In this document: piece by piece, positions 1 through 40,320 of the stretch
Layout: each line of letters begins with the position of its first letter
How positions within the stretch are numbered: the first letter of the stretch is position 1
Origin: a virus
Length of the DNA stretch: 40,320 nucleotides
UHGV virus genome: UHGV-1432856
Reading direction: 5' to 3' (one strand)
The notes under the pieces: generated by a model
Database searches by the model: none
What the model was told of the DNA's origin: nothing
The model's input: only the letters and a program-made list of their open reading frames with translations
Program-made: the position numbers and the translations under genes

Positions 1-1477
1 CACCGGTGCTGATACCGGCATAGTCATCATCGCAGATTTCAATAACATCGCCCGGTACATGGCGAAGCCCTTCTGCGCCGACGCTGAAATCCACGGTCTG
101 CGTCTCCAGCAGCTCCGTTTTAATCAGCCACAGCCCGGCGCGGTGTGCCTGCCCCCGGCTGGTACAGCCAAAGGCATCCATCTTCGTGACATTACGACCG
201 TAACGGGCAATGGCCTGCGTATCTTCAACAAGCTCTGTCGCCGTCTCCCAGCCGTTATCCGGGTCAATCCAGTTCACCTCAACGGCATTATGGCGGTCCT
301 TCAGGGCGCTGAAACTGTAGCGGAACGGCGCGCCATCATCCGGCATCACCACATTACTGCGGTTATAGGTCCATACCTTATCCGATGGCCGGTCCTGCAC
401 GAACGTCAGCGTCTGCCCGTTCCATACCGGCATACAGCGCATCGCCGAGCAGAAATCACTGAGCACATCCCACGCCTTGCGCTGTGTGGTCAGGTAAGCG
501 TTACAGGTGATGCGCGGCTCCGTGCCGCCAAAGCCGTCCGGCACCGACTGGTCGCAATTCTGGCCGATGACATACAGCGCCCATTTATCCACATCCGCCG
601 CACCAAGACGTTTCCCCATGCCGTAGCGCGGATGGGTCAGCATATCCCACAGACACCAGGCCATGTTGTTGCTGTATGCCGGTTTTAACGTTCCGTCCCA
701 GATACCGCTGTATTGCCGCGTCTGCGGGTTATAGTTCGACGGCACCTGCAGAATGCGCCCGCGAAGATGATAATTACGGCTCACCTGCTGGCTGCCGAAC
801 TGCTCCGAGTCCACCTGCACGCCAACCAGTGCCGTGTTCGGGTAGCACTGTTTCACATCGATGATCTCGGTGTATGACGACCAGAGCGTTTTGTTCTGCA
901 GCTGGTCTGTGGTGCTGTCCGGCGTCATCCTGCGCATCCGGATATTGAACGGGCGCGGCGGCAGGTTATCCACCACCACCGAGGCCAGATACTGCGAGGT
1001 GGTTTTGCCCTTAATGGTGATGTCTTTTTCCGTCACCCAGCCACCGTTACGCTGTATCTGAACCAGCAGGCGAACTTCCGACGGATTCCTGTCACCCTTT
1101 GAGGTGGTTTCCACCAGTGCCTGCACACCGAAGGTAAAGCGCAGACGGTCGATGTTTGCAGACGTGATGGTCCGGGTGATCGGCGTGTCGTATTTCACTT
1201 CCGTACCCAGCACCGTCTCGGAGCCGGAGGATTCAAACCCCTCCGGCGGTGTCTGCTCCTGTTCACCTGCCCGGAACACCACCGTGACACCGGCGATGTT
1301 GGTATTCCCCTCACTGTCCAGCACCGGTGTACTGTTCAGCAGCACGCTTTTTAATCCATCCACCGGACCTTCAATCGGCCCTTCACTGATGGCGTCTATC
1401 ACGCTCAGCATCTGCGTGGACTTCAGGTTGTCCTTCGCTTCGCGCGGGGTATGCCCCTTACTGCTGCCTTTACCCAT
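1..1477 (-). CDS. J: lambda-type tail tip / host specificity protein J, N-terminal part only (3' end lies beyond window start)
   Basis: Reverse complement upstream of 1477 translates to MGKGSSKGHTPREAKDNLKSTQMLSVIDAISEGPIEGPVDGLK..., the lambda J N-terminus as recalled; start codon at 1475-1477; the plus-strand ORFs at 59-1511 are its antisense shadow. Confidence 0.9.
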   Translation of the reverse strand, partial: MGKGSSKGHTPREAKDNLKSTQMLSVIDAISEGPIEGPVDGLKSVLLNSTPVLDSEGNTNIAGVTVVFRAGEQEQTPPEGFESSGSETVLGTEVKYDTPITRTITSANIDRLRFTFGVQALVETTSKGDRNPSEVRLLVQIQRNGGWVTEKDITIKGKTTSQYLASVVVDNLPPRPFNIRMRRMTPDSTTDQLQNKTLWSSYTEIIDVKQCYPNTALVGVQVDSEQFGSQQVSRNYHLRGRILQVPSNYNPQTRQYSGIWDGTLKPAYSNNMAWCLWDMLTHPRYGMGKRLGAADVDKWALYVIGQNCDQSVPDGFGGTEPRITCNAYLTTQRKAWDVLSDFCSAMRCMPVWNGQTLTFVQDRPSDKVWTYNRSNVVMPDDGAPFRYSFSALKDRHNAVEVNWIDPDNGWETATELVEDTQAIARYGRNVTKMDAFGCTSRGQAHRAGLWLIKTELLETQTVDFSVGAEGLRHVPGDVIEICDDDYAGISTG

Positions 1478-1537
1478 TCCTCACGCTCCAGAAACGACAA
1501 AACCGCCCTGAGGCGGTTTCACACAAAACATTCTGCA

Positions 1538-2209
1538 TCAACGACCAATCACCACAACCTGACCACCATCTCCTTCATCTGCCGTGCTGATCTCCTGCGA
1601 AATCACCCGTGACCCCACGCGCATTTCACCGTACAGAACCGGCAGAACATTGCCCTGGGCAACCATGTTATCCAGTGAGGAGAAATAGGTGTTCTGCTTA
1701 CCGTTATCCGTTGTCTGTGTGCGGGGAGTTCTGGCTTTCGGTGCCAGCATCTGAGCCACACCGCCGAGCACCATACTGGCACCGAGAGAAAACAGAATGC
1801 CGGTCATACCACCGGCCCCAATGGCTGTCCCCCATGCTGCAAGGGTGGCTCCGGCGGTAAAGAATGATCCGGCAATGGCGGCTGCCCCCAGGACAATCTG
1901 GAATACGCCACCTGACTTGGCCCCGGCGACTCTGGGAACGATATGAATCACAGCGCCGTCAGGCAGATCCTCATGTAACTGCGCCGTTAATCCGGACGTG
2001 CTGACATCCTGCCCGGCAATACGTACCTGATACCAGCCGTCGCTCAGTTTCTGACGAAACGCAGGGAGCTGTGTGGCCAGCGCCCGGATGGCTTCGGCCC
2101 CCGTTTTCACACGAAGGTCGATGCGGCGGCCAAATCGTTGTAAATCCCCGTAAAGGCAGATGCGCGCCATGCCCGGTGACGCCAGAGGGAGTGTGTGCGT
2201 CGCTGCCAT
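1538..2209 (-). CDS. I: tail assembly protein I
   Basis: 223 aa, MAATHTLPLASPGMARICLYGDLQRFGRR... matches lambda gpI; glycine-rich hydrophobic C-terminal half; about 60 nt gap to J as in lambda. Confidence 0.9.
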   Translation of the reverse strand: MAATHTLPLASPGMARICLYGDLQRFGRRIDLRVKTGAEAIRALATQLPAFRQKLSDGWYQVRIAGQDVSTSGLTAQLHEDLPDGAVIHIVPRVAGAKSGGVFQIVLGAAAIAGSFFTAGATLAAWGTAIGAGGMTGILFSLGASMVLGGVAQMLAPKARTPRTQTTDNGKQNTYFSSLDNMVAQGNVLPVLYGEMRVGSRVISQEISTADEGDGGQVVVIGR

Positions 2210-2850
2210 TTGTCGGTGTACCTCTCTCGTTTGCTCAGTTGTTCAGGAATATGGTGCAGCAGCTCGCCGTCGCCGCAGTAAATTGCGGCGTGATTCGGCA
2301 CCGATGAACCAAAACAGCACAGCAGCACATCGCCCGGCTGTGCCGCTGACAACGGCACCTGATACAGCCCCGTCGCCTCCAGATTATCCAGATAGAGATT
2401 CTGGCCGTTACGCCACCAGTCATCCTCACGATGAAAGTCCGGCATCCCAATCCCCGCCAGATGATAAGCATCCCGGAACAGTGTGTAACAGTCCGTCACA
2501 CCGTGCCCAAAGCGCCGCCCGGTGAGATGCGGCACACAGCGGAACTTATGAATCGTCCCCCGGCAGACCAGCCACCACGGCAAATCACTCTGCACCTGCA
2601 GCCGCCGGTCGGCCTCACTCAGCCAGGGCAGACCACCGGGGTGGCTGTGGACCAGCGCCACAATCTCACCCTGCATCTCTGCCCGCAGCCAGTCCTCCGG
2701 CGACATCCGGAAATACGCCTCCGGCTCACCGGAGATATTCACGCAGGGAAAATATCTTTCCCCTTCCGGCGTTCTCACCACGAAGCCGCACGACTCCGCT
2801 GGCGCACATCGCCGGGCGTGCGCCAGAATCGCTGATTCTGTCTCTGTCAT
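2107..2850 (-). CDS. K: tail assembly protein K (MPN/JAB plus NlpC/P60 peptidase-like)
   Basis: HSHPGG (JAB-like) and DCYTLF (NlpC/P60 Cys) motifs; 103-nt overlap with I as in lambda. Canonical lambda annotation starts at the internal Met (about 2706, 199 aa); the longer ORF from 2850 is reported here. Confidence 0.8.
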   Translation of the reverse strand: MTETESAILAHARRCAPAESCGFVVRTPEGERYFPCVNISGEPEAYFRMSPEDWLRAEMQGEIVALVHSHPGGLPWLSEADRRLQVQSDLPWWLVCRGTIHKFRCVPHLTGRRFGHGVTDCYTLFRDAYHLAGIGMPDFHREDDWWRNGQNLYLDNLEATGLYQVPLSAAQPGDVLLCCFGSSVPNHAAIYCGDGELLHHIPEQLSKRERYTDKWQRRTHSLWRHRAWRASAFTGIYNDLAAASTFV

Positions 2851-2855
2851 GGGAT

Positions 2856-3554
2856 TTACTGCGAAAGTTTGTTAATGGAAAGGAAGCCGCCAAAGTTGCC
2901 GACGTTATTGCGAAACTTACAGCCACTCAGGCATTTGCTGCATTTATCCTTCGTGATATCGGACGTCGGCTGGTCATATTCATCCGCGACAGCCGGACCA
3001 TGATAACCGCACTCATCACCGCGATAGGTCCAGGTGCAGGTGTTGGCCAGCATGATGCGCCCCGGAAAAACAGCACCATCCGTTTCCGTCGGTGTGGAGA
3101 GCACAAAGGAGGCACTGACCGCACTCAGTTCGCTGCACTGCTCGATGCGCCAGCGGCTGATCACCTCCTGCTCCGGATCGGCGTCGCTGTTTCCGTTGAC
3201 GAAGTTCACCGCATCCAGAAAACGGGCGTAAACCTTACGCCTGACCACCGTTCCGCCGACCAGACTCTGCAGGTCTTCCGCCATCCCGGTGACCATGCCG
3301 TGCAGGTTAGAGACCGTCAGTGTCGGACGGGCAGCACTGCCCTTACCGTTCAGTTCAAATCCCGTCCCCTGAATGGGGTATGCCTGATACTGCCGCCCCT
3401 GCCAGGTGACCGGCTCACCTTTTTCGTTCTGCTCATTACAGAAAAAATAACGTTCTCCACCAACCTCTGTCAGATCGATTTCCCAGAGCACCACGCAGGC
3501 AGACTGCTCCGCACGGGTGCATTCATTCAGTGTTTCCTGCCGGATATCCTGCAT
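2856..3554 (-). CDS. L: minor tail protein L
   Basis: 232 aa, MQDIRQETLNECTRAEQSA...KCSKCLSGCKFRNNVGNFGGFLSINKLSQ matches lambda gpL as recalled, including the C-terminal Cys cluster. Confidence 0.9.
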   Translation of the reverse strand: MQDIRQETLNECTRAEQSACVVLWEIDLTEVGGERYFFCNEQNEKGEPVTWQGRQYQAYPIQGTGFELNGKGSAARPTLTVSNLHGMVTGMAEDLQSLVGGTVVRRKVYARFLDAVNFVNGNSDADPEQEVISRWRIEQCSELSAVSASFVLSTPTETDGAVFPGRIMLANTCTWTYRGDECGYHGPAVADEYDQPTSDITKDKCSKCLSGCKFRNNVGNFGGFLSINKLSQ

Positions 3555-3883
3555 CAGTTCACCACCTGTTCAAACTCTGCGCTGAACTCAACACGTAACA
3601 TACTGACCCGCGACGACCATTTTGCGCAGGTCACCTTTATCTGCCTGTAACCATAAGGCGGCGTCCACAGAAAGCCCTTCCAGCCCCCGTGCTCAGCCAG
3701 AAACGACTCCAGCGCTGTTGCCTCCTCGCGGGAGACAGAAAGCGTCACGCTGTACGTTTTCAGGTTGGCATTCAGCCCGGCAGGCGCTCGCTGGGAATAG
3801 CCATCACCAAAGCGCACCTTTCTTACAGAAGGGGCCGAAGCCACATCCATACCGGGTTTCACTTTCCAGCGGAAGGTTTTCAT
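3554..3883 (-). CDS. M: minor tail protein M
   Basis: 109 aa, MKTFRWKVKPGMDVASAPSVRKVRFGDGYSQRAPAGLNANLKTYSVTLS... matches lambda gpM; start overlaps H stop. Confidence 0.9.
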   Translation of the reverse strand: MKTFRWKVKPGMDVASAPSVRKVRFGDGYSQRAPAGLNANLKTYSVTLSVSREEATALESFLAEHGGWKGFLWTPPYGYRQIKVTCAKWSSRVSMLRVEFSAEFEQVVN

Positions 3884-6441
3884 CGTCCACCTCCGGAGAA
3901 CAGGCCACCATCACGCATCTGTGTCTGAATTTCATCACGGGCACCCTTGCGGGCCATGTCATACACCGCCTTCAGAGCAGCCGGACCTATCTGCCCGTTC
4001 GTGCCGTCGTTGTTAATCACCACATGGTTATTCTGCTCAAACGTCCCGGACGCCTGCGACCGGCTGTCAGCCAGACTGCCCGGTGTACCGACATAACCAC
4101 CGGTGGCATAGCCGCGCATCAGCCGGTAGAGATTCCCCACGCCAATCCGGCTGGTTGCCTCCTTCGTGAAGACAAATTCACCACGGTGAACAATCCCCGC
4201 TGGCTCATATTTGCCGCCGGTTCCTGTGAATCCTCCGGTTGCAAAATGGAATTTCGCCGCAGCGGCCTGAATGGCTGTACCGCCTGACGCGGATGCGCCG
4301 CCACCAACAGCCCCGCCAATGGCGCTGCCGATACTCCCGACAATCCCCACCATTGCCTGCTTAAGCAGAATTTCTGTCATCATGGACAGCACGGAACGGG
4401 TGAAGCTGCGCCAGTTCTGCTCACTGCCGGTCAGCATCGCTGCCATATTCTGTGCAATACCATCAAAGGTCTGCGTGGCTGCACTTTTTACCTGCGACAT
4501 ACTGTCCGTGGCGCTCTCTTCCCACTCACTCCAGCCGGACTTCAGGCCTGCCATCCAGCTCCCGCGAAGCTGGTCTTCAGCCGCCCAAGTCTTTTTCTGC
4601 TCTGACATGACGTTATTCAGCGCCAGCGGATTATCGCCATACTGTTCCTTCAGGCGCTGTTCCGTGGCTTCCCGTTCTGCCTGCCGGTCAGTCAGCCCCC
4701 GGCTTTTCGCATCAATGGCGGCCCGTTTTGCCCGTTGCTGCTGTGCGAATTTATCCGCCTGCTGCGCCAGCGCGTTCAGGCGCTCCTGATACGTAACCTT
4801 GTCGCCAAGTGCAGCCAGCTGGCGTTTGTACTCCAGCGTCTCATCTTTATGCGCCAGCAGGGATTTCTCCTGTGCAGACAGCTGGCGACGTTGCGCCGCC
4901 TCCTCCAGTACCGCGAACTGACTCTCCGCCTTCCACAAATCCCGGCGCTGCTGGCTGATTTTCTCATTTGCTCCGGCATGCTTCTCCAGCGTCCGGAGTT
5001 CTGCCTGAAGCGTCAGCAGGGCAGCATGAGCACTGTCTTCCTGACGATCGCCCGCAGACACCTTCACGCCGGACTGTTTCGGCTTTTTCAGCGTCGCTTC
5101 ATAATCCTTTTTCGCCGCCGCCATCAGCGTGTTGTAATCCGCCTGCAGGATTTTCCCGTCTTTCAGTGCCTTGTTCAGTTCTTCCTGACGGGCGGTATAT
5201 TTCTCCAGCGGCGTCTGCAGCCGTTCGTAAGCCTTCTGCGCCTCTTCGGTATATTTCAGCCGTGACGCTTCGGTATCGCTCTGCTGCTGCGCATTTTTGT
5301 CCTGTTGAGTCTGCTGCTCAGCCTTCTTTCGGGCGGCTTCAAGCGCAAGACGGGCCTTTTCACGATCATCCCAGTAACGCGCCCGCGCTTCATCGTTAAC
5401 AAAATAATCATCCTTGCGCAGATTCCAGATGTCGTCTGCTTTCTTAAACGCAGCCTCTGCCTTAATCAGCATCTCCTGCGCGGTATCAGGACGACCAATA
5501 TCCAGCACCGCATCCCACATGGATTTGAAGGCCCGCGCTGTCCTGTCTGCCCAGGTCTCCAGCGTGCCCATGTTCTCTTTCAGGCGGCGGGTCTGGTCAT
5601 CAAACCCTTTCGTTGCGGCCTCGTTCGCCGCCTGCAATGCCCCGGCTTCATCGCCGGAACGCTGCAACTGAGCAACATACGCAATCTGCTCCGCCGTCAC
5701 GTTATGGAACTGGCGTGCCATCGCTGTCAGCCCTGACGTCGGGTCTGTGGTCAGCTTCCCGAAGGCTTCAGCGACCTTGTCCACCTCCACGCCGGATGCA
5801 GAAGAGAAACGCGCCACACTCTGGCTGATGGACGCAATCTGAGCCTCACCGCTTACCCCCGCCTTAACCAGTGCACTGAGTGACTCGCTGGTCTGGTTAA
5901 ACGTCAGCCCTGCCGCCTGCCCGGCTCTGGACAGGACCAGCATACGATCTGCCGTCAGACCCGACTGATTACCGGAAAGGACCAGCGTTTTGTTGAAATC
6001 GGACAGGGTTGAGTCACCCTGATACCAGGCATACGCCAGCGCACCGGTCGCCACCGCCAGCGAGGTGGCCCCGACCATCGGCAGGGTGATCGCACCGGCA
6101 AGCCCCCGGAACATGGGGATCATCCCGCCGAAGGAGTCCTTAACCTGACCACCCTGTTGCAGCAGGATCAGCCACGGGCTTTGCCCGCCTGCAAGCTGCG
6201 TGGCCACGTCGGTGAACTGTGCAGGCAGCATACGCATGGCGGCTTTATACTGCCCGACGGAAATCCCCGCTTTCTGTGCAGCCAGCGCCTGTCGGCTCAG
6301 CGACTTTTCAACGACTGCCGCTGTTTTTTTCGCATCAGTTTCCGTGCCGGAAAAATGACGCCTGACTCTGGCCATCTGCTCGTCAAATCTGGCCGCATCC
6401 AGACTTAAATCAACGACCAGATCGCCTACCGGTTCAGCCAT
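3880..6441 (-). CDS. H: tail tape measure protein H
   Basis: 853 aa, the same length as lambda gpH; coiled-coil-rich centre and glycine-rich hydrophobic C-terminal segment; 8-nt overlap with the upstream T frame as in lambda. Confidence 0.95.
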   Translation of the reverse strand: MAEPVGDLVVDLSLDAARFDEQMARVRRHFSGTETDAKKTAAVVEKSLSRQALAAQKAGISVGQYKAAMRMLPAQFTDVATQLAGGQSPWLILLQQGGQVKDSFGGMIPMFRGLAGAITLPMVGATSLAVATGALAYAWYQGDSTLSDFNKTLVLSGNQSGLTADRMLVLSRAGQAAGLTFNQTSESLSALVKAGVSGEAQIASISQSVARFSSASGVEVDKVAEAFGKLTTDPTSGLTAMARQFHNVTAEQIAYVAQLQRSGDEAGALQAANEAATKGFDDQTRRLKENMGTLETWADRTARAFKSMWDAVLDIGRPDTAQEMLIKAEAAFKKADDIWNLRKDDYFVNDEARARYWDDREKARLALEAARKKAEQQTQQDKNAQQQSDTEASRLKYTEEAQKAYERLQTPLEKYTARQEELNKALKDGKILQADYNTLMAAAKKDYEATLKKPKQSGVKVSAGDRQEDSAHAALLTLQAELRTLEKHAGANEKISQQRRDLWKAESQFAVLEEAAQRRQLSAQEKSLLAHKDETLEYKRQLAALGDKVTYQERLNALAQQADKFAQQQRAKRAAIDAKSRGLTDRQAEREATEQRLKEQYGDNPLALNNVMSEQKKTWAAEDQLRGSWMAGLKSGWSEWEESATDSMSQVKSAATQTFDGIAQNMAAMLTGSEQNWRSFTRSVLSMMTEILLKQAMVGIVGSIGSAIGGAVGGGASASGGTAIQAAAAKFHFATGGFTGTGGKYEPAGIVHRGEFVFTKEATSRIGVGNLYRLMRGYATGGYVGTPGSLADSRSQASGTFEQNNHVVINNDGTNGQIGPAALKAVYDMARKGARDEIQTQMRDGGLFSGGGR

Positions 6442-6670
6442 ACCGGACTCCTCCTGCGATCCCTTCTGATACTGTCATCAGCATTACGTCATCCTCCGTC
6501 ATGTCCGCCACATCCGGGGAAGCGGGGATAACTTCTTTCCCATCCGGGCCAAAACGAACGCCTCCGGCAAGCCCTGCTGCTTTCTGCATCAGCACATCAT
6601 CTTCAGGCTCTTCGTCAGCCTCGCGCCGGTTCAGCAGACTGAAATCCAGCGGATGCATATCCGGATCGCT
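6434..6670 (-). pseudogene. T: 3' fragment of the T segment of the G-T tail assembly chaperone; 5' part and gene G missing
   Basis: Frame ends exactly 8 nt inside the H start, as lambda T does; the frame stays open only to 6721, and composition turns AT-rich above about 6670; where G, V and U should follow there are Mu-like genes instead. Confidence 0.55.
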
Positions 6671-6680
6671 GAAAAACAGG

Positions 6681-6814
<134 letters not shown>

Positions 6815-6842
6815 AGAACTCGCGCCAGCCTGATTGCAGATA

Positions 6843-7232
6843 TTACTCTTTTTTCTCCGTATCTGCATCGGGTTCATCAGCAAATAGCTTGCCCTGCATC
6901 CGATCCAGTTCTTCTTTTCTTACCCGCTTAACCACGCTGTAGACCCACTGAAGCGAAACACCAAATTTGCGGGCCAGTTCGTGGTGGTTGCGTCCGTTAA
7001 ACTCCCTGAAGATTTCCCGGTCGCGCTGACTGACCTTCCATACCATGCCCATCGGGAAATAAACGTTTTGCCCGCCCCAGACCTGCATCATTCGGTTCGC
7101 GACGGCCTGACCAATCTGGTCGGCAACTTCGGGCTCAATATCAATAATCTCGCGAACGGTCTCAGAGGTATGCTGTGCCAGTTCCACCAGGAGTTCCGGC
7201 CCCTTACTTCGAAACTGATTCAGGTCGCTCAT
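6843..7232 (-). CDS. mor: Mor/C-family late transcription activator
   Basis: 129 aa (same length as Mu Mor); C-terminal HTH region FNGRNHHELARKFGVSLQWVYSVVKR resembles the Mor/C family; follows GemA as in Mu. Confidence 0.75.
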   Translation of the reverse strand: MSDLNQFRSKGPELLVELAQHTSETVREIIDIEPEVADQIGQAVANRMMQVWGGQNVYFPMGMVWKVSQRDREIFREFNGRNHHELARKFGVSLQWVYSVVKRVRKEELDRMQGKLFADEPDADTEKKE

Positions 7233-7653
7233 GTTTGACTCCCGCAGCTCTGCGCTGCCACTTCTTCAGTTTCTCAATAACACTGCTTGCCTGTTCAGTA
7301 CTGAGCCAGCGCAGGGCGCTGATGCCCGTTTCCCGCTTGATCCACCTCGCTAATGCATTTTCTGAACGGTCACGAACAATGCCGGCAGCAGCCATTTCAA
7401 GCCATAGCGCACGAATTTTCCTGGACTGCGGATGGTTATCCAGCGGTAAACCGGAGCTGGCTTTTCTGGCTGGTTTAACGCGAAAGCCTTTCTTTTTCAT
7501 GGATTCCAGCACGCAGTTTAGTTGTGTGGTATCCATTCCTTTGGTTGAGGCTTTACCGGTCAGCCCCTGTAACATCTGGCGGTAGGTGTCTTCATCCATA
7601 CCCAGTTCATTACGGGCAATATGGATAAGCTGTATCAGGCGTTTTTTCTGCAT
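7204..7653 (-). CDS. gemA: GemA-like protein (Mu gp16 family, DUF1018-like)
   Basis: N-terminal LIQLIHIARNELGMDEDTYRQML typical of Mu gp16/GemA; lies immediately upstream of the mor-like gene. Confidence 0.7.
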   Translation of the reverse strand: MQKKRLIQLIHIARNELGMDEDTYRQMLQGLTGKASTKGMDTTQLNCVLESMKKKGFRVKPARKASSGLPLDNHPQSRKIRALWLEMAAAGIVRDRSENALARWIKRETGISALRWLSTEQASSVIEKLKKWQRRAAGVKHERPESVSK

Positions 7654-7654
7654 A

Positions 7655-7861
7655 TCATCTCCTTTTTTTCAGTCTGTCGGCAACAATGTCGGTTGCAGCT
7701 GGCAGGGTGACTGGCCAGAACAACATGACGGCGGTCATGTACAGGATGTAATGCGCGGTGTCGTAGTGCCTGCCATAGCCCAGGGAACGATGAAGTCTTG
7801 CGCTGCATGATCCTGCGTACATATACCAGAAAAGAAAACAGACAATGGTTTCAGTAGTCAT
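7655..7861 (-). CDS. small hydrophobic protein (68 aa)
   Basis: ATG at 7859-7861 preceded by GGAGG at 7 nt spacing; hydrophobic segments; the longer track ORF 7655-8017 overlaps the next gene out of frame, so the shorter start is used. Confidence 0.45.
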   Translation of the reverse strand: MTTETIVCFLFWYMYAGSCSARLHRSLGYGRHYDTAHYILYMTAVMLFWPVTLPAATDIVADRLKKRR

Positions 7862-8081
7862 TCTGAATACCTCCCCATTCGATATGAATATTACGGGCAG
7901 CAATGACAGGGTCGTTATTCCACCATGCACCTGACATGTATTTTTCAACCTGTTCGCGTCCGGCAATAACACCAATTGTGATCCCCGGCCTGACGTTCTT
8001 AAAAAAGGCGCGGGCAAAAAGGTATCTGGCAGATATTCGGCAGGCTTTTAATTTCCGGCTGTTACCTGATAGCGTAATCAT
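7851..8081 (-). CDS. hypothetical early protein (76 aa)
   Basis: ATGA start/stop overlap with the upstream gene at 8078-8081, suggesting translational coupling in the early operon. Confidence 0.45.
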   Translation of the reverse strand: MITLSGNSRKLKACRISARYLFARAFFKNVRPGITIGVIAGREQVEKYMSGAWWNNDPVIAARNIHIEWGGIQNDY

Positions 8082-8761
8082 CTGGCCTCCAGTTTCTGTT
8101 GTTCCTGCCCACTGACCGGGCGGTGCAGTCTGACGTTCTGCCCTTCACGAAACCCCGCATAGCGCGAGGCGTCGCCATTGCGGCTTCTTCCCGGTTTACG
8201 CGCCCTGGTGGTTTGCGTTTGCGGGTATTTATGTTCCAGCCACTGTTGCATCAGTTCACGCTCATCATCGGTCAGGGCAAAGGACTGTATTTCACTGATA
8301 ACGGCCAGTACCCAGCCTTCAGCAAACTGGTTTCCACGGCTGGTACGGGTGGCGTTTTTTATTCTTTTGTTCTGTGCGCTGATATACTGCTGACGCGCCT
8401 TTTTCAGTTGGCGGACCAGCACTTCCCAGGTGTATGCAGCCAGTGCCGCTCGTTCCCGGTTACCGTAGAACCCCACAGACGGATGCGTGCCGGGGTGAAT
8501 GATGGAGTTAACACCAAATGCCTCGCGGATGATGTTCATCAGGCCCAGCATGTAGCGCGGTGGACGGAGACTGCCTGTCGGCCAGTAATGACTGATGGTT
8601 TCATCAATATCACTCATAGCAATGTCGGAATGTGTGATGCCGTGAACATCCATCAGTTTACGGGCTCGGCGCAGTGCCAGAGCGGCCTCGTGCGGGTTGC
8701 CGGATGCGGCCAGCGCCAGCAACTTTTTCAGTTTCTCAATGTGTTTATTCTGGTCTGTCAT
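8078..8761 (-). CDS. hypothetical early protein (about 227 aa; DUF2786-like N-terminus)
   Basis: Start taken at the Met (8759-8761) that forms an ATGA overlap with the upstream gene; KLKKLLALAASGNPHEAALALRRARKLM N-terminal motif; the track ORF extends to 8797. Confidence 0.5.
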   Translation of the reverse strand: MTDQNKHIEKLKKLLALAASGNPHEAALALRRARKLMDVHGITHSDIAMSDIDETISHYWPTGSLRPPRYMLGLMNIIREAFGVNSIIHPGTHPSVGFYGNRERAALAAYTWEVLVRQLKKARQQYISAQNKRIKNATRTSRGNQFAEGWVLAVISEIQSFALTDDERELMQQWLEHKYPQTQTTRARKPGRSRNGDASRYAGFREGQNVRLHRPVSGQEQQKLEAR

Positions 8762-8973
8762 TGTTCTGTATCTCCGGTATTTTTCTGCCGTTTCCATGCC
8801 CGGACAGCGTCGGACAGCTCTTTCAGGCTGTATGCTGCTTTAAGCTTTTCCCATAACCACTGTGTTGTTATGTGCATCAGCAGGGCAGCCAGGGCTGCCC
8901 CCGCACTGAGGCATGTCGCCAGGCCAGTAAGAATCAGTGTCCATGCGGTGATTTCCCTGAGTATGTCAGCCAT
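8758..8973 (-). CDS. small membrane protein (71 aa)
   Basis: Hydrophobic core WTLILTGLATCLSAGAALAALLM; GGGAGG ribosome-binding site upstream of the start. Confidence 0.45.
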   Translation of the reverse strand: MADILREITAWTLILTGLATCLSAGAALAALLMHITTQWLWEKLKAAYSLKELSDAVRAWKRQKNTGDTEQ

Positions 8974-8987
8974 TGAATGCCTCCCGG

Positions 8988-9284
8988 TTACTCGTTCGTG
9001 TAAATCACGCCCAGTCGTGCAGCCAGACGTTCCAGTTTTTTCTGTTTGTGGAAGTCAATCAGCCGGTCCATCCCCTGAAGGCGCAATTGCTCTGTCATGA
9101 TTTCCACGTCTGCCAGCTCTGCCGCGAGGTCACTTTCGCTGCCCTGTCCGTTCAGATTGCGGGCAGCACTGGCCGCCAGTTCAGCGGCCTCTTCTGTCAG
9201 TTTCAGGGCCTGTGCGTCCGGCCCGAAACGCTGCAGGGCCAGACGGTAGAGGGCGGTGCGGGTGAGTATGGTGTTCCGTGTCAT
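8988..9284 (-). CDS. small all-alpha protein, possibly MazG-like NTP pyrophosphohydrolase fold
   Basis: 98 aa with TEEAAELAA (EExxE-like) and ELADVEIMTEQL acidic motifs; GAGGG RBS; assignment tentative. Confidence 0.4.
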   Translation of the reverse strand: MTRNTILTRTALYRLALQRFGPDAQALKLTEEAAELAASAARNLNGQGSESDLAAELADVEIMTEQLRLQGMDRLIDFHKQKKLERLAARLGVIYTNE

Positions 9285-9293
9285 GCCGCGCCC

Positions 9294-9566
9294 TCAGTGC
9301 TTCCGGCTGACGGTGATGTGCAGGCCGCCTTCTGCAGTGGTTTCCATCCGGTACGGCACCTCATGCTCTGCCGTGTGGGTGAGTGTGTTCACCAGTACCT
9401 GCAGGGCAGCCGCCTTTCCGTTGGTCGCCACAATGGCCTGAGCGGCCATACTGATTAGTGCCGTCAGGACGTGCTTCACATCGGTGAGGTTGCGGCATTC
9501 ACACTCGTTGACATAGTGTTCAACAAGGGTTCGGGTGCGCTGTCGTGCTTCCTGTGGGGTAATCAT
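9294..9566 (-). CDS. hypothetical early protein (90 aa)
   Basis: ATGA overlap with the upstream gene at 9563-9566; no recognisable motif. Confidence 0.45.
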   Translation of the reverse strand: MITPQEARQRTRTLVEHYVNECECRNLTDVKHVLTALISMAAQAIVATNGKAAALQVLVNTLTHTAEHEVPYRMETTAEGGLHITVSRKH

Positions 9567-9757
9567 TGCGCGTCCTCCCTGTCAGGGCGGGAGAATTCCA
9601 TGACGGGCACGTCCGCCGAAAAATGCTGGCTGCAGTACGGGCAGACCAGGGTGACGCGTACCGCAGGGATGTGGTATTTACCGGACATCACGGCGATGGC
9701 GCTGTGAAAACGCAGGGCTGTTATATCCCTCTCGCACTGAATACATTTAAATATCAT
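9563..9757 (-). CDS. small zinc-ribbon-like protein (64 aa)
   Basis: Two CxxC pairs (CIQCER ... CPYCSQ); AGGAG RBS about 10 nt upstream of ATG. Confidence 0.5.
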   Translation of the reverse strand: MIFKCIQCERDITALRFHSAIAVMSGKYHIPAVRVTLVCPYCSQHFSADVPVMEFSRPDREDAQ

Positions 9758-9854
9758 AATTTAATTCTCCTCTGTTTCCGGCGTGCAGAAGCCCACGGCG
9801 CTGACGCTGGAATAAAAAAGAAAATGTTTTTATTAAATAATTAACGTGGTGTGT

Positions 9855-10385
9855 TTACTGCACATCCTGCTCAAAAGGAATTATTGAAAAATCCTCAATG
9901 TCGCTTTTAATGGAAATACCGGGAATATTTTTCACGGCCTCTTTTTCATTCAGGATAGCGTCTTTATTTATTTCCTCTTTTACACGAATAAAGCGCTCAA
10001 GCCCCAGACGTCTCAGTAATTCAATAACATTATCCGCCCCACGGATACTGACTGATGGCGGACGGTTTCGCCACTGCACCTCGCCGGTGGTGAGGTTAGC
10101 GAACTTCACCTTCCCGTTGCCGGTCAGTTCATCACGGTGTGCCTCACACCATGTCTGAATACCGGACTGCAGTTCGGCCATGCGTTTTTTCAGGCTCTCG
10201 GTGAGCGGGGCATAACGTGCGGTGATATCGCCAATGGCGTCATTCATTTCTGTTTCAGCCCTGACCAGTTCACGTTGTGCGTCACCGAGCAGTCTGATGC
10301 CCTCAATGACCTCTTCGCGTGTCCCCGGTACCCAGAGTGCCGCTGCGGACTTGATACGTTTTGCCCCTTTTGTACTTTTTGCCAT
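9855..10385 (-). CDS. gam: Gam-like host-nuclease inhibitor protein
   Basis: 176 aa; KRIKSAAA...ETEMNDAI...VRPPSVSIRG...GIEDFSIIPFEQ closely matches Mu Gam as recalled. Confidence 0.9.
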   Translation of the reverse strand: MAKSTKGAKRIKSAAALWVPGTREEVIEGIRLLGDAQRELVRAETEMNDAIGDITARYAPLTESLKKRMAELQSGIQTWCEAHRDELTGNGKVKFANLTTGEVQWRNRPPSVSIRGADNVIELLRRLGLERFIRVKEEINKDAILNEKEAVKNIPGISIKSDIEDFSIIPFEQDVQ

Positions 10386-10412
10386 ATTTTATGATTTCTC
10401 CGGTTGTGCTGA

Positions 10413-10682
10413 TTACCACAAAGATTCCGGCCACACGACGCGACAGCCGTGCAGTTCGAAAACGCCCTGACGGAAATGACCCCTGTGGTCATGACCGGTA
10501 TACAGATAACTGGCTTTCCCCTGTTCAAGCATGTGTATGCAATGCGCACTCCGGGAAACTCGGATGACAGGTTTATGGCCCCTGATGGTGATGCTCTGTA
10601 TATCCGTATTCGTCGCCTTAAGTGCCATAATGGCTGACTGCACTTTGTTAATCTGCTGGCTGATAACTGTGGTGGATTTCAT
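10413..10682 (-). CDS. hypothetical early protein (89 aa)
   Basis: Starts 2 nt after the B stop with AAAGGGG RBS; occupies the B-to-gam position where Mu carries small accessory early genes. Confidence 0.45.
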   Translation of the reverse strand: MKSTTVISQQINKVQSAIMALKATNTDIQSITIRGHKPVIRVSRSAHCIHMLEQGKASYLYTGHDHRGHFRQGVFELHGCRVVWPESLW

Positions 10683-10684
10683 TA

Positions 10685-11851
10685 TTAAACCCCTTTGACA
10701 ACGTCAGCATTGACCTGTGGAACCCCGATTTCAGCGGCCAGATTCATGGCGGCTATCACCAGGTTACTGACGGCCAGCGGATACAGCAGGCTGACCATAT
10801 TTTTACGATGACTTCCCGGATTGCTCAGGCGGGCACGTATGGCATCCACTGCGCTGGCGTCCATAATGTCCGTCAGTTGTTTACCGGCCCGTTGCAGTTT
10901 GAACGTCAGAAATTCTTCAAGGTTATTGTCCAGAGGCAGAAGTTCGACCACCTCACAGCGCTGAACGACTTCACGGACTTCCATATTGCGTTCAGACAGT
11001 TTTGTCGCCAGTTCCGGCTGGCCAATCAGCACGATGGACAGCAGTTTTTTGAAACCGGACTCCAGCTCAAAAAAGCGTTTGAGGTGTTTCAGTGTCGGAA
11101 TGGGCAGACTGTGGGCCTCCTCAATCACCAGAACGTGGCTGAACCCCGCCTGGCTGCTGTCTTTCAGGACGCGATGCAACTGGCGAAAGCGGGCGTCCTG
11201 ACTGCGTCTGATGCTTTCCAGTGGTGCGATGGTACTGATAATGGCTTCGGCAATCGCTGCTGCCTTCAGGGTTTTCCCTTTCACATCGTTGTCTTCCATA
11301 GCGATGATGTATGGCTCGATAACAATTACCGGCGCATTCTCGCGGTTGATACGTTCAGTCAGGTCGCGGCGCAGCGTGGATTTACCCGCACCGGACTCAC
11401 CGATGACGGCCATAAACCCACCATGACGGGCTGTCTGGTACAACGCCTCACGCACGTAGCGAATGTCCGGGGTGGTGAACACATCATCAGAACCCTGCAT
11501 GGCTTCGTCGGCGAACGGGTCACGGAAAAGACCAAACGCTTTTTTGGTTGCTGGAAATAACACCTGTTTTTTGAGTAACATATTCTCTTCCTCACTGAGG
11601 CTCGTTTTATCTGTGGTACCCGCTGTACGGGGCGTGGCCGCGCCCTGTACAGCATCAAAACTCTTCGTTGTATCAATCCCCTGACTTTCCAGCCAGGACG
11701 CAAGACGCCGGCGCACTTCTCCGGGGCTGGTGCGGGGCCACGCGTTATGATTCACAATCTGGGCCAGCGTGGCCTCAGAAACATCGACAGCTCTCGCCAC
11801 CACCGCCTGTGGAATACGGGCCTCTTTCAGTTGCTGCTTCAGTACCAGCAT
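10685..11851 (-). CDS. B: transposition ATPase B (AAA+ P-loop, N-terminal HTH)
   Basis: Walker A GESGAGKS, Walker B-like VLVIEEAH; immediately downstream of the transposase; start taken at the Met preceded by GAGGAGGG, 10 nt after the A stop. Confidence 0.8.
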   Translation of the reverse strand: MLVLKQQLKEARIPQAVVARAVDVSEATLAQIVNHNAWPRTSPGEVRRRLASWLESQGIDTTKSFDAVQGAATPRTAGTTDKTSLSEEENMLLKKQVLFPATKKAFGLFRDPFADEAMQGSDDVFTTPDIRYVREALYQTARHGGFMAVIGESGAGKSTLRRDLTERINRENAPVIVIEPYIIAMEDNDVKGKTLKAAAIAEAIISTIAPLESIRRSQDARFRQLHRVLKDSSQAGFSHVLVIEEAHSLPIPTLKHLKRFFELESGFKKLLSIVLIGQPELATKLSERNMEVREVVQRCEVVELLPLDNNLEEFLTFKLQRAGKQLTDIMDASAVDAIRARLSNPGSHRKNMVSLLYPLAVSNLVIAAMNLAAEIGVPQVNADVVKGV

Positions 11852-11861
11852 GTTTCCCTCC

Positions 11862-13631
11862 TCAGTTGCCGTTAACAATGCTGATAACACTGCTGCTGGC
11901 CGGTGTGGTCAGCGTGGCCATGACTTCATCCAGTGCGGCTTCCGGTACGCCGTCCGGGTACTGTGCCGTTAACTGGCGGTAATGTTCCGGCGTCCAGGTA
12001 AGGCCGTCGGCGCTGAACTTATCGCGCAGGGCTTTCGCGGCCTCCACATGAGTCATGGGACGTTGTTCAGTGCGCGGCCCGCGTACGTCAGAGGCCTGAC
12101 CACGCTTCGGCATATAGGCCGGAAGTGTGGTGTCGTCGATATGTTTATACGGGTCAAGCCGCCCGCCGAACGGCAGCGCCTTCGCCTTGCGTGCGGCGGC
12201 TGCATCTGCGGCGTTGTCTGTACCGGTAACCAGCGCTTCGGTTTCTTTTGCCGCCATCTGTGCCGGGGTTTCCGGCAGGGCTTTGTAACTTTCGCCAAAT
12301 ACCGCCGCGCCTTCAGCAAAGCCAAACTCGTTCTTTCTGACCTCTTCGACCAGGAAGAACGTCTCGTGGCCGTCCTCACCGGTCAGAACCACCTGTGCCA
12401 CATCGCTGCGCCATGGGTTACGGGTAATCATCAGTTTTTCACCAACCAGTACGCCCGGTACCGTTGATACGTCAAATTCAGTGCCCCGGAACGAGACACG
12501 AAGTTTTGGCGTGACTTTGCGGAGTTCTGGTGCCGCCACAGCCAGTTCATGACATACCTCAACGGAAGGCGCTTTTTTCAGCTGCTCAGCAGTAATCTTC
12601 AGCCAGATATCCGTGCGGGTTTTACCGTGGCGGCTGTGAACAGCCGTGGCGTTAAAGTGGCTGCGCCATTTCGCGGCCAGCGCGTTGAGTTCTTCCAGAC
12701 TGTGAACCGGCCGGAACTTCAGACCCGGCTCCAGCTTGCGTTCGATAATGTCTCGCGCCTTTTCCACCTGTCCGGTGGCGCGGGCGTTATGCGGCTTGTG
12801 CGCTATCAGGTCGATGCCCAGTGAGCGGCACATGTTTTTCGTCATACCCGCGGTGTTTGCCGAGCCGGGGTCGAGATAGAGTATTTTTGGCACGCCGTGC
12901 AGCACGTCTGCGCCGCCACGCTCCTGCATGGCGTTGATAAGCACAGAACACAGGTTCTCACCTGATTCCGCGCCCGTCACATACTCAACGTAAATCCAGC
13001 CGCTGGCATGGTCGGTAATCTCGTAACTCCACACGCGGTCACTGGCGATACGGGCAAGGTTAGCGGGCTTGTTCTTGTAGAACTTCGCGCTGTCCATCAC
13101 CTGCAGCCCTTTATGTCCATTGCTCAGGTAGTAAAGCGTGCAGAGTGAGGCGTCAATCTGCCAGACATGATTGGGGTGCAGACTGGCCACTTCGGTATGC
13201 GGTGCAGGAGCATCCAGTTGTTCCGGGTGCAGGCCATAGTTACGCAGAGCACGGCTGATGGCATCTTCAGACAACGGGAAAAACTCACCGGTGGTTTCAT
13301 CTGTTCTGCCTGCGGTGATAAAGCCGTTAGCCCGCAGGGTTTCCACTGCATCTGCGATGGAATAGAGGCGCTTACCGTTCTTGCGGGTGGCCTCACGCAG
13401 TGTGGCAGATATCAGCGCGGCTTCGTCGCGGGTCAGGGCGCTGCGTCCGGCATCAGCGCGTTTTTTGCGTTTATCAGTCACAGAGACCTCCTTCAGCCTG
13501 CGCAGCAGAGTGGCGCGGGACATGCCAAGTTCAGCACAGGCAGCGTCGTATATTGCACCGCGTTTACCATGCCCCGCGTCACGTGCCGCGCGGGCGACAT
13601 AAACCAGTCGTTCAGTCAGGGCAGCATTCAT
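11862..13631 (-). CDS. A: DDE transposase (phage A-type, integrase-core fold)
   Basis: 589 aa; candidate catalytic triad HVWQIDAS / YLDPGSAN / GQVEKA (D, D, E); paired with the B ATPase. Confidence 0.85.
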   Translation of the reverse strand: MNAALTERLVYVARAARDAGHGKRGAIYDAACAELGMSRATLLRRLKEVSVTDKRKKRADAGRSALTRDEAALISATLREATRKNGKRLYSIADAVETLRANGFITAGRTDETTGEFFPLSEDAISRALRNYGLHPEQLDAPAPHTEVASLHPNHVWQIDASLCTLYYLSNGHKGLQVMDSAKFYKNKPANLARIASDRVWSYEITDHASGWIYVEYVTGAESGENLCSVLINAMQERGGADVLHGVPKILYLDPGSANTAGMTKNMCRSLGIDLIAHKPHNARATGQVEKARDIIERKLEPGLKFRPVHSLEELNALAAKWRSHFNATAVHSRHGKTRTDIWLKITAEQLKKAPSVEVCHELAVAAPELRKVTPKLRVSFRGTEFDVSTVPGVLVGEKLMITRNPWRSDVAQVVLTGEDGHETFFLVEEVRKNEFGFAEGAAVFGESYKALPETPAQMAAKETEALVTGTDNAADAAAARKAKALPFGGRLDPYKHIDDTTLPAYMPKRGQASDVRGPRTEQRPMTHVEAAKALRDKFSADGLTWTPEHYRQLTAQYPDGVPEAALDEVMATLTTPASSSVISIVNGN

Positions 13632-13634
13632 TGG

Positions 13635-14549
13635 TTATGCCTCCAGCCCGTTAATCTGTGGCGTCGGCTCAGTCAGCCATGAAGGCGCGGCATTGCCTGT
13701 TGGCTCATCCGGCAGGTCAAATGTGGAGCGCAGGCTACGCGCTGTGCTTTCCAGTTGACAGACCAGGCCTGCCATGAAGTCTCTGGGGGTATCAATCATG
13801 TTTTCAGCACAATATGCGCACAGCGTCTCAAAAGCGCTGGACAGTCGAACGGCGATAGCAGATTCCGCCTCAACCGCTAATGCTGTCACTTCCGCCCGCA
13901 GCTTCTTAACCTCTTCATCAGGCTCAGGCGGCTGAATACGGGATTTCTTCTCCAGTCTGGTGGAGAGTGAGTCTATTTTTTCATTTTTGTCAGCGAGTAC
14001 GCGCTGTTGTGCTGCGTTGGTTTCGCGCGCTTCGCGCAGGGCCTGACGCAATTCACGTACTGACATGCGATCAACGTCGTCAAGCGTCAGGCCGGCAACT
14101 GTGCCGCCGTCGGCCAATTCATCAAGTTCTTCATTATCCAGAACCATCAGGTCGTACAGTTTGGCTTTCCCCAAAACGCTCAACGTTGAGCGTTTTGTTG
14201 GCTCATCACCTTCTCCCAAAAACTTCATACTGGCTTGCATCATGCGGCGAGCAACTTGTGGTGCAAGTCCGAGTTCATTTTCTAAAATGTTTGTAAAATC
14301 ACCGTGTGGCTCATTTTCTTTTAAGATGATCAGCCGCTTACCCGCTTCCAGCATAGATTCAGCACTCTGCGCCATATAAAAACGTGCTTCGTGAACAATG
14401 CGATCACGTTCATAAGGCAGTCCATCACCAAACTGCTGCATAATTTCCATGCGATGCTGTGTCATAGCGTTCAAATTGACATTGATGTTATCTGACAGCG
14501 GAACCTCAACATTCAGTTCAGTGTTAACGGGTGATTTGGTGCGTCCCAT
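13635..14549 (-). CDS. acidic coiled-coil protein (DUF3102-like) of unknown function
   Basis: 304 aa, tightly packed between the wHTH gene and the transposase; domain assignment from memory only. Confidence 0.55.
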   Translation of the reverse strand: MGRTKSPVNTELNVEVPLSDNINVNLNAMTQHRMEIMQQFGDGLPYERDRIVHEARFYMAQSAESMLEAGKRLIILKENEPHGDFTNILENELGLAPQVARRMMQASMKFLGEGDEPTKRSTLSVLGKAKLYDLMVLDNEELDELADGGTVAGLTLDDVDRMSVRELRQALREARETNAAQQRVLADKNEKIDSLSTRLEKKSRIQPPEPDEEVKKLRAEVTALAVEAESAIAVRLSSAFETLCAYCAENMIDTPRDFMAGLVCQLESTARSLRSTFDLPDEPTGNAAPSWLTEPTPQINGLEA

Positions 14550-14559
14550 TGATTACTCC

Positions 14560-14868
14560 TTACAAACGACTACCTGAAATAACTCGTTGGTTGATTTCGT
14601 TAATACGATCCTGTGCACGCGCCATCTCGTGACTGTGAGCCATGGCGATCTGTAGTAACTGGATTCCCGGTGCGAAACGTCCGTTCTCTAATTTCATGGC
14701 CAGTCCCTCTTCAATAAGGGTATTAAGTGCTCGATTGATATTCGCCGGGGACTCCCCCAGGGCTGATGCCAGTTCACCGTTAGAAACACCGTTCAGAGCA
14801 TGACCGCGTAGAGCTTTGAGTACACGTAGGATGCGGGTCCCAGAACTGGAAATATTTACTTTACTCAT
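14560..14868 (-). CDS. winged-helix DNA-binding protein (IclR-N/MarR-like HTH)
   Basis: LRVLKALRGHALNGVSNGELASALGESPANINRALNTLIEEG HTH pattern; start taken at MSKVNISS (14866-14868); the track's longer start at 14931 would overlap the upstream gene. Confidence 0.5.
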   Translation of the reverse strand: MSKVNISSSGTRILRVLKALRGHALNGVSNGELASALGESPANINRALNTLIEEGLAMKLENGRFAPGIQLLQIAMAHSHEMARAQDRINEINQRVISGSRL

Positions 14869-14920
14869 GTCACATTTCCATTTTTGCAATATGTGATAAC
14901 CTGTTGCATATGTGGAAAAT

Positions 14921-15109
14921 TTATGCCGCATTTGACGTGGGTTTTAATCCCAGTTTTACGGCAATTTCATGGGCTTTGCCGTAACGAGCTTTGGTCTGTC
15001 CATTGAGAACACGATAGACCTCATTGCGGCTGTAGCCGTGTTCTTCGGCCCAGCGGGTAAACGTGATACCACGCTGACGGAAGAGATTTTTAACTTGTTC
15101 GGAAGTCAT
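14921..15109 (-). CDS. small HTH DNA-binding protein in the Cro/Ner position
   Basis: 62 aa, first gene of the leftward operon, divergent from the XRE repressor; AGGAG RBS; not clearly homologous to Mu Ner, assigned by position and HTH-like pattern. Confidence 0.55.
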   Translation of the reverse strand: MTSEQVKNLFRQRGITFTRWAEEHGYSRNEVYRVLNGQTKARYGKAHEIAVKLGLKPTSNAA

Positions 15110-15159
15110 TGTTGTCTCCTTTGTTGATGCAATGATGTTTGTTTTATATGTGATAGATT

Positions 15160-15179
15160 ATGAGAACTATTGTTCTCAT
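15160..15179. promoter_or_regulatory. putative operator: inverted repeat ATGAGAAC-TATT-GTTCTCAT
   Basis: Perfect 8-bp arms with 4-bp spacer, inside the 86-bp divergent region between the Cro/Ner-like and repressor genes. Confidence 0.45.
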
Positions 15180-15195
15180 TGTCAATGAGGTTTAT

Positions 15196-15621
15196 GTGAA
15201 TTTTGATTCTCTTTGCGCGTCGCGGTTCAAAGCTGAGCGTTCGCGGTTATCACTCAAGCAGGCTGAAGTAGCAGCCCTTTGTGGCGTTTCAAGAGAAATG
15301 TGGGGGAAATATGAACGAGGGGTTGCTGTTCCCGGAGGTGAGTTACTTGCAGCCTTTGCAAGAATTGGGGCCAATGTACAGTTCATTCTTACCGGGGAGT
15401 CATCAGGTATAACTTTATCACGTGATGAAATGGAGTTACTGCAGCACTACCGGCAGGCACCATTACAGGTCAAAGGTTCAGTTTTGTCGGCCTTGACTAC
15501 TGGCTCCTCCAGAGAACGGGCGGAACAGGTTATTCATGGAGATGTTCTGGGGAATGTTATCAAAGGTAACGTAACCATAGGAACAGGTGGAATAATGAAC
15601 AAAAATACCAAGAGAAGATGA
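15196..15621 (+). CDS. XRE-family HTH transcriptional regulator, probable prophage repressor
   Basis: HTH LSLKQAEVAALCGVSREMWGKYERG; start placed at GTG 15196 (GAGG at 5 nt spacing); the track ORF starts at ATG 15160 inside the palindrome; divergent from the early operon. Confidence 0.65.
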   Translation: MNFDSLCASRFKAERSRLSLKQAEVAALCGVSREMWGKYERGVAVPGGELLAAFARIGANVQFILTGESSGITLSRDEMELLQHYRQAPLQVKGSVLSALTTGSSRERAEQVIHGDVLGNVIKGNVTIGTGGIMNKNTKRR

Positions 15622-16604
15622 GTAAAGAGAAGCAAACAGTTAACGGGGATGTGGGTAACGTTGTCAGCGGTGATGTTACCATTCATAACTATTCTGCTGA
15701 CATACTTCCTTCGGCCCAGCAACCAATTTCGTTGCTGCAAAAACGCGATTTACACAGATTGATGGATGAATTGGTTGATCTGGGGGAAAGTAAGCGCGAG
15801 CTATGGATGACGATCCACACGAAACTTAATACCAAAACAGTTAATGAAATGACTGCGGCTGATTATCATGGTGCGGTTGAGATCCTTCAGAGATATGCAC
15901 AACAGATCCAGAATATGAAGGACTGTAATCTTCTGGTCAGCAAAATAATGGCGCTTACTGACCCTGGGTATCGTCTTGACCGTGACAGATACTGTCTGAA
16001 GCATTTCGGTACAACCCATCTTAAAGGCCTAGACAAAGAGCAGTTGCAGGCTGTGTTTGGTTATTTTGATGATCTGCTGAATATTCGTGATGAGAGTAAA
16101 ACTCTATCACCTCCATCGGAAAGCGGTGCAAAATCAGTCGCAACTGTACCAACCAGAAGCCGGAAGCCTCATGTAGTAGTGTTGGGGGGAGTGTTAGTTC
16201 TTGTAGCAATATTTTTCGTGGGAATGATTGTGTTCGCTGGTAAATGGGGAAATGCCAAAGCAGTAGCTTCTACTGAAACCAGCGTTTTTAACATTAAAAC
16301 CAACGATAAAATAATAGAAGATTCCATCCCCGCACTGCGCAGCATGTTTCCAGGGTTAAATAAGTACTCAGATGATTTCCATTCGGTTTCAAGCTACAAG
16401 CAAAAAACGGGCTGGCATACCCTTAAATTTACTGTATCAGCAAAGGCATCCGTCCCCGAAAATTATAGTGTTAAGGGCAAGGTTTGTTACATTAACATAA
16501 GCCCTGATGGTAGTTATGCTCGGGTTTTGACTGCTCCATGTCGTTCACTGCTACTTGATCAGCAAAGCACTCCTGACAGTAAATACCGTTTTATTCTTAA
16601 ATAG
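15618..16604 (+). CDS. single-pass membrane protein of unknown function, translationally coupled to the repressor
   Basis: 328 aa; ATGA overlap with the repressor stop; one TM helix (VVVLGGVLVLVAIFFVGMIVFA) between a roughly 185-aa N-terminal and 120-aa C-terminal domain; N-terminal GDV/GNV repeat; AT-rich. Confidence 0.6.
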   Translation: MSKEKQTVNGDVGNVVSGDVTIHNYSADILPSAQQPISLLQKRDLHRLMDELVDLGESKRELWMTIHTKLNTKTVNEMTAADYHGAVEILQRYAQQIQNMKDCNLLVSKIMALTDPGYRLDRDRYCLKHFGTTHLKGLDKEQLQAVFGYFDDLLNIRDESKTLSPPSESGAKSVATVPTRSRKPHVVVLGGVLVLVAIFFVGMIVFAGKWGNAKAVASTETSVFNIKTNDKIIEDSIPALRSMFPGLNKYSDDFHSVSSYKQKTGWHTLKFTVSAKASVPENYSVKGKVCYINISPDGSYARVLTAPCRSLLLDQQSTPDSKYRFILK

Positions 16605-16694
16605 AAAATAACAGCTGAATTACCATGGGATCAGAAAAAAGACAAAGGCGGCATCATGCTGCGTTCTGAAATTTTAATGTAAAAGGTGATGAAC

Positions 16695-17276
16695 ATGGCA
16701 GGGATTCAGGTTATCGCAGGAAGTTTTCCTAAAGGGTGGGCAAGCATGGGGTTCGGTACCATCGTGTTTGCCAAAAAACCAAAACAAGGCTTTCCTGAAA
16801 ATATTGTATTAAATCTGAAAGAAGAGCTTTTATCGATTGAACTTGCGGATAGTGAAGAGGAAAGCCGTATAGGTAAGGCGGCAGGCGCAGGTTTGCTTGG
16901 TGGATTAATCTTTGGTGGTGCAGGGTTGGTCATTGGAGGTTTGCTTGGTGCGGCGGACAAGACGAAAAAAACTATCACTTTTAAGGCAATGTTTACGGGA
17001 AATAGGTTACTTCTGGCTAAAACAGATTCAAAAACTTTTGTAAAACTTCAGTCAATTGCTGCTGATAATGCCCATAACGCATCTGTAATCAACATGAAGC
17101 AAACTAACAGGGGCGATGTTTCTTCTCGTAAACAACTAACAGAAAATCCACAGCAGCAAGACTTACCTGCGCCCGCTACAACAGTAAAAATGACTGCCAA
17201 AGATAAGTTAGAATCGGCTCTTGGGCTGGGAATCATCGTTATAGCTGTTTGGGCAATAATACACTTCTTTTTTTAG
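16695..17276 (+). CDS. glycine-zipper membrane protein of unknown function
   Basis: GKAAGAGLLGGLIFGGAGLVIGGLLGAA glycine zipper plus C-terminal hydrophobic helix LGLGIIVIAVWAIIHFFF; start chosen at ATG 16695 (AGGTG upstream); AT-rich. Confidence 0.55.
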   Translation: MAGIQVIAGSFPKGWASMGFGTIVFAKKPKQGFPENIVLNLKEELLSIELADSEEESRIGKAAGAGLLGGLIFGGAGLVIGGLLGAADKTKKTITFKAMFTGNRLLLAKTDSKTFVKLQSIAADNAHNASVINMKQTNRGDVSSRKQLTENPQQQDLPAPATTVKMTAKDKLESALGLGIIVIAVWAIIHFFF

Positions 17277-17278
17277 TG

Positions 17279-17302
17279 CAGCCCTTCAGGGCTGTTTCTG
17301 TT
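17279..17302 (+). terminator. Rho-independent terminator ending the repressor-linked cassette
   Basis: CAGCCC-TTCA-GGGCTG hairpin followed by TTTCTGTT, 3 nt after the stop at 17276. Confidence 0.5.
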
Positions 17303-17313
17303 CAGGAGGTATC

Positions 17314-17790
17314 TTAAGGATTATCCGGGGCGTTTTCCTGTTTGCCGTACTTCGGAGACGAACAACATTCTGTTGGCTGACCGGTGAGTTTACGTAACTC
17401 CTTCATGAGCAGCTCCTGATCGTAAACTGTCATCAGTGCCGCAATGGTGGCATGCAGTGCATCGGGCAGTATCCAGGGTTGCCGGCCCGTGGGGCATATA
17501 ACATCCAGCAGCTCATTCGTCCGACAGATACGCTCCTCGCCGTATGACAACAGGCCCTGTCCCGTGTATTCCTCCAGCCTGATCACTGTGCCACCCCGTG
17601 GCTTCTGCCAGGTCGTCAGATCTTCGCCATTCATACGGCGCTCATTCTCCACGTCAGCAGCATCGACAATGACGCTGTTTCCGAGTTCCTGTTTCACCAT
17701 CTCTTCTATCCGCGCCAGTACGTAACTTTTACCGCTGCCCACAGGACCGGACACAGTGACAGTGATGACCGGATTCAGTGTGTGCGTCAT
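17314..17790 (-). CDS. small P-loop protein, NMP/shikimate-kinase-like
   Basis: 158 aa; Walker A GPVGSGKS at residues 15-22 followed closely by VIVDAADVE, resembling small P-loop kinases; strong GAGGAG RBS; convergent with the cassette. Confidence 0.55.
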   Translation of the reverse strand: MTHTLNPVITVTVSGPVGSGKSYVLARIEEMVKQELGNSVIVDAADVENERRMNGEDLTTWQKPRGGTVIRLEEYTGQGLLSYGEERICRTNELLDVICPTGRQPWILPDALHATIAALMTVYDQELLMKELRKLTGQPTECCSSPKYGKQENAPDNP

Positions 17791-17849
17791 ATCGTATTCT
17801 CCTCTGTGAATAATTCATCGTTTATCCTGCACATCCCGTATCCCCGGCT

Positions 17850-17870
17850 CTCTTAACGCGCTTTAAAATC
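17850..17870 (+). promoter_or_regulatory. degenerate copy of the late-region motif, upstream of the lysis genes
   Basis: CTCTTAA-CGCG-CTTTAAAATC, about 50 nt upstream of the ATG at 17921; compare 31232-31253 and 37583-37604. Confidence 0.3.
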
Positions 17871-17920
17871 CTTCGCGCCCTGTATTTGTGATGCTGTCTC
17901 CACCAGATAAGGAGACACAC

Positions 17921-18214
17921 ATGAAAAACCTGAAAAAATTCATTCCCCCTGTTAAAAAACCTCGCCTCAGCGGCTGGCTGCTGACCTCAGTGCTGTTGCT
18001 GGGCACCATCGCTCTGGTCTCACCACAGCAGCTGCCTGTTGTGATCTACAAGCTGGCACTCATCACGCTGGCAGCAGTGCTGGGTTACTGGCTTGACCGT
18101 TCGCTCTTCCCCAAAGCCCGTCCCGGTCAGTACCTGAAACATGACGACAGGCTGATGGCTGAAGGGCGTTTCCCGGTACAGACCGGCCTTCACCTGGTGT
18201 TTTCTGCTGCGTAA
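17921..18214 (+). CDS. small two-TM membrane protein, putative holin
   Basis: Start MKNLKKF with AAGGAG RBS; two hydrophobic helices; directly upstream of the endolysin; the track ORF starts at 17888. Confidence 0.45.
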   Translation: MKNLKKFIPPVKKPRLSGWLLTSVLLLGTIALVSPQQLPVVIYKLALITLAAVLGYWLDRSLFPKARPGQYLKHDDRLMAEGRFPVQTGLHLVFSAA

Positions 18215-18273
18215 ATCCGCCGTGCACTGATTGTTGCAGCGGTCTGCCTGGCTGTTGCGATGGGGCTTTAATC

Positions 18274-19014
18274 ATGAACTGGCCGCAGATCACCTGGATT
18301 GTATGCATGTCCCTGAAACTGGCTTTCGAAGCCTTTCGGGTCTTCATCAGAACCGAACGCCTGTCAGTCCGCGCCGGGACCTTTCTGGTTCATATGGCAT
18401 GGGTATTCTTTGTCGCAATGTTGCTCTGGTGTGGCGGCTTTTTTAGCCAGGCATGCGCAGCACAACCTCCGCAGGCTGCGCTGCAGTATCGCGATGATGT
18501 GATCCGTAATGCCCGGCTTGAATGGGGACTGTCTGCGCCGGTGGCCGATTTCGCCGCGCAACTGCATCAGGAAAGCGGCTGGCGACCTGATGCGATCTCG
18601 CCGGCTGGCGCTCAGGGACTGGCGCAGTTCATGCCTGCCACTGCCGACTGGATAAGCCAGTTGATACCGATGCTGAGCAGTCGTGAGCCGTTTAATCCGG
18701 CATGGGCTATCCGGGCGCTGGTCAGCTATGACCGCTGGCTGTGGCAGCGTGTCAGCGCCGCCAGTGACTGCGAGCGTATGGCCATGACACTGTCGGGCTA
18801 TAACGGTGGTCTGGGCTGGGTACAACGGGACAGGCGGCTTGCATCACAGAAAGGTCTGGACAGCACCCGCTGGTTCGGACATGTCGCCACGGTGAATGCC
18901 GGACGCAATGCGGCCAGCTGGCGGGAGAACCGCCATTATCCGCAGCGCATCCTGCGCGAACTGGCACCGCGATATCTCACATGGGGAGGCAGCAGTTGTG
19001 TGGCATCTGGTTAA
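18274..19014 (+). CDS. endolysin, lytic transglycosylase (SLT domain) with N-terminal hydrophobic anchor or signal
   Basis: SLT-like motif AQLHQESGWRPDAISPAGAQGLAQFMP; N-terminal hydrophobic stretch; start uncertain (18274 or 18394). Confidence 0.7.
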   Translation: MNWPQITWIVCMSLKLAFEAFRVFIRTERLSVRAGTFLVHMAWVFFVAMLLWCGGFFSQACAAQPPQAALQYRDDVIRNARLEWGLSAPVADFAAQLHQESGWRPDAISPAGAQGLAQFMPATADWISQLIPMLSSREPFNPAWAIRALVSYDRWLWQRVSAASDCERMAMTLSGYNGGLGWVQRDRRLASQKGLDSTRWFGHVATVNAGRNAASWRENRHYPQRILRELAPRYLTWGGSSCVASG

Positions 19015-19648
19015 AAAGCTGCCGTGGCGCGGCATTCTGCTGGCCATTCTTATCAATGCCTTTCTGGTCGGCCTGTATGCCATGGGATACAGAAGTGGTC
19101 ATGACTCTGCAAAGCGTGACGGTGATACCGCGCTCAGTCAGTTGCAGTCAGCATTTGACGCGTACAAAACGGAGCAGGCAACGCTTGAGAATGCTGCGCT
19201 GCGGGCCTGGGCCAGACGGTATCAGGAGCAGGTGGCCGCCGGGCAGCGGGCTGAAGCCGGTTATCTTGAGCAGATTGCTCAACTGGAGAGCCGGAATAAA
19301 CAACTACAGGGGCAAATTAACGATGTCACACAGCGCTGGATTGATGAAAAAGGTAAGAGCCATCCCATTGAGTGCGTGTTTACTCGCGGTTTCGTGCGCC
19401 AGTACAACGCCGCACTCGGATATGACAACGCATCCGTCGACACCGGTCATTCAGACTCAGTTGCCGCCGCTGGCACCCGCTCTGGCACAGCGACCGGGCA
19501 ACCTGAAACCACTGACACCCGGTTACGCGATTCGGGTGTCTCCCAGCGTGACGTTCTCGCCAACATCATCGACAACGCAGGACAATGTCGTCGCTGGCGG
19601 AACCAGATAAACGCGTTACTGGATGAACGGGAAGGATTACAGAAATGA
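18998..19648 (+). CDS. i-spanin (Rz-like)
   Basis: GTG start with GGGGAGG RBS; N-terminal TM (ILLAILINAFLVGLYAMGY) then coiled-coil periplasmic domain; contains an embedded lipoprotein ORF. Confidence 0.6.
   Translation: MWHLVKKLPWRGILLAILINAFLVGLYAMGYRSGHDSAKRDGDTALSQLQSAFDAYKTEQATLENAALRAWARRYQEQVAAGQRAEAGYLEQIAQLESRNKQLQGQINDVTQRWIDEKGKSHPIECVFTRGFVRQYNAALGYDNASVDTGHSDSVAAAGTRSGTATGQPETTDTRLRDSGVSQRDVLANIIDNAGQCRRWRNQINALLDEREGLQK
19344..19610 (+). CDS. o-spanin (Rz1-like lipoprotein) embedded in the i-spanin gene
   Basis: MKKVRAIPLSACLLAVSCAS signal peptide with lipobox, proline-rich mature part, in the +1 frame wholly inside the i-spanin gene. Confidence 0.55.
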   Translation: MKKVRAIPLSACLLAVSCASTTPHSDMTTHPSTPVIQTQLPPLAPALAQRPGNLKPLTPGYAIRVSPSVTFSPTSSTTQDNVVAGGTR

Positions 19649-19971
19649 CACTGCAGGTTGAATTCTGGACGGTGGTGAGTTTTCTGCTCACCTTCATGGG
19701 GTTTGTGGGAGGGCTCGCCAAATGGTTGTTCAGTAAAACAGAAGAACGCCAGGCGGCACGATTCGCCTCCCTTGAACAGGCCCTGCAACAATCCGCCTCC
19801 AACTGGGGCGAGCTGGAAAAAGAATTTATGCGATTTAAAGCGGATTTACCGCTGAATTATGTCCGTCGAGAGGATTATATCCGTGGCCAGACAGTCATTG
19901 AGGCCAAACTGGACGCGCTTTATAACAAACTGGAAGTGGTACAGCAGTACCGCAATACCGGAGGTCAATAA
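19645..19971 (+). CDS. small membrane-anchored protein (Mu gp25 position)
   Basis: N-terminal TM FWTVVSFLLTFMGFVGGL, then helical region; start overlaps the previous stop. Confidence 0.5.
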   Translation: MTLQVEFWTVVSFLLTFMGFVGGLAKWLFSKTEERQAARFASLEQALQQSASNWGELEKEFMRFKADLPLNYVRREDYIRGQTVIEAKLDALYNKLEVVQQYRNTGGQ

Positions 19972-20282
19972 TGGTCGATATTACCCGGGTACGCCGCGAA
20001 TCCCTGCGCTGGAGTCTGCTGGTTGCCCTGAACAAGACCCGCCCTTACACCGCCAGCGAGACGCTGCTGCTGGATGTGTCCCGTGCCATCTACCCGGACA
20101 CCACACCGCTGGAACTGCGCCGCGAACTGGATTATCTGGCTGACCGTAAAATGGTTGATCTGGAGAAAAAACCTTCTGGCGACTGGTTTGCTGACCTGAC
20201 CCGCCTCGGCGTAGACCTGGTGGAATACACCGTGGAATGTGGTCCGGGTATTGCCCGCCCGGAAAAGTACTGGAGTGAATAA
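19971..20282 (+). CDS. hypothetical protein (Mu gp26 position)
   Basis: 103 aa; overlapping start/stop with neighbours; by synteny only. Confidence 0.45.
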   Translation: MVDITRVRRESLRWSLLVALNKTRPYTASETLLLDVSRAIYPDTTPLELRRELDYLADRKMVDLEKKPSGDWFADLTRLGVDLVEYTVECGPGIARPEKYWSE

Positions 20283-20827
20283 TGGCCAGACGCAGCACAA
20301 TAGAAAAGCTGCCGGAAGATGTGCGCCGCTGGCTTGAACGGGCGCTGACTGAATCCGGCTTCAGCGGGTATAACGAGCTGGAGTCCCTGCTGCGTGAGCG
20401 GGGGTACGTCATCAGCAAATCCGCTATCCATCGCTATGGACAGAAGATTGAGCGCCGCTATGGTGCTATCCGTGCGGCAACAGAAGCGGCCCGCATGCTG
20501 ACCGAAGGCGCAGCAGACGATCAGGATGCGCGTTCGGAGGCTGTGATAGCCCTTATTCAGACCGAGCTGTTCGAGAGTATTGTCCAGTTGCAGGAGGCGG
20601 AAGAAGGCGAAGTCGATCCTAAAGAACGCGTGGCCCTGCTGTCGAAGGTGGCGAAGAATGTGGCTACGCTGTCCCGCGCGTCCGTCAACCTCAAAAAGTT
20701 CCAGTCTGAAGTACGGGCCAGAGCGCAGCAGGCAGCCAGCAACGCCGAGAAAATTGCCCGTAAGGGGGGACTGTCAAGCGACGCAGTACAGGCGCTTCGT
20801 CGCGAGATTCTGGGGATTGCCACATGA
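20282..20827 (+). CDS. Mu gp27-like DNA-binding protein, putative small terminase subunit
   Basis: 181 aa; MARRSTIEKLPEDVRRWLERAL N-terminus typical of gp27-like proteins; immediately upstream of the large terminase. Confidence 0.55.
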   Translation: MARRSTIEKLPEDVRRWLERALTESGFSGYNELESLLRERGYVISKSAIHRYGQKIERRYGAIRAATEAARMLTEGAADDQDARSEAVIALIQTELFESIVQLQEAEEGEVDPKERVALLSKVAKNVATLSRASVNLKKFQSEVRARAQQAASNAEKIARKGGLSSDAVQALRREILGIAT

Positions 20828-22419
20828 CAAAATCATCCGGAGTGATTTTAAACGCCGCTGGCGGTGGCCCCGAAGGGATGAGTCCCATGGACGGGAGGAA
20901 TAACCTTGCTCCCGTTTTGCCTGATACCTCGGCGCTGGATGCTCCTCCCGTTCTGTTGCCTTACCAGCAGCGCTGGGTGGCAGACACCTCTCCGCTTAAG
21001 GTGATAGAAAAGAGCCGTCGTACCGGTATTACATGGGCTGAGGCATCCGATAACGTACTGACCGCCGCCTCTTCTGCGCCAGCAGGCGGGATGAATGTGT
21101 ATTACATCGCTTATAACCAGGACATGACCGTCGAATACATTCAGGCGTGTGCGATGTGGGCACGGGCATTCAACTATGCGGCCAGTGAAATTGAAGAAGG
21201 ATTCTGGGAAGAGGACGACGACGACAAACACATCAGGACTTACACCATCAAATTTCCTGACTCCGGCTTTCGTATTGTTGCGCTCTCCAGCCGCCCGTCT
21301 AACCTGCGTGGCCGTCAGGGTATTATTGTTATCGACGAAGCGGCGTTCCATGAGCAACTGGACGAACTGCTGAAAGCGGCGCTGGCGATGCTTATCTGGG
21401 GGGGAAAGGTACGCGTTATCTCCACCCATGACGGTGACGACAATCCGTTCAATACGCTTATCGGGGATATCCGTGCCGGACGTCAGGGAGGCAGCATACA
21501 TCGCATCACTTTCCGGGAAGCCGTATCTGAGGGGCTGTTCCGGCGCGTCTGTCTGCGCACCGGGAAGGAATGGTCGGAGGCATCCGAGCAGGCCTGGATG
21601 GCATCGGTGTACAAATTCTACGGTGCCGGCGCATCCGAAGAGCTTGACTGTATTCCGGCCAACGGTGGCGGTGCCTGGCTGTCCCGTGCCCTGATAGAGT
21701 CCCGCATGTCCGCTGATACGCCGGTATTGCGTCTGACCTGCAAGGAAGGTTATGAACTGCTGTCTGATGAGGTTCGCTTCCGCGAGACGCAGGACTGGCT
21801 TGATGAGTATCTGAAACCCTTGCTGGAGGCACTCCCCACTGATGCCCGCTCTTTCCTGGGGCGCGACTTTGGCCGTAGCGGTGATTTGTCGGTGGACTAT
21901 CCCCTGCTGCAGGAGAAGAACCTGGTACGACGCGTGCCATTCGTACTGGAGCTGCGTAACGTGCCGTTCAGACAGCAGGAGCAAATCACCTGGTATCTGA
22001 TGGATGGCCTGCCCGGTCTGCTGGGTGCAGCGTTTGATGCCCGTGGTAATGGTGCCTATCTGGCTGAATACGCCATGCAGCGCTACGGCTCCGGCCGGGT
22101 TCAGCAGGTGATGCCAACCGAAGGCTGGTACCGGGAGCATATGCCTCCGGTCAAAGCTGCACTGGAAGACGGTAACCTGGTGGACTTACCAAAGGATGAA
22201 GACACACTGGATGACCTGCGGGCCGTTCAGGTGGTGAACGGTGTCCCCCGCGTACCGGAGCAACGCTCAAAAGCAAAGGCTGACGGTGGTAAACGCCACG
22301 GGGATTCAGCCATCGCACTGGCGCTGGCGTATTTCGCCAGCCGTGAAATTAACAAAGGGCCGGTGAAGGCAAGCTCACGCCGTCGTCGTCAGGCGGCCCG
22401 TATGCTGGAGGGATTCTGA
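20824..22419 (+). CDS. terminase large subunit
   Basis: 531 aa; N-terminal LPYQQRW motif, Walker B-like IIVIDEAAF; followed by the portal gene. Confidence 0.8.
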   Translation: MTKSSGVILNAAGGGPEGMSPMDGRNNLAPVLPDTSALDAPPVLLPYQQRWVADTSPLKVIEKSRRTGITWAEASDNVLTAASSAPAGGMNVYYIAYNQDMTVEYIQACAMWARAFNYAASEIEEGFWEEDDDDKHIRTYTIKFPDSGFRIVALSSRPSNLRGRQGIIVIDEAAFHEQLDELLKAALAMLIWGGKVRVISTHDGDDNPFNTLIGDIRAGRQGGSIHRITFREAVSEGLFRRVCLRTGKEWSEASEQAWMASVYKFYGAGASEELDCIPANGGGAWLSRALIESRMSADTPVLRLTCKEGYELLSDEVRFRETQDWLDEYLKPLLEALPTDARSFLGRDFGRSGDLSVDYPLLQEKNLVRRVPFVLELRNVPFRQQEQITWYLMDGLPGLLGAAFDARGNGAYLAEYAMQRYGSGRVQQVMPTEGWYREHMPPVKAALEDGNLVDLPKDEDTLDDLRAVQVVNGVPRVPEQRSKAKADGGKRHGDSAIALALAYFASREINKGPVKASSRRRRQAARMLEGF

Positions 22420-23828
22420 TGGCGAGGGGTATCTGGGTTTCACCCGATGAATTTGTTGCTTTTTCTGAGCCTCAGAAATCACTGACCGCGCAGATTGCCT
22501 CCCGCAGCCGCGCGATCGACTTTTACGGACTGGGCATGTATCTGCCCAATCCTGATCCCATTCTCAAGGCTCAGGGACGGGATATCCGTATCTACCGCGA
22601 ACTGCGCACCGACCCGCTGGTTGGGGGCTGTATCCGCAGACGTAAAGCAGCGCTCAAATCACTGGAGCGTGGACTGGAGCGCGGTCACGCTTCTGCCCGG
22701 GTCTTCCGTTTCATCCGCGACATGCTCGACGATCTGGATCTGTCCCGCATCATCGGTGAGATGAGTGATGCCGTGCTCTACGGGTATCAGCCCTGTGAAA
22801 TCATGTGGGGCCGTTCGGTCAGGGCGTGGGCAGTGACGGATATTGTCGGCAAACCGCCTGAGTGGTTTCAGTTTGATACGGACAACTGCCTGCGCTTCCG
22901 GGCGCGTGATGCGGGTGTGGAGGGTGAGCTGCTGTCACCGTCAAAATTCGTGGTGCCGGCACAGGATGCCTCGTATGACAATCCTTACGGTTTCCCGGAC
23001 CTGTCCATGTGCTTCTGGCCGGTCGCCTTCAAGAAAGGCGGGATGAAATTCTGGCTCCGCTTTGCCGAAAAGTTTGGCTCCCCGTGGGTGATCGGTAAGC
23101 ACCCGAGGGGTGCAAATGATGCAGAGATTGAAAAACTGCTGGACTCCATGGAGCAGATGGTGGAGGACGCGGTGGCCACCATCCCCGATGACAGCAGCAT
23201 CGAACTCAAAGCCGCGGATGGTAAGGCGGACAGCAGCGAGGTATTCCGCGAGCTGATCACACTGTCACGCAGTGAGATCTCCATTGCATTACTTGGTCAG
23301 AATCAGACCACGGAAGCGAACAGTAACAAGGCCTCTGCACAGGCCGGGCTGGAGGTAACGGCTGATATCCGCGATGCGGATGCGGACATCATTCAGGCAG
23401 CAGTGAATCAGGTTATCAGAACGGTGGTCACCCTGAACTTCGGCGATGTGCCGTGTCCGGTCTGGGCCATGTGGGAACAGGAGACCATTGATGACACCCG
23501 CGCCACCCGCGACGAAAAACTCACCCGGGCGGGTCTGCGTCTGACCCCGCAATACTTTAAGCGTGAGTACCAACTGCAGGACGGCGATATTGACGAGACA
23601 TCACCGTCGGAACGCCAGAATAACATGCTGCCGCTGTCATTTGCCGAGGCGATTGATGCCGATATTCAGGCTCAGCAGCAGCTTGACGACGCGCTGGACA
23701 TTCTGATGAACGGAGGTGTGTTAAATGGCACGCTGGAACCCGTCCTGGCACCTCTGTTTAAGCGGGTCGAAACGGGGTTAACCCGACTGAGCTGCTGGGC
23801 GAACTGGCGGAGCTCTACCCTCAGATGA
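22419..23828 (+). CDS. portal protein (Mu gp29-like, DUF935 type)
   Basis: 469 aa; position between terminase and F-like gene; start overlaps terminase stop. Confidence 0.75.
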   Translation: MARGIWVSPDEFVAFSEPQKSLTAQIASRSRAIDFYGLGMYLPNPDPILKAQGRDIRIYRELRTDPLVGGCIRRRKAALKSLERGLERGHASARVFRFIRDMLDDLDLSRIIGEMSDAVLYGYQPCEIMWGRSVRAWAVTDIVGKPPEWFQFDTDNCLRFRARDAGVEGELLSPSKFVVPAQDASYDNPYGFPDLSMCFWPVAFKKGGMKFWLRFAEKFGSPWVIGKHPRGANDAEIEKLLDSMEQMVEDAVATIPDDSSIELKAADGKADSSEVFRELITLSRSEISIALLGQNQTTEANSNKASAQAGLEVTADIRDADADIIQAAVNQVIRTVVTLNFGDVPCPVWAMWEQETIDDTRATRDEKLTRAGLRLTPQYFKREYQLQDGDIDETSPSERQNNMLPLSFAEAIDADIQAQQQLDDALDILMNGGVLNGTLEPVLAPLFKRVETGLTRLSCWANWRSSTLR

Positions 23829-23867
23829 ACACGGACGATCTGCAGGAACGGCTGGCCCGTATTCTCT

Positions 23868-24716
23868 TTGTGGCAAATATCCGGGGACGTCTGCATGAGC
23901 GTGACAACGGCTGAACTGGCGTACTGCATGACGCTTCCCCCGAAGCGGGCAGTCAGTTACCTGAAGTCCAAAGGGTATCAGATTACCTGGGACTGGGAAG
24001 AAATGTGGCAGGAGGCCCATGCCCGCGCCTTTACCGTTGCTAAAGTGACCCGCCTGGATATCCTGGAAGATATTCGCGGGGCACTGCAGCAGGCTGTCGA
24101 TGAAGGAAAAACCGATCGCTGGTTCCGGCAGGAGCTGGAGCCGGTGCTGAAGCGTAAGGGATGGTGGGGACCACGTGACACGACTGACCCGGTAACGGGT
24201 AAGCCGGTCACCATTCAGCAGGGCAGTCCGTGGCGGCTCGATACCATCTTTCGCACCAATATGTCCGTACTCTACAGCGCCGGTCGTTGGGCGGAACAGA
24301 TGGAAAACGTCGACGACAGGCCGTACTGGATGTATACCGGCATCAACGACAGCCATACCCGCAGGAGCCATCTGGCGCTGCATGGTCTGGTGCTGCGCTG
24401 GGATGACCCGTTCTGGCAGGCATTTTACCCGCCGAACGGCTGGCGCTGCCGCTGTAGTGTGATTGCCCTGAGTGCGGCGGATGTCCGTGCCCGTGGCCTG
24501 AAGGTTATCAGCTCCGGCTCTGCCATGGGCCAGGAACTGAAACTGGTCTCAGAGAAAACCGGCGAAATGCGGAACGTGGCCACCTTTAATACCGGCACCA
24601 CGAAGGTGACCACCGACGTCGGCTGGTCTTATGCACCGGGGGCAGCATACCGTCCCGACCTGGCCCGCTATCAGGGTACGCTTCAGCCACTGGCACAACA
24701 GGAACTGAGAGGATAA
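23868..24716 (+). CDS. head morphogenesis protein (Mu F-like)
   Basis: 282 aa; follows the portal as in Mu; sequence pattern consistent with F-like minor head proteins. Confidence 0.7.
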   Translation: MWQISGDVCMSVTTAELAYCMTLPPKRAVSYLKSKGYQITWDWEEMWQEAHARAFTVAKVTRLDILEDIRGALQQAVDEGKTDRWFRQELEPVLKRKGWWGPRDTTDPVTGKPVTIQQGSPWRLDTIFRTNMSVLYSAGRWAEQMENVDDRPYWMYTGINDSHTRRSHLALHGLVLRWDDPFWQAFYPPNGWRCRCSVIALSAADVRARGLKVISSGSAMGQELKLVSEKTGEMRNVATFNTGTTKVTTDVGWSYAPGAAYRPDLARYQGTLQPLAQQELRG

Positions 24717-24718
24717 CA

Positions 24719-25177
24719 ATGGCTTCCGATAACCTGGTCAGTATCACCATTAACGATAAATCCCTGCGCCGGAGCCTCCGTGCGCTGGATCTTGCTGCCA
24801 CAGACCTGGAGCCCGCGATGCGCAAAATCGCCGGAACCCTGCTGGCGGAAACACAGTTTAACTTTCTTGATGAGGGGCGTCCGGGGTGGATCCCCTCGCT
24901 GGCAGCGGAAGAACGTGACGGGCAGACACTGCAGGATACCGGGCGTCTGATGGGGTCAGTATCAACCGACCATGACGACCGGCAGGCTGTTGTGGGGACC
25001 AACGTTGTTTACGGTGCCATTCACCAGTTCGGGGGTAAAACGGGGCGTAATGAGTCTGTTGAACTTCCGGCCCGCCCGTTCCTGCCGGTGACGGGGGATG
25101 GAGAACTACAGCCTGAAGTGGTAATCCCCATCCTCGATACCATTGTCCGCCATCTTGAATCAGCGGCCCGTCGCTGA
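24719..25177 (+). CDS. virion morphogenesis protein (Mu G-like)
   Basis: 152 aa; synteny (after F, before I). Confidence 0.55.
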   Translation: MASDNLVSITINDKSLRRSLRALDLAATDLEPAMRKIAGTLLAETQFNFLDEGRPGWIPSLAAEERDGQTLQDTGRLMGSVSTDHDDRQAVVGTNVVYGAIHQFGGKTGRNESVELPARPFLPVTGDGELQPEVVIPILDTIVRHLESAARR

Positions 25178-25391
25178 GTTTTCTCTCTTCAGGCGGGTGA
25201 TTTATCATTGCCAGCGAATGAGGGGCTGTATTACCTTTATAAAGGCTTTACAGCCTCTGTTTTATAACCGCCTCCGGTTCACCGCATTGCTTTCCCTGTC
25301 CTTCTCCCCTGATGTTTTCTAAAGCAGATTAAAATCGCCGGGCCTGCATTTCTCACAAACTGTCTCCGACAACATAACGCGGGACAGCAAA

Positions 25392-26507
25392 ATGTCAGCC
25401 ATTCACATTTTTAAAGCCGGTACTCATACCGATATGCACGGCAAAAAACTGCCGTTCACGCCAGACGATCTTGCCGCCTGCGTGAAAGCCTATGACCCGT
25501 CCGTCCATGAAGCACCACTCGTGATTGGTCATCCCAGAACGGAAGACCCGGCGTGGGGCTGGGTGAAAGCCCTGTCGCTCAGCGGCGTCGATCTGATGGC
25601 AGAGCCTGCCCAGCTGGACCCGCAGTTTGCTGAGATGGTCACCGACGGACGATTCAAAAAAGTGTCCGCCTCTTTCTACCTCCCGGATTCACCGTCCAAT
25701 CCGAAGCCCGGCGTGCTCTACCTTCGCCATGTGGGCTTTCTCGGGGCACAGCCACCTTCCGTCAAGGGGCTGAAACAGGTGTCCTTCAGTGAGCAGGAAG
25801 AAGGTGTGGTGGAGTTCGCCGACTGGCAGGCCATCACGAATGCCTCCCTGTGGGGAAAGCTGCGCGATTTTCTGATCGCCCGCTTCAGTCTGGACGAGGC
25901 AGAAAAAGTCCTGCCGGAATGGCAGCTCAACAGTCTGCGCGAAGAGGCGTACCGCGACACACTGTCGCAGGATGCAGCAGGTGCACAATTCAGTGAGACA
26001 GGCCCGGGGCCGTCTTCCGCAAGTAACGAGGAATCATCGATGACAAAAGAAGAGATTGAAGCCCTTCAGGAGGAGAACCGCCGCCTGAAGCTGCAGGCTG
26101 CTGATCGCGATGCGCGTGATGCACAGGTCAGACAGGAGCAACTGCATAAGGACAATGTGGCCTTTGCAGAAAAACTGGTCGCAGAGGGCCGTCTGGCTCC
26201 CCGCGCCTCCTCCGTGGTGGTTGCCCTGCTGGATGCCGTCGCCGGTGGCGACAAGCCGGTGGAGTTTGCTGAGGGGGAAAGCCGCACACCGCTGGCCACC
26301 GCCTTTCGTTCATTGCTCTCCGACGGGGAGCCGGTGATGAATTTCGCCGAACAGGCCACAAAAGAGCGTGTCGGCGACACGGTGAAGGTGGATGTGGCAG
26401 AGTTTGCGGAAGCCGATCCTGAGCGTCTGGCCCTGCATCAGAAAGCAGTGGCCCTGTCCAAAAAAGAAGGCATCAGCTATGAGGCTGCTGTCGCACGCTG
26501 CCTGTAA
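25392..26507 (+). CDS. head maturation protease / scaffold (Mu I-like)
   Basis: 371 aa; N-terminus MSAIHIFKAGTHTDMHGKKLPFT typical of Mu I-like proteins; coiled-coil C-terminal half; precedes the major head gene. Confidence 0.75.
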   Translation: MSAIHIFKAGTHTDMHGKKLPFTPDDLAACVKAYDPSVHEAPLVIGHPRTEDPAWGWVKALSLSGVDLMAEPAQLDPQFAEMVTDGRFKKVSASFYLPDSPSNPKPGVLYLRHVGFLGAQPPSVKGLKQVSFSEQEEGVVEFADWQAITNASLWGKLRDFLIARFSLDEAEKVLPEWQLNSLREEAYRDTLSQDAAGAQFSETGPGPSSASNEESSMTKEEIEALQEENRRLKLQAADRDARDAQVRQEQLHKDNVAFAEKLVAEGRLAPRASSVVVALLDAVAGGDKPVEFAEGESRTPLATAFRSLLSDGEPVMNFAEQATKERVGDTVKVDVAEFAEADPERLALHQKAVALSKKEGISYEAAVARCL

Positions 26508-26521
26508 TTTAAGGAGAGAGC

Positions 26522-27475
26522 ATGTCTGATTACTTAAAAGGTAAACGTGTCGTTGATCCGGTACTGACCAGTATCGCCCGTGGCTATAAAAATGCCGCAT
26601 TCATCGGCGAACGTATTTTCCCCGTCGTGCTGACGGACAAGGAAGGCGTGCGTGTACCGACCTTCGGGAAAACCGCCTTTGTGGAATATGACACCGAGCG
26701 TGCCGTCGGGGCGGACAGCAATGTTCTGGTCCGTGAAAAAACAGGCACGCTGGACCTGGTGCTGGGTGAACACGATCTGGCTGCGCCGGTGGACTATCGC
26801 GAGCAGGCGGAGTCCATGTTTAACGAAGAGAGCAAGGCCATCCGTCGCGCCACGAATGGCGTGAACCTGCGCCGTGAACTTATCGCTGCCCGTCTGGCTC
26901 AGGATGAAAAGGTCTACCGTACCGGGCACGTCAAAAAACTGACAGCCAGTGATCGCTGGGCCGGTGGTAAGGGGGACCCCATCGGGGTGATTGAAGCCGG
27001 TATGGAAGCGGTCCGTACGGCCACGGGGCTGCGTCCTAACCTGATGACCATGGGGGCCGGCGTGATGGCGCTGCTGAAGTTCCACCCGGCGATTCAGGCC
27101 GCTATCGGAGCCAACGAACGCAAGCGCATCACCACAGAAATCCTGCAGGACCTCTTTCAGATCGAAGAGATCGTCATCGGTGCCCCGGTCTCCCTGCCGT
27201 CCATGAAAGCGGCAATGGATAAGAACAGCGTGCCGGCGGATATCTGGGGAGACAATCTGATGCTGCACTATGTCGGCAAACCGCAGCCGGGGGCGGACAG
27301 CGCGGACGAGAACGAGCCGTCCTTCGGCTACACCCTGCGTCGTAAGGGGATGTCTGTTGCCGACAAATACGACGGAGCCGGTGGCAAGGTGAAGTACTGC
27401 CGTTATACCGATATCTACAAAGTCGCCGTGGTTGGTGGCGATGCCGGGTATCTCATTACCGGTATCAGTAAATAA
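26522..27475 (+). CDS. major head subunit (Mu T-like)
   Basis: 317 aa; immediately after the protease/scaffold gene with AGGAG-like RBS; by synteny and size. Confidence 0.8.
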   Translation: MSDYLKGKRVVDPVLTSIARGYKNAAFIGERIFPVVLTDKEGVRVPTFGKTAFVEYDTERAVGADSNVLVREKTGTLDLVLGEHDLAAPVDYREQAESMFNEESKAIRRATNGVNLRRELIAARLAQDEKVYRTGHVKKLTASDRWAGGKGDPIGVIEAGMEAVRTATGLRPNLMTMGAGVMALLKFHPAIQAAIGANERKRITTEILQDLFQIEEIVIGAPVSLPSMKAAMDKNSVPADIWGDNLMLHYVGKPQPGADSADENEPSFGYTLRRKGMSVADKYDGAGGKVKYCRYTDIYKVAVVGGDAGYLITGISK

Positions 27476-27484
27476 GGAGGCGTT

Positions 27485-27823
27485 ATGGGAACCACTCAGC
27501 AGGTCATTCTGATCACAACCGTAACGGCAGGGGCAGCACTGGCACAGCAGCGTTTTGTCGGGGCAGATAATACCCCCTGTAAAGCCGGTGCCGCAGCGCT
27601 CGGGGTTGCCGAAGTGGATGCTGTTACCGGCGACAGCACGCCGGTGAGCGTTCTGGGCATTATTGCTGTCGAGGCCGGGGCCGCTGTCAGCCGTGGTGTG
27701 GCTGTTCAGTCAGATGCTCAGGCCAGAGCCGTGCCGCAGTCCGGCGACGGTAAATCCTGTGGTATTGCACTTGATGAAGCCGGGGGTGAAGGCGACGTCA
27801 TTCGTATCCTGCGCGGGGTGTGA
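27485..27823 (+). CDS. small Gly/Ala-rich head-associated protein
   Basis: 112 aa; directly after the major head gene. Confidence 0.45.
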   Translation: MGTTQQVILITTVTAGAALAQQRFVGADNTPCKAGAAALGVAEVDAVTGDSTPVSVLGIIAVEAGAAVSRGVAVQSDAQARAVPQSGDGKSCGIALDEAGGEGDVIRILRGV

Positions 27824-27824
27824 C

Positions 27825-28271
27825 ATGTACTGCACCCTGGAGGATTTGCTTGCGCAGGTGCCGGAGCGGACGCTTATCGAGCTCACCAGTGAAGAGATGG
27901 ACTTCGACTCGCCTGCAACAGTGAATACCCGTGTGGTGGACAGCTGTATCCGCTATGCCGACGAGCTGATTGATGCCCATCTGCGCGGACGCTATATCCT
28001 GCCACTGGCAGAGATACCGACTGTTCTGCGGGACATTGCCATCACGCTGGTCCGTTACCGGCTCTACGCCCGCCGCCCGGAAGGTGACCTCCCGGATACG
28101 GTGAAGGATGACCACAAAGAAGCGCTGCGGCAACTCAGGGAGTTACGTGATAACAGGCTCACGCTGGGGCTGCCGTCCACTCAGAAAGATGTGCCTGAGC
28201 CTGGCGAGTTTCGTGTACGCAGTCGCCCGGCCACTTTCGGCGGTCGTGACGGTTTACTGGAGAAATACTGA
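27825..28271 (+). CDS. Mu gp36-like head-tail connector protein
   Basis: Start at MYCTLEDLL; synteny; the track ORF extends upstream to 27663 across the previous gene. Confidence 0.5.
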   Translation: MYCTLEDLLAQVPERTLIELTSEEMDFDSPATVNTRVVDSCIRYADELIDAHLRGRYILPLAEIPTVLRDIAITLVRYRLYARRPEGDLPDTVKDDHKEALRQLRELRDNRLTLGLPSTQKDVPEPGEFRVRSRPATFGGRDGLLEKY

Positions 28272-28735
28272 TGAACGTTCTGCCCGTCCTTGATGCGGTA
28301 CTGGCCCGGTTACGCGAGAAGCTGCCGCAACTGCAGGTGGAGTACTTCCCGGAGAAACCGGCTGAATATCGCCTGAACCATCCGGTTGGCGCGTTGCTGT
28401 TGAGCTATGCCGGTTCGCGCTTTGACAGGCCGGATGATACCGGTGCGGTGATCCAGTCTCAGACTATCCAGCTCTGCGTCACGGTGGTCTTCCGCCAGCT
28501 CAACGGTAAAAAAGGGGCGATTAATGTCCTGGATGCTGTCCGCCGCATTCTCGGTGGCCACACCCCGCCCGGCTGCCGCCGCCGTATCTGGCTGACCCGC
28601 GAGGTGTTTATCGGTGAAGTCAGGGGGCTGTGGCAGTACGCCCTCGACTTCGCGACTGAAAGCGTCTTTATCGAAGACAGCGATTTACCGTCCGGCCCGC
28701 TGTTAACCGAAGTGAACTATGAGGAAAGCGAGTGA
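28271..28735 (+). CDS. Mu gp37-like protein
   Basis: 154 aa; overlapping start/stop with neighbours; synteny. Confidence 0.5.
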   Translation: MNVLPVLDAVLARLREKLPQLQVEYFPEKPAEYRLNHPVGALLLSYAGSRFDRPDDTGAVIQSQTIQLCVTVVFRQLNGKKGAINVLDAVRRILGGHTPPGCRRRIWLTREVFIGEVRGLWQYALDFATESVFIEDSDLPSGPLLTEVNYEESE

Positions 28736-28986
28736 TGAAAGAATACCGCTATTCCGGCCCGGCCAGCGGCGTCACGCTGTCGGACGGAACCGAAATCCTG
28801 CTCTGGCCGGGGAAGACGGTTTCCCTGCCGGAGGAGCATGACTACGTGAAGGTACTGGTGGCGCTGAAACATCTGACGCCGGTACCTGAAGAGACTAAAC
28901 CCGCCGGCACACCGGCTGTGCAGTCACCAAAGCGCAGAAGCAGCAGTGACAGCGAAGTGAAAACGGAGGACACCCATGGCAGCTAA
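28732..28986 (+). CDS. Mu gp38-like small protein
   Basis: 84 aa; overlaps neighbours; synteny. Confidence 0.45.
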   Translation: MMKEYRYSGPASGVTLSDGTEILLWPGKTVSLPEEHDYVKVLVALKHLTPVPEETKPAGTPAVQSPKRRSSSDSEVKTEDTHGS

Positions 28987-30403
28987 CTATCTGCATGGTC
29001 CCGAAACCATTGAGGTGGAAAACGGAGCCCGCCCGGTTAAAACGGTGAAATCTGCCGTTATTGGCCTGATTGGTACCGCCCCGATGGGGGATGTCAATAC
29101 GCTGGTACAGTGCCTGTCTGAGAAAGACGCAGCGGCATTTGGCAGCCAGTTCACCGGCTTTACCATTCCGCAGGCGCTGGATGCGATTTATGACCATGGT
29201 GCAGGTACCGTTCTGGTCATTAACGTCCTCGACCCGGCGAAACATAAAACGGCGATCGAGGATGAGGTGGTTACCTTTGACAAATCGACAGGGCAGGCCA
29301 GACTGGCGCATCCGGTTGTCGCTAATGTGGTGGTGAAAAACAGTGAAGGCAGCACCACCCACACGGCGAACACGGACTACCGTGTTGATGCGCAGGCGGG
29401 TGTGCTCACGAACCTGGGCAAGGCTATTGAGGCCGGTGGCAGCGTGAAGGTGAGCTATGAGTACGCGGACCCGTCGAAGGTGACTGCGGCGGACATCATC
29501 GGCGGGGTGAATAGCGCCGGAAACCGAACTGGCATGAAGCTGCTTAACGACAGCTTCAACCTGTACGGCTATTTCGCCAAAATTCTGATTGCGCCGGTGT
29601 TCTGCACCCAGAAGAGTGTCGCAGTTGAGCTTATCGCCATGGCAGAGAAGCTGGGCGCGGTAACCTACATTGATGCGCCTGTCGGTACCACCTTTGCACA
29701 GGCTCTGGCAGGTCGTGGCCCGGAAGGCACCATCAACTTCAATACCAGCTCCGACCGCGTCCGTCTGTGCTATCCGCATGTGAAGGTATATGACCCGGTG
29801 ACAAACACAGAGCGTCTGGAGCCGCTCAGCCAGCGTGCAGCAGGTCTGCGTGCCAGAGTCGATCTGGACAAGGGCTACTGGTGGTCATCCTCCAATCAGG
29901 AGATTCTGGGGATCACCGGCGTGGAGCGCCAGCTGTCCGCGATGATTGATGACCCGCAGAGTGAGGTGAACCTGCTTAACGAACAGGGGATCACCACGGT
30001 ATTCAGCAGTTACGGCAGCGGCCTTCGTCTGTGGGGTAACCGGACGGCAGCATGGCCAACGGTCACCCATATGCGTAACTTTGAGAACGTTCGCCGCACC
30101 GGTGATGTGATCAACGAGTCCATTCGTTATTTCAGCCAGCAGTACATCGACATGCCGATTACTCAGGCGCTGATTGATGCACTGACGGAGTCGGTCAACG
30201 CCTACGGTCGCAAAATGACTGGTGATGGTGCGGTACTGGGCTTCCGTTGCTGGTTTGATCCGGCCCGCAATCCGGAGACGGAGCTGGCCGCCGGGCACCT
30301 GTTGCTGAGCTACAAATATACGCCACCACCGCCGCTGGAGCGACTGACGTTTGAGACTGAGATCACCTCGGAATACCTGTTAACCCTGAAAGGGGGCAAC
30401 TGA
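28976..30403 (+). CDS. contractile tail sheath protein (Mu L-like)
   Basis: 475 aa; immediately followed by the tube gene. Confidence 0.85.
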   Translation: MAANYLHGPETIEVENGARPVKTVKSAVIGLIGTAPMGDVNTLVQCLSEKDAAAFGSQFTGFTIPQALDAIYDHGAGTVLVINVLDPAKHKTAIEDEVVTFDKSTGQARLAHPVVANVVVKNSEGSTTHTANTDYRVDAQAGVLTNLGKAIEAGGSVKVSYEYADPSKVTAADIIGGVNSAGNRTGMKLLNDSFNLYGYFAKILIAPVFCTQKSVAVELIAMAEKLGAVTYIDAPVGTTFAQALAGRGPEGTINFNTSSDRVRLCYPHVKVYDPVTNTERLEPLSQRAAGLRARVDLDKGYWWSSSNQEILGITGVERQLSAMIDDPQSEVNLLNEQGITTVFSSYGSGLRLWGNRTAAWPTVTHMRNFENVRRTGDVINESIRYFSQQYIDMPITQALIDALTESVNAYGRKMTGDGAVLGFRCWFDPARNPETELAAGHLLLSYKYTPPPPLERLTFETEITSEYLLTLKGGN

Positions 30404-30924
30404 TGTCAAAGATTGAGATAAACCGCATCACGAATGCCAACATCTATCTGGATGGTACTAACCTGCTGGGACGGGCTGAGGAAGTTAAACTCCCCGATGT
30501 CTCCATGATTATGCAGGAACACAAGGCGCTGGAGATGGTGGGTAAGGTGGAACTCCCGGCTGGTTTTGACAAACTGGAAGGCGAAATCAAATGGAACAGC
30601 TTTTACCGCGATGCGATGCTGTCTGCCGCGAACCCGTACAGGTCGCTGGCACTGCAGTGTCGTTCCAGCGTCCAGCGCTACAGCTCGCAGGGGCTGATTG
30701 ACGAAATCCCGCTGGTCACCTTCCTGACGATTATGTTCAAGAAGAACCCGCTGGGGACGTTCAAACAGCACGAGAACGCCGAGTTCTCCAGTAGCTTCAC
30801 CTGCACGTATATCAGACAGGTACTGGATGGTGAAGAGCTGCTGCAACTGGACTATCTGGCCAACATCTTCCGGGTCGGCGGTGTTGATCAACTGACTGAC
30901 TACCGTATCAATATCGGGGGCTGA
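30403..30924 (+). CDS. tail tube protein (Mu M-like)
   Basis: 173 aa; ATGA-type overlap with the sheath gene. Confidence 0.8.
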   Translation: MSKIEINRITNANIYLDGTNLLGRAEEVKLPDVSMIMQEHKALEMVGKVELPAGFDKLEGEIKWNSFYRDAMLSAANPYRSLALQCRSSVQRYSSQGLIDEIPLVTFLTIMFKKNPLGTFKQHENAEFSSSFTCTYIRQVLDGEELLQLDYLANIFRVGGVDQLTDYRINIGG

Positions 30925-30926
30925 CG

Positions 30927-31208
30927 GTGAGTGTTGAACTGACGGATAAAGGAGGACGATGTGCGGCACTGGGCATGTCAAATGGTACGTGGTTTACCCT
31001 CCTTGATATTCCGGGGGTGGAAACCCTTTTTAATACCCGTAAAACCAATGACCCGATTGACTGCACACGTTCAAAGGCCCGCAAACTGGCGGATTTGATT
31101 GAAGCATGGGAGCCTCCCGACCACTGGTTCTCCGGCATCGGCAAATCTGAGGGAAAGACGCTTCTCATCGCTTTCCTGCGTAACTGCAAGGGGTTTCGCA
31201 CTTGCTGA
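30927..31208 (+). CDS. hypothetical protein (93 aa)
   Basis: GTG-start ORF after the tube gene; alternative ATG at 30975; followed by a terminator hairpin. Confidence 0.35.
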   Translation: MSVELTDKGGRCAALGMSNGTWFTLLDIPGVETLFNTRKTNDPIDCTRSKARKLADLIEAWEPPDHWFSGIGKSEGKTLLIAFLRNCKGFRTC

Positions 31209-31214
31209 CATCAC

Positions 31215-31240
31215 AGGGGCTCCGGCCCCTTCTTCTTAAT
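31215..31240 (+). terminator. Rho-independent terminator-like hairpin
   Basis: AGGGGC-TCCG-GCCCCT perfect 6-bp stem followed by TCTTCTTAAT. Confidence 0.45.
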
Positions 31241-31253
31241 CTCCTTTAATATC
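31232..31253 (+). promoter_or_regulatory. conserved late-region motif CTTCTTAA-N3-CCTTTAATATC (copy 1)
   Basis: 19 of 22 nt identical to 37583-37604; about 50 nt upstream of the chaperone gene start at 31306. Confidence 0.4.
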
Positions 31254-31305
31254 CGTCACGCGCTTCTCCCGACATACTGCCCTGAACTTACACAGGAGCA
31301 CAATC

Positions 31306-31641
31306 ATGTCACAGACCCCATCCGATACTTTTAAATTGTCTTATCCCTTCACCACTGCTGCAGGCACCAGAATTGAGCTGGTTGAACTGAAACGCCTGAC
31401 GGTAAAAGACCTGAAGCAGGTGCGCAAAATCAGCAAAAACCCGGCAGACTGGGACGAACCGCTGATTGCCCGCAGTACTGGTCTTCTCCCGGAAGATCTC
31501 GACAATATGGATCTGGCTGATTACCTGCAGTTACAGAAACGATTTCAGCTCATCACGGGGATGGGTGAGAGCAACCAGGGCGCTGACGCAGGCGCAGGGG
31601 CTGCTGGCGAGATGGTTCCGGTTTCAGCCGGGGGAGATTGA
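31306..31641 (+). CDS. tail assembly chaperone (upstream of the tape measure)
   Basis: 111 aa acidic protein between tube and tape measure genes; GGAG RBS. Confidence 0.6.
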   Translation: MSQTPSDTFKLSYPFTTAAGTRIELVELKRLTVKDLKQVRKISKNPADWDEPLIARSTGLLPEDLDNMDLADYLQLQKRFQLITGMGESNQGADAGAGAAGEMVPVSAGGD

Positions 31642-31723
31642 TGCCCTCGATACTGACGATCTGGAGATGTGGCTGGAGCAGGCTGAAGAGCAAATAAAAA
31701 GCGAGTACGGCGACAAATCATAG
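31466..31723 (+). CDS. overlapping +1-frame ORF, possible frameshift extension of the tail chaperone
   Basis: Second ORF overlaps the 3' part of the chaperone gene in the +1 frame and runs 82 nt past its stop; a G5 run lies at 31630-31634. Confidence 0.35.
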   Translation: MPAVLVFSRKISTIWIWLITCSYRNDFSSSRGWVRATRALTQAQGLLARWFRFQPGEIDALDTDDLEMWLEQAEEQIKSEYGDKS

Positions 31724-31798
31724 TACAGACAGCCGCCAGTAGCGGCTGTTCTGCGTTATCCCCTCACGTCTTTTCACCTTCCCCGGAGGTTAACCACT

Positions 31799-34750
31799 AT
31801 GTCGGGACAGTTTTCAGTCGGCGTTGTTATCGGCGGGATGATTGGTAGCACATTCCGTTCTGCAATGAGCGGTACCCGCCGTGCGCTTGATTCCCTGAGC
31901 GATACCTCACGCCGCCTGCAGGAACGTCAGAACGCTTTAACCCGTGCAACAGAACGTTATGGTCAACTGGGTTCTTCCCGGATGCAGCATCTCAACAGCG
32001 AGCTGCTGCGGGTAAGCCGCACCATGGAGCAAATTGAGCGCCAGCAGCGCCGTCTGTCAGCGGCATCCGCTACCAGTGATGCGCTGAAAGCTAACCGCAT
32101 GGCGCTGTATGGTCAGGGGATTGAAGCGTATGGCATGGCACAGACTGTTTATCATACGGTTTCCCCTGCCGTTCAGCAGTCCATGTCTTTTCAGGACAAA
32201 ATGATTGATATGTCGATCACCGCAAAATATGACAATAAAACGCGGGATGCACTTGCCGGACAGATAAAAGGCTGGGCGCTTAAATACAATCAGTATCAGG
32301 ATGAGCTGCAGGAGGCGGTGGGTTCACTCATCAGCGACAATATTGATAATGTGTCAGATATCGGTTTTCTGATGCCGGATATTGCCCGCGCGGCAACGGC
32401 AACACGCACGTCTGCTCAGGACTGGGCAAAAGTGGCCGCAGTCTGGCAAAACTCCCTGAAAGGTGCGGCCAGAGATTTTGGTGCCGTTCAGAATATTATG
32501 GCTTATGCCGGTGACCAGGGGTCATTTGAAATCCCGGATCAGGTCAAGTGGATGCAGTCCCTGGCCCCAATGATGGCGGGTATTGCCAGTGGAAAAGAGG
32601 CTGTTGCTGAAATCGGGGCCAGTCTCCAGATAGCAAAAATCGGTGCAGGTTCCACCGACGAAGCAGCCAATAATTTTAAAAACTTTCTTACCAAAATTTT
32701 TGCCCGCGATACTCAGAAACAGTTTGCTGATCTGGGTATTGATTTGCAGGGATCTATTGCGAGTTATAAAGCTGCGGGGATCTCTCCGATTGAAGGGATG
32801 TTGAGTGTTATAGAACGTTACCTCAATGCCAAAAGCCCCGAAGCGCTGGCCGGCTTCAAATCAGCCATGAAAATAAAGAATGATACGGCAAGAGATGAGG
32901 CACTTCAGGCTCTGGCGAAAAACTTTGGTCTGGGCGATATGTTCGCGGATATGCAGGTCATGGCATTTATCCGCCCGATGCTGGCCAACATGGACAGATA
33001 TCGAGAGATCCGTGCCGGTGCTCTCAGGGCTGCGGATAACGATTTGCTTGCCAGTGCTTATGATCAGCGGCTGAAATCTCCCCTTGAAGCCACTAAAGCA
33101 CTTATGGTCAGCAGTCGTGATCTGGCAATTACGCTGGGCGATCAATTAGCTCCATCTTTTATTTCTCTGACTCAGGAACTGCTTCCACTCATTCAGGGGG
33201 CAAAACACTGGGTAGCGACTCACCCGCAATTTGTCAGTGGGGCTTTTAAGCTCATCAGTGCGCTCCTTGCGATTAAGATAGCGACTGTTGGTCTCAAACT
33301 GGGGCTGAATCTCCTTATTTCCCCCTTTGTAAGTGTCTGGAAAAATGCTGTTTTACTTCGGGCCAACTGGCTTCGTCTGTCGCTCGCACTGGGGCAAGGC
33401 GGTAAGCTCCGCTGGCTGGTGACCGGATTTAGCGCCGTCGCCAAAGGAGCCAGAACACTGAGTGGCGTGCTCTCCGGGGGGCTGGTTCGCGGAATTATGC
33501 TCGCCGGACGTGCTGTTCTCTGGATTGGACGTGCGCTGATGATGAATCCCATCGGTCTCGTTATCACCGCTGTCGCGGCAGCAGCTTACCTTATCTACCG
33601 CAACTGGGGGGCAGTCAGTGGCTGGTTTAAACAGCGCTGGGCAGACATTCAGGAAGCCTTTAACGGCGGCATTGTGGGAATTGGTAAGTTGCTGATTAAC
33701 TGGTCGCCGGCAGGCCTGCTCTATAAAGCCTTTGCGGCTGCGCTGAAATATTTCGGCGTTGCTCTGCCGGCAAAGTTCACCGACTTCGGTGGCCATCTTA
33801 TCGACGGTCTGATTAACGGTATCAAAAACAAATGGGGGTCGCTCAAATCCAGTGTAACCGGAATGGGTGACAGCATCAGTAGCTGGTTTAAACAGTGCTG
33901 GGCTGACATTCAGGAAGCCTTTAACGGCGGTATCGCGGGAACTGGTAAGCTGCTGATTAACTGGTCGCCGGCAGGTCTGCTCTATAAAGCCTTTGCAGCT
34001 GCGCTGAAATATCTTGGTGTTGATCTGCCGGCAAAGTTCACCGACTTCGGTGGCCATCTTGTCGACGGTCTGATTAACGGTATCAAAAACAAATGGGAGT
34101 CGCTCAAATCCAGTGTAACCGGAATGGGTGACAGCATCAGTGGCTGGTTCAGCGAAAAGCTGGGCATTCATTCGCCGAGCCGCGTGTTTATGGGCTTTGG
34201 TGACAATATCGCGCAGGGGGCCGCCATTGGCCTGCAGCGGACCACTCCGCTTGCAGCTCTGGCCGGGCAGCGAATGGCCAGTGAACTGCTCCCCAAAATG
34301 CCCGTGAGCATTCAGGGGCCAGAAATACGGGATAACACTTCAGGTGTTCGCTTCAGTATGCCGTTGCCCGATATCAATGGGTTTATGTCGTCTGCTAAAA
34401 ATGCGATCGGAGCCGTAATCAATAGTTTGTCTTCCATGCCCGCTATTCCGCTCTCCACCCGGGCATCGATTTTACCAGGGCAACGTCTGGCAAATGAGAT
34501 GACACCGGATGTTCCCCGTATCCCCTCGCCTGAAATCCTGGCTGCCGGATATTCAGGCCGTGGTGCAGCTGCAACCGGCGGTGGAACGTCTGGTGGTATC
34601 CAGGTCAGCTTTAATCCTCAGTTTTTCCTCAATGGCAGGGAAACCACAGCGCCTGCCGGACTGACTGGCGCCCTGAATATGAGCCTGCATGAGCTGGAAA
34701 AAATGCTGGAGCGTCTGCTGGCTCAGAAACAACGTAAGGAGTACCGCTGA
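31799..34750 (+). CDS. tail tape measure protein
   Basis: 983 aa, helical and repeat-rich; between the chaperone and N-like gene; GGAGG RBS. Confidence 0.85.
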   Translation: MSGQFSVGVVIGGMIGSTFRSAMSGTRRALDSLSDTSRRLQERQNALTRATERYGQLGSSRMQHLNSELLRVSRTMEQIERQQRRLSAASATSDALKANRMALYGQGIEAYGMAQTVYHTVSPAVQQSMSFQDKMIDMSITAKYDNKTRDALAGQIKGWALKYNQYQDELQEAVGSLISDNIDNVSDIGFLMPDIARAATATRTSAQDWAKVAAVWQNSLKGAARDFGAVQNIMAYAGDQGSFEIPDQVKWMQSLAPMMAGIASGKEAVAEIGASLQIAKIGAGSTDEAANNFKNFLTKIFARDTQKQFADLGIDLQGSIASYKAAGISPIEGMLSVIERYLNAKSPEALAGFKSAMKIKNDTARDEALQALAKNFGLGDMFADMQVMAFIRPMLANMDRYREIRAGALRAADNDLLASAYDQRLKSPLEATKALMVSSRDLAITLGDQLAPSFISLTQELLPLIQGAKHWVATHPQFVSGAFKLISALLAIKIATVGLKLGLNLLISPFVSVWKNAVLLRANWLRLSLALGQGGKLRWLVTGFSAVAKGARTLSGVLSGGLVRGIMLAGRAVLWIGRALMMNPIGLVITAVAAAAYLIYRNWGAVSGWFKQRWADIQEAFNGGIVGIGKLLINWSPAGLLYKAFAAALKYFGVALPAKFTDFGGHLIDGLINGIKNKWGSLKSSVTGMGDSISSWFKQCWADIQEAFNGGIAGTGKLLINWSPAGLLYKAFAAALKYLGVDLPAKFTDFGGHLVDGLINGIKNKWESLKSSVTGMGDSISGWFSEKLGIHSPSRVFMGFGDNIAQGAAIGLQRTTPLAALAGQRMASELLPKMPVSIQGPEIRDNTSGVRFSMPLPDINGFMSSAKNAIGAVINSLSSMPAIPLSTRASILPGQRLANEMTPDVPRIPSPEILAAGYSGRGAAATGGGTSGGIQVSFNPQFFLNGRETTAPAGLTGALNMSLHELEKMLERLLAQKQRKEYR
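33613..34134 (+). repeat. in-frame tandem duplication, 2 x 261 bp, inside the tape measure gene
   Basis: SGWFKQRWADIQEAFNGGI...GIKNKWGSLKSSVTGMGDSIS repeated with few substitutions at an exact 261-nt offset (33622 versus 33883). Confidence 0.8.
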
Positions 34751-35634
34751 TGTTTGCCGTACTGGGTGATATTGAGTTTGAGCTGATTACCTACTGGGAC
34801 GGCTTCGAGGCCACGTTCGGCGTCGATTATGCGGAGCATGCCCGCATCGGGGGTAAGCCTGGCCTGCAGTTCGTCGGCGACAGGCTGGACGAAATCCAGA
34901 TAACTCTGGTTTTCCATCAGCATTATTGTGTACCCGATGTGGAGCTGGCGAGACTGCGAACAGCCATGAAAGCCCATCAGGCACTGGCGCTGGTCTTCGG
35001 CAACGGTGACTATCGTGGCTGGTTCGTGATTACCGATGTGACCGCAACCAGCGAGCAGACAGACAGCACCGGTAACGTGCTGGCTGTCAGTGCCACCGTG
35101 TCTCTCCGGGAATACACCGGTGATCCGAAAAATCCTCTGCAACCACCGGCAATACGCACGAAGCTCCCGGGTGTCGGGGCGGTCTCCGGTGCCATTCCTT
35201 CACCTTCAGGGGTGGCGCAGTTCATCCGCAACGGCGTCAACTATGCGAAACAGGCGCAGTCTGTACTCCAGACCACTATCAGCGCCGTTCGGGTGACACA
35301 GAAAATGAAGGATAACCCCGTTGTCGCACTGACCCGTGTGCCGGGGCTGATGAGCGGACTGGGTAATATCTCCGGGGCTCTGGGGAAAAGTGTTCCGGCG
35401 TTTAACGCACTCTCTGAATCCATGCCCGATGCCATCAGTCTGGCCAGAACAGCCAGCGAAGCAGCCACGTATGTACAGCAGGCACAGTCTGCGCTGAGTG
35501 GTGTGGACAAAAGAAATATTGCAGGTGCTCTGGATACCGTTTCCGGGCAGCTTAACGCCGCCGGCACAGCATTCAACCGCATGTCTCCGGGATTAAGTGC
35601 AATGGCCGCCAGAATACTGACGAGGAGTGTGTGA
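34750..35634 (+). CDS. DNA circularisation protein (Mu N-like)
   Basis: 294 aa; directly downstream of the tape measure gene as in Mu; N-terminus MFAVLGDIEFELITYWDGFE fits the N family as recalled. Confidence 0.75.
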   Translation: MFAVLGDIEFELITYWDGFEATFGVDYAEHARIGGKPGLQFVGDRLDEIQITLVFHQHYCVPDVELARLRTAMKAHQALALVFGNGDYRGWFVITDVTATSEQTDSTGNVLAVSATVSLREYTGDPKNPLQPPAIRTKLPGVGAVSGAIPSPSGVAQFIRNGVNYAKQAQSVLQTTISAVRVTQKMKDNPVVALTRVPGLMSGLGNISGALGKSVPAFNALSESMPDAISLARTASEAATYVQQAQSALSGVDKRNIAGALDTVSGQLNAAGTAFNRMSPGLSAMAARILTRSV

Positions 35635-35846
35635 TGTTTCTTGAACATGTTACCCGTGACGGAGAGCGCTGGGATTCGCTGGCATGGCAGTACTACGGTG
35701 ACCCGCTGGGCTATCCCCGGATTATTGCCGCCAATCCGCACGTGGCCATCACGCCGGTGCTGCCCTCCGGGCTGTTGTTACTGATCCCGGTGATTGAGAC
35801 TGAAGAAGCCCGTACAGAAGAGGATATTGCCCCATGGCTGAGATAA
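35631..35846 (+). CDS. small tail protein (tail protein X-like)
   Basis: 71 aa; overlaps both neighbours; short conserved-looking N-terminal region. Confidence 0.45.
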   Translation: MMFLEHVTRDGERWDSLAWQYYGDPLGYPRIIAANPHVAITPVLPSGLLLLIPVIETEEARTEEDIAPWLR

Positions 35847-36988
35847 ACAGCACTGCGCAAGTCACATCAGCGTTAACCGGCGTCAGCGATGTGCTGACAC
35901 CGGTGTTCACTCTGTGGTATCTGCAGAAAAACATCACCTCTGATATCGCGCCTTATGTCACCCGTGTGACCTGGAGCGATAACATCAAAAATGAGTCCGA
36001 TACCATTGAGGTGGAGCTGGACGACACCGATGGCCGCTGGCTGGATAAGTGGTATCCGGGCAAGGGTGACACGCTGACGCTGAAAATGGGCTATCAGGGC
36101 GAGAAGCTGCTGTCCTGCGGTACGTTCTCTATAGACGAGATCGAAGTGAGTTCGCCCGCTTCCGTTGTTTCTATCCGTGGGGTGGCCACCTCGGTTAACA
36201 GTGCTCTGCGGACTAAATCCAGCCGTGGTTTTGAGAACACCACGCTGGCAGCTGTTGCGGGGCGGATTGCCAGAAAGCACCGGCTGAAACTGGTGGGCAG
36301 CATTGAGTCCATCAGAATCGACCGGGTGACCCAGTATGCTGAAACCGACGTGGGTTTTCTGCGCCGGCTGGCCAGCGAGTATGGTTATGCAGTGAAAGTG
36401 GTCAGTGACCAGCTGATTTTTTCTCATCTGGCCACACTGCGCAGTCAGGAGACGGTCAGGCAGTTAAAACCGCAGGATGTGGCCCGCTTTTCCCTGCGTG
36501 ACACCATCAACCGGGTCTATAAATCTGCAAAGGTAAAACACCAGAAAAGCAGCAGTAAAAAACTGATCGTCCACGAAGCTGATGGTGGTACCCGTGAAAG
36601 CGACAAAAAGCTCAAAGGTGGTAAGGTTACCAGCGCTGACTCACTTAAAGTTAACAGCCGCGTCAGCGACCCGGACAGTGCCCGGATTAAAGCGGATTCA
36701 GCACTGGCCAGACATAACGAATACCAGCAGAACGGCTCCCTGACGCTGACGGGAACACCTCAACTGACAGCAGGCAACAAAATTGAACTGGTGGGTTTTG
36801 GGCAGTTATCCGGGCCATGGCTCATAACCACTGCCCGCCATGCGTTTGACCGTAACAGCGGCTACACCACAGAGCTGGAAGTGGCACGGGGGCCAGTCAC
36901 AAGAGGGAAAAAACAAAAAACTCAGAAACTCACGGTTTATCACCCGGATGGCAGTACATCGACGGTGATTAAGGAGAAGAAAAAATGA
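35834..36988 (+). CDS. baseplate hub protein (Mu P / late control D family)
   Basis: 384 aa; position before the gpV-like spike gene. Confidence 0.7.
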   Translation: MAEINSTAQVTSALTGVSDVLTPVFTLWYLQKNITSDIAPYVTRVTWSDNIKNESDTIEVELDDTDGRWLDKWYPGKGDTLTLKMGYQGEKLLSCGTFSIDEIEVSSPASVVSIRGVATSVNSALRTKSSRGFENTTLAAVAGRIARKHRLKLVGSIESIRIDRVTQYAETDVGFLRRLASEYGYAVKVVSDQLIFSHLATLRSQETVRQLKPQDVARFSLRDTINRVYKSAKVKHQKSSSKKLIVHEADGGTRESDKKLKGGKVTSADSLKVNSRVSDPDSARIKADSALARHNEYQQNGSLTLTGTPQLTAGNKIELVGFGQLSGPWLITTARHAFDRNSGYTTELEVARGPVTRGKKQKTQKLTVYHPDGSTSTVIKEKKK

Positions 36989-37581
36989 CTGGTGTCACTC
37001 GTCAGGTCGGTACGGTCAGTGCCGTTGATGCCGACAGGGTTCAGGCCCGCGTTCGTCTGCCTGAATGCGATAACCTGCGCACAAACTGGCTTAACGTGCT
37101 GCAGCGTAATACCCAGGATAACAAAGATTACTGGCTCCCTGACGTGGGGGAGCAGGTTGAGGTGCTGCTCGATGCCAACGGCGAGGATGGTGTTATTCTG
37201 GGCGCGGTGTATTCAGACGTCGATAAACCACCGTTCAGTGACAAAAATATCCGGGGAACCCGGTTTGCTGATGGTGCAGAGTACAGCTACAACCGGAAGA
37301 CGCACACTCTGACCATCCGGGGCGGCATTGAGCATATTGTCATTGAGTGTGGTGCTGATGTGGTATTGAAAACACAGAAAGCCACGATTGACGCACCGGA
37401 AACCGAACTTACCGGAGATCTGCGTGTCAGGGGAAAGCTGATTTACGAAGGAGGCATGGCGGGTTCTGGTGGTAAAGGTGTTACCGCGACCATCCATGGC
37501 AATATCGAGATTAAAGGGAATGCCCATGCCACGGGCAGTATGCTGTCTGATGGCGAAAACTCCAGCCACCACTCCCACTGA
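36985..37581 (+). CDS. baseplate spike protein (gpV-like)
   Basis: 198 aa; N-terminal OB-like region, Gly-rich C-terminus; synteny. Confidence 0.7.
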   Translation: MTGVTRQVGTVSAVDADRVQARVRLPECDNLRTNWLNVLQRNTQDNKDYWLPDVGEQVEVLLDANGEDGVILGAVYSDVDKPPFSDKNIRGTRFADGAEYSYNRKTHTLTIRGGIEHIVIECGADVVLKTQKATIDAPETELTGDLRVRGKLIYEGGMAGSGGKGVTATIHGNIEIKGNAHATGSMLSDGENSSHHSH

Positions 37582-37582
37582 G

Positions 37583-37604
37583 CTTCTTAAACGCCTTTAA
37601 TATC
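37583..37604 (+). promoter_or_regulatory. conserved late-region motif CTTCTTAA-N3-CCTTTAATATC (copy 2)
   Basis: 19 of 22 nt identical to 31232-31253; about 30 nt upstream of the ATG at 37636; followed by GGGGGC-AATACT-GCCCCC hairpin. Confidence 0.4.
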
Positions 37605-37635
37605 AGCGTTCCCGCACGGGGGCAATACTGCCCCC

Positions 37636-37983
37636 ATGAAAACGACCTCAGTATTCTGGCAACCAGCCCTGCAGGCTCCCGGCGAAATTGTCCGGGGGCT
37701 GGATGATATCCGGCAGGCGATTCAAATTATCCTGCGGACTCCCCGCGGCAGCGACCCGCATCGCCCGGAGTTCGGCAGCAATCTGCATCTTTATATCGAC
37801 TGGCCTGTAGACCGGGCCATTCCGCATGTGGTGCGCGAATCCGTCGATGCCATCCGGCGCTGGGAGCCCCGCTGCCAGCTTATGTCAGTTAAACCCGCCG
37901 TCGACGGCGAACATCTTACGCTCCGGGTGAGCTGGAAAGGCTCAGACGGACAGACCCGGACTCAGGAGCTGCTATGGCGCTGA
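37636..37983 (+). CDS. baseplate protein, GPW/gp25 lysozyme-like family
   Basis: 115 aa; size and position typical of GPW/gp25 between spike and J-like genes. Confidence 0.65.
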   Translation: MKTTSVFWQPALQAPGEIVRGLDDIRQAIQIILRTPRGSDPHRPEFGSNLHLYIDWPVDRAIPHVVRESVDAIRRWEPRCQLMSVKPAVDGEHLTLRVSWKGSDGQTRTQELLWR

Positions 37984-39077
37984 CAGAACCCGATTTTATT
38001 GAACGCGATGCCGACAAAATCACGGCAGAAATGATTGCGAAGTATGAAGCGGATACCGGCAAAACGCTGTACCCGGCACAGGCAGAACGTCTGCTGATTG
38101 ATCTGTGGGCCTATCGCGAAATGCTGGTCAGGGTTGCGGTACAGGAGGCAGCAAAGCAGAATCTGGTCGCCTTTGCCCGTGAGCCGATGATTGATTACCT
38201 CGGTGAACTGGTTGGTGTATACCGTCTTGCCGCGCAGCCTGCCACCACCACGCTCCAGTTCTCCGTAGATGAGGCACTGGCCATTGATGTGCTGATCCCG
38301 GCAGGCACCCGCGTCAGCGCTTCCGACAGCGTTATTTTTGCCACCGATACAAATGTGGTACTGAAGGCCGGATTGCTGCTGGTCAATGTCACGTCCACCT
38401 GTACCGAACCCGGTACCGCTGGTAACGGCTGGCAACCTGCGCAGGTCAGTCAGTTACTCGATGAGATTGATAACGTCGACCTGCTGGTGAGCAATCTGAC
38501 GGCCAGTTCCGGCGGTTCAGAACAGGAAGACGATGACAGGCTCCGGGAGCGTATCAGGCTGGCCCCGGAGTCATTCACCAATGCCGGAAGCCGTGGCGCA
38601 TACCGCTTTCATGCCATGCAGGCCCATCCCAACATTGTCGATGTTGCTGTGCTTTCCCCGGTTCCCGGGACCGTAGATCTGTATCCGCTGCTCAGTACCG
38701 GTCTGCCGGACGGCGGTGTTCTCACGCTGGTAGAGAGTTTCTGCTCTGATGAGAAAGTCAGGCCACTCACTGATACAGTGCGGGCTAAAACACCAGTGAA
38801 GGTGGATTACACCATTGAAGCCAGGATTACGATCTATCGTGATCAGGATGCCAGGTCTGTAAAAGATGCCGCTAACAGCGCCATACAGAACTGGGTGGCA
38901 TCACGTGCCGCCACGCTGGGGCGTGATATTGTCCCCAGCCAGATTATCAGTGCATTGTCCGTTTCCGGGGTGTACCAGGTTGAACTGGTGACACCGGCAC
39001 TGAGGGTGGTGGCAGAAAACGAATGGGCAAACTGTACGGCAATCACTCTTAACATGACTGGAGTGTCTGATGACTGA
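37974..39077 (+). CDS. baseplate J-like protein (Mu gp47-like)
   Basis: 367 aa; overlaps neighbours; synteny. Confidence 0.75.
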   Translation: MALTEPDFIERDADKITAEMIAKYEADTGKTLYPAQAERLLIDLWAYREMLVRVAVQEAAKQNLVAFAREPMIDYLGELVGVYRLAAQPATTTLQFSVDEALAIDVLIPAGTRVSASDSVIFATDTNVVLKAGLLLVNVTSTCTEPGTAGNGWQPAQVSQLLDEIDNVDLLVSNLTASSGGSEQEDDDRLRERIRLAPESFTNAGSRGAYRFHAMQAHPNIVDVAVLSPVPGTVDLYPLLSTGLPDGGVLTLVESFCSDEKVRPLTDTVRAKTPVKVDYTIEARITIYRDQDARSVKDAANSAIQNWVASRAATLGRDIVPSQIISALSVSGVYQVELVTPALRVVAENEWANCTAITLNMTGVSDD

Positions 39078-39648
39078 GCCATTACAACTCCCGCCACCGC
39101 TTGAGGGTGATATCAGTCTCAGGACGCTGGGAAGACTGGCAGGACGGCTGGATAACATCGACCTGAGCGTACTGATGGTCTTTCTCGTCGATATCGTCGA
39201 CAGTTCTGCGCTGCCATGGCTGGGCGAGCAGTTCTCACTGTCTGGCGATGGCTGGGAGCTGGCGGAATCGGACGATGTTCGCCGCATGCTTATAAAAGCA
39301 GCCATCGAACTGCACCGGTATAAAGGGACGCCGTGGTCAATCCGGGAAGTTATCCGCCGTTTTGGCTTTGGTGAAGTGGATCTGATTGAAGGCACAGGTC
39401 GTCTCAGTTACGACGGCAATCGCAGCTATAACGGACTGTTTGTTCATGGAGATGCAGCCGCCTGGGCAGTTTATCGCGTTATTCTGAAACAGCCCATTAC
39501 TAACGATCAGGCCGCGATGCTGCGTCAGACGCTGGCTGCATTTGCACCGGCCCGCTGCCATCTGGCCAGCCTGGAGTATCAGTCTGTGGCCATTCGCTAT
39601 AACAATACCGCCATCCATGATGGCAGTTATAACCACGGGAGCAGTTGA
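39070..39648 (+). CDS. tail protein, P2 gpI-like (Mu gp48 position)
   Basis: 192 aa; precedes the tail fibre gene. Confidence 0.65.
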   Translation: MTEPLQLPPPLEGDISLRTLGRLAGRLDNIDLSVLMVFLVDIVDSSALPWLGEQFSLSGDGWELAESDDVRRMLIKAAIELHRYKGTPWSIREVIRRFGFGEVDLIEGTGRLSYDGNRSYNGLFVHGDAAAWAVYRVILKQPITNDQAAMLRQTLAAFAPARCHLASLEYQSVAIRYNNTAIHDGSYNHGSS

Positions 39649-39650
39649 TT

Positions 39651-40320
39651 ATGGGAAACCTGAATGAAACAGAAAAGTGGGAAGAAAATATCTATCAACT
39701 GGAGACATCAGATCCGGTTCTGGGTGGTGCAGACGGGATATCAAATCGAGCCCCCCGGCAACTGGCAAACAGGACGAAATGGCTGAAGAAGAAAACGGAG
39801 GAAGCCGCACAGTCACTGGCTGAACACGTACGTTCCCGTAACCACCCGGACGCGACACTGACAGCTAAGGGGTTCACCCAACTGAGCAGTGCCACCAACA
39901 GCACCTCTGAAACGCTGGCCGCCACACCAAAAGCGGTCAAGGCTGCATACGACCTGGCAGCCGGCAAGGCGCCTGCCAGCCACACTCACCCGTGGAGTCA
40001 GATAACGGGAGTGCCTGCGGCTTCACTGACGGCAAAAGGCACCGTACAACTGAGCAGCGCCACGGACAGTCAATCAGAAACTGAGGCTGCCACGCCGAAG
40101 GCGGTCAAGGCTGCATACGACCTGGCAGCCGGCAAGGCGCCCGTCAGCCACACTCACCCGTGGAGTCAGATAACGGGAGTGCCAGCTGCCTCGCTGACGG
40201 CAAAAGGCACCGTACAACTGAGCAGTGCCATCAACAGCACGTCTGAAATACTGGCCGCCACACCGAAAGCGGTCAAGGCTGCATACGACCTGGCAGCCGG
40301 CAAGGCGCCTGCCAGCCACA
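39651..40320 (+). CDS. tail fibre protein, N-terminal part (3' end beyond window)
   Basis: ATG at 39651; translation MGNLNETEKWEENIYQLETSDPVLGGADGIS... then repeated 56-aa units; the minus-strand ORFs here are antisense artefacts. Confidence 0.75.
   Translation, partial: MGNLNETEKWEENIYQLETSDPVLGGADGISNRAPRQLANRTKWLKKKTEEAAQSLAEHVRSRNHPDATLTAKGFTQLSSATNSTSETLAATPKAVKAAYDLAAGKAPASHTHPWSQITGVPAASLTAKGTVQLSSATDSQSETEAATPKAVKAAYDLAAGKAPVSHTHPWSQITGVPAASLTAKGTVQLSSAINSTSEILAATPKAVKAAYDLAAGKAPASH
39861..40320 (+). repeat. 168-bp (56-codon) tandem repeat inside the tail fibre gene, at least 2.7 copies in window
   Basis: GGCTGCATAC recurs at 39941, 40109 and 40277 (exact 168-nt period); unit TAKG(F/T)(T/V)QLSSA...TPKAVKAAYDLAAGKAP.SHTHPWSQITGVPAASL. 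Confidence 0.8.

Follow-up and report, generated by a model that had tools for sequence, protein, structure and literature searches.

Gene content and organization of the element

Two divergent gene arms meet at a control region at 15110–15195 in the window, the whole 40,320-nucleotide stretch of UHGV-1432856 analysed here (Table 1). The leftward arm extends from the gene at 14921–15109 down to the Mor gene, toward the element end at 6681. It is an early operon with the internal order small HTH protein, transposase, ATPase, gam, gemA, mor, and it stops at the left end of the transposon. Rightward from the control region, all genes for the repressor, lysis, head and tail lie on the plus strand, and this arm is broken by a single minus-strand accessory gene (17314–17790). 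Both directions were recognized in a preliminary description of the sequence and are borne out by ORF strands and Pfam domains.

Table 1. Features of the element and their positions in the window
Feature	Position	Strand	Remarks
Left end of transposable prophage	6681..6723	+	5'-TGA tip and two transposase-binding-type repeats
Left-end repeats	GAGATAAAT 6692-6700; GAGATATTT 6715-6723	+	transposase-binding type
Mor/C-family transcription activator	6843..7232	-	last gene of leftward early operon; Pfam Mor PF08765, E 1e-43
GemA homologue	7204..7653	-	Pfam GemA, E 8e-41; BcepMu gp2 44%, Mu gp16 36%
Seven small early genes	7655..9757	-	one DUF2786/DUF7168 protein at 8078-8797
Gam host-nuclease inhibitor	9855..10385	-	Pfam Phage_Mu_Gam, E 1e-40; 62% identical to Mu Gam
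Transposition ATPase, MuB position	10685..11890	-	ExeA/AAA_22 type; Pfam AAA_22; PHROG 296 (DNA transposition protein); 59% to BcepMu gp8
DDE (rve) transposase	11862..13631	-	Pfam rve, sole Pfam match; 68% to BcepMu gp9
First three early-operon genes	13635..15109	-	Pfam, BcepMu comparison, PHROG
DUF3102 protein, gp10-like	13635-14549	-	third gene of early operon
Winged-HTH regulator, gp12-like	14560-14931	-	second gene of early operon
HTH protein, gp16-like, Ner/Cro position	14921-15109	-	first gene of early operon
Early promoter with overlapping operator-like dyad	15153..15186	-	promoter scan and inverted repeat; putative function
cI-type repressor candidate, gp17-like	15160..15621	+	Pfam HTH_31/HTH_3; 39% to BcepMu gp17
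Low-GC accessory island	15618..17790		GC 0.43-0.49, about 0.57 elsewhere
Accessory island genes	15618-16604; 16686-17276; 17314-17790	+; +; -	PHROGs of unknown function
Terminator-like hairpin in island	17278-17295		terminator scan
Candidate late promoter 1	17853..17895	+	TTAACGCGCTTTAAAATC, 19 nt, GATGCT; upstream of lysis and head genes
Lysis cassette and two conserved small genes	17921..20282	+	holin through gp26-like protein
Holin	from 17888 (ORF listing) or 17921 (RefSeq mapping)	+	PF13272
SLT endolysin	18274-19014	+	lysis cassette
Rz-like protein	18998-19648	+	lysis cassette
gp25-like protein	19645-19971	+	conserved small gene
gp26-like protein	19971-20282	+	conserved small gene
Mu-type packaging and head genes	20282..25177	+	small and large terminase, portal, F, G
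Small terminase, Mu gp27 type	20282-20827	+	
Large terminase	20824-22419	+	
Portal, Mu type	22419-23828	+	frameshifted
Mu F homologue	23868-24716	+	G, then tail genes, further on
Candidate late promoter 2	25319..25361	+	CTAAAGCAGATTAAAATC, 19 nt, CAAACT; upstream of protease/scaffold gene (position of Mu PI)
Candidate late promoter 3	31236..31278	+	TTAATCTCCTTTAATATC, 19 nt, CATACT; upstream of tail chaperone and tape-measure genes
Candidate late promoter 4	37587..37629	+	TTAAACGCCTTTAATATC, 19 nt, AATACT; upstream of baseplate W gene

The left end and the insertion site

The element joins lambdoid DNA at 6680/6681, and the insertion site of this copy is a tail gene of a lambdoid prophage. The tip and the repeats are placed identically at each end of BcepMu and at the right end of a prophage in E. 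coli AR_0015 (NZ_CP024862, L005). Both ends had been proposed for inspection; the left end carries BcepMu-type terminal repeats, and the right end of this copy falls outside the window. Complete relatives have TG...CA ends and 6-bp target duplications, TGAAGG and GATAGA in two clean cases, as compared with 5 bp in Mu. In the AR_0015 prophage one pair of TG...CA ends with a 6-bp duplication surrounds both arms, 37,566 bp in total. The transposase is present in 637 of 5426 complete E. coli genomes, and the relatives occupy varied chromosomal sites, the left-end matches listed adjoining different host genes.

The early arm and its single Mor/C-family activator

The Mor protein matches PF08765 with 147.8 bits (cut-off 24.9) and covers profile positions 1–107 of 107, a full-length match that includes the C-terminal DNA-binding region. 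Its identity is 54% with BcepMu gp1, 37% with Mu C (over 79 residues) and 30% with Mu Mor. To count activators, the window protein was combined with Mu Mor, Mu C and BcepMu gp1 in an HMM, which was run over every six-frame segment. The window yields one match (E 5e-57; runner-up E 0.43), the AR_0015 prophage, Escherichia phage PhiKM and BcepMu one each, and the Mu control two, which upholds the earlier statement that only one Mor/C-family gene is present.

The seven small early genes have no BcepMu or Mu homologue at E 1e-3 and are kept in the AR_0015 prophage and PhiKM. A BcepMu counterpart of Gam was sought and none was found. At the same threshold the transposase has no BLAST match to MuA (Mu gp3), and the ATPase has none to MuB (Mu gp4).

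Control region, repressor and accessory island

The gp16-like and gp17-like genes diverge at 15109/15160, and the cI-type repressor gene and a strong sigma-70 early promoter point apart within the control region. The promoter consists of a -35 TTGACA (15185–15180), a 17-nt spacer and a -10 CATAAT ending at 15157, with a promoter scan score of 11 out of 12. Both hexamers fall within a 34-bp imperfect palindrome whose 15-nt arms are 80% complementary. A GAGG-N5-GTG sequence lies at 15187–15198, ahead of the repressor candidate. Because ATG 15160 lies under the early promoter, the true start of the repressor is, judging by the sequence, probably GTG 15196.

A search of the accessory island genes against PADLOC gave nothing convincing, with marginal matches (E 0.007–0.01) for the 17314–17790 protein only. 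PhiKM has different content at this position, with another immunity and accessory segment that includes a Dam methylase, and the accessory genes that follow the repressor in BcepMu also differ from those of the element.

The rightward arm

The rightward arm has the order lysis cassette, Mu-like head genes, P2-like tail genes. The tail sheath and tail tube are 76% and 66% identical to BcepMu gp39 and gp40, respectively. Two lesions are found in this copy. The holin is cut off by a TAA at 18212–18214 (nonsense mutation), and the portal carries a 1-bp deletion that causes a frameshift near 23770. Both are private to the window copy and absent from PhiKM and the AR_0015 prophage. They are point changes unrelated to gene orientation.

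Candidate Mor-dependent late promoters

Each of the four candidate late sites is a 16-bp dyad with 5-bp arms around TTAA and a GC-rich 6-bp spacer, placed 22 nt upstream of a -10-like hexamer, and the spacing of 19 nt to the NAWRCT hexamers is identical at all of them. The pattern has four matches against 0.08 expected, 4/4 on the plus strand and 4/4 intergenic in gaps of the late arm; it was derived from these four sites and then counted, and what support is independent of that derivation comes from relatives and Mu Pm. No good -35/-10 promoter is found in the four gaps, and a sigma-70 promoter scan of 19000–38000 gave none above chance.

Relatives keep site 1 ahead of their holin gene even where holin identity falls to about 65%, and the sequence of its spacer varies among them. 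For site 2, the element, the 19-nt interval and a NANNNT hexamer occur in the upstream regions of 42 of 49 distinct relatives, whose gene I is 48–100% identical and whose flanks and spacer sequence diverge. Site 3 is preceded by a terminator-like hairpin (31215–31230), and such hairpins lie directly 5' of two of the four sites. Site 4 is kept in 30 of the 33 upstream regions of distinct relatives; the remaining three are coding sequence displaced from truncated loci. BcepMu has TTAGCCGGCTTTAATATC at the gene junction matching site 4. Related dyad sites are seen at three of the four corresponding gaps of BcepMu, with a weaker partial match at the fourth, the tube/gp41 gap.

The Mor site of Mu Pm spans 16 bp, with inverted repeats of 5 bp and a GC-rich spacer of 6 bp, and has its centre at -43.5, in place of a -35 (PMC4390567). 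In the Mu sequence it is also 22 nt from its hexamer, TATCCT, so that its geometry matches that of the four candidate sites. The core TAAAGCNGNTTAA of site 2 is common to Mu Pm and has a single occurrence in Mu, at the location of Pm between mor and E18. When a weight matrix from the four sites was run on the Mu genome, Mu Pm was not ranked first.

Site 4 would place the transcription start at or beside the W start codon, leaving W no leader, and its -10-like hexamer sits in the loop of a conserved hairpin. For these reasons site 4 may serve another role.

An alternative reading keeps the layout native and takes the four TTAA-N6-TTAA sites as something other than Mor-dependent promoters (e.g. 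nucleoid-protein or transposition-related sites), with late control exerted otherwise. The leaderless W and the hairpin overlap at site 4 would suit it, as would the failure of the four-site matrix to single out Mu Pm. We consider it unlikely, since position, strand and spacing are fixed relative to the -10-like hexamers, two sites directly follow terminator-like hairpins, and the elements are kept in relatives where the flanks have diverged. The core and geometry are moreover common to the experimentally defined Mor site of Mu Pm.

Comparison with BcepMu, PhiKM and Mu

BcepMu (NC_005882) matches the element in 37 of 48 genes, in the same order and on the same strands, and all 15 blastn HSPs are same-strand. 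The shared order runs from GemA through ATPase, rve transposase, gp10, gp12 and gp16 on one arm, and on the other from gp17 repressor, holin, SLT endolysin, Rz, gp25, gp26 and small terminase onward. BcepMu gene 1 is likewise a Mor/C gene on the bottom strand adjoining the left end, the single one in either element, and the left end here has the TGA tip and two GMGATAWWT repeats of the BcepMu ends. The published arrangement of BcepMu places genes 1–13 on the bottom strand and 17–52 on the top, with the lysogeny control pair 16/17 where the two meet (Summer et al. 2004, as summarised in PMC2771037), and the transposase of the BcepMu-like group is described as Tn552/IS1604 family (PMC2771037). 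The element shows the features of this group: divergent clusters with the lysogeny pair at the interface, a non-MuA rve transposase, and the lysis, Mu-like head, P2-like tail order. The group is further characterized by TG...CA termini bearing repeated transposase-binding sites, by insertion at varied sites with duplication of the target, and by host DNA at the ends of virion DNA; here the left end carries the tip and repeats, while paired ends, varied sites and 6-bp duplications are seen in relatives.

The two phages nevertheless differ. Protein identity is only 31–76%, and at the nucleotide level they are distant, blastn covering 29.5% of the element at a mean identity of 67.7%, a product of about 20%. 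Midway along the early arm, a Mu-type Gam and the seven small genes are present here, whereas BcepMu has SSB-like, HU-like, DUF3164 and pyrophosphatase genes. At the right end, the AR_0015 prophage has an invertible-type tail fibre segment and a recombinase, while BcepMu has an acyltransferase and no inversion system.

PhiKM (PQ738613) is much closer, with a nucleotide identity of 96–99%, and the AR_0015 prophage, over the length in common, is 99.6–99.8% identical; both have the gene order of the element. Their insertion sites differ from the lambdoid tail gene occupied by the window copy. Genera in ICTV practice are drawn at about 70% nucleotide identity over the genome, and with about 20% the element lies outside Bcepmuvirus in the strict sense of high genome-wide nucleotide similarity to BcepMu, although NCBI lists PhiKM under that genus.

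Mu (NC_000929) is also transposable with TG...CA ends, and its early operon has the same internal order. Homologues include Gam (62%), GemA, Mor/C, gp27, large terminase (49%), portal, F and G. Its genes were described earlier as running one way from the repressor, and this holds: the minus strand carries c, and the plus strand the genes from ner to the late region, except gp15 and the alternative G-segment genes, whereas the arms of the element diverge. With Mor and C, Mu has two activators, compared with one Mor/C gene here, and its transcription runs in three phases; the P2-like tail genes of the element are unlike those of Mu. The element thus does not show the features of Muvirus (Mu, D108, SfMu), namely collinear early, middle and late genes with Mor and C, and MuA with MuB.

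Origin of the divergent layout

From 6681 to beyond 40320 the window very probably holds a BcepMu-type transposable (Mu-like) prophage in native gene order. Its divergent arms with one Mor-type activator are the normal BcepMu-like layout, already described (PMC2771037), and no damaging inversion. A search of IMG/VR found 546 relatives, of which 80 were fetched (transposase 66–100% identical); all of the 80 that could be judged share the layout, and both arms are visible in 57, with 57/57 concordant. The preliminary description had favoured a BcepMu type over a Mu type. Gene-by-gene synteny bears it out, order and strands matching BcepMu and differing from Mu, as do the same-strand HSPs, the PhiKM listing and the published description of the group.

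The preliminary description also raised an inversion of the early arm in a Mu-type prophage, which would uncouple early, middle and late genes and leave a defective remnant. Relative to Mu, the block from repressor to mor is indeed inverted against the late genes, one opposite-strand nucleotide HSP to Mu fits an inversion, and the window copy has two lesions of inactivating type. We find this origin highly improbable. The same arrangement is present in BcepMu, PhiKM, the complete E. coli prophage and every IMG/VR relative in which both arms are seen, and the Mor-proximal end is a genuine, BcepMu-like terminal repeat end. A second end-like sequence inside the element would have signalled a rearrangement; the tip and repeat pattern was searched across the window and found nowhere besides the 6681 end. 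The transposase and ATPase are without a BLAST match to MuA and MuB at E 1e-3, and therefore no Mu-type ancestor is implied. Both lesions, being point changes, are independent of orientation.

That the arms are two unrelated neighbours, a Tn552-like transposon with regulators beside a P2/Mu-hybrid prophage, their divergence an accident of adjacency or assembly, would agree with the transposon-type transposase (rve; Tn552/IS1604 family per PMC2771037), the P2-like tail genes and the low-GC island between the arms, but is extremely unlikely given that in the AR_0015 prophage both lie within one TG...CA pair and its duplication, that they co-occur in all informative relatives and in deposited phage genomes, and that the only late activator is in the left arm with its candidate sites in the right.

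In annotation, the layout should not be marked as a Mu that is defective or has been rearranged; about one in nine complete E. coli genomes carries this group of transposable phages, whose standard form it is. What is added here is modest: a testable regulatory map, comprising one early promoter and its putative operator together with four candidate Mor sites, and the jump of this copy into a tail gene of a resident lambdoid prophage.

Proposed regulatory cascade

We tentatively propose, from sequence features, that in phages of the BcepMu lineage one Mor-type activator, encoded distally in the leftward operon, may act directly on the opposite arm, turning on four late promoters that resemble Pm (TTAA-N6-TTAA dyad, 22 nt, -10), in a two-step cascade in which operon length replaces the C step. 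The repressor would bind the 34-bp dyad over the early promoter. Upon induction, this sigma-70 promoter would transcribe the 8.3-kb leftward operon, with Mor produced last. Mor would then bind the four sites and recruit RNA polymerase, as Mu Mor does at Pm, turning on four rightward late units: lysis and early head; protease through tail tube; tape measure through V; and W through fibres. The cascade would have two steps compared with three in Mu, with no C step, and the delay given by that step in Mu would be supplied instead by the distal position of mor. The literature covered, which does not include the original BcepMu paper, holds no description that we could find of such a single-Mor, four-promoter regulon. 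Other regulators of the early arm, such as the winged-HTH protein (14560–14931), could also act on the late genes.

Gene organization of the two arms

The early and late genes of the element were proposed to diverge in the preliminary description, and ORF listing and domain scans of the window confirm this layout (see table). The exception in the otherwise rightward arm is an accessory gene at 17314–17790 on the minus strand. GC is low (0.43–0.49) across 15000–17800. An accessory island (15618–17790, low GC) separates the repressor from the lysis genes, and its three genes all belong to function-unknown PHROGs. PADLOC found no convincing defence match on the island, giving a marginal score (E 0.007–0.01) for the 17314–17790 protein only. 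In Escherichia phage PhiKM (PQ738613), a Dam methylase and other genes stand at this position. Rfam and tRNA scans gave no match. Internal tandem-type repeats lie in the tape-measure gene (33597–34149) and the tail fibre gene (39879–40320). The tape measure differs by about one 260-bp repeat unit from that of L005, the nearly identical complete prophage of E. coli AR_0015, whose gene is flagged as a pseudogene in RefSeq.

Features of the two arms, the flanking lambdoid module and the candidate late sites
Feature	Coordinates	Strand	Remark
Lambdoid tail genes J, I, K, L, M, H, T		-	J runs off left end; H is tape-measure gene
Lambdoid tape-measure gene H	3880–6441	-	
Mor	6843–7232	-	outermost gene, at element end
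GemA	7204–7653	-	next inward from Mor
Seven small genes		-	between GemA and Gam
Gam	9855–10385	-	
AAA_22/ExeA-type ATPase	10685–11890	-	
rve transposase	11862–13631	-	
DUF3102 protein, then winged-HTH protein		-	between transposase and small HTH gene
Small HTH protein	14921–15109	-	innermost gene of leftward arm
cI-type HTH protein	15160–15621	+	first rightward gene
Two accessory genes		+	after cI-type HTH gene
Holin, SLT endolysin, Rz-like gene, two conserved small genes		+	after accessory genes
Mu gp27-type small terminase	20282–20827	+	
Large terminase, Mu-type portal, F, G		+	after small terminase
Capsid and contractile-tail genes		+	up to window end
Candidate late site 1	17853	+	5' of holin
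Candidate late site 2	25319	+	5' of protease/scaffold gene, at Mu PI position
Candidate late site 3	31236	+	5' of tail chaperone and tape-measure genes
Candidate late site 4	37587	+	5' of baseplate W

The element was also thought to hold only one Mor/C-family gene, and this stands. An HMM built from Mu Mor, Mu C, BcepMu gp1 and the window protein was searched against six-frame segments of at least 30 aa. It gives one match in the window (E 5e-57; the runner-up has E 0.43) and one apiece in L005, PhiKM and BcepMu, while the positive control, Mu, gives two. The window activator stands about as far from Mu Mor (30% identity over 109 aa) as from Mu C (37% over 79 aa).

Relationship to BcepMu

PhiKM is the closest phage by megablast (96–99% identity) and is assigned to Bcepmuvirus by NCBI; for Klebsiella phage KP12 and Escherichia phage Phi06_2974 B the figure is about 85–89%. 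The suggested kinship with BcepMu-type phages is well supported. BcepMu (NC_005882) has homologues for 37 of the 48 predicted proteins, with order and strand identical throughout and identities of 68% for transposase, 59% for ATPase, 54% for Mor, 39% for repressor and 76% for sheath. Its gene 1 is a Mor/C gene too, on the bottom strand and adjoining the left end. All 15 nucleotide HSPs are same-strand, yet identity multiplied by coverage comes to no more than about 20%. Mu, in contrast, matches only 11 window proteins, and the transposase and ATPase are without a match. The published description of BcepMu-like viruses gives the same organization, with a Tn552/IS1604-type transposase, P2-like tails and CA termini (PMC2771037). 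Recent papers mention prophages of the genus Bcepmuvirus in E. coli, as well as inducible gut phages belonging to it. The divergent layout is already known, and the candidate Mor regulon is the sole part that might be new.

Element ends and origin of the layout

Flanking DNA meets the element at 6680/6681; the element opens TGATTAGACTTGAGATAAAT directly after the 6 bp AACAGG. A native insertion would have a right end of ...GCGCGGCGCATCA, followed by AACAGG and the remaining lambdoid T gene. Two relatives with clean junctions show TG...CA ends and 6-bp duplications; one lies between grxA and ybjC (TGAAGG), the other in dcuC (GATAGA). A related transposase is encoded in 546 IMG/VR stretches; among the best 80 (66–100% identity), order and strands are identical in all, and both arms are present in 57. 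The transposase is carried by 637 of 5426 complete E. coli genomes, with at most three copies per genome, and among the matches listed the left ends adjoin differing host genes. The varied sites, the layout shared by relatives and the evidence from the ends together indicate that the arrangement is ancestral to a widespread transposable-phage group found at many sites, not a rearrangement. The alternative, an inversion leaving a defective prophage, would be indicated by a second end-like sequence inside the element. No copy of the end pattern was found across the window beyond the left end, which is itself of terminal type, and the layout is common to relatives; the inversion is rejected.

The prophage of E. 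coli N196 is internally deleted and was excluded from the end analysis. No target duplication was obtained for E. coli NR3838 (L006 and L007), which carries several phage copies, a left end adjoining rimK and a right end adjoining aroA. These flanks suggest a chromosomal rearrangement via recombination between phage copies. The lambdoid/Mu-like junction of the window is absent from the complete E. coli genomes in the collection. The end of the element in L005 (35309–39642, outside the window) has opposed tail fibre and fibre-assembly genes plus a serine recombinase (38992–39564), an invertible-segment arrangement resembling the Mu G region; BcepMu is reported to have no invertible segment (PMC2771037).

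Predicted early promoter and repressor start

A leftward near-consensus sigma-70 promoter consists of TTGACA (15185–15180), a 17-nt spacer and CATAAT ending at 15157. It lies inside a 34-bp imperfect palindrome (15153–15186), plausibly the operator as judged from sequence. ATG 15160, the repressor start in RefSeq relatives, lies under the -10/-35 region. Because the -35 element falls within the annotated start of the repressor ORF, the true start is probably GTG 15196, which is preceded by GAGG and gives a 141-aa protein, compared with 138 aa for BcepMu gp17. On the repressor-side transcript, a terminator-like hairpin (17278–17295) lies 3' of the accessory genes; an intrinsic terminator scan detected none 3' of mor.

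Candidate Mor-dependent late promoters

No sigma-70 promoter in the late arm scores above chance. Four intergenic gaps have the pattern TTAA-N6-TTAAWATC, exactly 19 nt and a -10-like NAWRCT hexamer, observed four times against 0.08 expected and on the plus strand in all cases. Related sequences are present in three of the four corresponding gaps of BcepMu, the tube/gp41 gap showing a weaker partial match. In diverse relatives the late element and the -10 region are kept, while the flanks and spacer sequence vary and the spacer length is constant.

The core TAAAGCNGNTTAA has a single occurrence in the entire Mu genome, between mor and E18, the location of the middle promoter Pm. The Mor site in Pm spans 16 bp, with 5-bp inverted repeats flanking a GC-rich 6-bp spacer; its centre is at -43.5, and it takes the place of a -35 element (PMC4390567). 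The distance from the Pm element to a TATCCT hexamer is 22 nt, the same as in the four sites of the window. A weight matrix made from these sites put the BcepMu V/W site in first place but did not do so for Mu Pm; it leans on lineage-specific flanking bases, and the shorter core pattern was taken instead. From these sequence likenesses we infer a Mor-driven late cascade, in which Mor would be produced last from the 8.3-kb early operon and would directly activate four late units, giving two steps and no C step.

Terminator-like hairpins lie just 5' of sites 2 and 3. In the G/protease gap a hairpin is followed by a T run, both in the window (25221–25262) and in BcepMu (18730–18765), and a 16-nt stretch of it, TTTATAAAGGCTTTAC, is identical in BcepMu despite about 20% overall nucleotide similarity. 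The counterpart gap of Mu contains the strong gyrase site. The G/protease hairpin may be a simple terminator.

Site 4 is the weakest candidate, because transcription would begin at the W start codon and the -10-like hexamer falls within a conserved hairpin, in its loop. This 7-bp hairpin (GGGGGCA ATAC TGCCCCC, 37611–37638) abuts the start codon, and there is no obvious ribosome-binding site; a leaderless or structured start of baseplate W is a possibility. BcepMu has a different but likewise hairpin-capable sequence (GCGGC ... GCCGC) at its W start.

Lesions and the flanking lambdoid prophage

Two changes are private to the window compared with L005 and PhiKM. In the holin gene, TTA is changed to TAA at 18212–18214, which cuts the protein short at codon 98 of 116; TAA is absent from the 15 relatives with the same flanking 25-mer, all of which carry TTA. 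In the portal gene, an A run near 23770 (23765–23775; GAAAACGG to GAAACGG) has lost 1 bp, which frameshifts the last ~47 C-terminal residues. Sequencing error could explain either change. Should they be genuine, phage production may be impaired, from a cause unrelated to the gene layout.

Window positions 1–6680 are a lambdoid prophage tail module on the minus strand. Plus-strand ORFs in 59–1511 match no Pfam family and are probably spurious, since a lambda J-type minus-strand frame covers the region and continues past the left edge. The transposable phage is inserted within tail gene T, just upstream of H, probably disabling tail assembly of the lambdoid prophage. Its early operon is directed into H, M, L, K, I and J, which share its strand.

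Follow-up and report, generated by a model that had tools for sequence, protein, structure and literature searches.

The block of seven small genes at 9757-7655, on the minus strand of the window (the whole 40,320-nucleotide stretch of virus genome UHGV-1432856), is probably the accessory semi-essential early (SEE) segment of a BcepMu-like (Bcepmuvirus) transposable E. coli prophage. SEE regions are long, poorly conserved stretches of small uncharacterised genes (PMC8705779; PMC4378225). The block is flanked by gam on one side and gemA on the other, lies between the transposition genes (A/B) and gemA/mor, and consists of small genes that are poorly conserved between related phages. The parallel with the Mu-type early region that was drawn in a first-pass annotation is sound, and the block is the expected SEE region. 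Public records already carry annotations of it, and nothing in it is surprising in structure or mechanism. The best explanation, in which confidence is good, is a SEE segment whose products condition the host cell in early lytic growth. Host conditioning is the most likely role by position and analogy; it is argued in this way because five of the seven products are without an informative homologue. The features are as follows, in the order of the minus strand.

15157..15185, minus strand: candidate early promoter (TTGACA-17-CATAAT), the sole 11/12 sigma-70 match in 6600-15300
13631-11862, minus strand: transposase, in the early operon, 5' of the MuB-like gene
11890-10685, minus strand: MuB-like gene, in the early operon, between the transposase and the 89-aa ORF
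10413..10682, minus strand: 89-aa conserved ORF between the MuB-like gene and gam (phrog_2041, 8e-34), first gene of the accessory segment
9855..10385, minus strand: gam, Mu Gam-like DNA-end binding protein (Pfam Phage_Mu_Gam, 1e-40), upstream flank, in the accessory segment
9563..9757, minus strand: orf1, 64-aa zinc-ribbon protein, backbone gene
9294..9566, minus strand: orf2, 90 aa with no assigned function, lineage-specific insert between orf1 and orf3
8988..9284, minus strand: orf3, 98-aa MazG-superfamily (all-alpha) NTP pyrophosphohydrolase by transitive evidence, backbone gene
8758..8973, minus strand: orf4, 71-aa single-pass membrane protein, insert found only in the E. coli lineage
8078..8761, minus strand: orf5, 227-aa basic protein with DUF2786 and DUF7168, backbone gene
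7851..8081, minus strand: orf6, 76-aa basic protein with no assigned function, mobile accessory insert
7655..7861, minus strand: orf7, 68-aa probable two-TM hairpin protein directly upstream of gemA, backbone gene
7204..7653, minus strand: gemA (Pfam GemA, 8e-41), downstream flank

The order on the minus strand is transposase, MuB-like gene, 89-aa ORF, gam, orf1 to orf7, gemA and mor. Coordinates, overlaps and gaps bear out the earlier description of seven small, tightly coupled ORFs between gemA and gam. The stop and start codons overlap as ATGA at three junctions (orf1/orf2, orf4/orf5 and orf5/orf6), and orf6 and orf7 overlap by 11 nt. The intergenic gaps are 9 nt between orf2 and orf3, 14 nt between orf3 and orf4, and 1 nt between orf7 and gemA. 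The start of orf5 is taken as the ATG that overlaps the orf4 stop, which gives 227 aa; the longest ORF is 239 aa. A GGAG/GAGG-type Shine-Dalgarno-like motif lies 5-14 nt upstream of all seven starts, in agreement with the good ribosome-binding sites described previously. The same seven CDS are called by NCBI PGAP/RefSeq in 100%-identical E. coli chromosomes, and all seven ORFs have end-to-end PHROG family matches (E 1e-34 to 1e-77). The low dN/dS of orf1, orf3, orf5 and orf6, the diverged homologues of orf2 and the hydrophobic pattern that orf7 keeps in relatives point the same way. The seven genes are real and more than chance ORFs. NCBIfam has no match for any island protein, and searches of PDB sequences gave nothing of significance, either for orf1, orf2, orf3, orf5 and orf6 or for profiles built from close homologues of orf3 and orf5.

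These overlaps suggest that orf1 to orf7 are translationally coupled. In that case the proteins would be made in the first minutes after induction or infection, alongside the transposition machinery. The early genes would form one long leftward operon in the order ner-like gene, DUF3102 gene, transposase, MuB-like ATPase, 89-aa ORF, gam, orf1 to orf7, gemA and mor. As judged from promoter and gene arrangement, this whole operon, including the island, is probably transcribed as a unit from the candidate promoter at about 15185. A scan for internal promoters or terminators found none above shuffled expectation, and an Rfam scan of 6000-16000 found nothing. The gap between gam and orf1 is 97 nt long and AT-rich; it could hide an internal signal that a simple scan misses.

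The element is 98.6% identical to the Bcepmuvirus phage PhiKM. Its left end is at window position 6681, where three genomes have three different flanks, so the element transposes. The prophage is found in 640 of 5426 complete E. coli genomes (~12%). The carriers include many ST131 and other clinical isolates, and the prophage is very common in clinical lineages. Within the species the block is almost invariant, with more than 95% identity in about 620 E. coli genomes. Since about 12% of complete genomes carry the prophage, its early accessory genes would be expressed in a large share of natural E. coli on prophage induction.

Between species the block is not conserved to the same extent as its flanks. 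A four-gene backbone (the orf1 zinc ribbon, the MazG-superfamily orf3, the DUF2786 and DUF7168 protein orf5, and the probable two-TM protein orf7) recurs in related Enterobacterales prophages, and the E. coli lineage has three extra inserts (orf2, orf4 and orf6) that are mostly missing from related loci. The A, B and mor proteins are 92-95% identical to those of the relatives, whereas the orf1, orf3, orf5 and orf7 proteins are 38-73% identical. Close relatives differ in the block by insertion or deletion, and the slot is occupied by 33 ORF families over 25 loci. The 89-aa ORF is present in 17 of the 25 loci, and gam is swapped for a DUF3164 gene in most close relatives. In comparisons with loci L007, L012 and L014, the dS of the flanking A, B and mor genes is 0.38-0.73 (0.38-0.52 for L007 and L014), whereas the dS of the island genes is 0.96-2.7 and near saturation. 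Since the island is saturated while its flanks are low, the block is exchanged as a mosaic module. The omega (dN/dS) of orf1, orf3, orf5 and orf6 is 0.10-0.24, which indicates purifying selection. In the Photorhabdus relatives, only about 700 bp lie between B and gemA and almost the whole block is missing; the block is therefore accessory. All seven genes are absent from BcepMu and Mu. On this comparison of gene content, the segment is probably dispensable for transposition itself, since related prophages do without most of its genes or without the whole of it.

The orf1 protein contains two CxxC knuckles (C5-x2-C8 and C39-x2-C42) about 30 residues apart. These pairs are kept in locus L007 (CTNC...CPHC) and in the related proteins P0084 and P0094, and by these conserved motifs the reported zinc ribbon is confirmed. 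The protein belongs to phrog_3401 (1e-40) and has only sub-threshold zinc-finger matches in Pfam; a search of the PDB found no relative. Homologues that are about 55% identical lie directly upstream of the MazG-like gene in most related prophages, and homologues in Photorhabdus and Xenorhabdus are 26-30% identical. In P0084 and P0094, from close relatives, the zinc ribbon and the MazG-like protein appear as a fusion. These fusions are probably read-through artefacts, because L007 has two overlapping genes, with the stop of the zinc ribbon at 5827 and the start of MazG at 5824. Independent fusions of a Cys cluster to MazG occur among remote homologues and give a weak hint of a partnership between orf1 and orf3.

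The suggestion of a possible MazG-like enzyme holds for orf3 at the superfamily level, through transitive evidence. In a direct Pfam search the sole match is PRA-PH (E 0.047), which is below the cut-off, and orf3 itself falls below every curated threshold. However, 20 of 58 homologues found at E<=1e-16 match Pfam MazG (PF03819), MazG-like (PF12643) or PRA-PH (PF01503), and no other Pfam family recurs among the 58. The family profile matches the MazG-like PDB entry 5ie9 (E 0.0066). The protein also matches PHROG 2245, annotated as NTP pyrophosphohydrolase, at 2.8e-34, although it covers only positions 113-211 of the 218 in that family. The acidic motif is E32-A-A-E35, 20 residues, and E56-L-A-D59 (EExxE...ExxD). 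Residues E31, E32, E56 and D59 are invariant in 17 close homologues; in 59 distant homologues E31 and D59 are invariant and E32, E35 and E56 are at least 90% conserved. This motif is shared with MazG-like enzymes, to which profile searches link orf3 through the three Pfam families and MazG-like PDB chains. Like the MazG-like proteins YpjD (2gta) and SSO3215 (1vmg), orf3 is a single domain of about 95 aa. The minimal MazG-like family has more than 10,000 cluster representatives at 50% identity. Two other assignments were rejected. BcepMu gp06, annotated as 'pyrophosphatase', gives no BLASTP alignment with orf3, and hhalign aligns only the ELAD motif with a probability of 0.2. A split gene made up of orf2 and orf3, suggested by the partial cover of PHROG 2245, is not consistent with the longer relatives, which have C-terminal extensions or an upstream zinc ribbon and not orf2.

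Under host conditioning, the MazG-like orf3 would hydrolyse a nucleotide; candidate substrates are non-canonical (d)NTPs and alarmones or signalling nucleotides, (p)ppGpp among them. It may work with the zinc ribbon orf1, its translationally coupled partner in relatives. An alarmone role cannot be assumed from the family, because cyanophage MazG is reported not to hydrolyse (p)ppGpp (PMC6850273).

The orf5 protein matches DUF2786 at residues 8-44, an N-terminal helical hairpin (43.0 bits; cut-off 23.9), and DUF7168 at residues 46-189 (92.7 bits; cut-off 25.5). Each of its 58 homologues has at least one of the two domains, and in most of them both are present. The protein has a pI of 10.2 and a strongly conserved basic motif, KRIKxxTxTSRGxxFAEGW. 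Under host conditioning it would bind nucleic acid or a host protein. Literature on DUF2786, DUF7168 and phrog_421 yielded incidental mentions only. The core has a weak KH-like topology; an assignment as a KH-domain protein was rejected, as the GXXG loop is missing and Foldseek gives no significant match.

The properties of orf5 bear on a different reading, in which the backbone, above all orf5 and orf1, helps replication or transposition by acting on DNA or on the transition from transpososome to replisome. The 'arm' (amplified replication) and 'sot' phenotypes of Mu would be its analogues, and the part of the MazG-like enzyme would be to cleanse the dNTP pool while replicative transposition is intense. 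Such a role is possible but doubtful. Homologues of orf5 lie at the equivalent position, between A/B and gemA, in transposable phages of the B3-like, D3112-like, Ralstonia and enterobacterial groups. The basic character of the protein and the single-strand nucleic-acid-binding topology that its core resembles are consistent with this reading, as are the purifying selection on the genes and the canonical 'house-cleaning' role of MazG (PMC10014863). However, BcepMu, Mu and the Photorhabdus and Dickeya relatives are without orf5, which therefore cannot be required. Proteins with DUF2786 and DUF7168 also occur in phages that do not transpose, such as 150-kb Vibrio phages and the Xanthomonas phage Mallos. 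The likeness to KH is weak and lacks the GXXG loop, and the Pfam search gave no DNA-binding domain.

The remaining backbone gene, orf7, belongs to phrog_6436 and has homologues that are about 40% identical at the same position in most relatives. A pattern of hydrophobic segment, basic loop and hydrophobic segment is kept in L007 at 40% identity, and the segments are aromatic-rich. The Kyte-Doolittle maximum is 1.52, which is borderline against the usual TM cut-off of 1.6, and a two-TM hairpin is probable from this pattern. The insert orf4 belongs to phrog_3958 and has a TM segment at residues 12-36 (Kyte-Doolittle 1.98). The two small membrane proteins proposed earlier thus stand differently: orf4 is clear, and orf7, just under the cut-off, is probable only. 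Under host conditioning, the small membrane proteins would work at the envelope and could there affect, for example, exclusion, division or the timing of lysis.

The distribution of orf4 is the narrowest. It is absent from all 24 related species loci and from the E. coli variant L030, is present in 533 of the 640 E. coli carriers, and among phage records occurs only in PhiKM. It is without a divergence test because it is invariant wherever present. It is the weakest-supported gene of the block, though it has a strong Shine-Dalgarno motif, a clear TM segment and an ATGA junction.

Small membrane proteins are typical exclusion factors. Some of the inserts, especially the membrane proteins orf4 and orf7, could be morons that benefit the lysogen: expressed from the prophage, they would protect it by superinfection exclusion or by modifying the envelope and would have no part in lytic growth. 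This is very unlikely. The occurrence of orf4 as a discrete indel unit in most carriers and in no other species is in its favour, as is the high frequency of the prophage in clinical E. coli including ST131. However, the genes are part of the repressed early operon, share the strand of their neighbours, are coupled to them and have no promoter-like site in front of them. Likelier cargo for lysogenic conversion is found beside the repressor, in the low-GC genes at 15.6-17.8 kb.

The other two inserts have wider relationships. The orf2 protein belongs to phrog_3691 (4e-55) and has no Pfam or PDB match. It is present in 613 of the 640 E. coli carriers and absent from 23 of the 24 related species loci; the exception, L026, has a copy at 52% identity. 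A copy in phage Phi06_2974 B is 46% identical, and a homologue in the same slot in S. diarizonae is 25% identical (pairwise E 2e-6). The orf6 protein (phrog_3681; pI 10.1) is found in only 3 of the 24 related loci. A P22-like Lederbergvirus and a lambdoid siphovirus carry homologues that are 66-76% identical, in both cases in the accessory region of the early-left arm. Members of the family come from Enterobacterales only and are all annotated 'hypothetical'; the dN/dS of orf6 is 0.10-0.13.

The distribution of these inserts bears on the proposal that the block is a counter-defence island, in which at least one of the seven proteins inhibits or evades a bacterial immune system. By analogy such a role is possible, but as the explanation of the block it is unlikely. 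The segment is mosaic and indel-variable among close relatives, orf6 is common to the accessory early regions of lambdoid and P22-like phages, and the proteins have the small size and early expression typical of inhibitors. The product of the neighbouring gam antagonises RecBCD, and in a Pseudomonas Mu-like phage both Gam and GemA interact with Gabija (PMC12407980). The MazG-like enzyme is the only mechanistic lead. The phage MazG-like enzyme Atd1 depletes (p)ppGpp and is reported to blunt TIR-STING toxicity (bioRxiv 10.1101/2022.06.09.495361). This anti-TIR-STING (p)ppGpp hydrolase and orf3 are linked at the level of the MazG-like superfamily; by analogy, the MazG-like enzyme and its zinc-ribbon partner might destroy an alarmone or immune nucleotide. 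The mosaicism, the near-absence of the block from Photorhabdus relatives, the recurrence of orf6 and the Atd1 precedent lend indirect support to an accessory role in host interaction.

Several results do not favour this proposal. The proteins have no similarity in Pfam, PADLOC or PHROG to known defence families or to known anti-defence families (ArdA, KlcA/ArdB, Ocr, Acr, Acb, Tad, Gad and others), including the anti-restriction and anti-CRISPR families of Pfam, and no PHROG annotation is informative. A Pfam scan of the other genes that occupy the slot in relatives found no known function and no known anti-defence gene. The omega values of the backbone are those of purifying and not diversifying selection, with no sign of an arms race, and the block is nearly uniform across about 620 E. 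coli genomes. The conservation of orf5 across distant transposable phages fits a lifestyle-linked role equally well. The first-pass annotation named homology to housekeeping phage proteins as grounds for refuting its counter-defence proposal, and MazG is of the 'house-cleaning' enzyme type.

That at least one product is a new anti-defence factor is accordingly a tentative suggestion with the odds against it. In its most concrete version, orf1 and orf3 would be the two parts of a nucleotide hydrolase that clears an alarmone or an immune signalling nucleotide in the early stage of Mu-type replication. In a second version, the E. coli-specific inserts orf2, orf4 and orf6 would inhibit particular E. 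coli defence systems. If the block does encode such a factor, the DUF2786/DUF7168 family would also gain a first functional context. The orf3-like MazG, DUF2786/DUF7168 and orf6 families are widespread, and a function found here would be widely transferable.

Among the closest known arrangements is the SEE region of Mu and other transposable phages. The Mu SEE region (kil to gp15, between B and gemA) likewise lies in the early operon after the transposase and the B ATPase, includes gam and ends in gemA-mor. Its genes are also small, tightly packed, mostly without known function and poorly conserved; they are not needed for transposition, as is probable here, and the small multi-Cys, zinc-ribbon-like ORFs gp6 and gp13 are a parallel to orf1. 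No Mu SEE protein is detectably similar to any of the seven; the genes common to both are gam, gemA and mor only, and the gam product is 62% identical to Mu Gam. Unlike in Mu, but as in BcepMu and B3, the early operon of this prophage is inverted with respect to the late genes.

The accessory regions of BcepMu (gp03-gp07) and B3 (ORF3-ORF10) have the same architecture as the block, and their A, B, gemA and mor are homologous. B3 ORF5 is a DUF2786/DUF7168 homologue of orf5 at 34% identity. The equivalent slot in BcepMu holds gp06, which carries the annotation pyrophosphatase but is not detectably related to orf3; BcepMu instead has DUF3164, an HU-like protein and DUF2528, and is without gam. 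The orf2, orf4 and orf6 inserts are all absent from BcepMu and B3.

The proven anti-defence genes of Pseudomonas Mu-like phages, the anti-CRISPRs, are located in the head-gene region and not in the SEE region, and none of the seven proteins is related to them. The plasticity regions of these phages resemble the block. They hold accessory ORFs of 34-100 codons at fixed slots in the early arm that differ between near-identical genomes (PMC4378225). The lambdoid ea/nin and P22-like accessory regions are comparable, and it is in such regions that the homologues of orf6 lie.

Seven small, tightly coupled genes occupy window 7655-9757 between gam and gemA. The first-pass annotation had described seven small ORFs chained in this position, and its description holds to the base.

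Genes of the block and its flanks
10385-9855, minus strand, gam (flank; Pfam Phage_Mu_Gam, 1e-40)
9757-9563, minus strand, orf1 (64 aa)
9566-9294, minus strand, orf2 (90 aa)
9284-8988, minus strand, orf3 (98 aa)
8973-8758, minus strand, orf4 (71 aa)
8761-8078, minus strand, orf5 (227 aa)
8081-7851, minus strand, orf6 (76 aa)
7861-7655, minus strand, orf7 (68 aa)
7653-7204, minus strand, gemA (flank; Pfam GemA, 8e-41)

ATGA overlaps are present at three junctions (orf1/orf2, orf4/orf5 and orf5/orf6), orf6 and orf7 overlap by 11 nt, and the other junctions are gaps of 9, 14 and 1 nt. All seven starts have a Shine-Dalgarno-like motif 5-14 nt 5' of them. The same accessory segment extends beyond the coordinates first described: an 89-aa ORF (10413-10682, minus strand; phrog_2041, pI 9.9) lies between the MuB-like gene and gam and is kept in 17 of 25 related loci. 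The AT-rich gap between gam and orf1 (9758-9854, 97 nt) is the sole sizeable non-coding stretch of the early operon downstream of the MuB-like gene. Consensus scans of this gap find neither a promoter nor a terminator, and an internal regulatory signal may still be present. The plus-strand ORF annotated across the gap area in Escherichia phage PhiKM is probably spurious.

Several observations indicate that the ORFs are genes. Exactly these seven coding sequences are annotated by the NCBI pipeline in a 100%-identical E. coli chromosome, and each of the seven proteins matches a PHROG family across its full length. Compared with related prophages, dN/dS is 0.10-0.24 for orf1, orf3, orf5 and orf6, at a synonymous divergence close to saturation. 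Homologues of orf2 are found at 46-52% identity, with one more at 25% in the same slot, and orf7 retains its hydrophobic-basic-hydrophobic segment pattern at approximately 40% identity. The sequence of orf4 is invariant in all occurrences; it has a strong Shine-Dalgarno motif, an unambiguous transmembrane segment and an ATGA junction, and is the least secure gene call of the seven.

The surrounding region is 98.6% identical to PhiKM, which is classified as a Bcepmuvirus. Among 5426 complete E. coli genomes, 640 carry this region, in most cases over its full length and at >95% identity. The gene order is of the BcepMu and B3 type, with the early operon leftward and the late genes rightward. The leftward early order is a ner-like gene, DUF3102, the DDE transposase, the ExeA/MuB-like ATPase, small genes, gemA and mor. 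The left end of the prophage is at 6681 (TGATTAG...), where three genomes have three unrelated flanks, as fits a transposing phage. Given this gene order in a transposing element, the seven genes make up a transposable prophage's semi-essential early (SEE) region. A scan of the minus strand over 6600-15300 finds a single strong sigma-70-like promoter (15185-15157), and no internal promoter or terminator above shuffled expectation is found on the early strand. The likeliest arrangement is that the island is co-transcribed with the transposition genes.

The prophage end at 6681 sits within a tail-assembly gene immediately upstream of a lambda-type tape-measure gene (3880-6441; Pfam TMP_2, 2e-69, and Tape_meas_lam_C, 4e-21), in the minus-strand stretches 6434-6700 and 1538-6441. 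One prophage has transposed into another, lambdoid prophage and probably inactivated it. In strain C 237-04 the neighbour of the same prophage end is a glycoside-hydrolase pseudogene; in CFIAFB20190167 it is a pseudogene for a cob(I)yrinic acid a,c-diamide adenosyltransferase. The circular 40.5-kb record NZ_CP132021.1 (L031), filed as a "plasmid" of E. coli JCH8249, is a complete relative of the prophage that carries DUF3164 in place of gam and lacks orf2 and orf4. Rather than being a plasmid, it is probably a phage genome, induced or transposing, that was circularised in assembly. A low-GC stretch (15618-17790; 0.43-0.49 vs 0.55-0.59 elsewhere in the prophage) adjoins an HTH repressor gene (15160-15621). 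Its ORFs (328 aa and 196 aa, plus strand; 158 aa, minus strand, "ABC transporter ATPase" in RefSeq) have no significant Pfam or PADLOC match, and the stretch may be lysogeny-expressed cargo, such as exclusion or defence genes.

All early proteins were mapped onto 24 loci from different Enterobacterales species, with GemA as the anchor. In loci where the transposase (A), the MuB-like ATPase (B) and mor share 92-95% identity with the window, the island proteins have diverged much further (orf1 about 55%, orf3 about 72%, orf5 about 65% and orf7 about 40%). These four form a backbone, and the recurrent order is the 89-aa ORF, Gam or DUF3164, the zinc ribbon, the MazG-like protein, the DUF2786/DUF7168 protein, the two-TM protein and gemA. 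The remaining genes behave as inserts: orf2 is found in one of the 24 loci, orf6 in three and orf4 in none. Among the E. coli carriers, orf4 is present in 533/640, orf2 in 613/640 and orf6 in 626/640, and one variant merely lacks orf4. Photorhabdus relatives have just ~700 bp between B and gemA.

In comparisons with three related loci (L007, L012 and L014), A, B and mor have dS values of 0.38-0.73 (0.38-0.52 for L007 and L014), and the island genes have values of 0.96-2.7 and a low omega. The higher divergence of the island is thus more than faster protein evolution. The block has therefore been acquired by recombination, its source being a more distant relative, and purifying selection maintains it. 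In a P22-like Lederbergvirus and in a lambdoid siphovirus, the early-left accessory region holds homologues of orf6 (66-76% identity), so orf6 moves between phage types.

The only island product with a biochemical assignment is orf3. Its PHROG match is to family 2245, with the annotation NTP pyrophosphohydrolase (2.8e-34), and it has an invariant EExxE-x20-ExxD motif; orf3 itself reaches no curated Pfam or NCBIfam threshold. Its family profile recovers 10,697 cluster representatives. Among 58 sampled representatives, 20 match Pfam MazG, MazG-like or PRA-PH, which are the only families to recur. A broadened profile reaches the solved MazG-like proteins 5ie9 (E 0.0066), 2q73, 2q5z, 2gta and 1vmg. 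On these profile matches, orf3 very probably belongs to the MazG superfamily, and the MazG-like pyrophosphohydrolase suspected at first pass is borne out at that level. The zinc-ribbon protein is likewise recovered as orf1, which has two conserved CxxC pairs. The stop of orf1 and the start codon of the MazG-like gene overlap in relatives, and several distant MazG-like homologues have unrelated N-terminal Cys clusters. Together these are a weak hint that orf1 and orf3 are a functional pair, which is the most testable lead.

Two small membrane proteins had also been proposed. One is predicted with confidence, orf4 as a single-pass membrane protein, and the other, orf7, is just a probable two-TM hairpin. 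No informative relative of orf2 or orf6 is found in Pfam, PHROG or further homologue searches. Both DUF2786 and DUF7168 are above Pfam thresholds in orf5, a basic protein (pI 10.2) with a strongly conserved basic motif. Its predicted structure is of good quality (pLDDT 83, pTM 0.75), with a helical hairpin at the N terminus and a core of beta-alpha-beta-beta-alpha topology. Homologues of orf5 are found at the equivalent position in B3 (ORF5), JBD24 (gp17) and many Ralstonia phages, and also in non-transposable phages. Literature searches on DUF2786/DUF7168 returned no publication giving the family a function.

The best-supported reading is that the block is an accessory early module, with a conserved backbone and lineage-specific inserts, that would be dispensable for transposition. 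It would be expressed together with the transposition genes and most likely conditions the host during early lytic growth. The first-pass annotation had proposed that these genes act against host defences. The early accessory position of the block and its mosaic, insertion-deletion behaviour agree with this, as does its neighbour Gam, which antagonises RecBCD and, in a Pseudomonas relative, licenses Gabija jointly with GemA (PMC12407980). A phage MazG-like enzyme, Atd1, offers a precedent, since it depletes (p)ppGpp and lessens the toxicity of TIR-STING (bioRxiv 10.1101/2022.06.09.495361). However, the island proteins resemble no known defence or anti-defence family (Pfam, PADLOC), the alternative slot occupants in relatives include no known anti-defence gene, the backbone is under purifying selection and E. 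coli genomes carry the block almost unchanged. A counter-defence role is possible; for the backbone genes, and above all for orf5, helping replicative transposition is about as likely.

In close relatives whose A and B are about 93% identical (L006-L031; for example, L007 4949-5560), a DUF3164 gene (Pfam 3e-80) takes the place of gam (9855-10385). Among 20 loci with either gene, DUF3164 is present in 14 and Gam in six, and the two never occur together. The pattern resembles non-orthologous displacement, and DUF3164 may stand in functionally for Gam. The exchange could matter for sensitivity to Gabija, given the licensing by Gam in the Pseudomonas relative.

Published accounts portray the SEE region as a long stretch of low conservation that is packed with small, uncharacterised genes (PMC8705779; see also PMC4378225). 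Neither BcepMu nor Mu shares any of the seven island genes. The accessory module is an uncharacterised example of this well-known type of region, already annotated in hundreds of public genomes.

Follow-up and report, generated by a model that had tools for sequence, protein, structure and literature searches.

One short peptide motif, rich in glycine, asparagine and valine, occurs in two copies, in the C-terminal tail of a prophage repressor and at the N-terminus of its immediately downstream neighbour, a membrane protein, and these copies change together from phage to phage. At the level of sequence, this co-variation suggests that the two proteins bind like with like and that the lysogeny switch is linked to the membrane. 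The pair was found in a window of 40,320 nucleotides (the whole stretch of DNA analysed, virus genome UHGV-1432856), which contains the immunity region of a Mu-like (transposable) E. coli prophage.

Immunity region and repressor operon

The repressor is of the XRE/Cro-CI helix-turn-helix type and is annotated as a protein of 153 amino acids (15160..15621, plus strand; WP_001259268.1). Because its homologues begin MNFDSL, the true start is probably the GTG at 15196 rather than the annotated one. The gene is divergent from a minus-strand ner-like gene and transposase operon, with a putative operator and promoter between them; the first gene of this early (transposase) operon (14921..15109, minus strand) encodes a Ner/Cro-like small DNA-binding protein. 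An operator-like palindrome at 15153..15186, with the core ATGAGAAC-TATT-GTTCTCAT, overlaps a leftward promoter-like site, TTGACA-17-CATAAT (15185 to 15157).

The gene that follows the repressor (15618..16604, plus strand) encodes the partner membrane protein of 328 amino acids (WP_000031883.1, phrog_10002). Its start overlaps the repressor stop by ATGA, and the two genes are translationally coupled. A third gene (16686..17276, plus strand; phrog_12025) encodes a protein of 196 amino acids (193 in RefSeq) with two hydrophobic segments, and a terminator-like hairpin at 17278..17295 on the plus strand closes the operon. Existing annotation describes the repressor and partner genes only as "helix-turn-helix domain-containing protein" and as "hypothetical" or "membrane protein".

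Motif match across the gene boundary

In the repressor, the motif QVIHGDVLGNVIKGNVTIGTGG (also given as QVIHGDVLGNVIKGNVTIG) occupies residues 123-144 (15526..15591, plus strand) and consists of four short strands with glycines between them. In the partner, the motif QTVNGDVGNVVSGDVTIHNY occupies residues 6-25 (15633..15692, plus strand). The first-pass annotation had reported three G-[DN]-V units ending in VTI in each peptide and had taken the product of the next gene to be a membrane protein. The coordinates and peptides of both motifs were confirmed, as were the three units in each, which together lie within 56 codons, and the partner has one hydrophobic segment (residues ~181-213), as expected of a membrane protein.

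The best local alignment of the tail with the partner N-terminus scores 54 (Smith-Waterman, BLOSUM62), compared with 18.5±4.4 and a maximum of 45 for tails aligned to shuffled N-termini, i.e., about 8 standard deviations above the shuffles. Over the six frames of the whole window, the pattern G[DN][VI]-x0-3-G[DN][VI] is found nowhere but in the two motifs; shuffles predict 0.06 occurrences. The aligned pair reads QVIHGDVLGNVIKGNVTI in the repressor tail and QTVNGDV-GNVVSGDVTI in the partner N-terminus. A one-residue indel separates the two copies (GDVLGNV vs GDV-GNV) and breaks the perfect register, which counts against like-with-like stacking.

Structure and topology of the two proteins

HTH_31/HTH_3 were the only domains matched in the repressor by Pfam (residues 22-68, E 4.7e-7), and the closest relatives with solved structures are the P22 C2 and 434 repressors. 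The same Pfam search gave no match in the window repressor to Peptidase_S24, the LexA-like self-cleavage domain of the SOS-inducible subclass. C-terminal to the helix-turn-helix domain are two helices, followed by a disordered tail of ~20 residues rich in G, N and V, which is kept among homologues even where the helix-turn-helix domain diverges. In the homologous repressors P0200, P0201 and P0210 the tail is replaced by a Peptidase_S24 domain, which fits a C-terminal module that serves as the induction-sensing part. The tail motif is followed by a basic C-terminal end, IMNKNTKRR (15592..15618, plus strand), and homologues likewise end in basic stretches such as KKKR, NENKK and GGRKK. As a lead only, we mention that this basic end recalls the ClpX tag of MuA, RRKKAI (PMC8138137).

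The partner motif hardly varies among 22 homologues with as little as 44% overall identity and is the best-conserved part of their N-terminal 30 residues. In the AlphaFold2 monomer models, both the partner motif and the repressor tail motif have pLDDT <50 and are disordered, as expected if the motif folds upon binding. Behind the motif lies a cytoplasmic helical Flk_N domain (residues ~31-160; 15708..16097, plus strand), identified by NCBIfam (Flk PRK10715, E 2.9e-12, residues 19-147), by the precomputed Pfam assignment PF27202 and by AlphaFold2 (pLDDT 80-96). The single transmembrane segment (residues ~181-213; 16158..16256, plus strand) was located by a hydropathy scan and corresponds to an AlphaFold2 helix at residues 190-205; the sequence RSRKPH just before it places the N-terminus of the partner in the cytoplasm. 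The remainder, residues ~221-328 (16278..16601, plus strand), is modelled as a periplasmic α/β domain with pLDDT 83-95. This domain is 31% identical (E 5e-20) to the product of a lipoprotein gene directly downstream of the partner gene at locus L106. Its counterpart in other phages is a separate lipoprotein gene, and stand-alone lipoprotein relatives were found as well. Beyond Flk_N, searches of Pfam, PADLOC and PDB sequences returned nothing for the partner.

Co-variation across phages

Whether homologues carry the motif as a conserved pair was the check proposed with the original observation, and a matched pair was found at more than 70 distinct Mu-like and P2-like prophage loci. At about 70 unique loci from viral contigs and genomes, an XRE repressor with a tail matching the partner N-terminus lies upstream of the Flk_N partner, with cognate alignment scores of 43-79. 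For 20 dereplicated pairs, the cognate scores sum to 880, compared with 522±56 (maximum 780) in 100,000 random re-pairings. The co-varying variants, each the same in both members of a pair, include FNG..GQF..IIN, NRVAGRDY and HGGQF..INNY (permutation p≤1e-5). Examples, given as repressor tail / partner N-terminus, are QIFNGDVSGQFAGNQIIN / QEFNGTAQGQFSSRDIIN (L110), VGQYIEGSVNQAG / VGQVAEGDINNFG (L106), QQFNGPVGSVTSGDIVN / QQFHGRIDQVAAGDIRN (L107) and LNISGNASRIAGRDF / LNVGGDNNRIAGRDF (L020). At two loci, L030 and L109, the pairing survives an extra gene inserted between repressor and partner.

Matched partners are always membrane proteins with a cytoplasmic N-terminus. Usually they are tail-anchored Flk_N proteins and occasionally an unrelated small transmembrane protein; the motif is thus joined to tail-anchored Flk_N, to Flk_N with a periplasmic domain, to a protein with two transmembrane segments and to a zinc ribbon with two transmembrane segments. 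Motif use outside Flk_N partners was judged from the last two, at L111 (HGGQFSTGTINNY in the repressor tail, HGGQFGQVINNY in the partner) and L113 (HISEVKQQNNI and HINKIGQFNNI, respectively). Some partners carry two pseudo-repeats of the motif.

The correspondence is not uniform. Within the large NRVAGRDY class, whose variant has many charged residues, another partner often outscores the cognate one, and fine specificity is therefore limited there. The repressors at L101-L105, the type C loci, have a helix at their end and no tail match; their partners keep a GNVNFGTQ motif behind an N-terminal helix. A DUF4236 partner at L112 has no match to the repressor tail. Motif type has co-switched independently in only a modest number of cases.

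Among 5,426 complete E. coli genomes, 97 carry the window-type pair and 514 the NRVAGRDY-type pair. Such distinct variants within one host species argue against a single host factor dictating the sequence. The species-genome scan yielded one locus. In deposited phage genomes, the repressor tail had no tblastn match, and a type-B partner matched only one unannotated E. coli phage and, weakly, Ralstonia sequences; thus, no characterised phage carries the pair. Our literature search found nothing relevant on amyloid or motif-based control of prophage repressors.

Proposed mechanism and alternative explanations

The first-pass annotation had offered two readings of the shared motif: a strand-pairing element by which the membrane protein docks onto the repressor and ties its activity to a membrane signal, or the scar of a local duplication. 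Taken as a whole, this interpretation is partly supported: the comparative evidence speaks strongly for the former reading, and the latter is rejected on the codon evidence given below. We consider it reasonably probable that the two copies bind like with like and couple the repressor to a membrane sensor. Selection has acted for sameness and not for complementarity, which points to in-register like-with-like β pairing rather than to a generic strand-pairing interface.

The two copies would stack as in-register β-strands, the principle of amyloid signalling motifs, and the N-terminal motif of the partner may act on the matching repressor tail by cross-β templating. The membrane protein would thereby capture, cluster or polymerise the repressor via its tail. 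The most likely outcome would be a repressor pulled off its operators; as a possible extra effect, its basic C-terminal end might be laid open to proteolysis. The result would be an SOS-independent induction route set off by a membrane or envelope cue. Direct binding and cross-β geometry are what the matched copies lead us to propose, and we purely infer both the direction of signalling, from membrane protein to repressor, and its outcome, induction. Only tentatively do we suggest a prion-like form of the switch, in which clustering of the partner would create an amyloid nucleus and the repressor would be polymerised via its tail, giving all-or-none SOS-independent induction. In such a switch, which we think doubtful at present, amyloid signalling would for the first time act on a transcription factor instead of a cell-death effector.

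Similar peptides ~100 bases apart with a composition biased to G, N and V might also be a neutral scar of local duplication over the gene boundary, or a chance low-complexity similarity. At identical residues, however, the copies use the same codon no more often than codon usage predicts, both in the window (4 of 11 vs 4.2 expected) and over all loci (216 of 602 vs 241.5 expected). Synonymous sites are thus randomised although distant phages retain both copies, which indicates that the sameness is kept by selection and does not stem from recent duplication or conversion. With codon identity at or below random, a score ~8 standard deviations above shuffles, and conservation and co-variation at more than 70 loci, a neutral or accidental origin has almost no probability. 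Gene conversion between the copies was likewise rejected, the synonymous sites being fully randomised, and chance similarity was rejected by the alignment score against shuffles and the pattern count in six frames.

A common reader would also select similar sequences. One and the same protease, chaperone or phage protein (ClpXP, Lon or FtsH, for example) could recognise each peptide independently, as a binding site or a degron; the partner would then adjust repressor stability by competing for that factor or as a decoy, and the motifs would never touch. In phage Mu, control of the repressor goes through a C-terminal ClpX determinant. The basic end of the repressors here (NTKRR, KKKR, NENKK) resembles the ClpX tag RRKKAI of MuA (PMC8138137), but it is present on the repressor only and the partner is without it. 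Moreover, no candidate phage-encoded reader is conserved beside the pair, and a conserved host factor leaves unexplained both the lineage-by-lineage co-variation and the occurrence of very different variants in one host species; we therefore regard recognition by a third factor as unlikely. Alternatively, each protein might use its motif for its own oligomerisation, in repressor cooperativity and membrane-protein clustering, with no association between the two. This would accommodate the type C partners, which keep an N-terminal G/N-rich motif though their repressors have none, and the two pseudo-repeats in some partners. It is nevertheless distinctly unlikely, since copies used independently would not be expected to follow each other's lineage-specific substitutions, nor to stay matched across unrelated partner families. 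Finally, the roles could be reversed in an exclusion or abortive-infection module (cf. cI-rexAB, Bab/Agp), in which the membrane protein is a toxic effector, switched on via the motif once the repressor is lost or altered or a factor from an incoming phage arrives. The operon is expressed in the lysogen along with the repressor, and the known amyloid signalling pairs of E. coli prophages serve abortive infection. In known pairs, however, the C-terminal motif belongs to the effector and the N-terminal motif to the sensor, and here it is the membrane protein that has the N-terminal copy; no known defence family was matched by PADLOC, and the Flk_N domain is not a known pore-former. We hold such a reversal to be quite improbable.

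Comparison with known systems

In amyloid signalling, a sensor bears an N-terminal motif that templates its identical counterpart at the C-terminus of the protein encoded by the adjacent gene. Amyloid signalling sequences have been described as BASS1-10, in Bell/NLR pairs (Dyrka et al., bioRxiv 10.1101/2020.01.06.895854), and as BASS11, in the Bab/Agp pair of an E. coli prophage (bioRxiv 10.1101/2024.11.07.622273). As judged from the published description of layout and composition, the present pair is like them in that adjacent collinear genes, which often overlap, share the motif, with one copy at the C-terminus of the first product and the other at the N-terminus of the second. In both cases the motif is enriched for G, N, Q, V and I, depleted of K, P and L, and has glycines between short strands (here N 3.0x, G 2.2x, Q 1.7x, V 1.6x and I 1.3x; L 0.09x, P 0.08x and K 0.43x), and it is a module joined to different domains; Bab/Agp likewise resides in an E. 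coli prophage. Unlike in BASS systems, the C-terminal motif is on a DNA-binding repressor and not on a membrane-targeting cell-death domain or another cell-death effector (Bell, TIR, CHAT and others), and the N-terminal motif is on a small membrane-anchored Flk_N protein and not on an NLR/STAND or TPR sensor. Searches of Pfam, NCBIfam and PADLOC found no immune sensor or cell-death effector domains in either protein. The aligned cores are also somewhat shorter, 11-22 residues compared with ~25 in a typical BASS. Fungal HET-s/NWD2 prion signalling is similar in its like-with-like templating between adjacent gene products and in the pseudo-repeats of one partner, but here the pseudo-repeats are sometimes on the N-terminal (partner) side, there is no NLR, and both kingdom and output are different.

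The proposed outcome, removal of a repressor from DNA by binding to a protein or membrane, has precedents: antirepressors such as Qtip of vibriophage VP882 sequester phage repressors, and repressors can be sequestered at the membrane, as Mlc is by PtsG. Those systems use complementary interfaces with no common peptide, nor do repressor and partner there share a transcript as a matched motif pair.

Flk (RflH/Fluke) of Salmonella and E. coli, a tail-anchored protein, regulates the flagellar secretion switch (PMC13344023). The cytoplasmic helical domain of the partner is homologous to its N-terminal domain, and most phage relatives (~200 amino acids) are also C-tail anchored. Flk proper, however, is without the N-terminal G/N/V motif (P0123, P0124, P0129, P0131), and the window partner is not a full-length equivalent, scoring 46.6 bits against a family cut-off of 353 and carrying an extra 115-amino-acid periplasmic domain after its transmembrane segment.

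For phage Mu, we know of no partner with a matching motif. The Mu repressor and MuA (PMC8138137) are comparable as regards a transposable-phage repressor, a C-terminal tail as a would-be regulatory handle and a basic end; the fold here is of the XRE type and not Mu Rep/MuA-like. Little is understood of how Mu-like and other prophages are induced when the repressor has no LexA-like cleavage domain, and a repressor tail that matches a membrane protein from the same transcript offers envelope signals a concrete path to the genetic switch. If cross-β templating holds, amyloid signalling would reach from cell-death control into gene regulation and would provide a compact protein-protein coupling device, one that is sequence-programmable because several mutually distinct motif variants exist in nature.

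Architecture of the two proteins

The repressor (15160-15621, + strand) contains an XRE-type helix-turn-helix whose best-matching relatives of solved structure are the P22 C2 and 434 repressors. Two more helices span residues 88-114, and from residue 119 the tail is modelled as disordered (AlphaFold2). The tail excepted, it is an ordinary XRE-type phage repressor. The product of the next gene (15618-16604, + strand), here called the partner, comprises a disordered N-terminus (residues 1-29; AlphaFold2), a helical domain, modelled with confidence, that shares homology with the N-terminal domain of Flk, a flagellar regulator (residues 31-160; NCBIfam E 2.9e-12, Pfam PF27202 Flk_N), a single transmembrane segment (about residues 181-213) and a well-modelled periplasmic α/β domain (residues 221-328; 16278-16601). 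Because basic residues precede the transmembrane segment, the N-terminus, and the motif with it, is predicted to be cytoplasmic, in the same compartment as the repressor.

At related locus L106, the periplasmic domain is encoded by a separate lipoprotein gene (3138-3665) directly downstream of the Flk_N partner (31% identity, E 5e-20), and the domain and the lipoprotein are, as judged by homology, a fusion/split pair. Serratia loci carry the domain twice, once fused and once as a free copy; the domain also lies at L002 (5120-5662), and stand-alone lipoprotein relatives are numerous (P0029, P0035, P0040 and others).

A motif shared across the gene boundary

The repressor ends in ...ERAEQVIHGDVLGNVIKGNVTIGTGGIMNKNTKRR and the partner begins with MSKEKQTVNGDVGNVVSGDVTIHNY..., confirming the peptides and coordinates of the first-pass annotation. 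Local alignment of the tail with the N-terminus scores 54 (BLOSUM62), compared with 18.5±4.4 for tails against shuffled N-termini, and across all six reading frames of the window a loose pattern of two G[DN][VI] units has no other occurrence (0.06 matches expected). The resemblance had also been read as a possible scar of local duplication. We reject this reading, and gene conversion with it: codons at identical residues agree at or below the level expected from codon usage, both overall (216 of 602 same-residue positions, 241.5 predicted) and in the window pair alone (4 of 11, 4.2 predicted). What keeps the motifs alike therefore acts on the protein.

Paired change at other loci

We fetched and compared the genomic neighbourhoods of diverse members of the partner family. 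The motif recurs in homologues as a conserved pair: the upstream gene almost always encodes an XRE repressor, in a Mu-like early-region context, whose last 20-30 residues match the first 20-30 of the partner. The variant differs among lineages and is the same inside each pair, as in many viral contigs (SINVSGQGNRVAGRDYNENKK in the repressor tail, TVNSTGEQNRISGRDFNENNI in the partner N-terminus), L020 (VLNISGNASRIAGRDFIDKK, ELNVGGDNNRIAGRDFHEHHY), L110 from Pectobacterium (SQIFNGDVSGQFAGNQIINNG, RQEFNGTAQGQFSSRDIINIH), L106 (KFKDVGQYIEGSVNQAGLTLNV, DFHGGVGQVAEGDINNFGGINI) and L107 (HQQFNGPVGSVTSGDIVN, DQQFHGRIDQVAAGDIRN). The match is also present in a P2-like phage in which an 88-aa gene separates the two (L109; MVVHGDVGQTVKGNVTIEGG, NIIHGDVGIVAEGDVIQNN), and is retained at L030, where a moron is inserted between them. 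Two Pasteurellaceae prophages have, in place of a Flk_N partner, a small protein with a pair of transmembrane helices, and this too matches the repressor tail (L111: GGQSFAGDVHGGQFSTGTINNYGEKK, QQFLSAIHGGQFGQVINNYYA; L113: MHISEVKQQNNIQHLE, FHINKIGQFNNINEAHF). For 20 dereplicated pairs, non-matching pairs included, the summed cognate score is 880, a value not attained in any of 100,000 permutations; random re-pairing gives 522±56.

In two P2-like contexts, the gene that directly precedes the Flk_N partner encodes a conserved protein of some 90 aa (MEHRYISEERPGFD...; L109 2095-2361, L019 2732-3004). In L109 this gene is the one between repressor and partner; no family match was found for its product.

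There are exceptions. In five type C loci (L101-L105, about 2043-3250), the repressor C-terminus is a helical domain ending ...KVERILKLVVNR, and in the partner an additional N-terminal helix (DDRLAKLAEKLHG) precedes a GNVNFGTQ motif (GNVNFGTQVNIG), which resembles N-x-G-x-Q type amyloid motifs. No second copy of this motif was found in 5.5 kb. This sister group retains the repressor/Flk_N gene pairing, with a different mode of contact, if any. At L112 the downstream gene encodes a DUF4236 protein with no motif match, and L019 has no repressor within 3 kb. In the large NRVAGRDY class (type B) the motifs are so alike that another partner often outscores the cognate one. Many type-B partners (e.g., L024, L027, L032) carry a degenerate second motif 10-15 residues on, within the first 40 residues (for example AGRDFHESNVLVDQHIGRDMVNILIP), so that the partner has two pseudo-repeats where the repressor has one.

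Conservation and the partner family

KQTVNGDVGNVVSGDVTI is nearly invariant among 22 partner homologues with identity down to 44%, and related enterobacterial prophages keep the repressor tail, including in cases where its DNA-binding domain is divergent. When 1.8 billion representative proteins were searched with a profile, 112 relatives were found. Among them, the tail-anchored Flk_N proteins of about 200 aa all start with a G/N-rich peptide, in variants such as FHGxVGQVAxGDI, GxxNRVAGRDYxE and GNVNFGTQ. Flk itself lacks this peptide, and although it has a domain in common with the partner, the two are not equivalent (46.6 bits against a family cut-off of 353).

Prophage setting and operon

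The window represents a Mu-like (transposable) E. coli prophage, and many E. coli chromosomes match its 14900-17300 stretch at 100% identity. In the NZ_CP024862 annotation, one strand encodes a ner-like DNA-binding protein, an IclR-type HTH protein, a DUF3102 protein, an rve-type transposase, an ExeA/MuB-like protein and Gam; the other encodes the HTH protein (the repressor, 15160-15621) and two hypothetical proteins (15618-16604 and 16686-17276), with holin, SLT, head and tail genes 3' of these. The repressor and partner genes overlap by ATGA, and a terminator-like hairpin (17278-17295) ends the three-gene operon. The third product (16686-17276, phrog_12025) has a glycine-zipper-like segment (GAGLLGGLIFGGAGLVIGGLLG) and a hydrophobic segment at its C-terminus. 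A small P-loop protein (phrog_3787; RefSeq name 'ABC transporter ATPase') is encoded on the opposite strand at 17314-17790.

An operator-like palindrome, ATGAGAAC-TATT-GTTCTCAT (15153-15186), is overlapped by a strong leftward promoter-like site, TTGACA-17-CATAAT (15185 to 15157, 11/12 matches), and the annotated repressor ATG (15160) lies within both. Since many homologues begin MNFDSL, the true start is probably the GTG at 15196, giving a 141-aa product. As a counterpoint, an upstream peptide, MRTxxLIVNGV, is conserved in frame at several loci, which could stem from operator DNA or from real translation.

Interpretation and relation to amyloid signalling motifs

The first-pass proposal that the motif docks the membrane protein onto the repressor thus has strong comparative support. 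The motifs are kept alike rather than complementary, a sameness that in-register parallel β stacking requires and an ordinary heterodimer interface does not. Of 5,426 complete E. coli genomes, 97 carry the window type and 514 the NRVAGRDY type; with variants this dissimilar in a single species, a host factor that reads both peptides is unlikely to explain everything. Amyloid signalling pairs have the signature of a short motif at the C-terminus of one protein and at the N-terminus of the adjoining gene's product (bioRxiv 10.1101/2020.01.06.895854). Given the likeness of the motifs, this shared signature and the coexisting variants, our preferred reading is that the repressor tail binds the partner N-terminus directly, like with like.

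Three observations fit the tail being an induction-sensing module fed from the envelope: homologous repressors have a Peptidase_S24 domain in its place, the partner is membrane-bound in every case, and in this phage it is fused to a periplasmic domain that other loci encode as a separate neighbouring lipoprotein gene. An envelope signal would pass from the partner to the repressor tail, and the outcome may be sequestration of the repressor, its polymerisation, or exposure of its basic C-terminal end to a protease, the last by analogy with the MuA tag (PMC8138137). Our literature search found no paper on a repressor regulated via such a shared motif.

An amyloid or prion version of like-with-like binding, a special case of it, is plausible but unproven. 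The repressor/partner peptide is short, glycine-punctuated (G 2.2x), rich in N (3.0x), Q (1.7x), V (1.6x) and I, and poor in L (0.09x), P (0.08x) and K (0.43x). In layout and composition the pair resembles bacterial amyloid signalling motif (BASS) pairs, and such a motif was recently demonstrated to operate in the E. coli prophage defence pair Bab/Agp (bioRxiv 10.1101/2024.11.07.622273). In domain content it differs from BASS pairs, having neither an NLR/STAND sensor nor a cell-death effector. The window would thus hold a motif pair of the amyloid-signalling type in an unexpected functional setting.

What the first reader, a model, noticed from the sequence alone, without database searches (positions are those of the whole stretch)
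17314..17790. Stand-alone miniature P-loop kinase-like gene convergent with the cassette
A 158-aa protein has the Walker A GPVGSGKS at residues 15-22 and an acidic VIVDAADVE segment about 20 residues later, the arrangement of small NMP/shikimate-type kinases rather than AAA+ or RecA ATPases. It is transcribed opposite to all neighbours from the region it shares with the lysis genes. Small phosphotransferases in accessory prophage loci are often toxins or effectors, so it may be the effector of the adjacent cassette or an independent addition.
Basis: partly seen in the sequence, partly recalled or inferred. Interest (0 to 1): 0.5.

Follow-up and report, generated by a model that had tools for sequence, protein, structure and literature searches.

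The report
Shortened phage mini P-loop accessory gene
The gene is real and has a genuine nucleotide-binding (Walker A) motif, but it is not a recognisable kinase or the effector of its neighbours: it is a deletion-shortened copy of an uncharacterised accessory gene carried by BcepMu-like transposable prophages in about 10% of E. coli genomes.

Summary

The conserved unit is a ~75-residue N-terminal module: strand, Walker A, helix, strand, E50, W61, P64, then a 'hhhhE' strand. The module also exists alone as 73-90-aa phage proteins and is fused to mosaic C-termini elsewhere.

The 158-aa allele is a deletion derivative of the 242/247-aa form. An ~870-bp deletion fused codon ~154 to the last codons of a downstream 71-aa gene. 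It keeps both conserved modules.

The gene occurs in 570 of 5426 complete E. coli genomes and the neighbouring cassette in 127. Each occurs without the other. The cassette starts with the prophage repressor (BcepMu gp17 homologue).

Most likely it is a small nucleotide-binding accessory protein of unknown target. In relatives it is the first gene of a P-loop/Dam methylase unit. Function is unproven.

The parts
17314..17790 (-). CDS, 158 aa, 17.5 kDa, pI 5.0, soluble. Identical to WP_000149906.1, which PGAP names 'ABC transporter ATPase'. Member of PHROG 3787.
17563..17790 (-). N-terminal conserved module, residues 1-76: strand 8-14, Walker A, helix 21-36, strand 40-46, E50, W61, P64, strand 69-73 'VIRLE'. 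This is the only part conserved across the whole family, and it exists as stand-alone 73-90-aa proteins elsewhere.
17725..17748 (-). Walker A, GPVGSGKS, residues 15-22.
17572..17586 (-). Residues 69-73, VIRLE: four hydrophobic or aliphatic residues then an acidic one. E73 is kept in at least 70% of family members. Candidate Walker B-like strand (inferred).
17641..17643 (-). Codon of E50, nearly invariant in the family.
17383..17481 (-). Second conserved module, residues ~104-136 (PWILPDALHATIAALMTVYDQELLMKELRKL), predicted helical. It forms the extreme C-terminus of distant relatives.
17325..17340 (-). Deletion junction. Both homology blocks to the 247-type locus overlap here (short imperfect repeat CAC(A)CCCGG...). 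Upstream codons come from the 247-type gene.
17295..17324 (-). 3' end taken from the end of the 71-aa downstream gene of 247-type prophages: the last codons 'DNP', the stop at 17314-17316, and about 19 nt of its 3' flank. Shared with a divergent 158-aa allele in another context (L034).
17278..17295 (+). G+C-rich hairpin followed by a T-rich tail. It is the terminator-like end of the + strand repressor cassette and marks the right border of the exchanged cassette.
17799..17803 (-). Ribosome-binding site AGGAG, 8 nt before the ATG.
   Evidence: read directly
17791..17920 (.). Divergent intergenic region shared with the holin gene. No sigma-70-like promoter on either strand. Two motifs are conserved in relatives with only 47-57% protein identity: ATCCTGC (17824-17830) and TTAACGCGCTTTAAAAT (17853-17869). 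Probably an activator-dependent late promoter (inferred).
15160..17276 (+). Neighbouring cassette, not part of the gene's unit. It holds an HTH repressor (15160-15621; 39% identical to BcepMu gp17), a 328-aa membrane-anchored protein (15618-16604) and a 196-aa membrane protein (16686-17276).

Best explanation
The gene is an accessory, moron-type gene of enterobacterial BcepMu-like transposable prophages. It belongs to an uncharacterised phage protein family, PHROG 3787.

Shown:
- The family has a constant ~75-residue N-terminal module: strand, Walker A (GxxGxGKS), helix, strand, E50, W61, P64, then a 'hhhhE' strand. This module also occurs on its own as 73-90-aa phage proteins.
- Elsewhere the module is fused to mosaic, mostly helical C-terminal modules.
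- In most E. coli relatives the gene is 242-247 aa. It is the first gene of a leftward set, P-loop gene, 71-aa gene, Dam methylase, that starts back to back with the lysis genes.
- The 158-aa allele arose by an ~870-bp deletion between short repeats. The deletion fused codon ~154 to the last codons of the 71-aa gene.
- Everything beyond 17295 was then exchanged for a BcepMu gp17-type repressor cassette. The gene is now orphaned and convergent with that cassette.
- The short protein keeps both family-wide conserved modules and loses only the third, optional one.

Inferred:
- The protein binds a nucleoside triphosphate, or at least a phosphate group, through K21/S22, with E50 and/or E73 as the acidic partner.
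- It probably works as a homo-oligomer, because the module is too small to form a complete P-loop sheet alone.
- It uses the C-terminal helices to contact a partner.
- It serves a dispensable phage-host conflict or DNA-modification function.
- It is not a metabolic kinase or a toxin of the cassette.
For: Identity and family:
- PHROG 3787 at E 2e-107, covering profile positions 1-157 of 242.
- 100% identical to many E. coli chromosomes.
- The closest phage is the Bcepmuvirus PhiKM, which has a 242-aa homologue.

Module structure:
- 55 representatives match at E <= 1e-3, 29 of them at E <= 1e-10. Most align only over residues 1-76 and range from 73 to 364 aa.
- Conserved positions are listed.
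- Stand-alone genes are seen in L026 and L036, and an 82-aa viral model is the best BFVD match.

Synteny:
- The gene lies divergent from the holin in all enteric BcepMu-like loci examined. A Dam methylase, in most loci preceded by the 71-aa gene, usually lies downstream.

Deletion and exchange junctions.

Independence from the cassette:
- Gene in 570 genomes, cassette in 127.
- The cassette's first two genes occur without the gene.
- The HTH protein is a gp17 repressor homologue.

Coding and selection:
- dN/dS about 0.27.
- 569 of 570 genome copies cover at least 80% of the gene.

P-loop character:
- Sub-threshold hits to many P-loop families, all confined to residues ~4-60.
- PDB profile hits to ABC nucleotide-binding domains and to designed minimal P-loop proteins.
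Against: - No biochemical or genetic data exist for any member. The literature searches found nothing.
- The structure models are weak. The shallow alignment gave pLDDT 47. The deeper one gave 65, with about 80 over residues 11-70, but DSSP found no strands. Neither the P-loop fold nor oligomerisation is shown.
- Three representatives have GAESSGKN, GAEDAGKN or GAENAGKN, so the Mg-binding Ser/Thr is lost in part of the family.
- 182-aa variants lack residues 51-86 and 96-124. This questions whether strand 3 is needed.
- The Dam linkage is mostly shared ancestry within one prophage lineage. Distant relatives L026, L036 and L040 show no adjacent methylase.
- This allele is a deletion product in a prophage that also carries a nonsense mutation in its holin. 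It may no longer matter to the phage.
Confidence: 0.5

Rival explanations
1. One reading: a miniature NMP/shikimate-type phosphotransferase that acts as the toxin or effector of the adjacent two-membrane-protein cassette.
For: - Walker A near the N-terminus, followed about 18 residues later by VIVDAADVE, which recalls the shikimate-kinase DxD segment.
- Weak hits to guanylate, uridine and cytidylate kinase and to Zeta toxin, covering the P-loop only.
Against: - All kinase hits are far below threshold and cover only residues ~4-58 (residues 4-30 in the PDB cytidylate kinase hit).
- D43 is not conserved.
- There is no LID or substrate domain. The conserved unit is about 75 aa.
- Gene and cassette are distributed independently.
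- The cassette is the repressor operon.
- No PADLOC hit.
Confidence: 0.05
2. Functionless remnant: the 158-aa ORF is what a deletion and a cassette exchange left behind. It persists only through linkage to the conserved lysis and late-promoter region.
For: - It is a deletion derivative.
- Many frameshifted or truncated variants exist in databases, such as P0020-P0029 and P0037.
- 182-aa forms with internal deletions exist.
- The holin of this prophage has a premature stop.
- No sigma-70 promoter was found.
Against: - dN/dS is about 0.27 over both halves.
- The intact 158-aa form is abundant: one cluster has 369 members, and about 134 of 570 complete-genome hits are at least 95% identical to it.
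- It occurs as divergent alleles (83-87% identity) in at least two contexts.
- It retains both modules that are conserved across the family.
- It has a good ribosome-binding site.
Confidence: 0.15
3. Accessory or regulatory subunit of the phage DNA-modification unit. The protein works with the co-oriented Dam methylase, much as com works with mom in phage Mu. In this window it is orphaned because the methylase was lost.
For: - In most E. coli relatives the P-loop gene and a Dam methylase lie on one strand, in most loci with a 71-aa gene between them.
- In L025 the Dam gene follows directly.
- In the distant locus L028 a DNA methylase ends about 60 nt before the P-loop ORF.
- The position, back to back with an apparently activator-dependent late promoter, resembles a late modification operon (the Mu analogy is from general knowledge).
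Against: - L026, L036 and L040 have no adjacent methylase.
- The gene persists without Dam here.
- No sequence or structural link to a methylase cofactor or regulator was found.
- com is a zinc-finger translational activator, unrelated in sequence.
Confidence: 0.2

Closest known systems
PHROG 3787 / RefSeq WP_000149906.1 (PGAP name 'ABC transporter ATPase'; fragments are named 'KAP family NTPase')
   Same: It is this family: E 2e-107 to the PHROG and 100% identity to the RefSeq protein. It has the same position next to the holin in BcepMu-like prophages.
   Different: The PHROG profile is 242 long, and this allele stops at profile position 157 because of a deletion. The database names are motif-level guesses, and the family has no known function.
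ABC-type ATPase nucleotide-binding domains (Pfam ABC_tran, ASCE class)
   Same: Walker A, a helix, then a strand resembling 'G.V.IDG.D(I/L)': GPVGSGKSYVLARIEEMVKQELGNSVIVDAADV. These are the best PDB profile hits (whole-sequence E 2e-5). 15 of 24 N-modules give weak ABC_tran hits.
   Different: There is no Q-loop, no LSGGQ signature, no H-loop and no helical subdomain. The score is 13.6 bits against a 25-bit cut-off. The whole conserved unit is about 75 aa, against about 200 for an ABC domain.
NMP kinases and shikimate kinase (P-loop kinases)
   Same: An N-terminal Walker A, small size, and in this subfamily an acidic segment about 18 residues after the P-loop.
   Different: The acidic D43 is not conserved. 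There is no GGG motif, LID or substrate lobe, no family threshold is reached, and there is no fold match.
Designed minimal P-loop proteins (PDB 6c2u 'phosphate-loop protein'; 9jix 'De Novo Designed ATPase PL2x4_2')
   Same: A short strand, P-loop and helix unit of comparable size. Profile hits at E 1e-4 to 3e-4, which for 9jix run over module residues 7-58.
   Different: Those are engineered consensus sequences, so similarity is expected for any P-loop. Nothing shows that the natural module folds or binds nucleotide in the same way.
Phage Mu com-mom late DNA-modification operon (general knowledge)
   Same: A small first gene followed by a DNA-modifying enzyme, in a transposable phage, with no sigma-70-type promoter.
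   Different: There is no sequence relationship. The methylase is absent from this window, and the timing and regulation here are not known.

Membership tests
P-loop NTPase superfamily (generic) | Walker A GxxxxGK[ST], preceded by a hydrophobic strand and followed by a helix | tested here: met
   GPVGSGKS at residues 15-22 follows VITVTVS. A helix at 21-36 appears in both models. The motif is nearly invariant in the family.
P-loop NTPase superfamily (generic) | Walker B (hhhhD/E) on a strand next to, or one strand away from, the P-loop strand, within a parallel sheet of five or more strands | tested here: inconclusive
   Candidate VIRLE (69-73), with E73 kept in at least 70% of members. Only 3-4 strands are predicted, in a low-confidence model. 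The better model shows no sheet, and no fold match was found.
NMP / shikimate kinase | Passes a curated family model (Pfam or NCBIfam cut-off) | tested here: not met
   Guanylate kinase scores 12.9 bits against 263 and uridine kinase 12.5 against 180. Cytidylate_kin matches only 4 of 24 N-modules, with best E 1e-3.
NMP / shikimate kinase | Conserved substrate-binding residues and lobes (shikimate kinase DxD and GGG, LID arginines, NMP-binding domain) | tested here: not met
   D43 varies to E, V, T, G, L or K across the family. 'RGGT' is 'RSGT' or 'RAGT' in relatives. The region after residue 76 is mosaic.
NMP / shikimate kinase | Kinase fold | tested here: inconclusive
ABC transporter ATPase (the PGAP name) | Pfam ABC_tran gathering score; Q-loop, LSGGQ signature, Walker B-DE, H-loop | tested here: not met
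   13.6 bits against 25. No signature motif is visible when the sequence is read. 'LSYGE' (80-84) lies after the candidate Walker B and is not conserved.
KAP family NTPase / Zeta toxin / BREX BrxC-D / Septu PtuA (defence-related P-loops) | Family model threshold | tested here: not met
   KAP scores 14.6 against 20, Zeta 12.6 against 22.3 and BrxC_BrxD 12.6 against 22.2. PADLOC best E is 0.007, over the P-loop only.
PHROG 3787 | Significant full-length match to the family profile | tested here: met
   E 2.1e-107, 359 bits, residues 1-157 on profile positions 1-157 of 242.
Effector of the adjacent cassette (operon or system membership) | Co-occurrence and conserved linkage with the cassette genes | tested here: not met
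   Gene in 570 genomes, cassette in 127, of which 97 are complete. The HTH and 328-aa genes occur without the P-loop gene in L037. The gene occurs with Dam instead of the cassette in L008-L021, L034 and L038.

The most novel reading that the evidence does not exclude
The ~75-residue N-terminal unit could be an autonomous, naturally occurring minimal P-loop domain, with Walker A and an acidic strand and nothing else. It would assemble into oligomers to bind nucleotide. That would make it the smallest natural relative of the P-loop NTPases, close in size to laboratory 'ancestral' P-loop prototypes. Temperate phages would use it alone or fused to exchangeable C-terminal modules, for example as a nucleotide sponge or as a decoy for ABC/SMC-type defence ATPases.
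Probability: 0.15. Interest if true: 0.7.

Novelty: new variant of a known kind. Interest (0 to 1): 0.33.

Why it matters
The gene is a separate, uncharacterised phage family present in about one in ten E. coli genomes.

For phage biology, the locus shows step by step how the variable region between the repressor and the lysis genes of a transposable prophage is remodelled. A microhomology deletion came first, then a cassette exchange at a terminator hairpin.

For protein evolution, stand-alone 73-90-aa versions of a Walker A module would be of real interest if they fold and bind nucleotide. That is not shown here.

Tried and rejected
- Pfam, NCBIfam and PADLOC scans of the protein and its neighbours gave only sub-threshold P-loop hits. 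No defence system was called.
- Pfam on ten longer relatives gave no domain for any C-terminal module.
- AlphaFold2 with 16 close sequences gave pLDDT 47. With 47 diverse sequences it gave pLDDT 65, but DSSP found no strands.
- PDB sequence-profile searches hit only the Walker A region of ABC transporters, designed P-loop proteins and cytidylate kinase.
The genome-contig scan returned only five loci.
- The Rfam scan of the whole window found nothing.
- The promoter scan found no sigma-70-like site for the gene.
- Literature searches for the accession, for Bcepmuvirus in Escherichia and for minimal P-loop phage proteins found nothing on this gene.
- I first thought that insertion of this particular cassette had truncated the gene. 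I dropped this because the same 'PDNP-stop' end occurs in a divergent allele with Dam downstream.
- I considered 'LMTVYDQE' (119-126) as a Walker B. I rejected it because the segment is predicted helical and D becomes H in P0058 and P0061.

Full report
**Observation**

The ORF 17314-17790 on the minus strand is present as described. It codes for 158 aa and starts at an ATG. An AGGAG ribosome-binding site lies 8 nt upstream. GPVGSGKS occupies residues 15-22 and VIVDAADVE residues 40-48.

The two immediate neighbours are on the + strand: the 196-aa membrane protein ending at 17276 and the holin starting at 17921. A strict Walker A (GxxGxGK[ST]) occurs only twice in the six-frame translation of the window, here and in the ExeA/MuB-like ATPase, against 0.17 expected in shuffles. 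The protein is acidic (pI 5.0) and soluble. Among E. coli alleles dN/dS is about 0.27 over both halves. It is a real gene under purifying selection.

**Where it sits**

The window from about 6678 onwards is a BcepMu-like transposable prophage of E. coli. It is 99.6% identical to a prophage of strain AR_0015, and the nearest deposited phage is the Bcepmuvirus PhiKM.

The layout is as follows. Mor, Gam, the ExeA-like ATPase, the transposase and a Ner-like gene run leftwards. An HTH protein at 15160-15621 points rightwards; it is 39% identical (E 5e-20) to the BcepMu gp17 cI/Cro-type repressor. Two membrane proteins follow it. Then comes the P-loop gene on the minus strand, then holin, SLT endolysin, spanin-like genes, terminase and the structural genes. 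So the 'cassette' of the finding is the repressor operon with two cargo genes, as in BcepMu gp17-gp18. BcepMu itself has no P-loop gene.

**What family it is**

The protein matches PHROG 3787 (unknown function) at E 2e-107, but only over profile positions 1-157 of 242. Pfam, NCBIfam and PADLOC give only sub-threshold hits confined to residues ~4-63. These spread over many P-loop families: AAA_30, AAA_22, KAP, cobW, T2SSE, BrxC/D, Zeta, ABC_tran, and guanylate and uridine kinase. PGAP calls it 'ABC transporter ATPase'.

An exhaustive phmmer search of 1.8 billion representatives found 55 proteins at E <= 1e-3. Nearly all align only over residues 1-76, and their lengths run from 73 to 364 aa. Their C-terminal parts are mosaic: blocks are shared between some members and absent from others. 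None of ten tested relatives has a Pfam domain there.

Several members are the module alone: P0064, P0069, P0073, P0079, P0085 and P0086. Two were checked in their contigs and are complete genes (L026 5989-6240; L036 845-1090). The best BFVD structural match of the model is an unnamed 82-aa viral protein (probability 1.0, TM 0.65 on the target).

**The conserved module**

Across 24 diverse N-modules the nearly invariant positions are G15, G18, G20, K21, S22, I28 and E50. W61, P64 and E73 are also well kept. E73 ends a 'VIRLE'/'IFKLE' stretch and is a candidate Walker B-like strand. This is an inference.

Elsewhere it is E, V, T, G, L or K. Three representatives have GAESSGKN, GAEDAGKN or GAENAGKN and so lack the Ser/Thr.

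PDB profile searches hit the Walker A, helix and 'IDGxDI' strand region of ABC transporter domains (whole-sequence E 2e-5, per-domain E about 1). They also hit two designed minimal P-loop proteins (6c2u, 9jix) and cytidylate kinase, the last over residues 4-30 only. When the 24 modules are scanned one by one, ABC_tran, AAA_16 and AAA_22 are each hit by 15 and Cytidylate_kin by 4, all below threshold.

**Structure**

**History of this allele**

Homology with PhiKM and the other 242/247-aa alleles ends at window 17326, four codons before the stop. A divergent 158-aa allele, P0008 (83% identical), lies in a different context, with Dam and another repressor downstream (L034). It shares the same 'PDNP-stop' end and about 19 nt beyond it, and its homology with the window ends at 17295.

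Comparing L034 with a 247-type locus (L010) shows two collinear blocks. L010 5800-6466 aligns with L034 4800-5466, and L010 7319-8928 aligns with L034 5451-7060. The blocks overlap by 16 nt. So an ~870-bp deletion between short imperfect repeats fused codon ~154 of the P-loop gene, in frame, to the last codons of the 71-aa gene. It removed the last ~90 codons, an antisense 134-aa ORF and most of the 71-aa gene.

In the window, everything left of 17295 was then replaced by the repressor cassette. Position 17295 is the right end of the cassette's terminator-like hairpin at 17278-17295.

The deleted part is the third, optional module. The segment PWILPDALHATIAALMTVYDQELLMKELRKL (residues ~104-136) is kept. 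This same segment is the extreme C-terminus of distant relatives P0033, P0036, P0013 and P0071. The 158-aa protein thus has the family's minimal architecture.

**Relation to neighbours**

In complete E. coli genomes the gene is found in 570 of 5426, and 569 of those copies cover at least 80% of it. About 134 are at least 95% identical to the short allele; that these are the 158-aa type is my inference from the identity bands and the listed rows. The rest are 90-95% identical and annotated as a longer hypothetical protein. The cassette is in 127 genomes, complete in 97.

The HTH and 328-aa genes occur in a prophage that has no P-loop gene (L037). In all enteric BcepMu-like loci fetched, the gene is divergent from the holin. 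It is usually followed on the same strand by a Dam methylase, in most loci with a 71-aa gene between them, and then by a convergent repressor. The gene is therefore not the effector of the cassette. The cassette is the exchangeable part, and the P-loop gene is the more constant one.

A methylase also lies directly next to the gene in L025 and in the distant locus L028. It does not in L026, L036 or L040. In a Pseudomonas entomophila prophage the homologue sits between spanin-like genes and HNH/TerS/TerL, again a moron-type position beside the lysis genes.

**Expression**

No sigma-70-like promoter is found on either strand of the 130-bp divergent intergenic region. Two motifs there, ATCCTGC and TTAACGCGCTTTAAAAT, are conserved in loci whose proteins are only 47-57% identical. 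I read this as an activator-dependent (Mor/C-type) late promoter for the lysis operon. Whether it also drives the P-loop gene is unknown.

**Conclusion**

The most likely account is that this is a small nucleotide-binding accessory protein of a phage-specific family. It works through a minimal Walker A module, probably as an oligomer, and a helical partner-binding part. It belongs to a dispensable host-interaction or DNA-modification unit, and here it is present as a deletion-shortened, orphaned allele.

The anatomy and history are shown. Nucleotide binding, oligomerisation and the biological role are inferred.

Rivals:
- A functionless remnant: possible but disfavoured by selection and abundance.
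- A Dam accessory factor: plausible within this lineage only.
- A kinase toxin of the cassette: not supported.

No literature on the gene was found.

Noticed in passing
window 18212-18214 (holin gene 17921-18214): The holin carries a premature stop. TTA (Leu98) in related prophages L002 and L003 is TAA here (T->A at 18213). This removes the last 19 residues (LIRRALIVAAVCLAVAMGL, a hydrophobic segment) of the 116-aa holin. This prophage copy may be lysis-defective (the Pfam match stops at profile position 87 of 106).
   Followed up: partly
window 1-6683 versus 6678 onwards: The first 6.7 kb is the tail region of a lambdoid prophage (tape measure, gpL, C40 peptidase, tail assembly, gpJ-type annotations in matching genomes). 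The BcepMu-like prophage starts at about 6678, just before its Mor gene (6843-7232, minus strand). So the transposable prophage appears to have inserted into another prophage's tail gene cluster.
   Followed up: partly
window 17895-17917 (+): The hairpin GTCTCC-N9-GGAGAC covers the holin ribosome-binding site. The stems are kept in loci with only ~60% holin identity, while the loop varies. The predicted RNA fold is -14.2 kcal/mol with z -2.0. It may control holin translation.
   Followed up: partly
window 17824-17830 and 17853-17869: ATCCTGC and the near-palindromic TTAACGCGCTTTAAAAT are conserved in the divergent intergenic region of distant BcepMu-like prophages. No -35 element is present. 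This is likely a Mor/C-type activator-dependent late promoter.
   Followed up: partly
window 15618-16604 and 16686-17276 (+): Two membrane proteins lie immediately downstream of, and on the same strand as, the prophage repressor (PHROGs 10002 and 12025, unknown function). The 328-aa protein has a weak Flk-like N-terminal match (E 3e-12, far below cut-off). The position is that of lambda rexAB-type lysogen-expressed exclusion genes. In L037 the 328-aa gene is followed by different cargo, including a DUF2441 protein.
   Followed up: partly
L010 6720-7124 (247-type relatives; absent from the window): A 134-aa ORF lies antisense between the 3' end of the 247-aa P-loop gene and the 71-aa gene, overlapping the former by about 25 nt. 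RefSeq annotates it in L038. It is removed by the deletion that made the 158-aa allele.
   Followed up: no
proteins P0028, P0030 (182 aa): In-frame internal-deletion variants of the family keep only strand 1, Walker A, the helix and strand 2 (residues 1-50) joined to the C-terminal modules. One cluster has 58 members. Either strand 3 is dispensable or these are decaying copies.
   Followed up: no

Follow-up and report, generated by a model that had tools for sequence, protein, structure and literature searches.

The G-I gap of a BcepMu-like prophage is probably a late-operon control region laid out like that of bacteriophage Mu

Introduction

Late promoters of bacteriophage Mu have a -10 hexamer and no -35 hexamer, and carry a 16-bp imperfect dyad for a dimer of the activator C, centred at -43.5 (PMC2582627). 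One of them, P_I, lies between the head genes G and I, in the same intergenic region as the phage's strong gyrase site (SGS), where both gyrase cleavage and a role in replication are proven. Counted past G, the Mu record AF083977 shows a gyrase cut (+20), a terminator hairpin (+49 to +94) and P_I (+118 to +184). The right arm of the SGS is reported to be essential in Mu, and among sites from other sources the one from E. coli O157 Sakai alone could stand in for the Mu SGS (reviewed in PMC10052514). For BcepMu, the corresponding region between genes 31 and 32 was the subject of no published analysis in the literature that we searched, nor did we find there any published regulatory analysis of the prophage family considered here.

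Here we describe the G-I gap in a 40,320-nucleotide stretch of viral DNA (UHGV virus genome UHGV-1432856), which is referred to as the window. A first-pass annotation, made from the sequence alone, had drawn attention to this gap and had suggested by analogy with Mu that it might hold a gyrase site and a late promoter. Our analysis indicates that the gap is probably a control region between two late operons of a BcepMu-type prophage, built like the Mu G-I region.

Results

The window contains a BcepMu-like transposable prophage

The element in the window is a BcepMu-like (Bcepmuvirus) transposable prophage. Its early genes run leftward and encode a Mor-family activator (6843-7232), GemA, Gam, an AAA+ transposition protein (10685-11890) and an rve transposase (11862-13631), and its late genes run rightward, comprising holin, terminase, a Mu-type portal, F, G, I, the major head protein and a P2-like tail. 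The left end of the prophage is position 6681, within the tail module of a lambdoid prophage, and the right end falls outside the window. An intact copy (L042), which occupies gspL in E. coli M9682-C1 and runs from 1580 to 37998 (36.4 kb), served as the reference for positions relative to the whole element.

Around the gap, the window shares 99.8% identity with Escherichia phage PhiKM and ~87% with Klebsiella phage KP12 clone 2 and Phi06_2974 B, with BcepMu and phiE255 as weaker matches. The gap sequence itself was found unchanged in 637 of 5426 complete E. coli genomes (about 1 in 8), scattered over many chromosomal sites and present up to three times, as fits a transposing phage. Carriers of the prophage family include ST131 strains and many other Enterobacterales. 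The KP12 annotation ties the family to the Salmonella Typhi CT18 gene STY1594, and all four conserved islands of the gap (see below) are present in a phage copy whose G protein is assigned by NCBI to Salmonella enterica.

The gap is noncoding, central and conserved in four islands

The gap had been described as 214 bp of noncoding DNA at positions 25178-25391, the longest interruption of the late arm. Its boundaries are the exact separation of the G-like gene, labelled 'phage virion morphogenesis protein' by PGAP in the intact copy, and the I-like gene (Table 1), and the remaining late-arm gaps of the intact copy, taken from its PGAP annotation, measure 157, 130, 97 and at most 54 bp. The proposed location at the genome centre also held: in the intact copy the gap occupies 20079-20292 and the centre is at 19789, placing the gap ~0.3 kb (0.9%) to the right of the centre, at 50.9% of 36.4 kb.

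We gathered 36 loci from species-representative genomes by I-protein alignment. In those with a G homologue upstream, the G-I gap mostly measures 192-242 bp, from Enterobacterales to Burkholderia, with two shorter (L036, L040) and three longer gaps (L031, L032, L033). The gap is noncoding and similar in length in relatives, sits at the genome centre, and is collinear with the annotated Mu G-I region, which supports the conserved position that had been claimed. An alignment of seven enterobacterial gap types (A2) revealed four conserved islands, I1 to I4, separated by poorly conserved DNA.

A small protein encoded in the gap is very improbable. A 59-aa open reading frame exists (25143-25322), and KP12 has an annotated 41-aa one at the same place. 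However, the gap lengths of relatives (203, 204, 206, 211, 213, 214 and 215 bp) are not multiples of 3 apart (differences of 1, 3, 8, 10 and 11 bp), and this frame, the sole one in question, covers the least conserved stretch of the gap, begins with a TTG inside G that lacks a ribosome-binding site, and is left uncalled by PGAP across hundreds of genomes. On these grounds (frame-breaking lengths, poor conservation and the absence of a PGAP call) we rejected a coding role. Scanning the region against Rfam with an E-value ceiling of 10 returned only chance-level matches.

Table 1. Features of the G-I gap, its flanking genes and related late-control elements in the window
Feature	Positions	Strand	Sequence	Remarks
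G-like virion morphogenesis gene	24719-25177	+		last gene of upstream late operon; Pfam PF05069 (Phage_tail_S), E 1e-22
Island I1	25192-25204	.	GGCGGGTGATTTA	15-27 bp past G stop; candidate gyrase cleavage core GGGT^GATT^T by Mu analogy
Two-tier, terminator-like hairpin	25221-25267	+		38-bp imperfect palindrome, then TGTTTTATAA
Island I2 (Block A)	25234-25256	.	CCTTTATAAAGGCTTTACAGCC	within the palindrome; unique in genome
Variable pyrimidine-rich spacer	25257-25313	.		least conserved columns of A2
Island I3 in A2	25314-25337		TTTTCTAAAGCAGATTAAAAG	conserved columns
Predicted Mor-family activator site (island I3, Block B)	25318-25335	+	TCTAAAGCAGATTAAAAT	about -50 to -33; 25.5 bits
Island I4	25349-25394			TTTTCC through -10 and leader to ATG
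Predicted -10 hexamer of P_I	25356-25361	+	CAAACT	20 nt after activator site
Leader inverted repeat	25360-25387	+	CTGTCTCCG (25360-25368) / CGGGACAG (25380-25387)	spans -10/start side and ribosome-binding site
I-like head protease/scaffold gene	25392-26507	+		first gene of downstream late operon; 51% identity to BcepMu gp32 ('Mu I equivalent')
Sister late promoter, holin gene	17852-17895	+		activator site and -10 GATGCT
Sister late promoter, tail assembly gene at 31306	31235-31278	+		-10 CATACT
Sister late promoter, W-like baseplate gene at 37636	37586-37629	+		-10 AATACT, 6 nt before ATG
Mor/C-family transcription activator gene	6843-7232	-		Pfam Mor PF08765, E 1e-43

Islands I3 and I4 form a predicted Mor/C-type late promoter

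Taken together, I3 and I4 read as a well-supported candidate for a Mor/C-type late promoter equivalent to Mu P_I. The P_I sites of 8 relatives, not including the window, were used to construct an 18-nt matrix, with which both strands (80 kb) were scanned. The best match in the window was the I3 site, and when a -10 hexamer at the fixed spacing was included, the top four plus-strand matches began at 25318, 17852, 31235 and 37586, each directly upstream of a late operon. The late promoter suggested for the gap was thus recovered with a matrix derived from relatives only, as one of four at late-operon starts. In BcepMu the same matrix logic picked out the promoters of the holin, I and baseplate genes, and in KP12 it picked out four sites.

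All four window promoters share one design, consisting of an 18-nt element, yTAAAsC-N3-w-TTAAWAK, and, exactly 20 nt further on, a hexamer whose second position is A and whose sixth is T (GATGCT, CAAACT, CATACT and AATACT); the core of the activator site in the gap reads TCTAAAGC...TTAAAAT. A spacing of 20/21 nt to the A2/T6 hexamer is invariant in P_I of 11 relatives, including Serratia-, Pectobacterium- and Burkholderia-type phages, and the geometry also occurs in Neisseria prophages, there with a different gene before I. Searched elsewhere in the window, the Block B pattern recurs only as a looser motif, and no operator-like copies were found in the early control region (14880-15200).

A search of the plus strand found no sigma-70 -35/-10 pair. 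As in Mu, the -10 hexamer CAAACT stands without a -35 hexamer, and the dyad-like site is centred at about -42 to -43, assuming a start 7-8 nt past the -10; the element precedes each late operon, and the phage carries a Mor/C-family gene, whose counterpart in the intact copy is labelled 'Mor transcription activator family protein' by PGAP. The product of this gene is presumed to activate all four late promoters. By its resemblance to Mu, P_I would depend on this activator binding at 25318-25335, and the spacing predicts a transcription start near 25368.

The predicted leader could shield the ribosome-binding site of I

Within I4, an inverted repeat joins the -10/start side to the leader, and its 3′ arm, CGGGACAG, contains the ribosome-binding site of I. 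In A2 the arms vary only by G.U-compatible substitutions, and distant relatives keep the stem with other letters (CCCCC/GGGGG, ACACTG/CAGTGT); a like arrangement, TGTCTCC/GGAGACA, is found at the holin promoter. Since the predicted start falls at or downstream of the 5′ arm, pairing would be possible only in read-through RNA. The ribosome-binding site is complementary to DNA upstream of the start, so read-through transcripts would be translationally silent, their ribosome-binding site possibly being shielded by fold-back.

Fold-back control inhibits translation of the IS10 and IS50 transposases. The likeness to those elements lies in a ribosome-binding site whose complement is found immediately upstream of the gene's own start; the arrangement here differs in that it is deduced from predicted starts only and in that it concerns late phage genes rather than a transposase. 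At BcepMu P_I and at the W-gene promoter of the window, the -10 is so near the ATG that a leaderless mRNA is predicted, and leader features are hence not a general trait.

A lineage-variable hairpin encloses a deeply conserved motif

The inverted repeat GGCTGTA-N18-TACAGCC, noted in the first-pass annotation, is present at 25224-25230 / 25249-25255, and its outer arms turned out not to be conserved as such. It sits within an imperfect palindrome of 38 bp (25221-25258) whose inner part, CCTTTATAAAGG, is a perfect one, and the conserved portion consists of this inner motif and the right arm. Covariation of the repeat's stem was not significant. The arms vary by lineage: E. coli types have GGGGCTGTA/TACAGCCCC, BcepMu types GTAAAGC/GCTTTAC and L020 CAACGCC/GGCGTTG, and the L013 and L015 types have no outer stem, keeping only the inner palindrome (6-7 bp stem).

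As RNA, the palindrome is predicted to fold with -20.3 kcal/mol (z -3.6 vs shuffles). The counterpart in Mu (17907-17948), annotated as a terminator in AF083977, is likewise two-tier, with -19.8 kcal/mol, and occupies a like position; as it lies in the right arm of the SGS, the repeat in the window corresponds in position and structure to the hairpin of the Mu right arm. A hairpin followed by a U-run is found in the window, L113, L020, L021 and BcepMu. In the KP12 type, L133 and L121 the run is weak or absent, so the role for which the hairpin is conserved may be something other than termination, and a plain terminator is unable to explain why 16-18 nt of sequence are kept between E. coli and Burkholderia phages. 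The terminator reading is therefore only moderately supported.

The conserved letters of the palindrome make up I2, or Block A, with the core CCTTTATAAAGGCTTTAC (in A2, CCTTTATAAAGG(C)TTTACAGCC). Block A is conserved far beyond its surroundings, in E. coli-, Klebsiella-, Pectobacterium- and Serratia-type phages, BcepMu (GTTTTATAAAGGCTTTAC) and a Marinobacterium prophage, and is nearly always inside a hairpin-capable palindrome. A scan of IMG/VR with the Block A 16-mer returned 119 loci, of which 57 had a homologue of G, of I or of both (both in 52); the 37 distinct loci with both homologues all have Block A between G and I in one orientation. The remaining 62 loci have neither homologue and are nearly all A/T-rich or coding matches unrelated to the element. 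Two loci, L121 and L137, have an extra gene between Block A and I, with Block A remaining on the G side.

A pattern search for further copies of Block A in the window found none. On the minus strand (25235-25252, TGTAAAGCCTTTATAAAG), Block A is the third-best window match to the activator matrix, with 14.0 bits, ~4.8 sd above the mean. As a promoter it was rejected, since neither strand has a -10 at the family spacing. The distances from Block A to P_I were also checked for helical phasing; they range from 62 to 103 bp and are unphased. Block A is the one element that known functions do not fully explain.

Island I1 shares a short core with the Mu gyrase site

Columns 15-29 of A2, corresponding to I1, are invariant or near-invariant, with differing flanks. 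I1 has in common with the Mu SGS Topo-Seq fragment an 11-mer, GCGGGTGATTT, that spans the cut and matches GenBank Mu at 10 of 11 positions. In the published 133-nt fragments the Mu cut reads GCGGGT^GATT^TTATG (GCGGCT in GenBank Mu), to which GGCGGGT GATT TATC corresponds in the window. The 11-mer ends ~21 bp after the G stop, compared with 20 bp in Mu, and the match to Mu is on the opposite strand relative to the G-to-I direction. The chance of such a cut-spanning core match anywhere in the gap is ~0.003-0.02, as estimated after the match had been seen, and we regard the match as suggestive but statistically weak. Beyond this inverted core, similarity to the Mu SGS was not significant, and in ungapped comparison the best window matches of 20- to 34-mers from the Mu core fall outside the gap.

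As stand-ins for the published weight matrix, unweighted versions of the 133-nt Topo-Seq consensus were run as the whole site or as the core plus one arm. The gap site scored z 1.7-2.6 (top 0.7-5%) and the true Mu SGS z 2.1-3.0 (top 0.3-2%), the latter without being singled out within Mu, for which reason this score was rejected as a test. A/T phasing at 10-11 bp across 25206-25256 is in the top 0.13% of the window, yet is a weak signal and only its 7th-ranked cluster; the Mu right arm ranks 10th in Mu. A Mu-like central gyrase site is possible in the gap, with I1 and Block A as its sole candidates.

An internal transposase site in I1 was considered separately and rejected: the terminal repeats G[AC]GATAAATG have the core GATAAAT, which the reverse complement of I1 contains, and this match is short and not kept in the L013 type.

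Discussion

A control region built like the Mu G-I region

The layout that we propose, which would make the gap a control region of the Mu kind, runs as follows. A conserved 13-bp motif ~20 bp past the G stop would be followed by a two-tier hairpin with an A/T-rich centre and a T-run, which would end or stabilise the holin-to-G transcript and would carry the second deeply conserved motif. Past a variable pyrimidine-rich spacer, a Mor-family activator bound to the 18-bp dyad-like site (~-50 to -33) would recruit host RNA polymerase to CAAACT, with a start at ~25368. The resulting transcript would have a 24-nt leader, and the ribosome-binding site would be exposed only in transcripts begun at P_I. 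The parts concerning the promoter are the firmest, in that its conservation, its recurrence before other late operons, its fixed geometry, the activator gene and the collinearity with Mu are all observed; activator binding, the start site, termination and shielding would follow from these by comparison.

The comparison with Mu is close in arrangement. Each gap separates homologous G and I head genes at the centre of its genome (the Mu cut is at 48.7%), and the two are of similar length, 196 bp in Mu and 214 bp here. Past G, I1 covers +15 to +27 in the window, the hairpin with its T-run +44 to +90, and the promoter +141 to +191. Mu also has a C/T-rich spacer (17954-17976), the same hexamer CAAACT in P_I (18018-18023) and a leader of ~25-26 nt with an inverted repeat. 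In contrast, nothing in the two gaps can be aligned save the inverted 11-bp core, the activator-site sequence differs, and Block A has no sequence counterpart in Mu; gyrase cleavage and a part in replication, both proven for Mu, would apply here by positional analogy.

A similar balance is seen with the C/Mor-dependent promoters of Mu (Plys, PI, PP, Pmom, Pm). The prophage likewise has late promoters, four in number, before its lysis, head and tail operons, with a -10 and no -35, a dyad-like site at ~-50 to -33 and a Mor-family activator gene at the end of the early operon. Unlike Mu, which has separate Mor and C, it has one Mor-family gene, it has a different recognition sequence, yTAAAsC-N3-TTAAWAK, and two promoters appear leaderless.

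These results provide a concrete late-transcription map for the prophage family, with four promoters of one design and one presumed activator, and indicate that the Mu G-I layout also occurs in a phage lineage whose transposase is different and whose early arm is inverted. They also bear on the general question of whether transposable phages need a central DNA-topology site, for which I1 (25192-25204) and Block A (25234-25256) are defined targets that can be mutated without touching the promoter.

What the G-proximal half of the gap may do

The role of the two G-proximal motifs is less clear than that of the promoter, and several readings have to be weighed. That the half from ~25185 to 25270 is a strong gyrase site, cut at GGGT^GATT^T and wrapping the hairpin region on the I side, is a reasonable positional analogy with Mu, to which we give somewhat less than an even chance; processive supercoiling from the centre would then help the prophage ends to pair for replicative transposition, as in Mu. 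A Mu-type SGS is a single central site between G and I, and here the gap lies at 50.9% of the intact copy, between the same genes, with Block A occurring once in the window. The identity of the 11-mer to the Mu SGS fragment across the cut, at an equal distance from the G stop, the conservation of I1 between differing flanks, the A/T phasing in the top 0.13% of the window and the Mu-like hairpin on the I side, where the essential right arm of Mu lies, all point the same way. The classical gyrase cleavage pattern, given by Lockshon and Morris in 1985 reportedly as YRT^GNYNNY, is fitted by the core at 5 of 6 positions. Central fragments of Mu-like prophages, including that of Salmonella Typhi CT18, which we take from the STY1594 note in KP12 to be a relative of this family, are said to have all been cleaved by gyrase in work by Oram and Pato in 2004; specific cleavage at the CT18 centre would favour a gyrase site here, but the Salmonella fragment reportedly neither supported Mu replication nor enhanced processive supercoiling. 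Further points against it are that longer Mu core words match better elsewhere in the window, that the core is inverted relative to G-to-I, that the consensus scores reach only the top 0.7-5% on a scale that fails to single out the true Mu SGS, that the I1-I2 spacing varies by 9 bp among subtypes, and that BcepMu lacks I1 and has weak phasing. A 16-nt motif kept across host orders is moreover more typical of a sequence-specific protein than of gyrase, and only the O157 Sakai site has substituted for the Mu SGS (PMC10052514). Alternatively, the G-proximal elements might act at the RNA level only, as a terminator or a 3′-end stabiliser of the upstream late transcript, with no role in DNA topology; the conserved letters would then reflect a constraint on RNA, such as a processing or protein-binding site. 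We consider this rather less likely than not. The stable hairpin with a U-run in the five cases named above agrees with it, as do the differing left arms that complement one conserved right side across lineages, the one-sided changes in the 3′ arm that yield G.U pairs on plus-strand RNA (in the window and L009) and the annotation of the Mu counterpart as a terminator. However, many relatives have no U-run, L121 and L137 keep Block A despite a separate canonical terminator upstream, the L013 and L015 types retain the motif with a short stem only, no Rfam family matches, and sequence conservation of terminators over such distances is rare.

Block A may also be viewed as a DNA site for a protein. 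It could be an orphan Mor-family activator site in opposite orientation and without a -10, acting as a roadblock, an insulator, a decoy or a local organiser of DNA, which we regard as improbable; we know of no precedent for orphan Mor/C sites. Apart from its third rank in the window with the relatives' promoter matrix, a broader matrix places Block A in the top ~10 of 70,000-80,000 positions in the window, BcepMu and KP12, and most of the better-scoring positions listed with that matrix are true promoter sites on either strand; its broader-matrix scores are nevertheless lower (9-11 bits), and with the enterobacterial matrix it falls outside the top 10 in BcepMu and KP12. In BcepMu a 9-mer, CGTAAAGCC, is common to Block A and P_I, in register, and the BcepMu-type Block A is palindromic (GTAAAGC...GCTTTAC), as expected for a dimer, but the left half-site is lost in E. 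coli-type phages. Two copies of Block A stand 10 bp apart in L021-L023, which would suit an activator site, whereas the missing -10 on both strands, the variable and unphased distance to P_I and the gene inserted between the two in L121 and L137 would not. Quite improbable, in our estimation, is that Block A is a family-wide single-copy central site that loops the prophage for end pairing, through a sequence-specific protein with or without gyrase at the core motif; that protein may be the Mor-family activator or another phage or host factor. If this were true, Block A would serve BcepMu-type phages as the gyrase site serves Mu.

BcepMu itself offers a further comparison for the region as a whole. 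Between its homologous genes 31 and 32 it has a 202-bp gap at 51.0% of the genome with the same Block A and promoter motif, and it differs in the absence of I1, in its hairpin arms and in a P_I that is probably leaderless. Before BcepMu gp49, an activator-type -10/ATG arrangement is found like that at the W-like gene of the window.

Overlapping signals at the predicted late promoters

The activator site of the predicted holin promoter, a putative 18-nt Mor-family site, also scores on its minus strand (window 17824-17867, minus strand), with the -10-like hexamer CAGGAT at the spacing of the family (19.0 bits). This second match faces the divergent gene at 17314-17790, and a single activator site may drive two promoters here. 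The holin gene has the ribosome-binding site GGAGACA, the perfect complement of TGTCTCC (window 17895-17917); the latter stretch overlaps the gene's own promoter at its -10 and start region. The ribosome-binding site would be hidden in read-through RNA coming from the repressor-side operon.

In the promoter that precedes the W-like baseplate gene (window 37624-37638), only 6 nt lie between the end of the -10 hexamer AATACT and the ATG, and the predicted mRNA would therefore be leaderless. An equivalent layout, CAACAT-GGCCGC-ATG, is present upstream of gp49 in BcepMu (about 30809-30825) and probably also upstream of BcepMu gene 32, whose annotated start (18850) looks 15 nt too early.

Gap between the G-like and I-like genes

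The stop codon of the G-like gene is overlapped by another hairpin resembling a terminator, TCAGCG...CGCTGA with GTTTTCTCTC after it (window 25160-25187). The reverse complement of the sequence island I1 within the gap (AATGATAAATCAC; window 25196-25210, minus strand) includes GATAAAT. This heptamer forms the core of the four terminal repeats, G[AC]GATAAATG, which are presumably bound by the transposase (positions 1580-1630 and 37940-37998 of L042, the intact prophage copy in E. coli M9682-C1); the resemblance is short and is absent from relatives of the L013 type. In L021, L022 and L023, prophages of Pantoea and Symbiopectobacterium symbionts, Block A, the second island of the gap, occurs as two copies arranged head to tail at a 10-bp offset, equal to one helical turn (CCTTTATAAACCTTTATAAAGG). 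In two IMG/VR loci (L121 and L137), an additional, inserted gene that has a ribosome-binding site of its own separates Block A from gene I, stretching the G-I gap to ~1 kb, and a canonical terminator lies upstream of Block A.

For Mu's strong gyrase site (SGS), the fragment given by the Topo-Seq supplement has GCGGGT^GATT; the GenBank sequence of Mu has GCGGCT^GATT (position 17883). This single-base discrepancy adjoins the cut, and either strain variation or one of the nuB up-mutations could account for it.

Prophage ends, tail genes and database records

The transposable prophage sits inside a lambdoid prophage, within the tail module of the latter (window 1-6680); the left end of the transposable prophage, TGATTAGAC..., lies at 6681, close upstream of the lambdoid tape measure gene.

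Genes of the lambdoid prophage tail module in the window
Feature	Position	Strand
Tape measure gene	3880-6441	minus
Lambda M, L, K and I homologues	1538-3883	minus

Within the tape measure gene of the transposable prophage, TCTATAAAGCCTTTGC occurs twice, 261 bp apart (window 33720-33735 and 33981-33996), probably as an internal coding repeat. The right end of intact copies bears an invertible segment of tail-fibre genes, Mu-like and accompanied by a recombinase (36151-37920 in L042); the segment lies past the end of the window.

Among the records of relatives, OM835952.1 ('Klebsiella phage KP12 clone KP12_2') is classified under Vequintavirinae, yet its genome is that of a BcepMu-like transposable phage. 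PQ738613.1 (PhiKM) holds part of a genome in permuted form, with the Mor end fused to the tail-fibre end.

Follow-up and report, generated by a model that had tools for sequence, protein, structure and literature searches.

The 22-nt motif that precedes late operons in a BcepMu-like prophage probably serves as the activator-binding half of a late promoter; the prophage would have four of these, all of the sigma-70 type and activator dependent. The window, that is, the whole stretch of 40,320 nt that was analyzed, contains a BcepMu-like transposable (Mu-like) Escherichia coli prophage with 98% identity to phage PhiKM. This prophage was found in 622 of the 5426 complete E. coli genomes (∼11%), including the ST131 reference strain EC958, and has relatives in Klebsiella, Burkholderia cenocepacia, Ralstonia, Pasteurella, and Pseudomonas. 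From the promoter elements, from their statistics, geometry, and conservation, and from the conserved Mor recognition helix that accompanies them, we infer binding by Mor, Mor-dependent transcription, and the exact start sites of the four promoters. Under this model, a single Mor/C-family protein produced from the early, minus-strand operon would bind the dyad at the core of each motif as a dimer or tetramer, contact RNA polymerase (sigma region 4 and alpha-CTD) and so substitute for the absent −35 element, and switch on the lysis, head, tail chaperone/tape-measure, and baseplate operons in parallel.

An earlier note on this DNA had placed two copies of the motif before the tail assembly chaperone (TAC) and gpW genes, and both are there: CTTCTTAATCTCCTTTAATATC at 31232-31253 and CTTCTTAAACGCCTTTAATATC at 37583-37604, identical at 19 of the 22 positions. 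A third copy, before the lysis genes, had been described as degenerate, with an implied indel. Its location is correct ((T)CTCTTAACGCGCTTTAAAATC, 17849/17850-17870), but the indel is not: the alignment is gapless, with 15 of 22 positions matching and a perfect TTAA-N6-TTAA core. The distance to the start codon, given as 30 to 55 nt, was also borne out, the motif ending 52 nt before TAC, 31 nt before gpW, and 50 nt before the holin gene. All three copies thus stand, but the set was incomplete, a fourth copy (TTTTCTAAAGCAGATTAAAATC) being present at 25315-25336, in a 214-nt gap before the head protease/scaffold gene. Likewise, the 22-nt motif is real but makes up only the upstream half of the complete unit, the −10-like hexamer having been missed (Table 1).

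Table 1. Predicted elements of the late promoters and the putative activator gene (window coordinates)
Feature	Coordinates	Strand	Remarks
Mor/C-family transcription activator, 129 aa	6843..7232	-	Pfam PF08765, E=1.3e-43, 107/107 profile positions
Late promoter 1 (lysis), putative activator element	17849..17870	+	Dyad TTAA-cgcgct-TTAA at 17853-17866; before the holin gene in 17 genomes or loci
Late promoter 1, hexamer GATGCT 17890-17895 (preceded by TGT) and predicted +1 A17902	17890..17902	+	Holin ATG 17921; no −35
Late promoter 2 (head protease/scaffold operon), putative activator element	25315..25336	+	Dyad CTAA-agcaga-TTAA at 25319-25332
Late promoter 2, hexamer CAAACT 25356-25361 and predicted +1 G25368	25356..25368	+	Head protease ATG 25392
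Terminator-like hairpin GGGGCtccgGCCCC and T-rich tail	31215..31230	+	Abuts late promoter 3; RNA fold −12.8 kcal/mol, z=−3.7
Late promoter 3 (tail assembly chaperone/tape measure operon), putative activator element	31232..31253	+	Dyad TTAA-tctcct-TTAA at 31236-31249; kept in 19 genomes or loci
Late promoter 3, hexamer CATACT 31273-31278 and predicted +1 A31285	31273..31285	+	TAC ATG 31306
Late promoter 4 (gpW/baseplate operon), putative activator element	37583..37604	+	Dyad TTAA-acgcct-TTAA at 37587-37600; kept in 13 genomes or loci
Late promoter 4, hexamer AATACT 37624-37629 in the loop of inverted repeat GGGGGCA/TGCCCCC, and predicted +1 A37636	37617..37638	+	Hairpin −15.8 kcal/mol, z=−3.3

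The core of the element is the dyad T-N-TTAA-N6-TTAA-N-A, in which the half-sites are 10 bp apart. The dyad is followed, after exactly 23 nt, by a −10-like hexamer (nAnnCT) and then by G; the hexamers GATGCT, CAAACT, CATACT, and AATACT, each with its G, lie exactly 19 nt past the 22-mer in all four copies. With +1 set 7 nt past the hexamer, the dyad is predicted to occupy positions −49 to −36, with its center at approximately −42.5, and the predicted +1 is a purine at all four promoters. A conserved A-(T/G)-(C/A)-C comes after the dyad, and the tail and baseplate copies are very similar across the whole unit (the 22-mer plus ATACTGCCC). At the −35 position, the best match to TTGACA at spacers of 16 to 19 nt covers 0 to 3 of the 6 bases at all four promoters. 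The hexamers themselves are weak, with 2 to 4 of 6 matches to TATAAT, and a generic sigma-70 promoter scan called none of the four sites.

Such an arrangement is not expected by chance. Within the window, the 22-mer pattern with up to 3 mismatches has 2 matches compared to 0.00 expected, and TTAA-N6-TTAA occurs exactly three times in the 40 kb (0.17 expected), every time at one of the sites in the earlier note. A genome-wide search of the window, which that note had proposed as a check, gave 5 matches to the full architecture (NTWA-N6-TTAA-N23-NANNNT) compared to 0.11 ± 0.32 expected from 300 dinucleotide shuffles, in which the maximum was 2. The four plus-strand matches fill four of the five late-arm noncoding gaps of at least 50 nt, and each is located before the start of an operon. 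Two further candidates were set aside. On the minus strand, the lysis dyad is followed at 23 nt by the hexamer-like CAGGAT, directed toward a divergent P-loop gene; this was treated as a chance occurrence (∼1/16). A fifth, mom-like site before the Dam methylase gene (in PhiKM and EC958) was rejected given that the dyad-hexamer distance in KP12 is 28 nt, not 23; the window does not include this region.

Conservation, the other check that had been proposed, extends to relatives from five bacterial orders, in which the motif is kept at syntenic positions and the flanking sequence is not. With its spacing kept, the architecture precedes the lysis, head, tail-chaperone, and gpW genes in relatives from Enterobacterales and is also found at the corresponding syntenic genes of BcepMu, phiE255, B. 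pyrrocinia, Ralstonia YO107_2, and Pasteurella AFS-2018a. The promoter elements are unchanged in KP12 despite divergence of the spacers and of the flanks upstream, and in Pseudomonas Komp_PAO1_1, the search pattern has exactly four matches genome-wide, at lysis, TAC, gpW, and the start of the head-gene region (target gene unconfirmed). Of the 21 genomes or loci that contain a head-protease homolog, 19 have a site that qualifies for the head-protease promoter, a count made after the Burkholderia and Ralstonia head-protease sites were re-anchored. There are departures from this pattern. At BcepMu-type TAC sites, one half-site is degenerate (TTAA...CTGA, TTAG...TCAA), so that either not every site fits the consensus or these promoters are weaker. 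No element was found before the head-protease homolog of one Enterobacter locus (L009), the sole homolog found there, or in a deltaproteobacterial metagenome-assembled genome (L020).

The footprint compiled from these relatives brings together 53 unique sites, drawn from the window and 20 related genomes or loci (the deltaproteobacterial genome contributing none). The sites were chosen by a regular expression that fixes some of the columns and are not independent events, many of the enterobacterial sequences being closely related. The information content is 1.5 to 1.9 bits per column in the half-sites, 1.1 bits in the hexamer, and 0.26 bits in the 19-nt spacer. Hexamer A at position 2 and T at position 6 were required by the search and are accordingly found in 53/53 sites. 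Two columns that the search left unconstrained are nearly invariant as well, namely, the A two positions past the right TTAA (52/53) and the G after the hexamer (50/53). The 23-nt spacing is constant among all 53 sites, whereas the sequence of the spacer varies freely.

The presumed trans-acting partner of the four dyads, by analogy with Mu, is the single Mor/C-family protein. A tblastn search with five Mor/C queries identified one Mor/C locus each in the window, KP12, and BcepMu, and recovered both loci in the Mu control. The PDB structures nearest to this activator are those of Mu C (9l0x) and Mor (1rr7/9l0y), and its identity to Mu Mor and C is 30 to 32%. The recognition-helix segment VS[LM]Q[WF][VI]Y is kept in all phages of the TTAA type; the helix reads SLQWVY here, SQPQIY in Mu C, and TFNTVY in Mu Mor, and at the position of the DNA-contact residue Q113 of Mu C, W/F is found here and T in Mu Mor. 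A changed half-site had been expected in phages with divergent Mor proteins, but those in which Mor is ∼45% identical retain both TTAA and the recognition helix, so it is solely in the contrast with Mu that helix and half-site covary. Analogy and co-occurrence make Mor, rather than another phage protein, the most likely ligand of the dyad.

In Mu, the late promoters combine a −10 element with a 16-bp dyad at −43.5 and have no −35 element; the stretch between −52 and −34 is required, with a critical role for the bases immediately 3′ of the dyad (PMC2582627). Mu Pmom, measured in the same way as the prophage sites, reads TTAT-N6-ATAA, 24 nt, TAAGAT, with the dyad centered at −43.5, in agreement with that report (PMC2582627). 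The prophage promoters share with those of Mu a sigma-70 −10 without a usable −35, an imperfect dyad of ∼16 to 18 bp that is centered at approximately −43, overlaps the −35 region, and has its half-sites spaced by one helical turn, conserved bases just downstream, four promoters per genome (Plys, PI, PP, and Pmom in Mu) located before lysis, head, and tail/baseplate genes, and an activator of the Mor family in Pfam (PF08765). The hexamers are similar, too (TAGACT-G in Plys and CAAACT-G in PI of Mu; CATACT-G and CAAACT-G in the prophage). At the sequence level, every defining feature of the Mu C/Mor promoters is found in the prophage, which supports the suggestion, made in the earlier note, of a shared promoter or binding site for the Mor/C-family activator.

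The two systems are nonetheless distinct. The prophage half-sites are TTAA/TTAA, in contrast to the TTAT/ATAA-type box of Mu C, and the architecture pattern matched no late promoter in Mu; the different dyad combined with the different recognition helix points to a different specificity class, not the Mu C box. The dyad is separated from the −10 by 23 nt in the prophage compared to 24 nt in Mu Pmom, and the 1-bp offset of the dyad center is within the uncertainty of the transcription start sites (TSSs). The prophage has one Mor/C protein, whereas Mu employs a two-step cascade from Mor to C (with the Mor-dependent middle promoter Pm), and the prophage activator gene, unlike that of Mu, is located on an early arm that is transcribed divergently from the late arm. 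The positions of the promoters differ as well, with one before TAC and one between gpV and gpW in the prophage, which has no mom.

If these are late promoters, the TTAA dyad could still be bound by a different phage factor or a host nucleoid factor, with Mor acting elsewhere or indirectly. The candidates are an IclR-type HTH protein (14560-14931, minus strand), GemA (7204-7653, minus strand), small HTH proteins, and an AT-preferring nucleoid protein; several further HTH proteins are indeed encoded on the early arm, and GemA is likewise conserved beside Mor in BcepMu and Mu. We consider such a factor unlikely, given that a dyad centered at approximately −42.5 in the absence of a −35 is a specific signature of Mor/C promoters and that strictly conserved TTAA half-sites around a GC-rich N6 do not resemble a generic AT-tract or nucleoid-protein site. 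Furthermore, the early region of Pasteurella AFS-2018a differs in layout and annotation, yet the dyad, Mor, and the recognition helix are all kept.

It is very unlikely that the sites are sigma-70 promoters of a constitutive or host-regulated type, with the AT-rich motif serving as an UP-like element for the alpha-CTD and no need for a phage activator. The element does sit where proximal UP subsites occur and includes A/T runs (TTTAAAATC), and the lysis hexamer is preceded by an extended −10-like TGT. However, the conserved positions make up a precise dyad with a GC-rich center and not an A-tract, the hexamers are weak and a −35 is absent, and a constitutive promoter before the holin/endolysin cassette would kill lysogens. 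Published differential RNA sequencing of an uninduced biofilm of B. cenocepacia J2315, a BcepMu lysogen (PMC4603805, Table S3), also speaks against it: a TSS of a neighboring phage promoter was detected, but none was at the predicted BcepMu late promoters (coordinates mapped as J2315 = 609955 − BcepMu). The sole sense TSSs in the vicinity of these sites are two upstream of gp20 (primary and secondary, at 21 and 54 nt) and a third inside gpV. A search for TSS data from E. coli EC958 yielded none. The missing late TSSs in an uninduced lysogen are weakly consistent with promoters that are silent without their activator.

The similarity of the tail and baseplate copies over the whole unit, which duplication could explain, and the stable hairpins associated with the gaps would also suit an RNA-level signal (for processing, stability, or translation) in a polycistronic late mRNA, or a functionless duplicated intergenic remnant. 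Either is highly improbable: the core is a DNA-type dyad of 4 A-T pairs that cannot make a stable RNA helix, its fixed distance is to the −10-like hexamer and not to the start codon (6 to 46 nt), and it is conserved over five bacterial orders in intergenic DNA that is otherwise unalignable. Nor does any Rfam family match in the window at gathering thresholds.

P2-type late promoters carry TGT-N12-ACA centered near −55 and depend on a zinc-finger activator. The P2/186/P4 systems (Ogr/B/Delta) resemble the prophage in the parallel late promoters for the lysis, head, and tail operons, in the P2-type tail of a myovirus, and, by analogy, in a small phage activator that would replace the −35; they differ in that TGT-N12-ACA is absent from the prophage, the activator of which is of the HTH Mor family. 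Even with P2-like tail and baseplate genes (gpV, W, J, I, D, U, and X), P2/186-type late promoters served by an Ogr/Delta-type zinc-finger activator are almost certainly not what is observed here, the conserved dyad being at approximately −42.5, not −55, and TGT-N12-ACA being missing at all four promoters from the 60-nt stretch (∼−87 to −28) that stops 15 nt short of the hexamer.

Hairpins at the predicted late promoters have z-scores of −3.3 to −4.2. The terminator-like hairpin that abuts late promoter 3 may form a terminator/promoter tandem with it, and a hairpin of different sequence occupies the same place in KP12, Pectobacterium, Brenneria, Xenorhabdus, BcepMu, and Ralstonia. At gpW, the predicted +1 coincides with the A of the ATG, which is the sole possible start codon, with no other in-frame start before codon 65. 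The hexamer ends 6 nt before this ATG in 13/13 BcepMu-type loci and 7 nt before it in the Pasteurella and Pseudomonas phages. This leaderless-type geometry is shared by phages of E. coli, Burkholderia, Pasteurella, and Pseudomonas. Tentatively, gpW would be transcribed as a leaderless mRNA in all lineages.

The predicted accessibility of the ribosome-binding site is 0.49 to 0.80 in promoter-initiated RNA compared to 0.31 to 0.40 in read-through RNA. Read-through accessibility is below that of a shuffled-extension control in 16/16, 11/14, 14/17, and 8/12 sequences, a moderate effect among mutually related sequences. Hairpins that span the start site may block translation of read-through RNA. 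In the fold-back inhibition of IS10/Tn10, a protection against transcription from outside, sequence from upstream of the transcription start pairs with the ribosome-binding region, and only read-through RNA is translationally blocked. The modeled prophage hairpins are similar in having 5′ arms at −18 to −1 and 3′ arms over the AUG or the Shine-Dalgarno sequence, as in the predicted pairing of GTCTCC (17896-17901) with GGAGAC (17911-17916) at the lysis promoter; unlike IS10, the genes concerned are phage late genes rather than a transposase, and the prophage case consists of predicted folding with a moderate effect. It is possible, if on balance doubtful, that the late promoters double as translational insulators, in which a GC-rich segment at ∼−18 to −1 would pair with the start codon or Shine-Dalgarno sequence, keeping read-through RNA closed and leaving Mor-initiated RNA open; leaderless gpW (and the head protease in Burkholderia/Ralstonia phages) would be the extreme case.

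The literature search found no earlier account of BcepMu-type late promoters or Mor sites; outside its coverage is the original BcepMu paper of Summer et al. (2004, J Mol Biol), which may mention them. The element is of an expected kind, now defined for the BcepMu-like prophage family. For BcepMu-type phages and the wider Mor-family clade, the late-gene switch can be written as T-N-TTAA-N6-TTAA-N-A, 23 nt, nAnnnT and then G, a consensus that permits automatic annotation of late operons. This definition predicts a cascade with one activator, compared to two in Mu, and supplies a naturally occurring variant in specificity, with W/F where Mu C has Q113 and TTAA as the half-site, for comparison with the new cryo-EM structures of Mor/C with RNA polymerase. 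If true, leaderless gpW and insulating hairpins would add a post-transcriptional layer to the control of late genes in transposable phages.

The three copies of the 22-nt motif (22-mer) described in the earlier note, which proposed it as a late promoter element activated by a Mor/C-family protein, lie exactly where that note placed them. With up to three mismatches allowed, the 22-mer pattern matches only the tail and baseplate copies (0.00 matches expected), and the core TCTTAA-N4-CTTTAA-N-ATC is present without mismatches at all three sites. There are exactly three occurrences of TTAA-N6-TTAA in 40 kb, one at each of these sites (0.17 expected). The lysis copy is no indel variant: it aligns with the other two without gaps. 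Listing all the gaps in the late arm yielded another copy, TTTTCTAAAGCAGATTAAAATC, within the 214-nt gap before the head protease/scaffold gene. The observation as a whole is confirmed, and the number of copies increases to four. Exactly 19 nt after each copy lies a -10-like hexamer followed by G, and given this fixed distance, the 22-mer makes up the upstream half of a unit the size of a promoter. The late arm has five non-coding gaps of 50 nt or longer, and such units fill four of them; the remaining one, which separates the tail assembly chaperone (TAC) and tape measure genes, is mostly occupied by a frameshift extension of the chaperone gene. The RefSeq annotation includes no regulatory feature at the four promoter sites.

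Features of the BcepMu-like prophage and its surroundings in the window
Feature	Position	Strand	Remarks
Part of a lambdoid prophage	1-6681		left of the Mu-like prophage
Lambda-type tape measure gene	especially 3880-6441	-	PF06791 + PF09718; in the lambdoid part
Early arm		-
Mor-family activator (Mor)	6843-7232	-	PF08765, E=1.3e-43, full-length match
GemA	7204-7653	-
AAA ATPase	10685-11890	-
rve-type transposase	11862-13631	-
HTH gene	14921-15109	-
Near-consensus sigma-70 promoter	15157-15185	-	TTGACA, 17 nt, CATAAT; 11/12 matches; faces early arm
HTH gene	15160-15621	+
Segment lacking a PhiKM counterpart	15161-17326
Terminator-like hairpin	17278-17295		ends the preceding segment
P-loop gene	17314-17790	-
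Lysis dyad, minus-strand match	17824-17866	-	then 23 nt, then CAGGAT
Lysis promoter (predicted), 22-mer	17849-17870		hexamer GATGCT
Lysis pairing (predicted)	17896-17916		GTCTCC...GGAGAC
Late arm	from ~17.9 kb	+	holin, SLT endolysin, terminase, portal, head, sheath, tube, TAC, tape measure, baseplate
Holin gene	17921-18214		stop TAA at 18212-18214
Head promoter (predicted), 22-mer	25315-25336		hexamer CAAACT
Head pairing (predicted)	25362-25385		GTCTCCG...CGGGACAG
Terminator-like hairpin, T-rich tail	31215-31230		abuts tail promoter
Tail (TAC) promoter (predicted), 22-mer	31232-31253		hexamer CATACT
Baseplate (gpW) promoter (predicted), 22-mer	37583-37604		hexamer AATACT
Inverted repeat at gpW	37617-37638		hexamer in loop
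gpW start codon	37636		ATG

The complete architecture, NTWA-N6-TTAA-N23-NANNNT, has five matches on the two strands of the window, compared with 0.11 +/- 0.32 (maximum 2) in 300 dinucleotide-preserving shuffles. The fifth match is the palindromic lysis dyad on the opposite strand, directed toward the divergent P-loop gene; it could be a bidirectional activator site or a chance match (about 1/16). The four promoters lack a -35: the best match to TTGACA is 0-3 of 6 positions, with spacers of 16-19 nt, and a generic sigma-70 scan reported none of them. With +1 set seven nt after the hexamer, the dyad lies at -49 to -36 (centre -42.5), the 22-mer spans -53 to -32, and the predicted +1 is a purine at all four promoters. 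The four late promoters of Mu have -10 hexamers without -35 hexamers and require the region from -52 to -34; the dyad bound by Mu C is imperfect, 16 bp long and centred at -43.5, and the bases that directly follow it are critical (Jiang and Howe 2008, PMC2582627). Measured on the sequence, Mu Pmom reads TTAT-N6-ATAA, 24 nt, TAAGAT, and the hexamers of Plys and PI are TAGACT-G and CAAACT-G. Together with the published geometry, the Pmom measurement indicates that Mu and the window share the architecture to within 1 bp, whereas the half-sites differ; the Mu late promoters, as a negative control, do not match the regex. Upstream of the tail promoter, the T-tract of the terminator-like hairpin runs into the left flank of the dyad, and most relatives have a hairpin of other sequence at this position. 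The abutting hairpin suggests that head/sheath/tube transcription ends there and restarts at the tail promoter.

Conservation of the motif in related phages, for which the earlier note had proposed a search, was assessed by comparing upstream regions in the full genomes of PhiKM, Klebsiella phage KP12, BcepMu, phiE255 and Ralstonia YO107_2, plus 15 prophage loci that were located by their DUF2190 head protein in contigs representing one genome per species (Buttiauxella, Mixta, Pseudocitrobacter, Enterobacter, Pectobacterium, Erwinia, Brenneria, Pantoea, Xenorhabdus, Intestinirhabdus, B. pyrrocinia and a deltaproteobacterial MAG). The element is kept before the same four genes, encoding holin, head protease, TAC and gpW, in every lineage with two exceptions: at the Enterobacter locus, only the head protease homolog was found and the element is absent before it, and the deltaproteobacterial outgroup lacks the element as well. 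The distance between the right TTAA and the hexamer is 23 nt in all cases, and whole-genome regex scans return essentially these sites alone in each genome. In KP12, spacers and upstream flanks have strongly diverged at constant length, with the dyad and hexamer kept. Across 53 unique sites, the mean information content, partly imposed by the site-picking regex, is 1.86 bits per column in the right half-site, 1.53 in the left half-site, 1.08 in the hexamer, 0.58 in the N6, 0.34 in the 5' flank and 0.26 in the 19-nt spacer. Columns free of the regex are conserved as well: the second base after the right TTAA is A in 52/53 sites, the base after the hexamer is G in 50/53, the second base before the left half-site is T in 42/53, and the third base of the left half-site is A in 53/53. 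This extends the dyad to T-N-TTAA-N6-TTAA-N-A. PhiKM (about 30810-30870, minus strand) and EC958 (5172-5370, minus strand) have an additional architecture match, CTAA-accaca-TTAA, 23 nt, CATCAT. It precedes a gene for a DNA adenine methylase, in a region missing from the window, and recalls Mu Pmom; as a fifth site it is doubtful, the spacing being 28 nt in KP12.

The architecture extends to more distant phages. The Mor proteins of Pasteurella phage AFS-2018a, which has a co-directional, Mu-like genome layout, and Pseudomonas phage Komp_PAO1_1 are 43-46% identical to that of the window. AFS-2018a carries TTAA-N6-TTAA, 23 nt, hexamer units before the lysis, head protease, TAC and gpW genes; Komp_PAO1_1 has exactly four regex matches on both strands in 40 kb, three before the lysis, TAC and gpW genes and the fourth at the start of the head-gene region, before a putative target gene. 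In AFS-2018a, the gap before the head protease gene (about 16700-16800) also contains, ahead of the canonical site, several extra repeats in tandem that include TTAA (TTTAAAGCGAATTAAAGCGATTTAAACTGCATTTAAAGC) and may be additional activator sites.

A tblastn search with five Mor/C queries found a single gene per phage in the window, KP12 and BcepMu, and recovered both Mor and C from Mu as a control; on this basis, the BcepMu-type family appears to use a one-activator cascade. The solved structures nearest to the window's Mor are Mu C (9l0x, 9vw8) and Mor (1rr7, 9l0y). According to a 2025 preprint on Mor/C activation complexes, these proteins bind as tetramers, and Mu C contacts the major groove through R98, S110, Q113, Y115, Q116 and R120. 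The alignment of Mor/C proteins shows S110 and Y115 to be conserved. At position 113, all TTAA-type phages have W (F in Komp), Mu C has Q and Mu Mor has T, and VS[LM]Q[WF][VI]Y is restricted to the TTAA clade. Helix and dyad are thus conserved together and differ together, which supports Mor as the protein binding the dyad. Occupation of the dyad by another DNA-binding protein is disfavoured, since phages whose early regions differ still share the geometry specific to Mor and the helix of Mor. As for constitutive UP-element promoters, one before the lysis cassette would be lethal, the precise dyad is at odds with such a promoter, and no transcription start sites fall at these positions in an uninduced BcepMu lysogen (PMC4603805 Table S3; J2315 coordinate = 609955 - BcepMu coordinate), a poor fit to constitutive activity. 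A role of the element at the RNA level is disfavoured because its distance is fixed to the hexamer and not to the start codon (6 to 46 nt), and Rfam has no match in the window. A P2/Ogr-type promoter was rejected, TGT-N12-ACA being absent.

At the gpW promoter, exactly 6 nt separate the hexamer from the ATG in 13 of 13 BcepMu-type loci (7 nt in the Pasteurella and Pseudomonas phages). In the window, the ATG at 37636 is the sole possible start, with the next in-frame start at codon 65, and a Shine-Dalgarno sequence is absent. Given this spacing and the single start, the gpW mRNA would tentatively be leaderless, provided that the promoter is real. This geometry is shared by the head protease promoters of BcepMu and Ralstonia. 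At 14 of the 53 unique sites, the hexamer is surrounded by GC-rich inverted repeats of 5 bp or more (mean 1.9, maximum 6, in 2000 shuffles), for example at gpW in the window and in another compared genome (L002, 30795-30828). The arms vary by lineage (GGGGGC/GCCCCC, GCGGC/GCCGC, GCCCTG/CAGGGC, and ATGCCGTC/GACGGCAT versus ATGCCGCC/GGCGGCAT); the predicted leaderless geometry and a repeat pairing the gpW AUG recur in most lineages. The RNA hairpins predicted from these repeats are stable, with energies of -12.6 to -17.3 kcal/mol (z -3.3 to -4.2), with the gpW AUG paired. In enterobacterial lysis promoters, the Shine-Dalgarno sequence GGAGAC pairs with GTCTCC, which directly follows the hexamer and precedes the predicted +1 (-9.2 kcal/mol, z=-3.5 in the window); the pairing at the head promoter is weaker and not significant (-7.1 kcal/mol, z=-1.4).

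In folding predictions on these related sequences, accessibility of the ribosome-binding region in promoter-initiated and read-through RNA, respectively, was 0.49 and 0.31 for holin, 0.56 and 0.34 for head protease, 0.56 and 0.39 for TAC, and 0.80 and 0.40 for gpW, with read-through RNA below the shuffled control in 16/16, 11/14, 14/17 and 8/12 cases. This predicted occlusion resembles IS10-type fold-back inhibition; that the start signals are in fact occluded in this manner is possible but less likely than not. The lysis and head pairings may insulate their genes from translation of read-through RNA.

The E. coli prophage in the window is transposable and BcepMu-like (genus Bcepmuvirus), and across 30000-38000 it is 98.4% identical to Escherichia phage PhiKM. 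Homology to PhiKM begins at 6681, and the transposable phage thus seems to have inserted into or beside the tail module of another prophage. The near-consensus sigma-70 promoter between the divergent HTH genes is probably the early promoter/operator region of the lysis-lysogeny switch. The adjacent segment, in place of which PhiKM has several genes including one for a Dam methylase, codes for two proteins without a Pfam match (328 and 196 aa) and looks like an accessory-gene swap at the immunity/lysis boundary. The stop codon of the holin gene is TTA (Leu) in PhiKM, the sole difference in 360 nt; it shortens the protein of 116 residues by 19 at the C-terminus, where a hydrophobic segment is lost, and because of this loss the prophage copy may be lysis-defective.

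The searchable literature holds no earlier description of BcepMu-type late promoters, the original BcepMu paper being outside the reach of that search. The Mu-like geometry, the conserved architecture and the match between helix and dyad support the late promoter reading of the earlier note, with binding by the activator deduced from these: the element would be a Mor/C-type activator-dependent late promoter, distinct in its half-site specificity and served by one activator. The prophage is common: traced by its tail-promoter region, it occurs in 622 of 5426 complete E. coli genomes (ecoli_genomes collection), chromosomal in every case and in up to 3 copies per genome, at no less than 99% identity in 576 of the carriers, which include the ST131 reference strain EC958.
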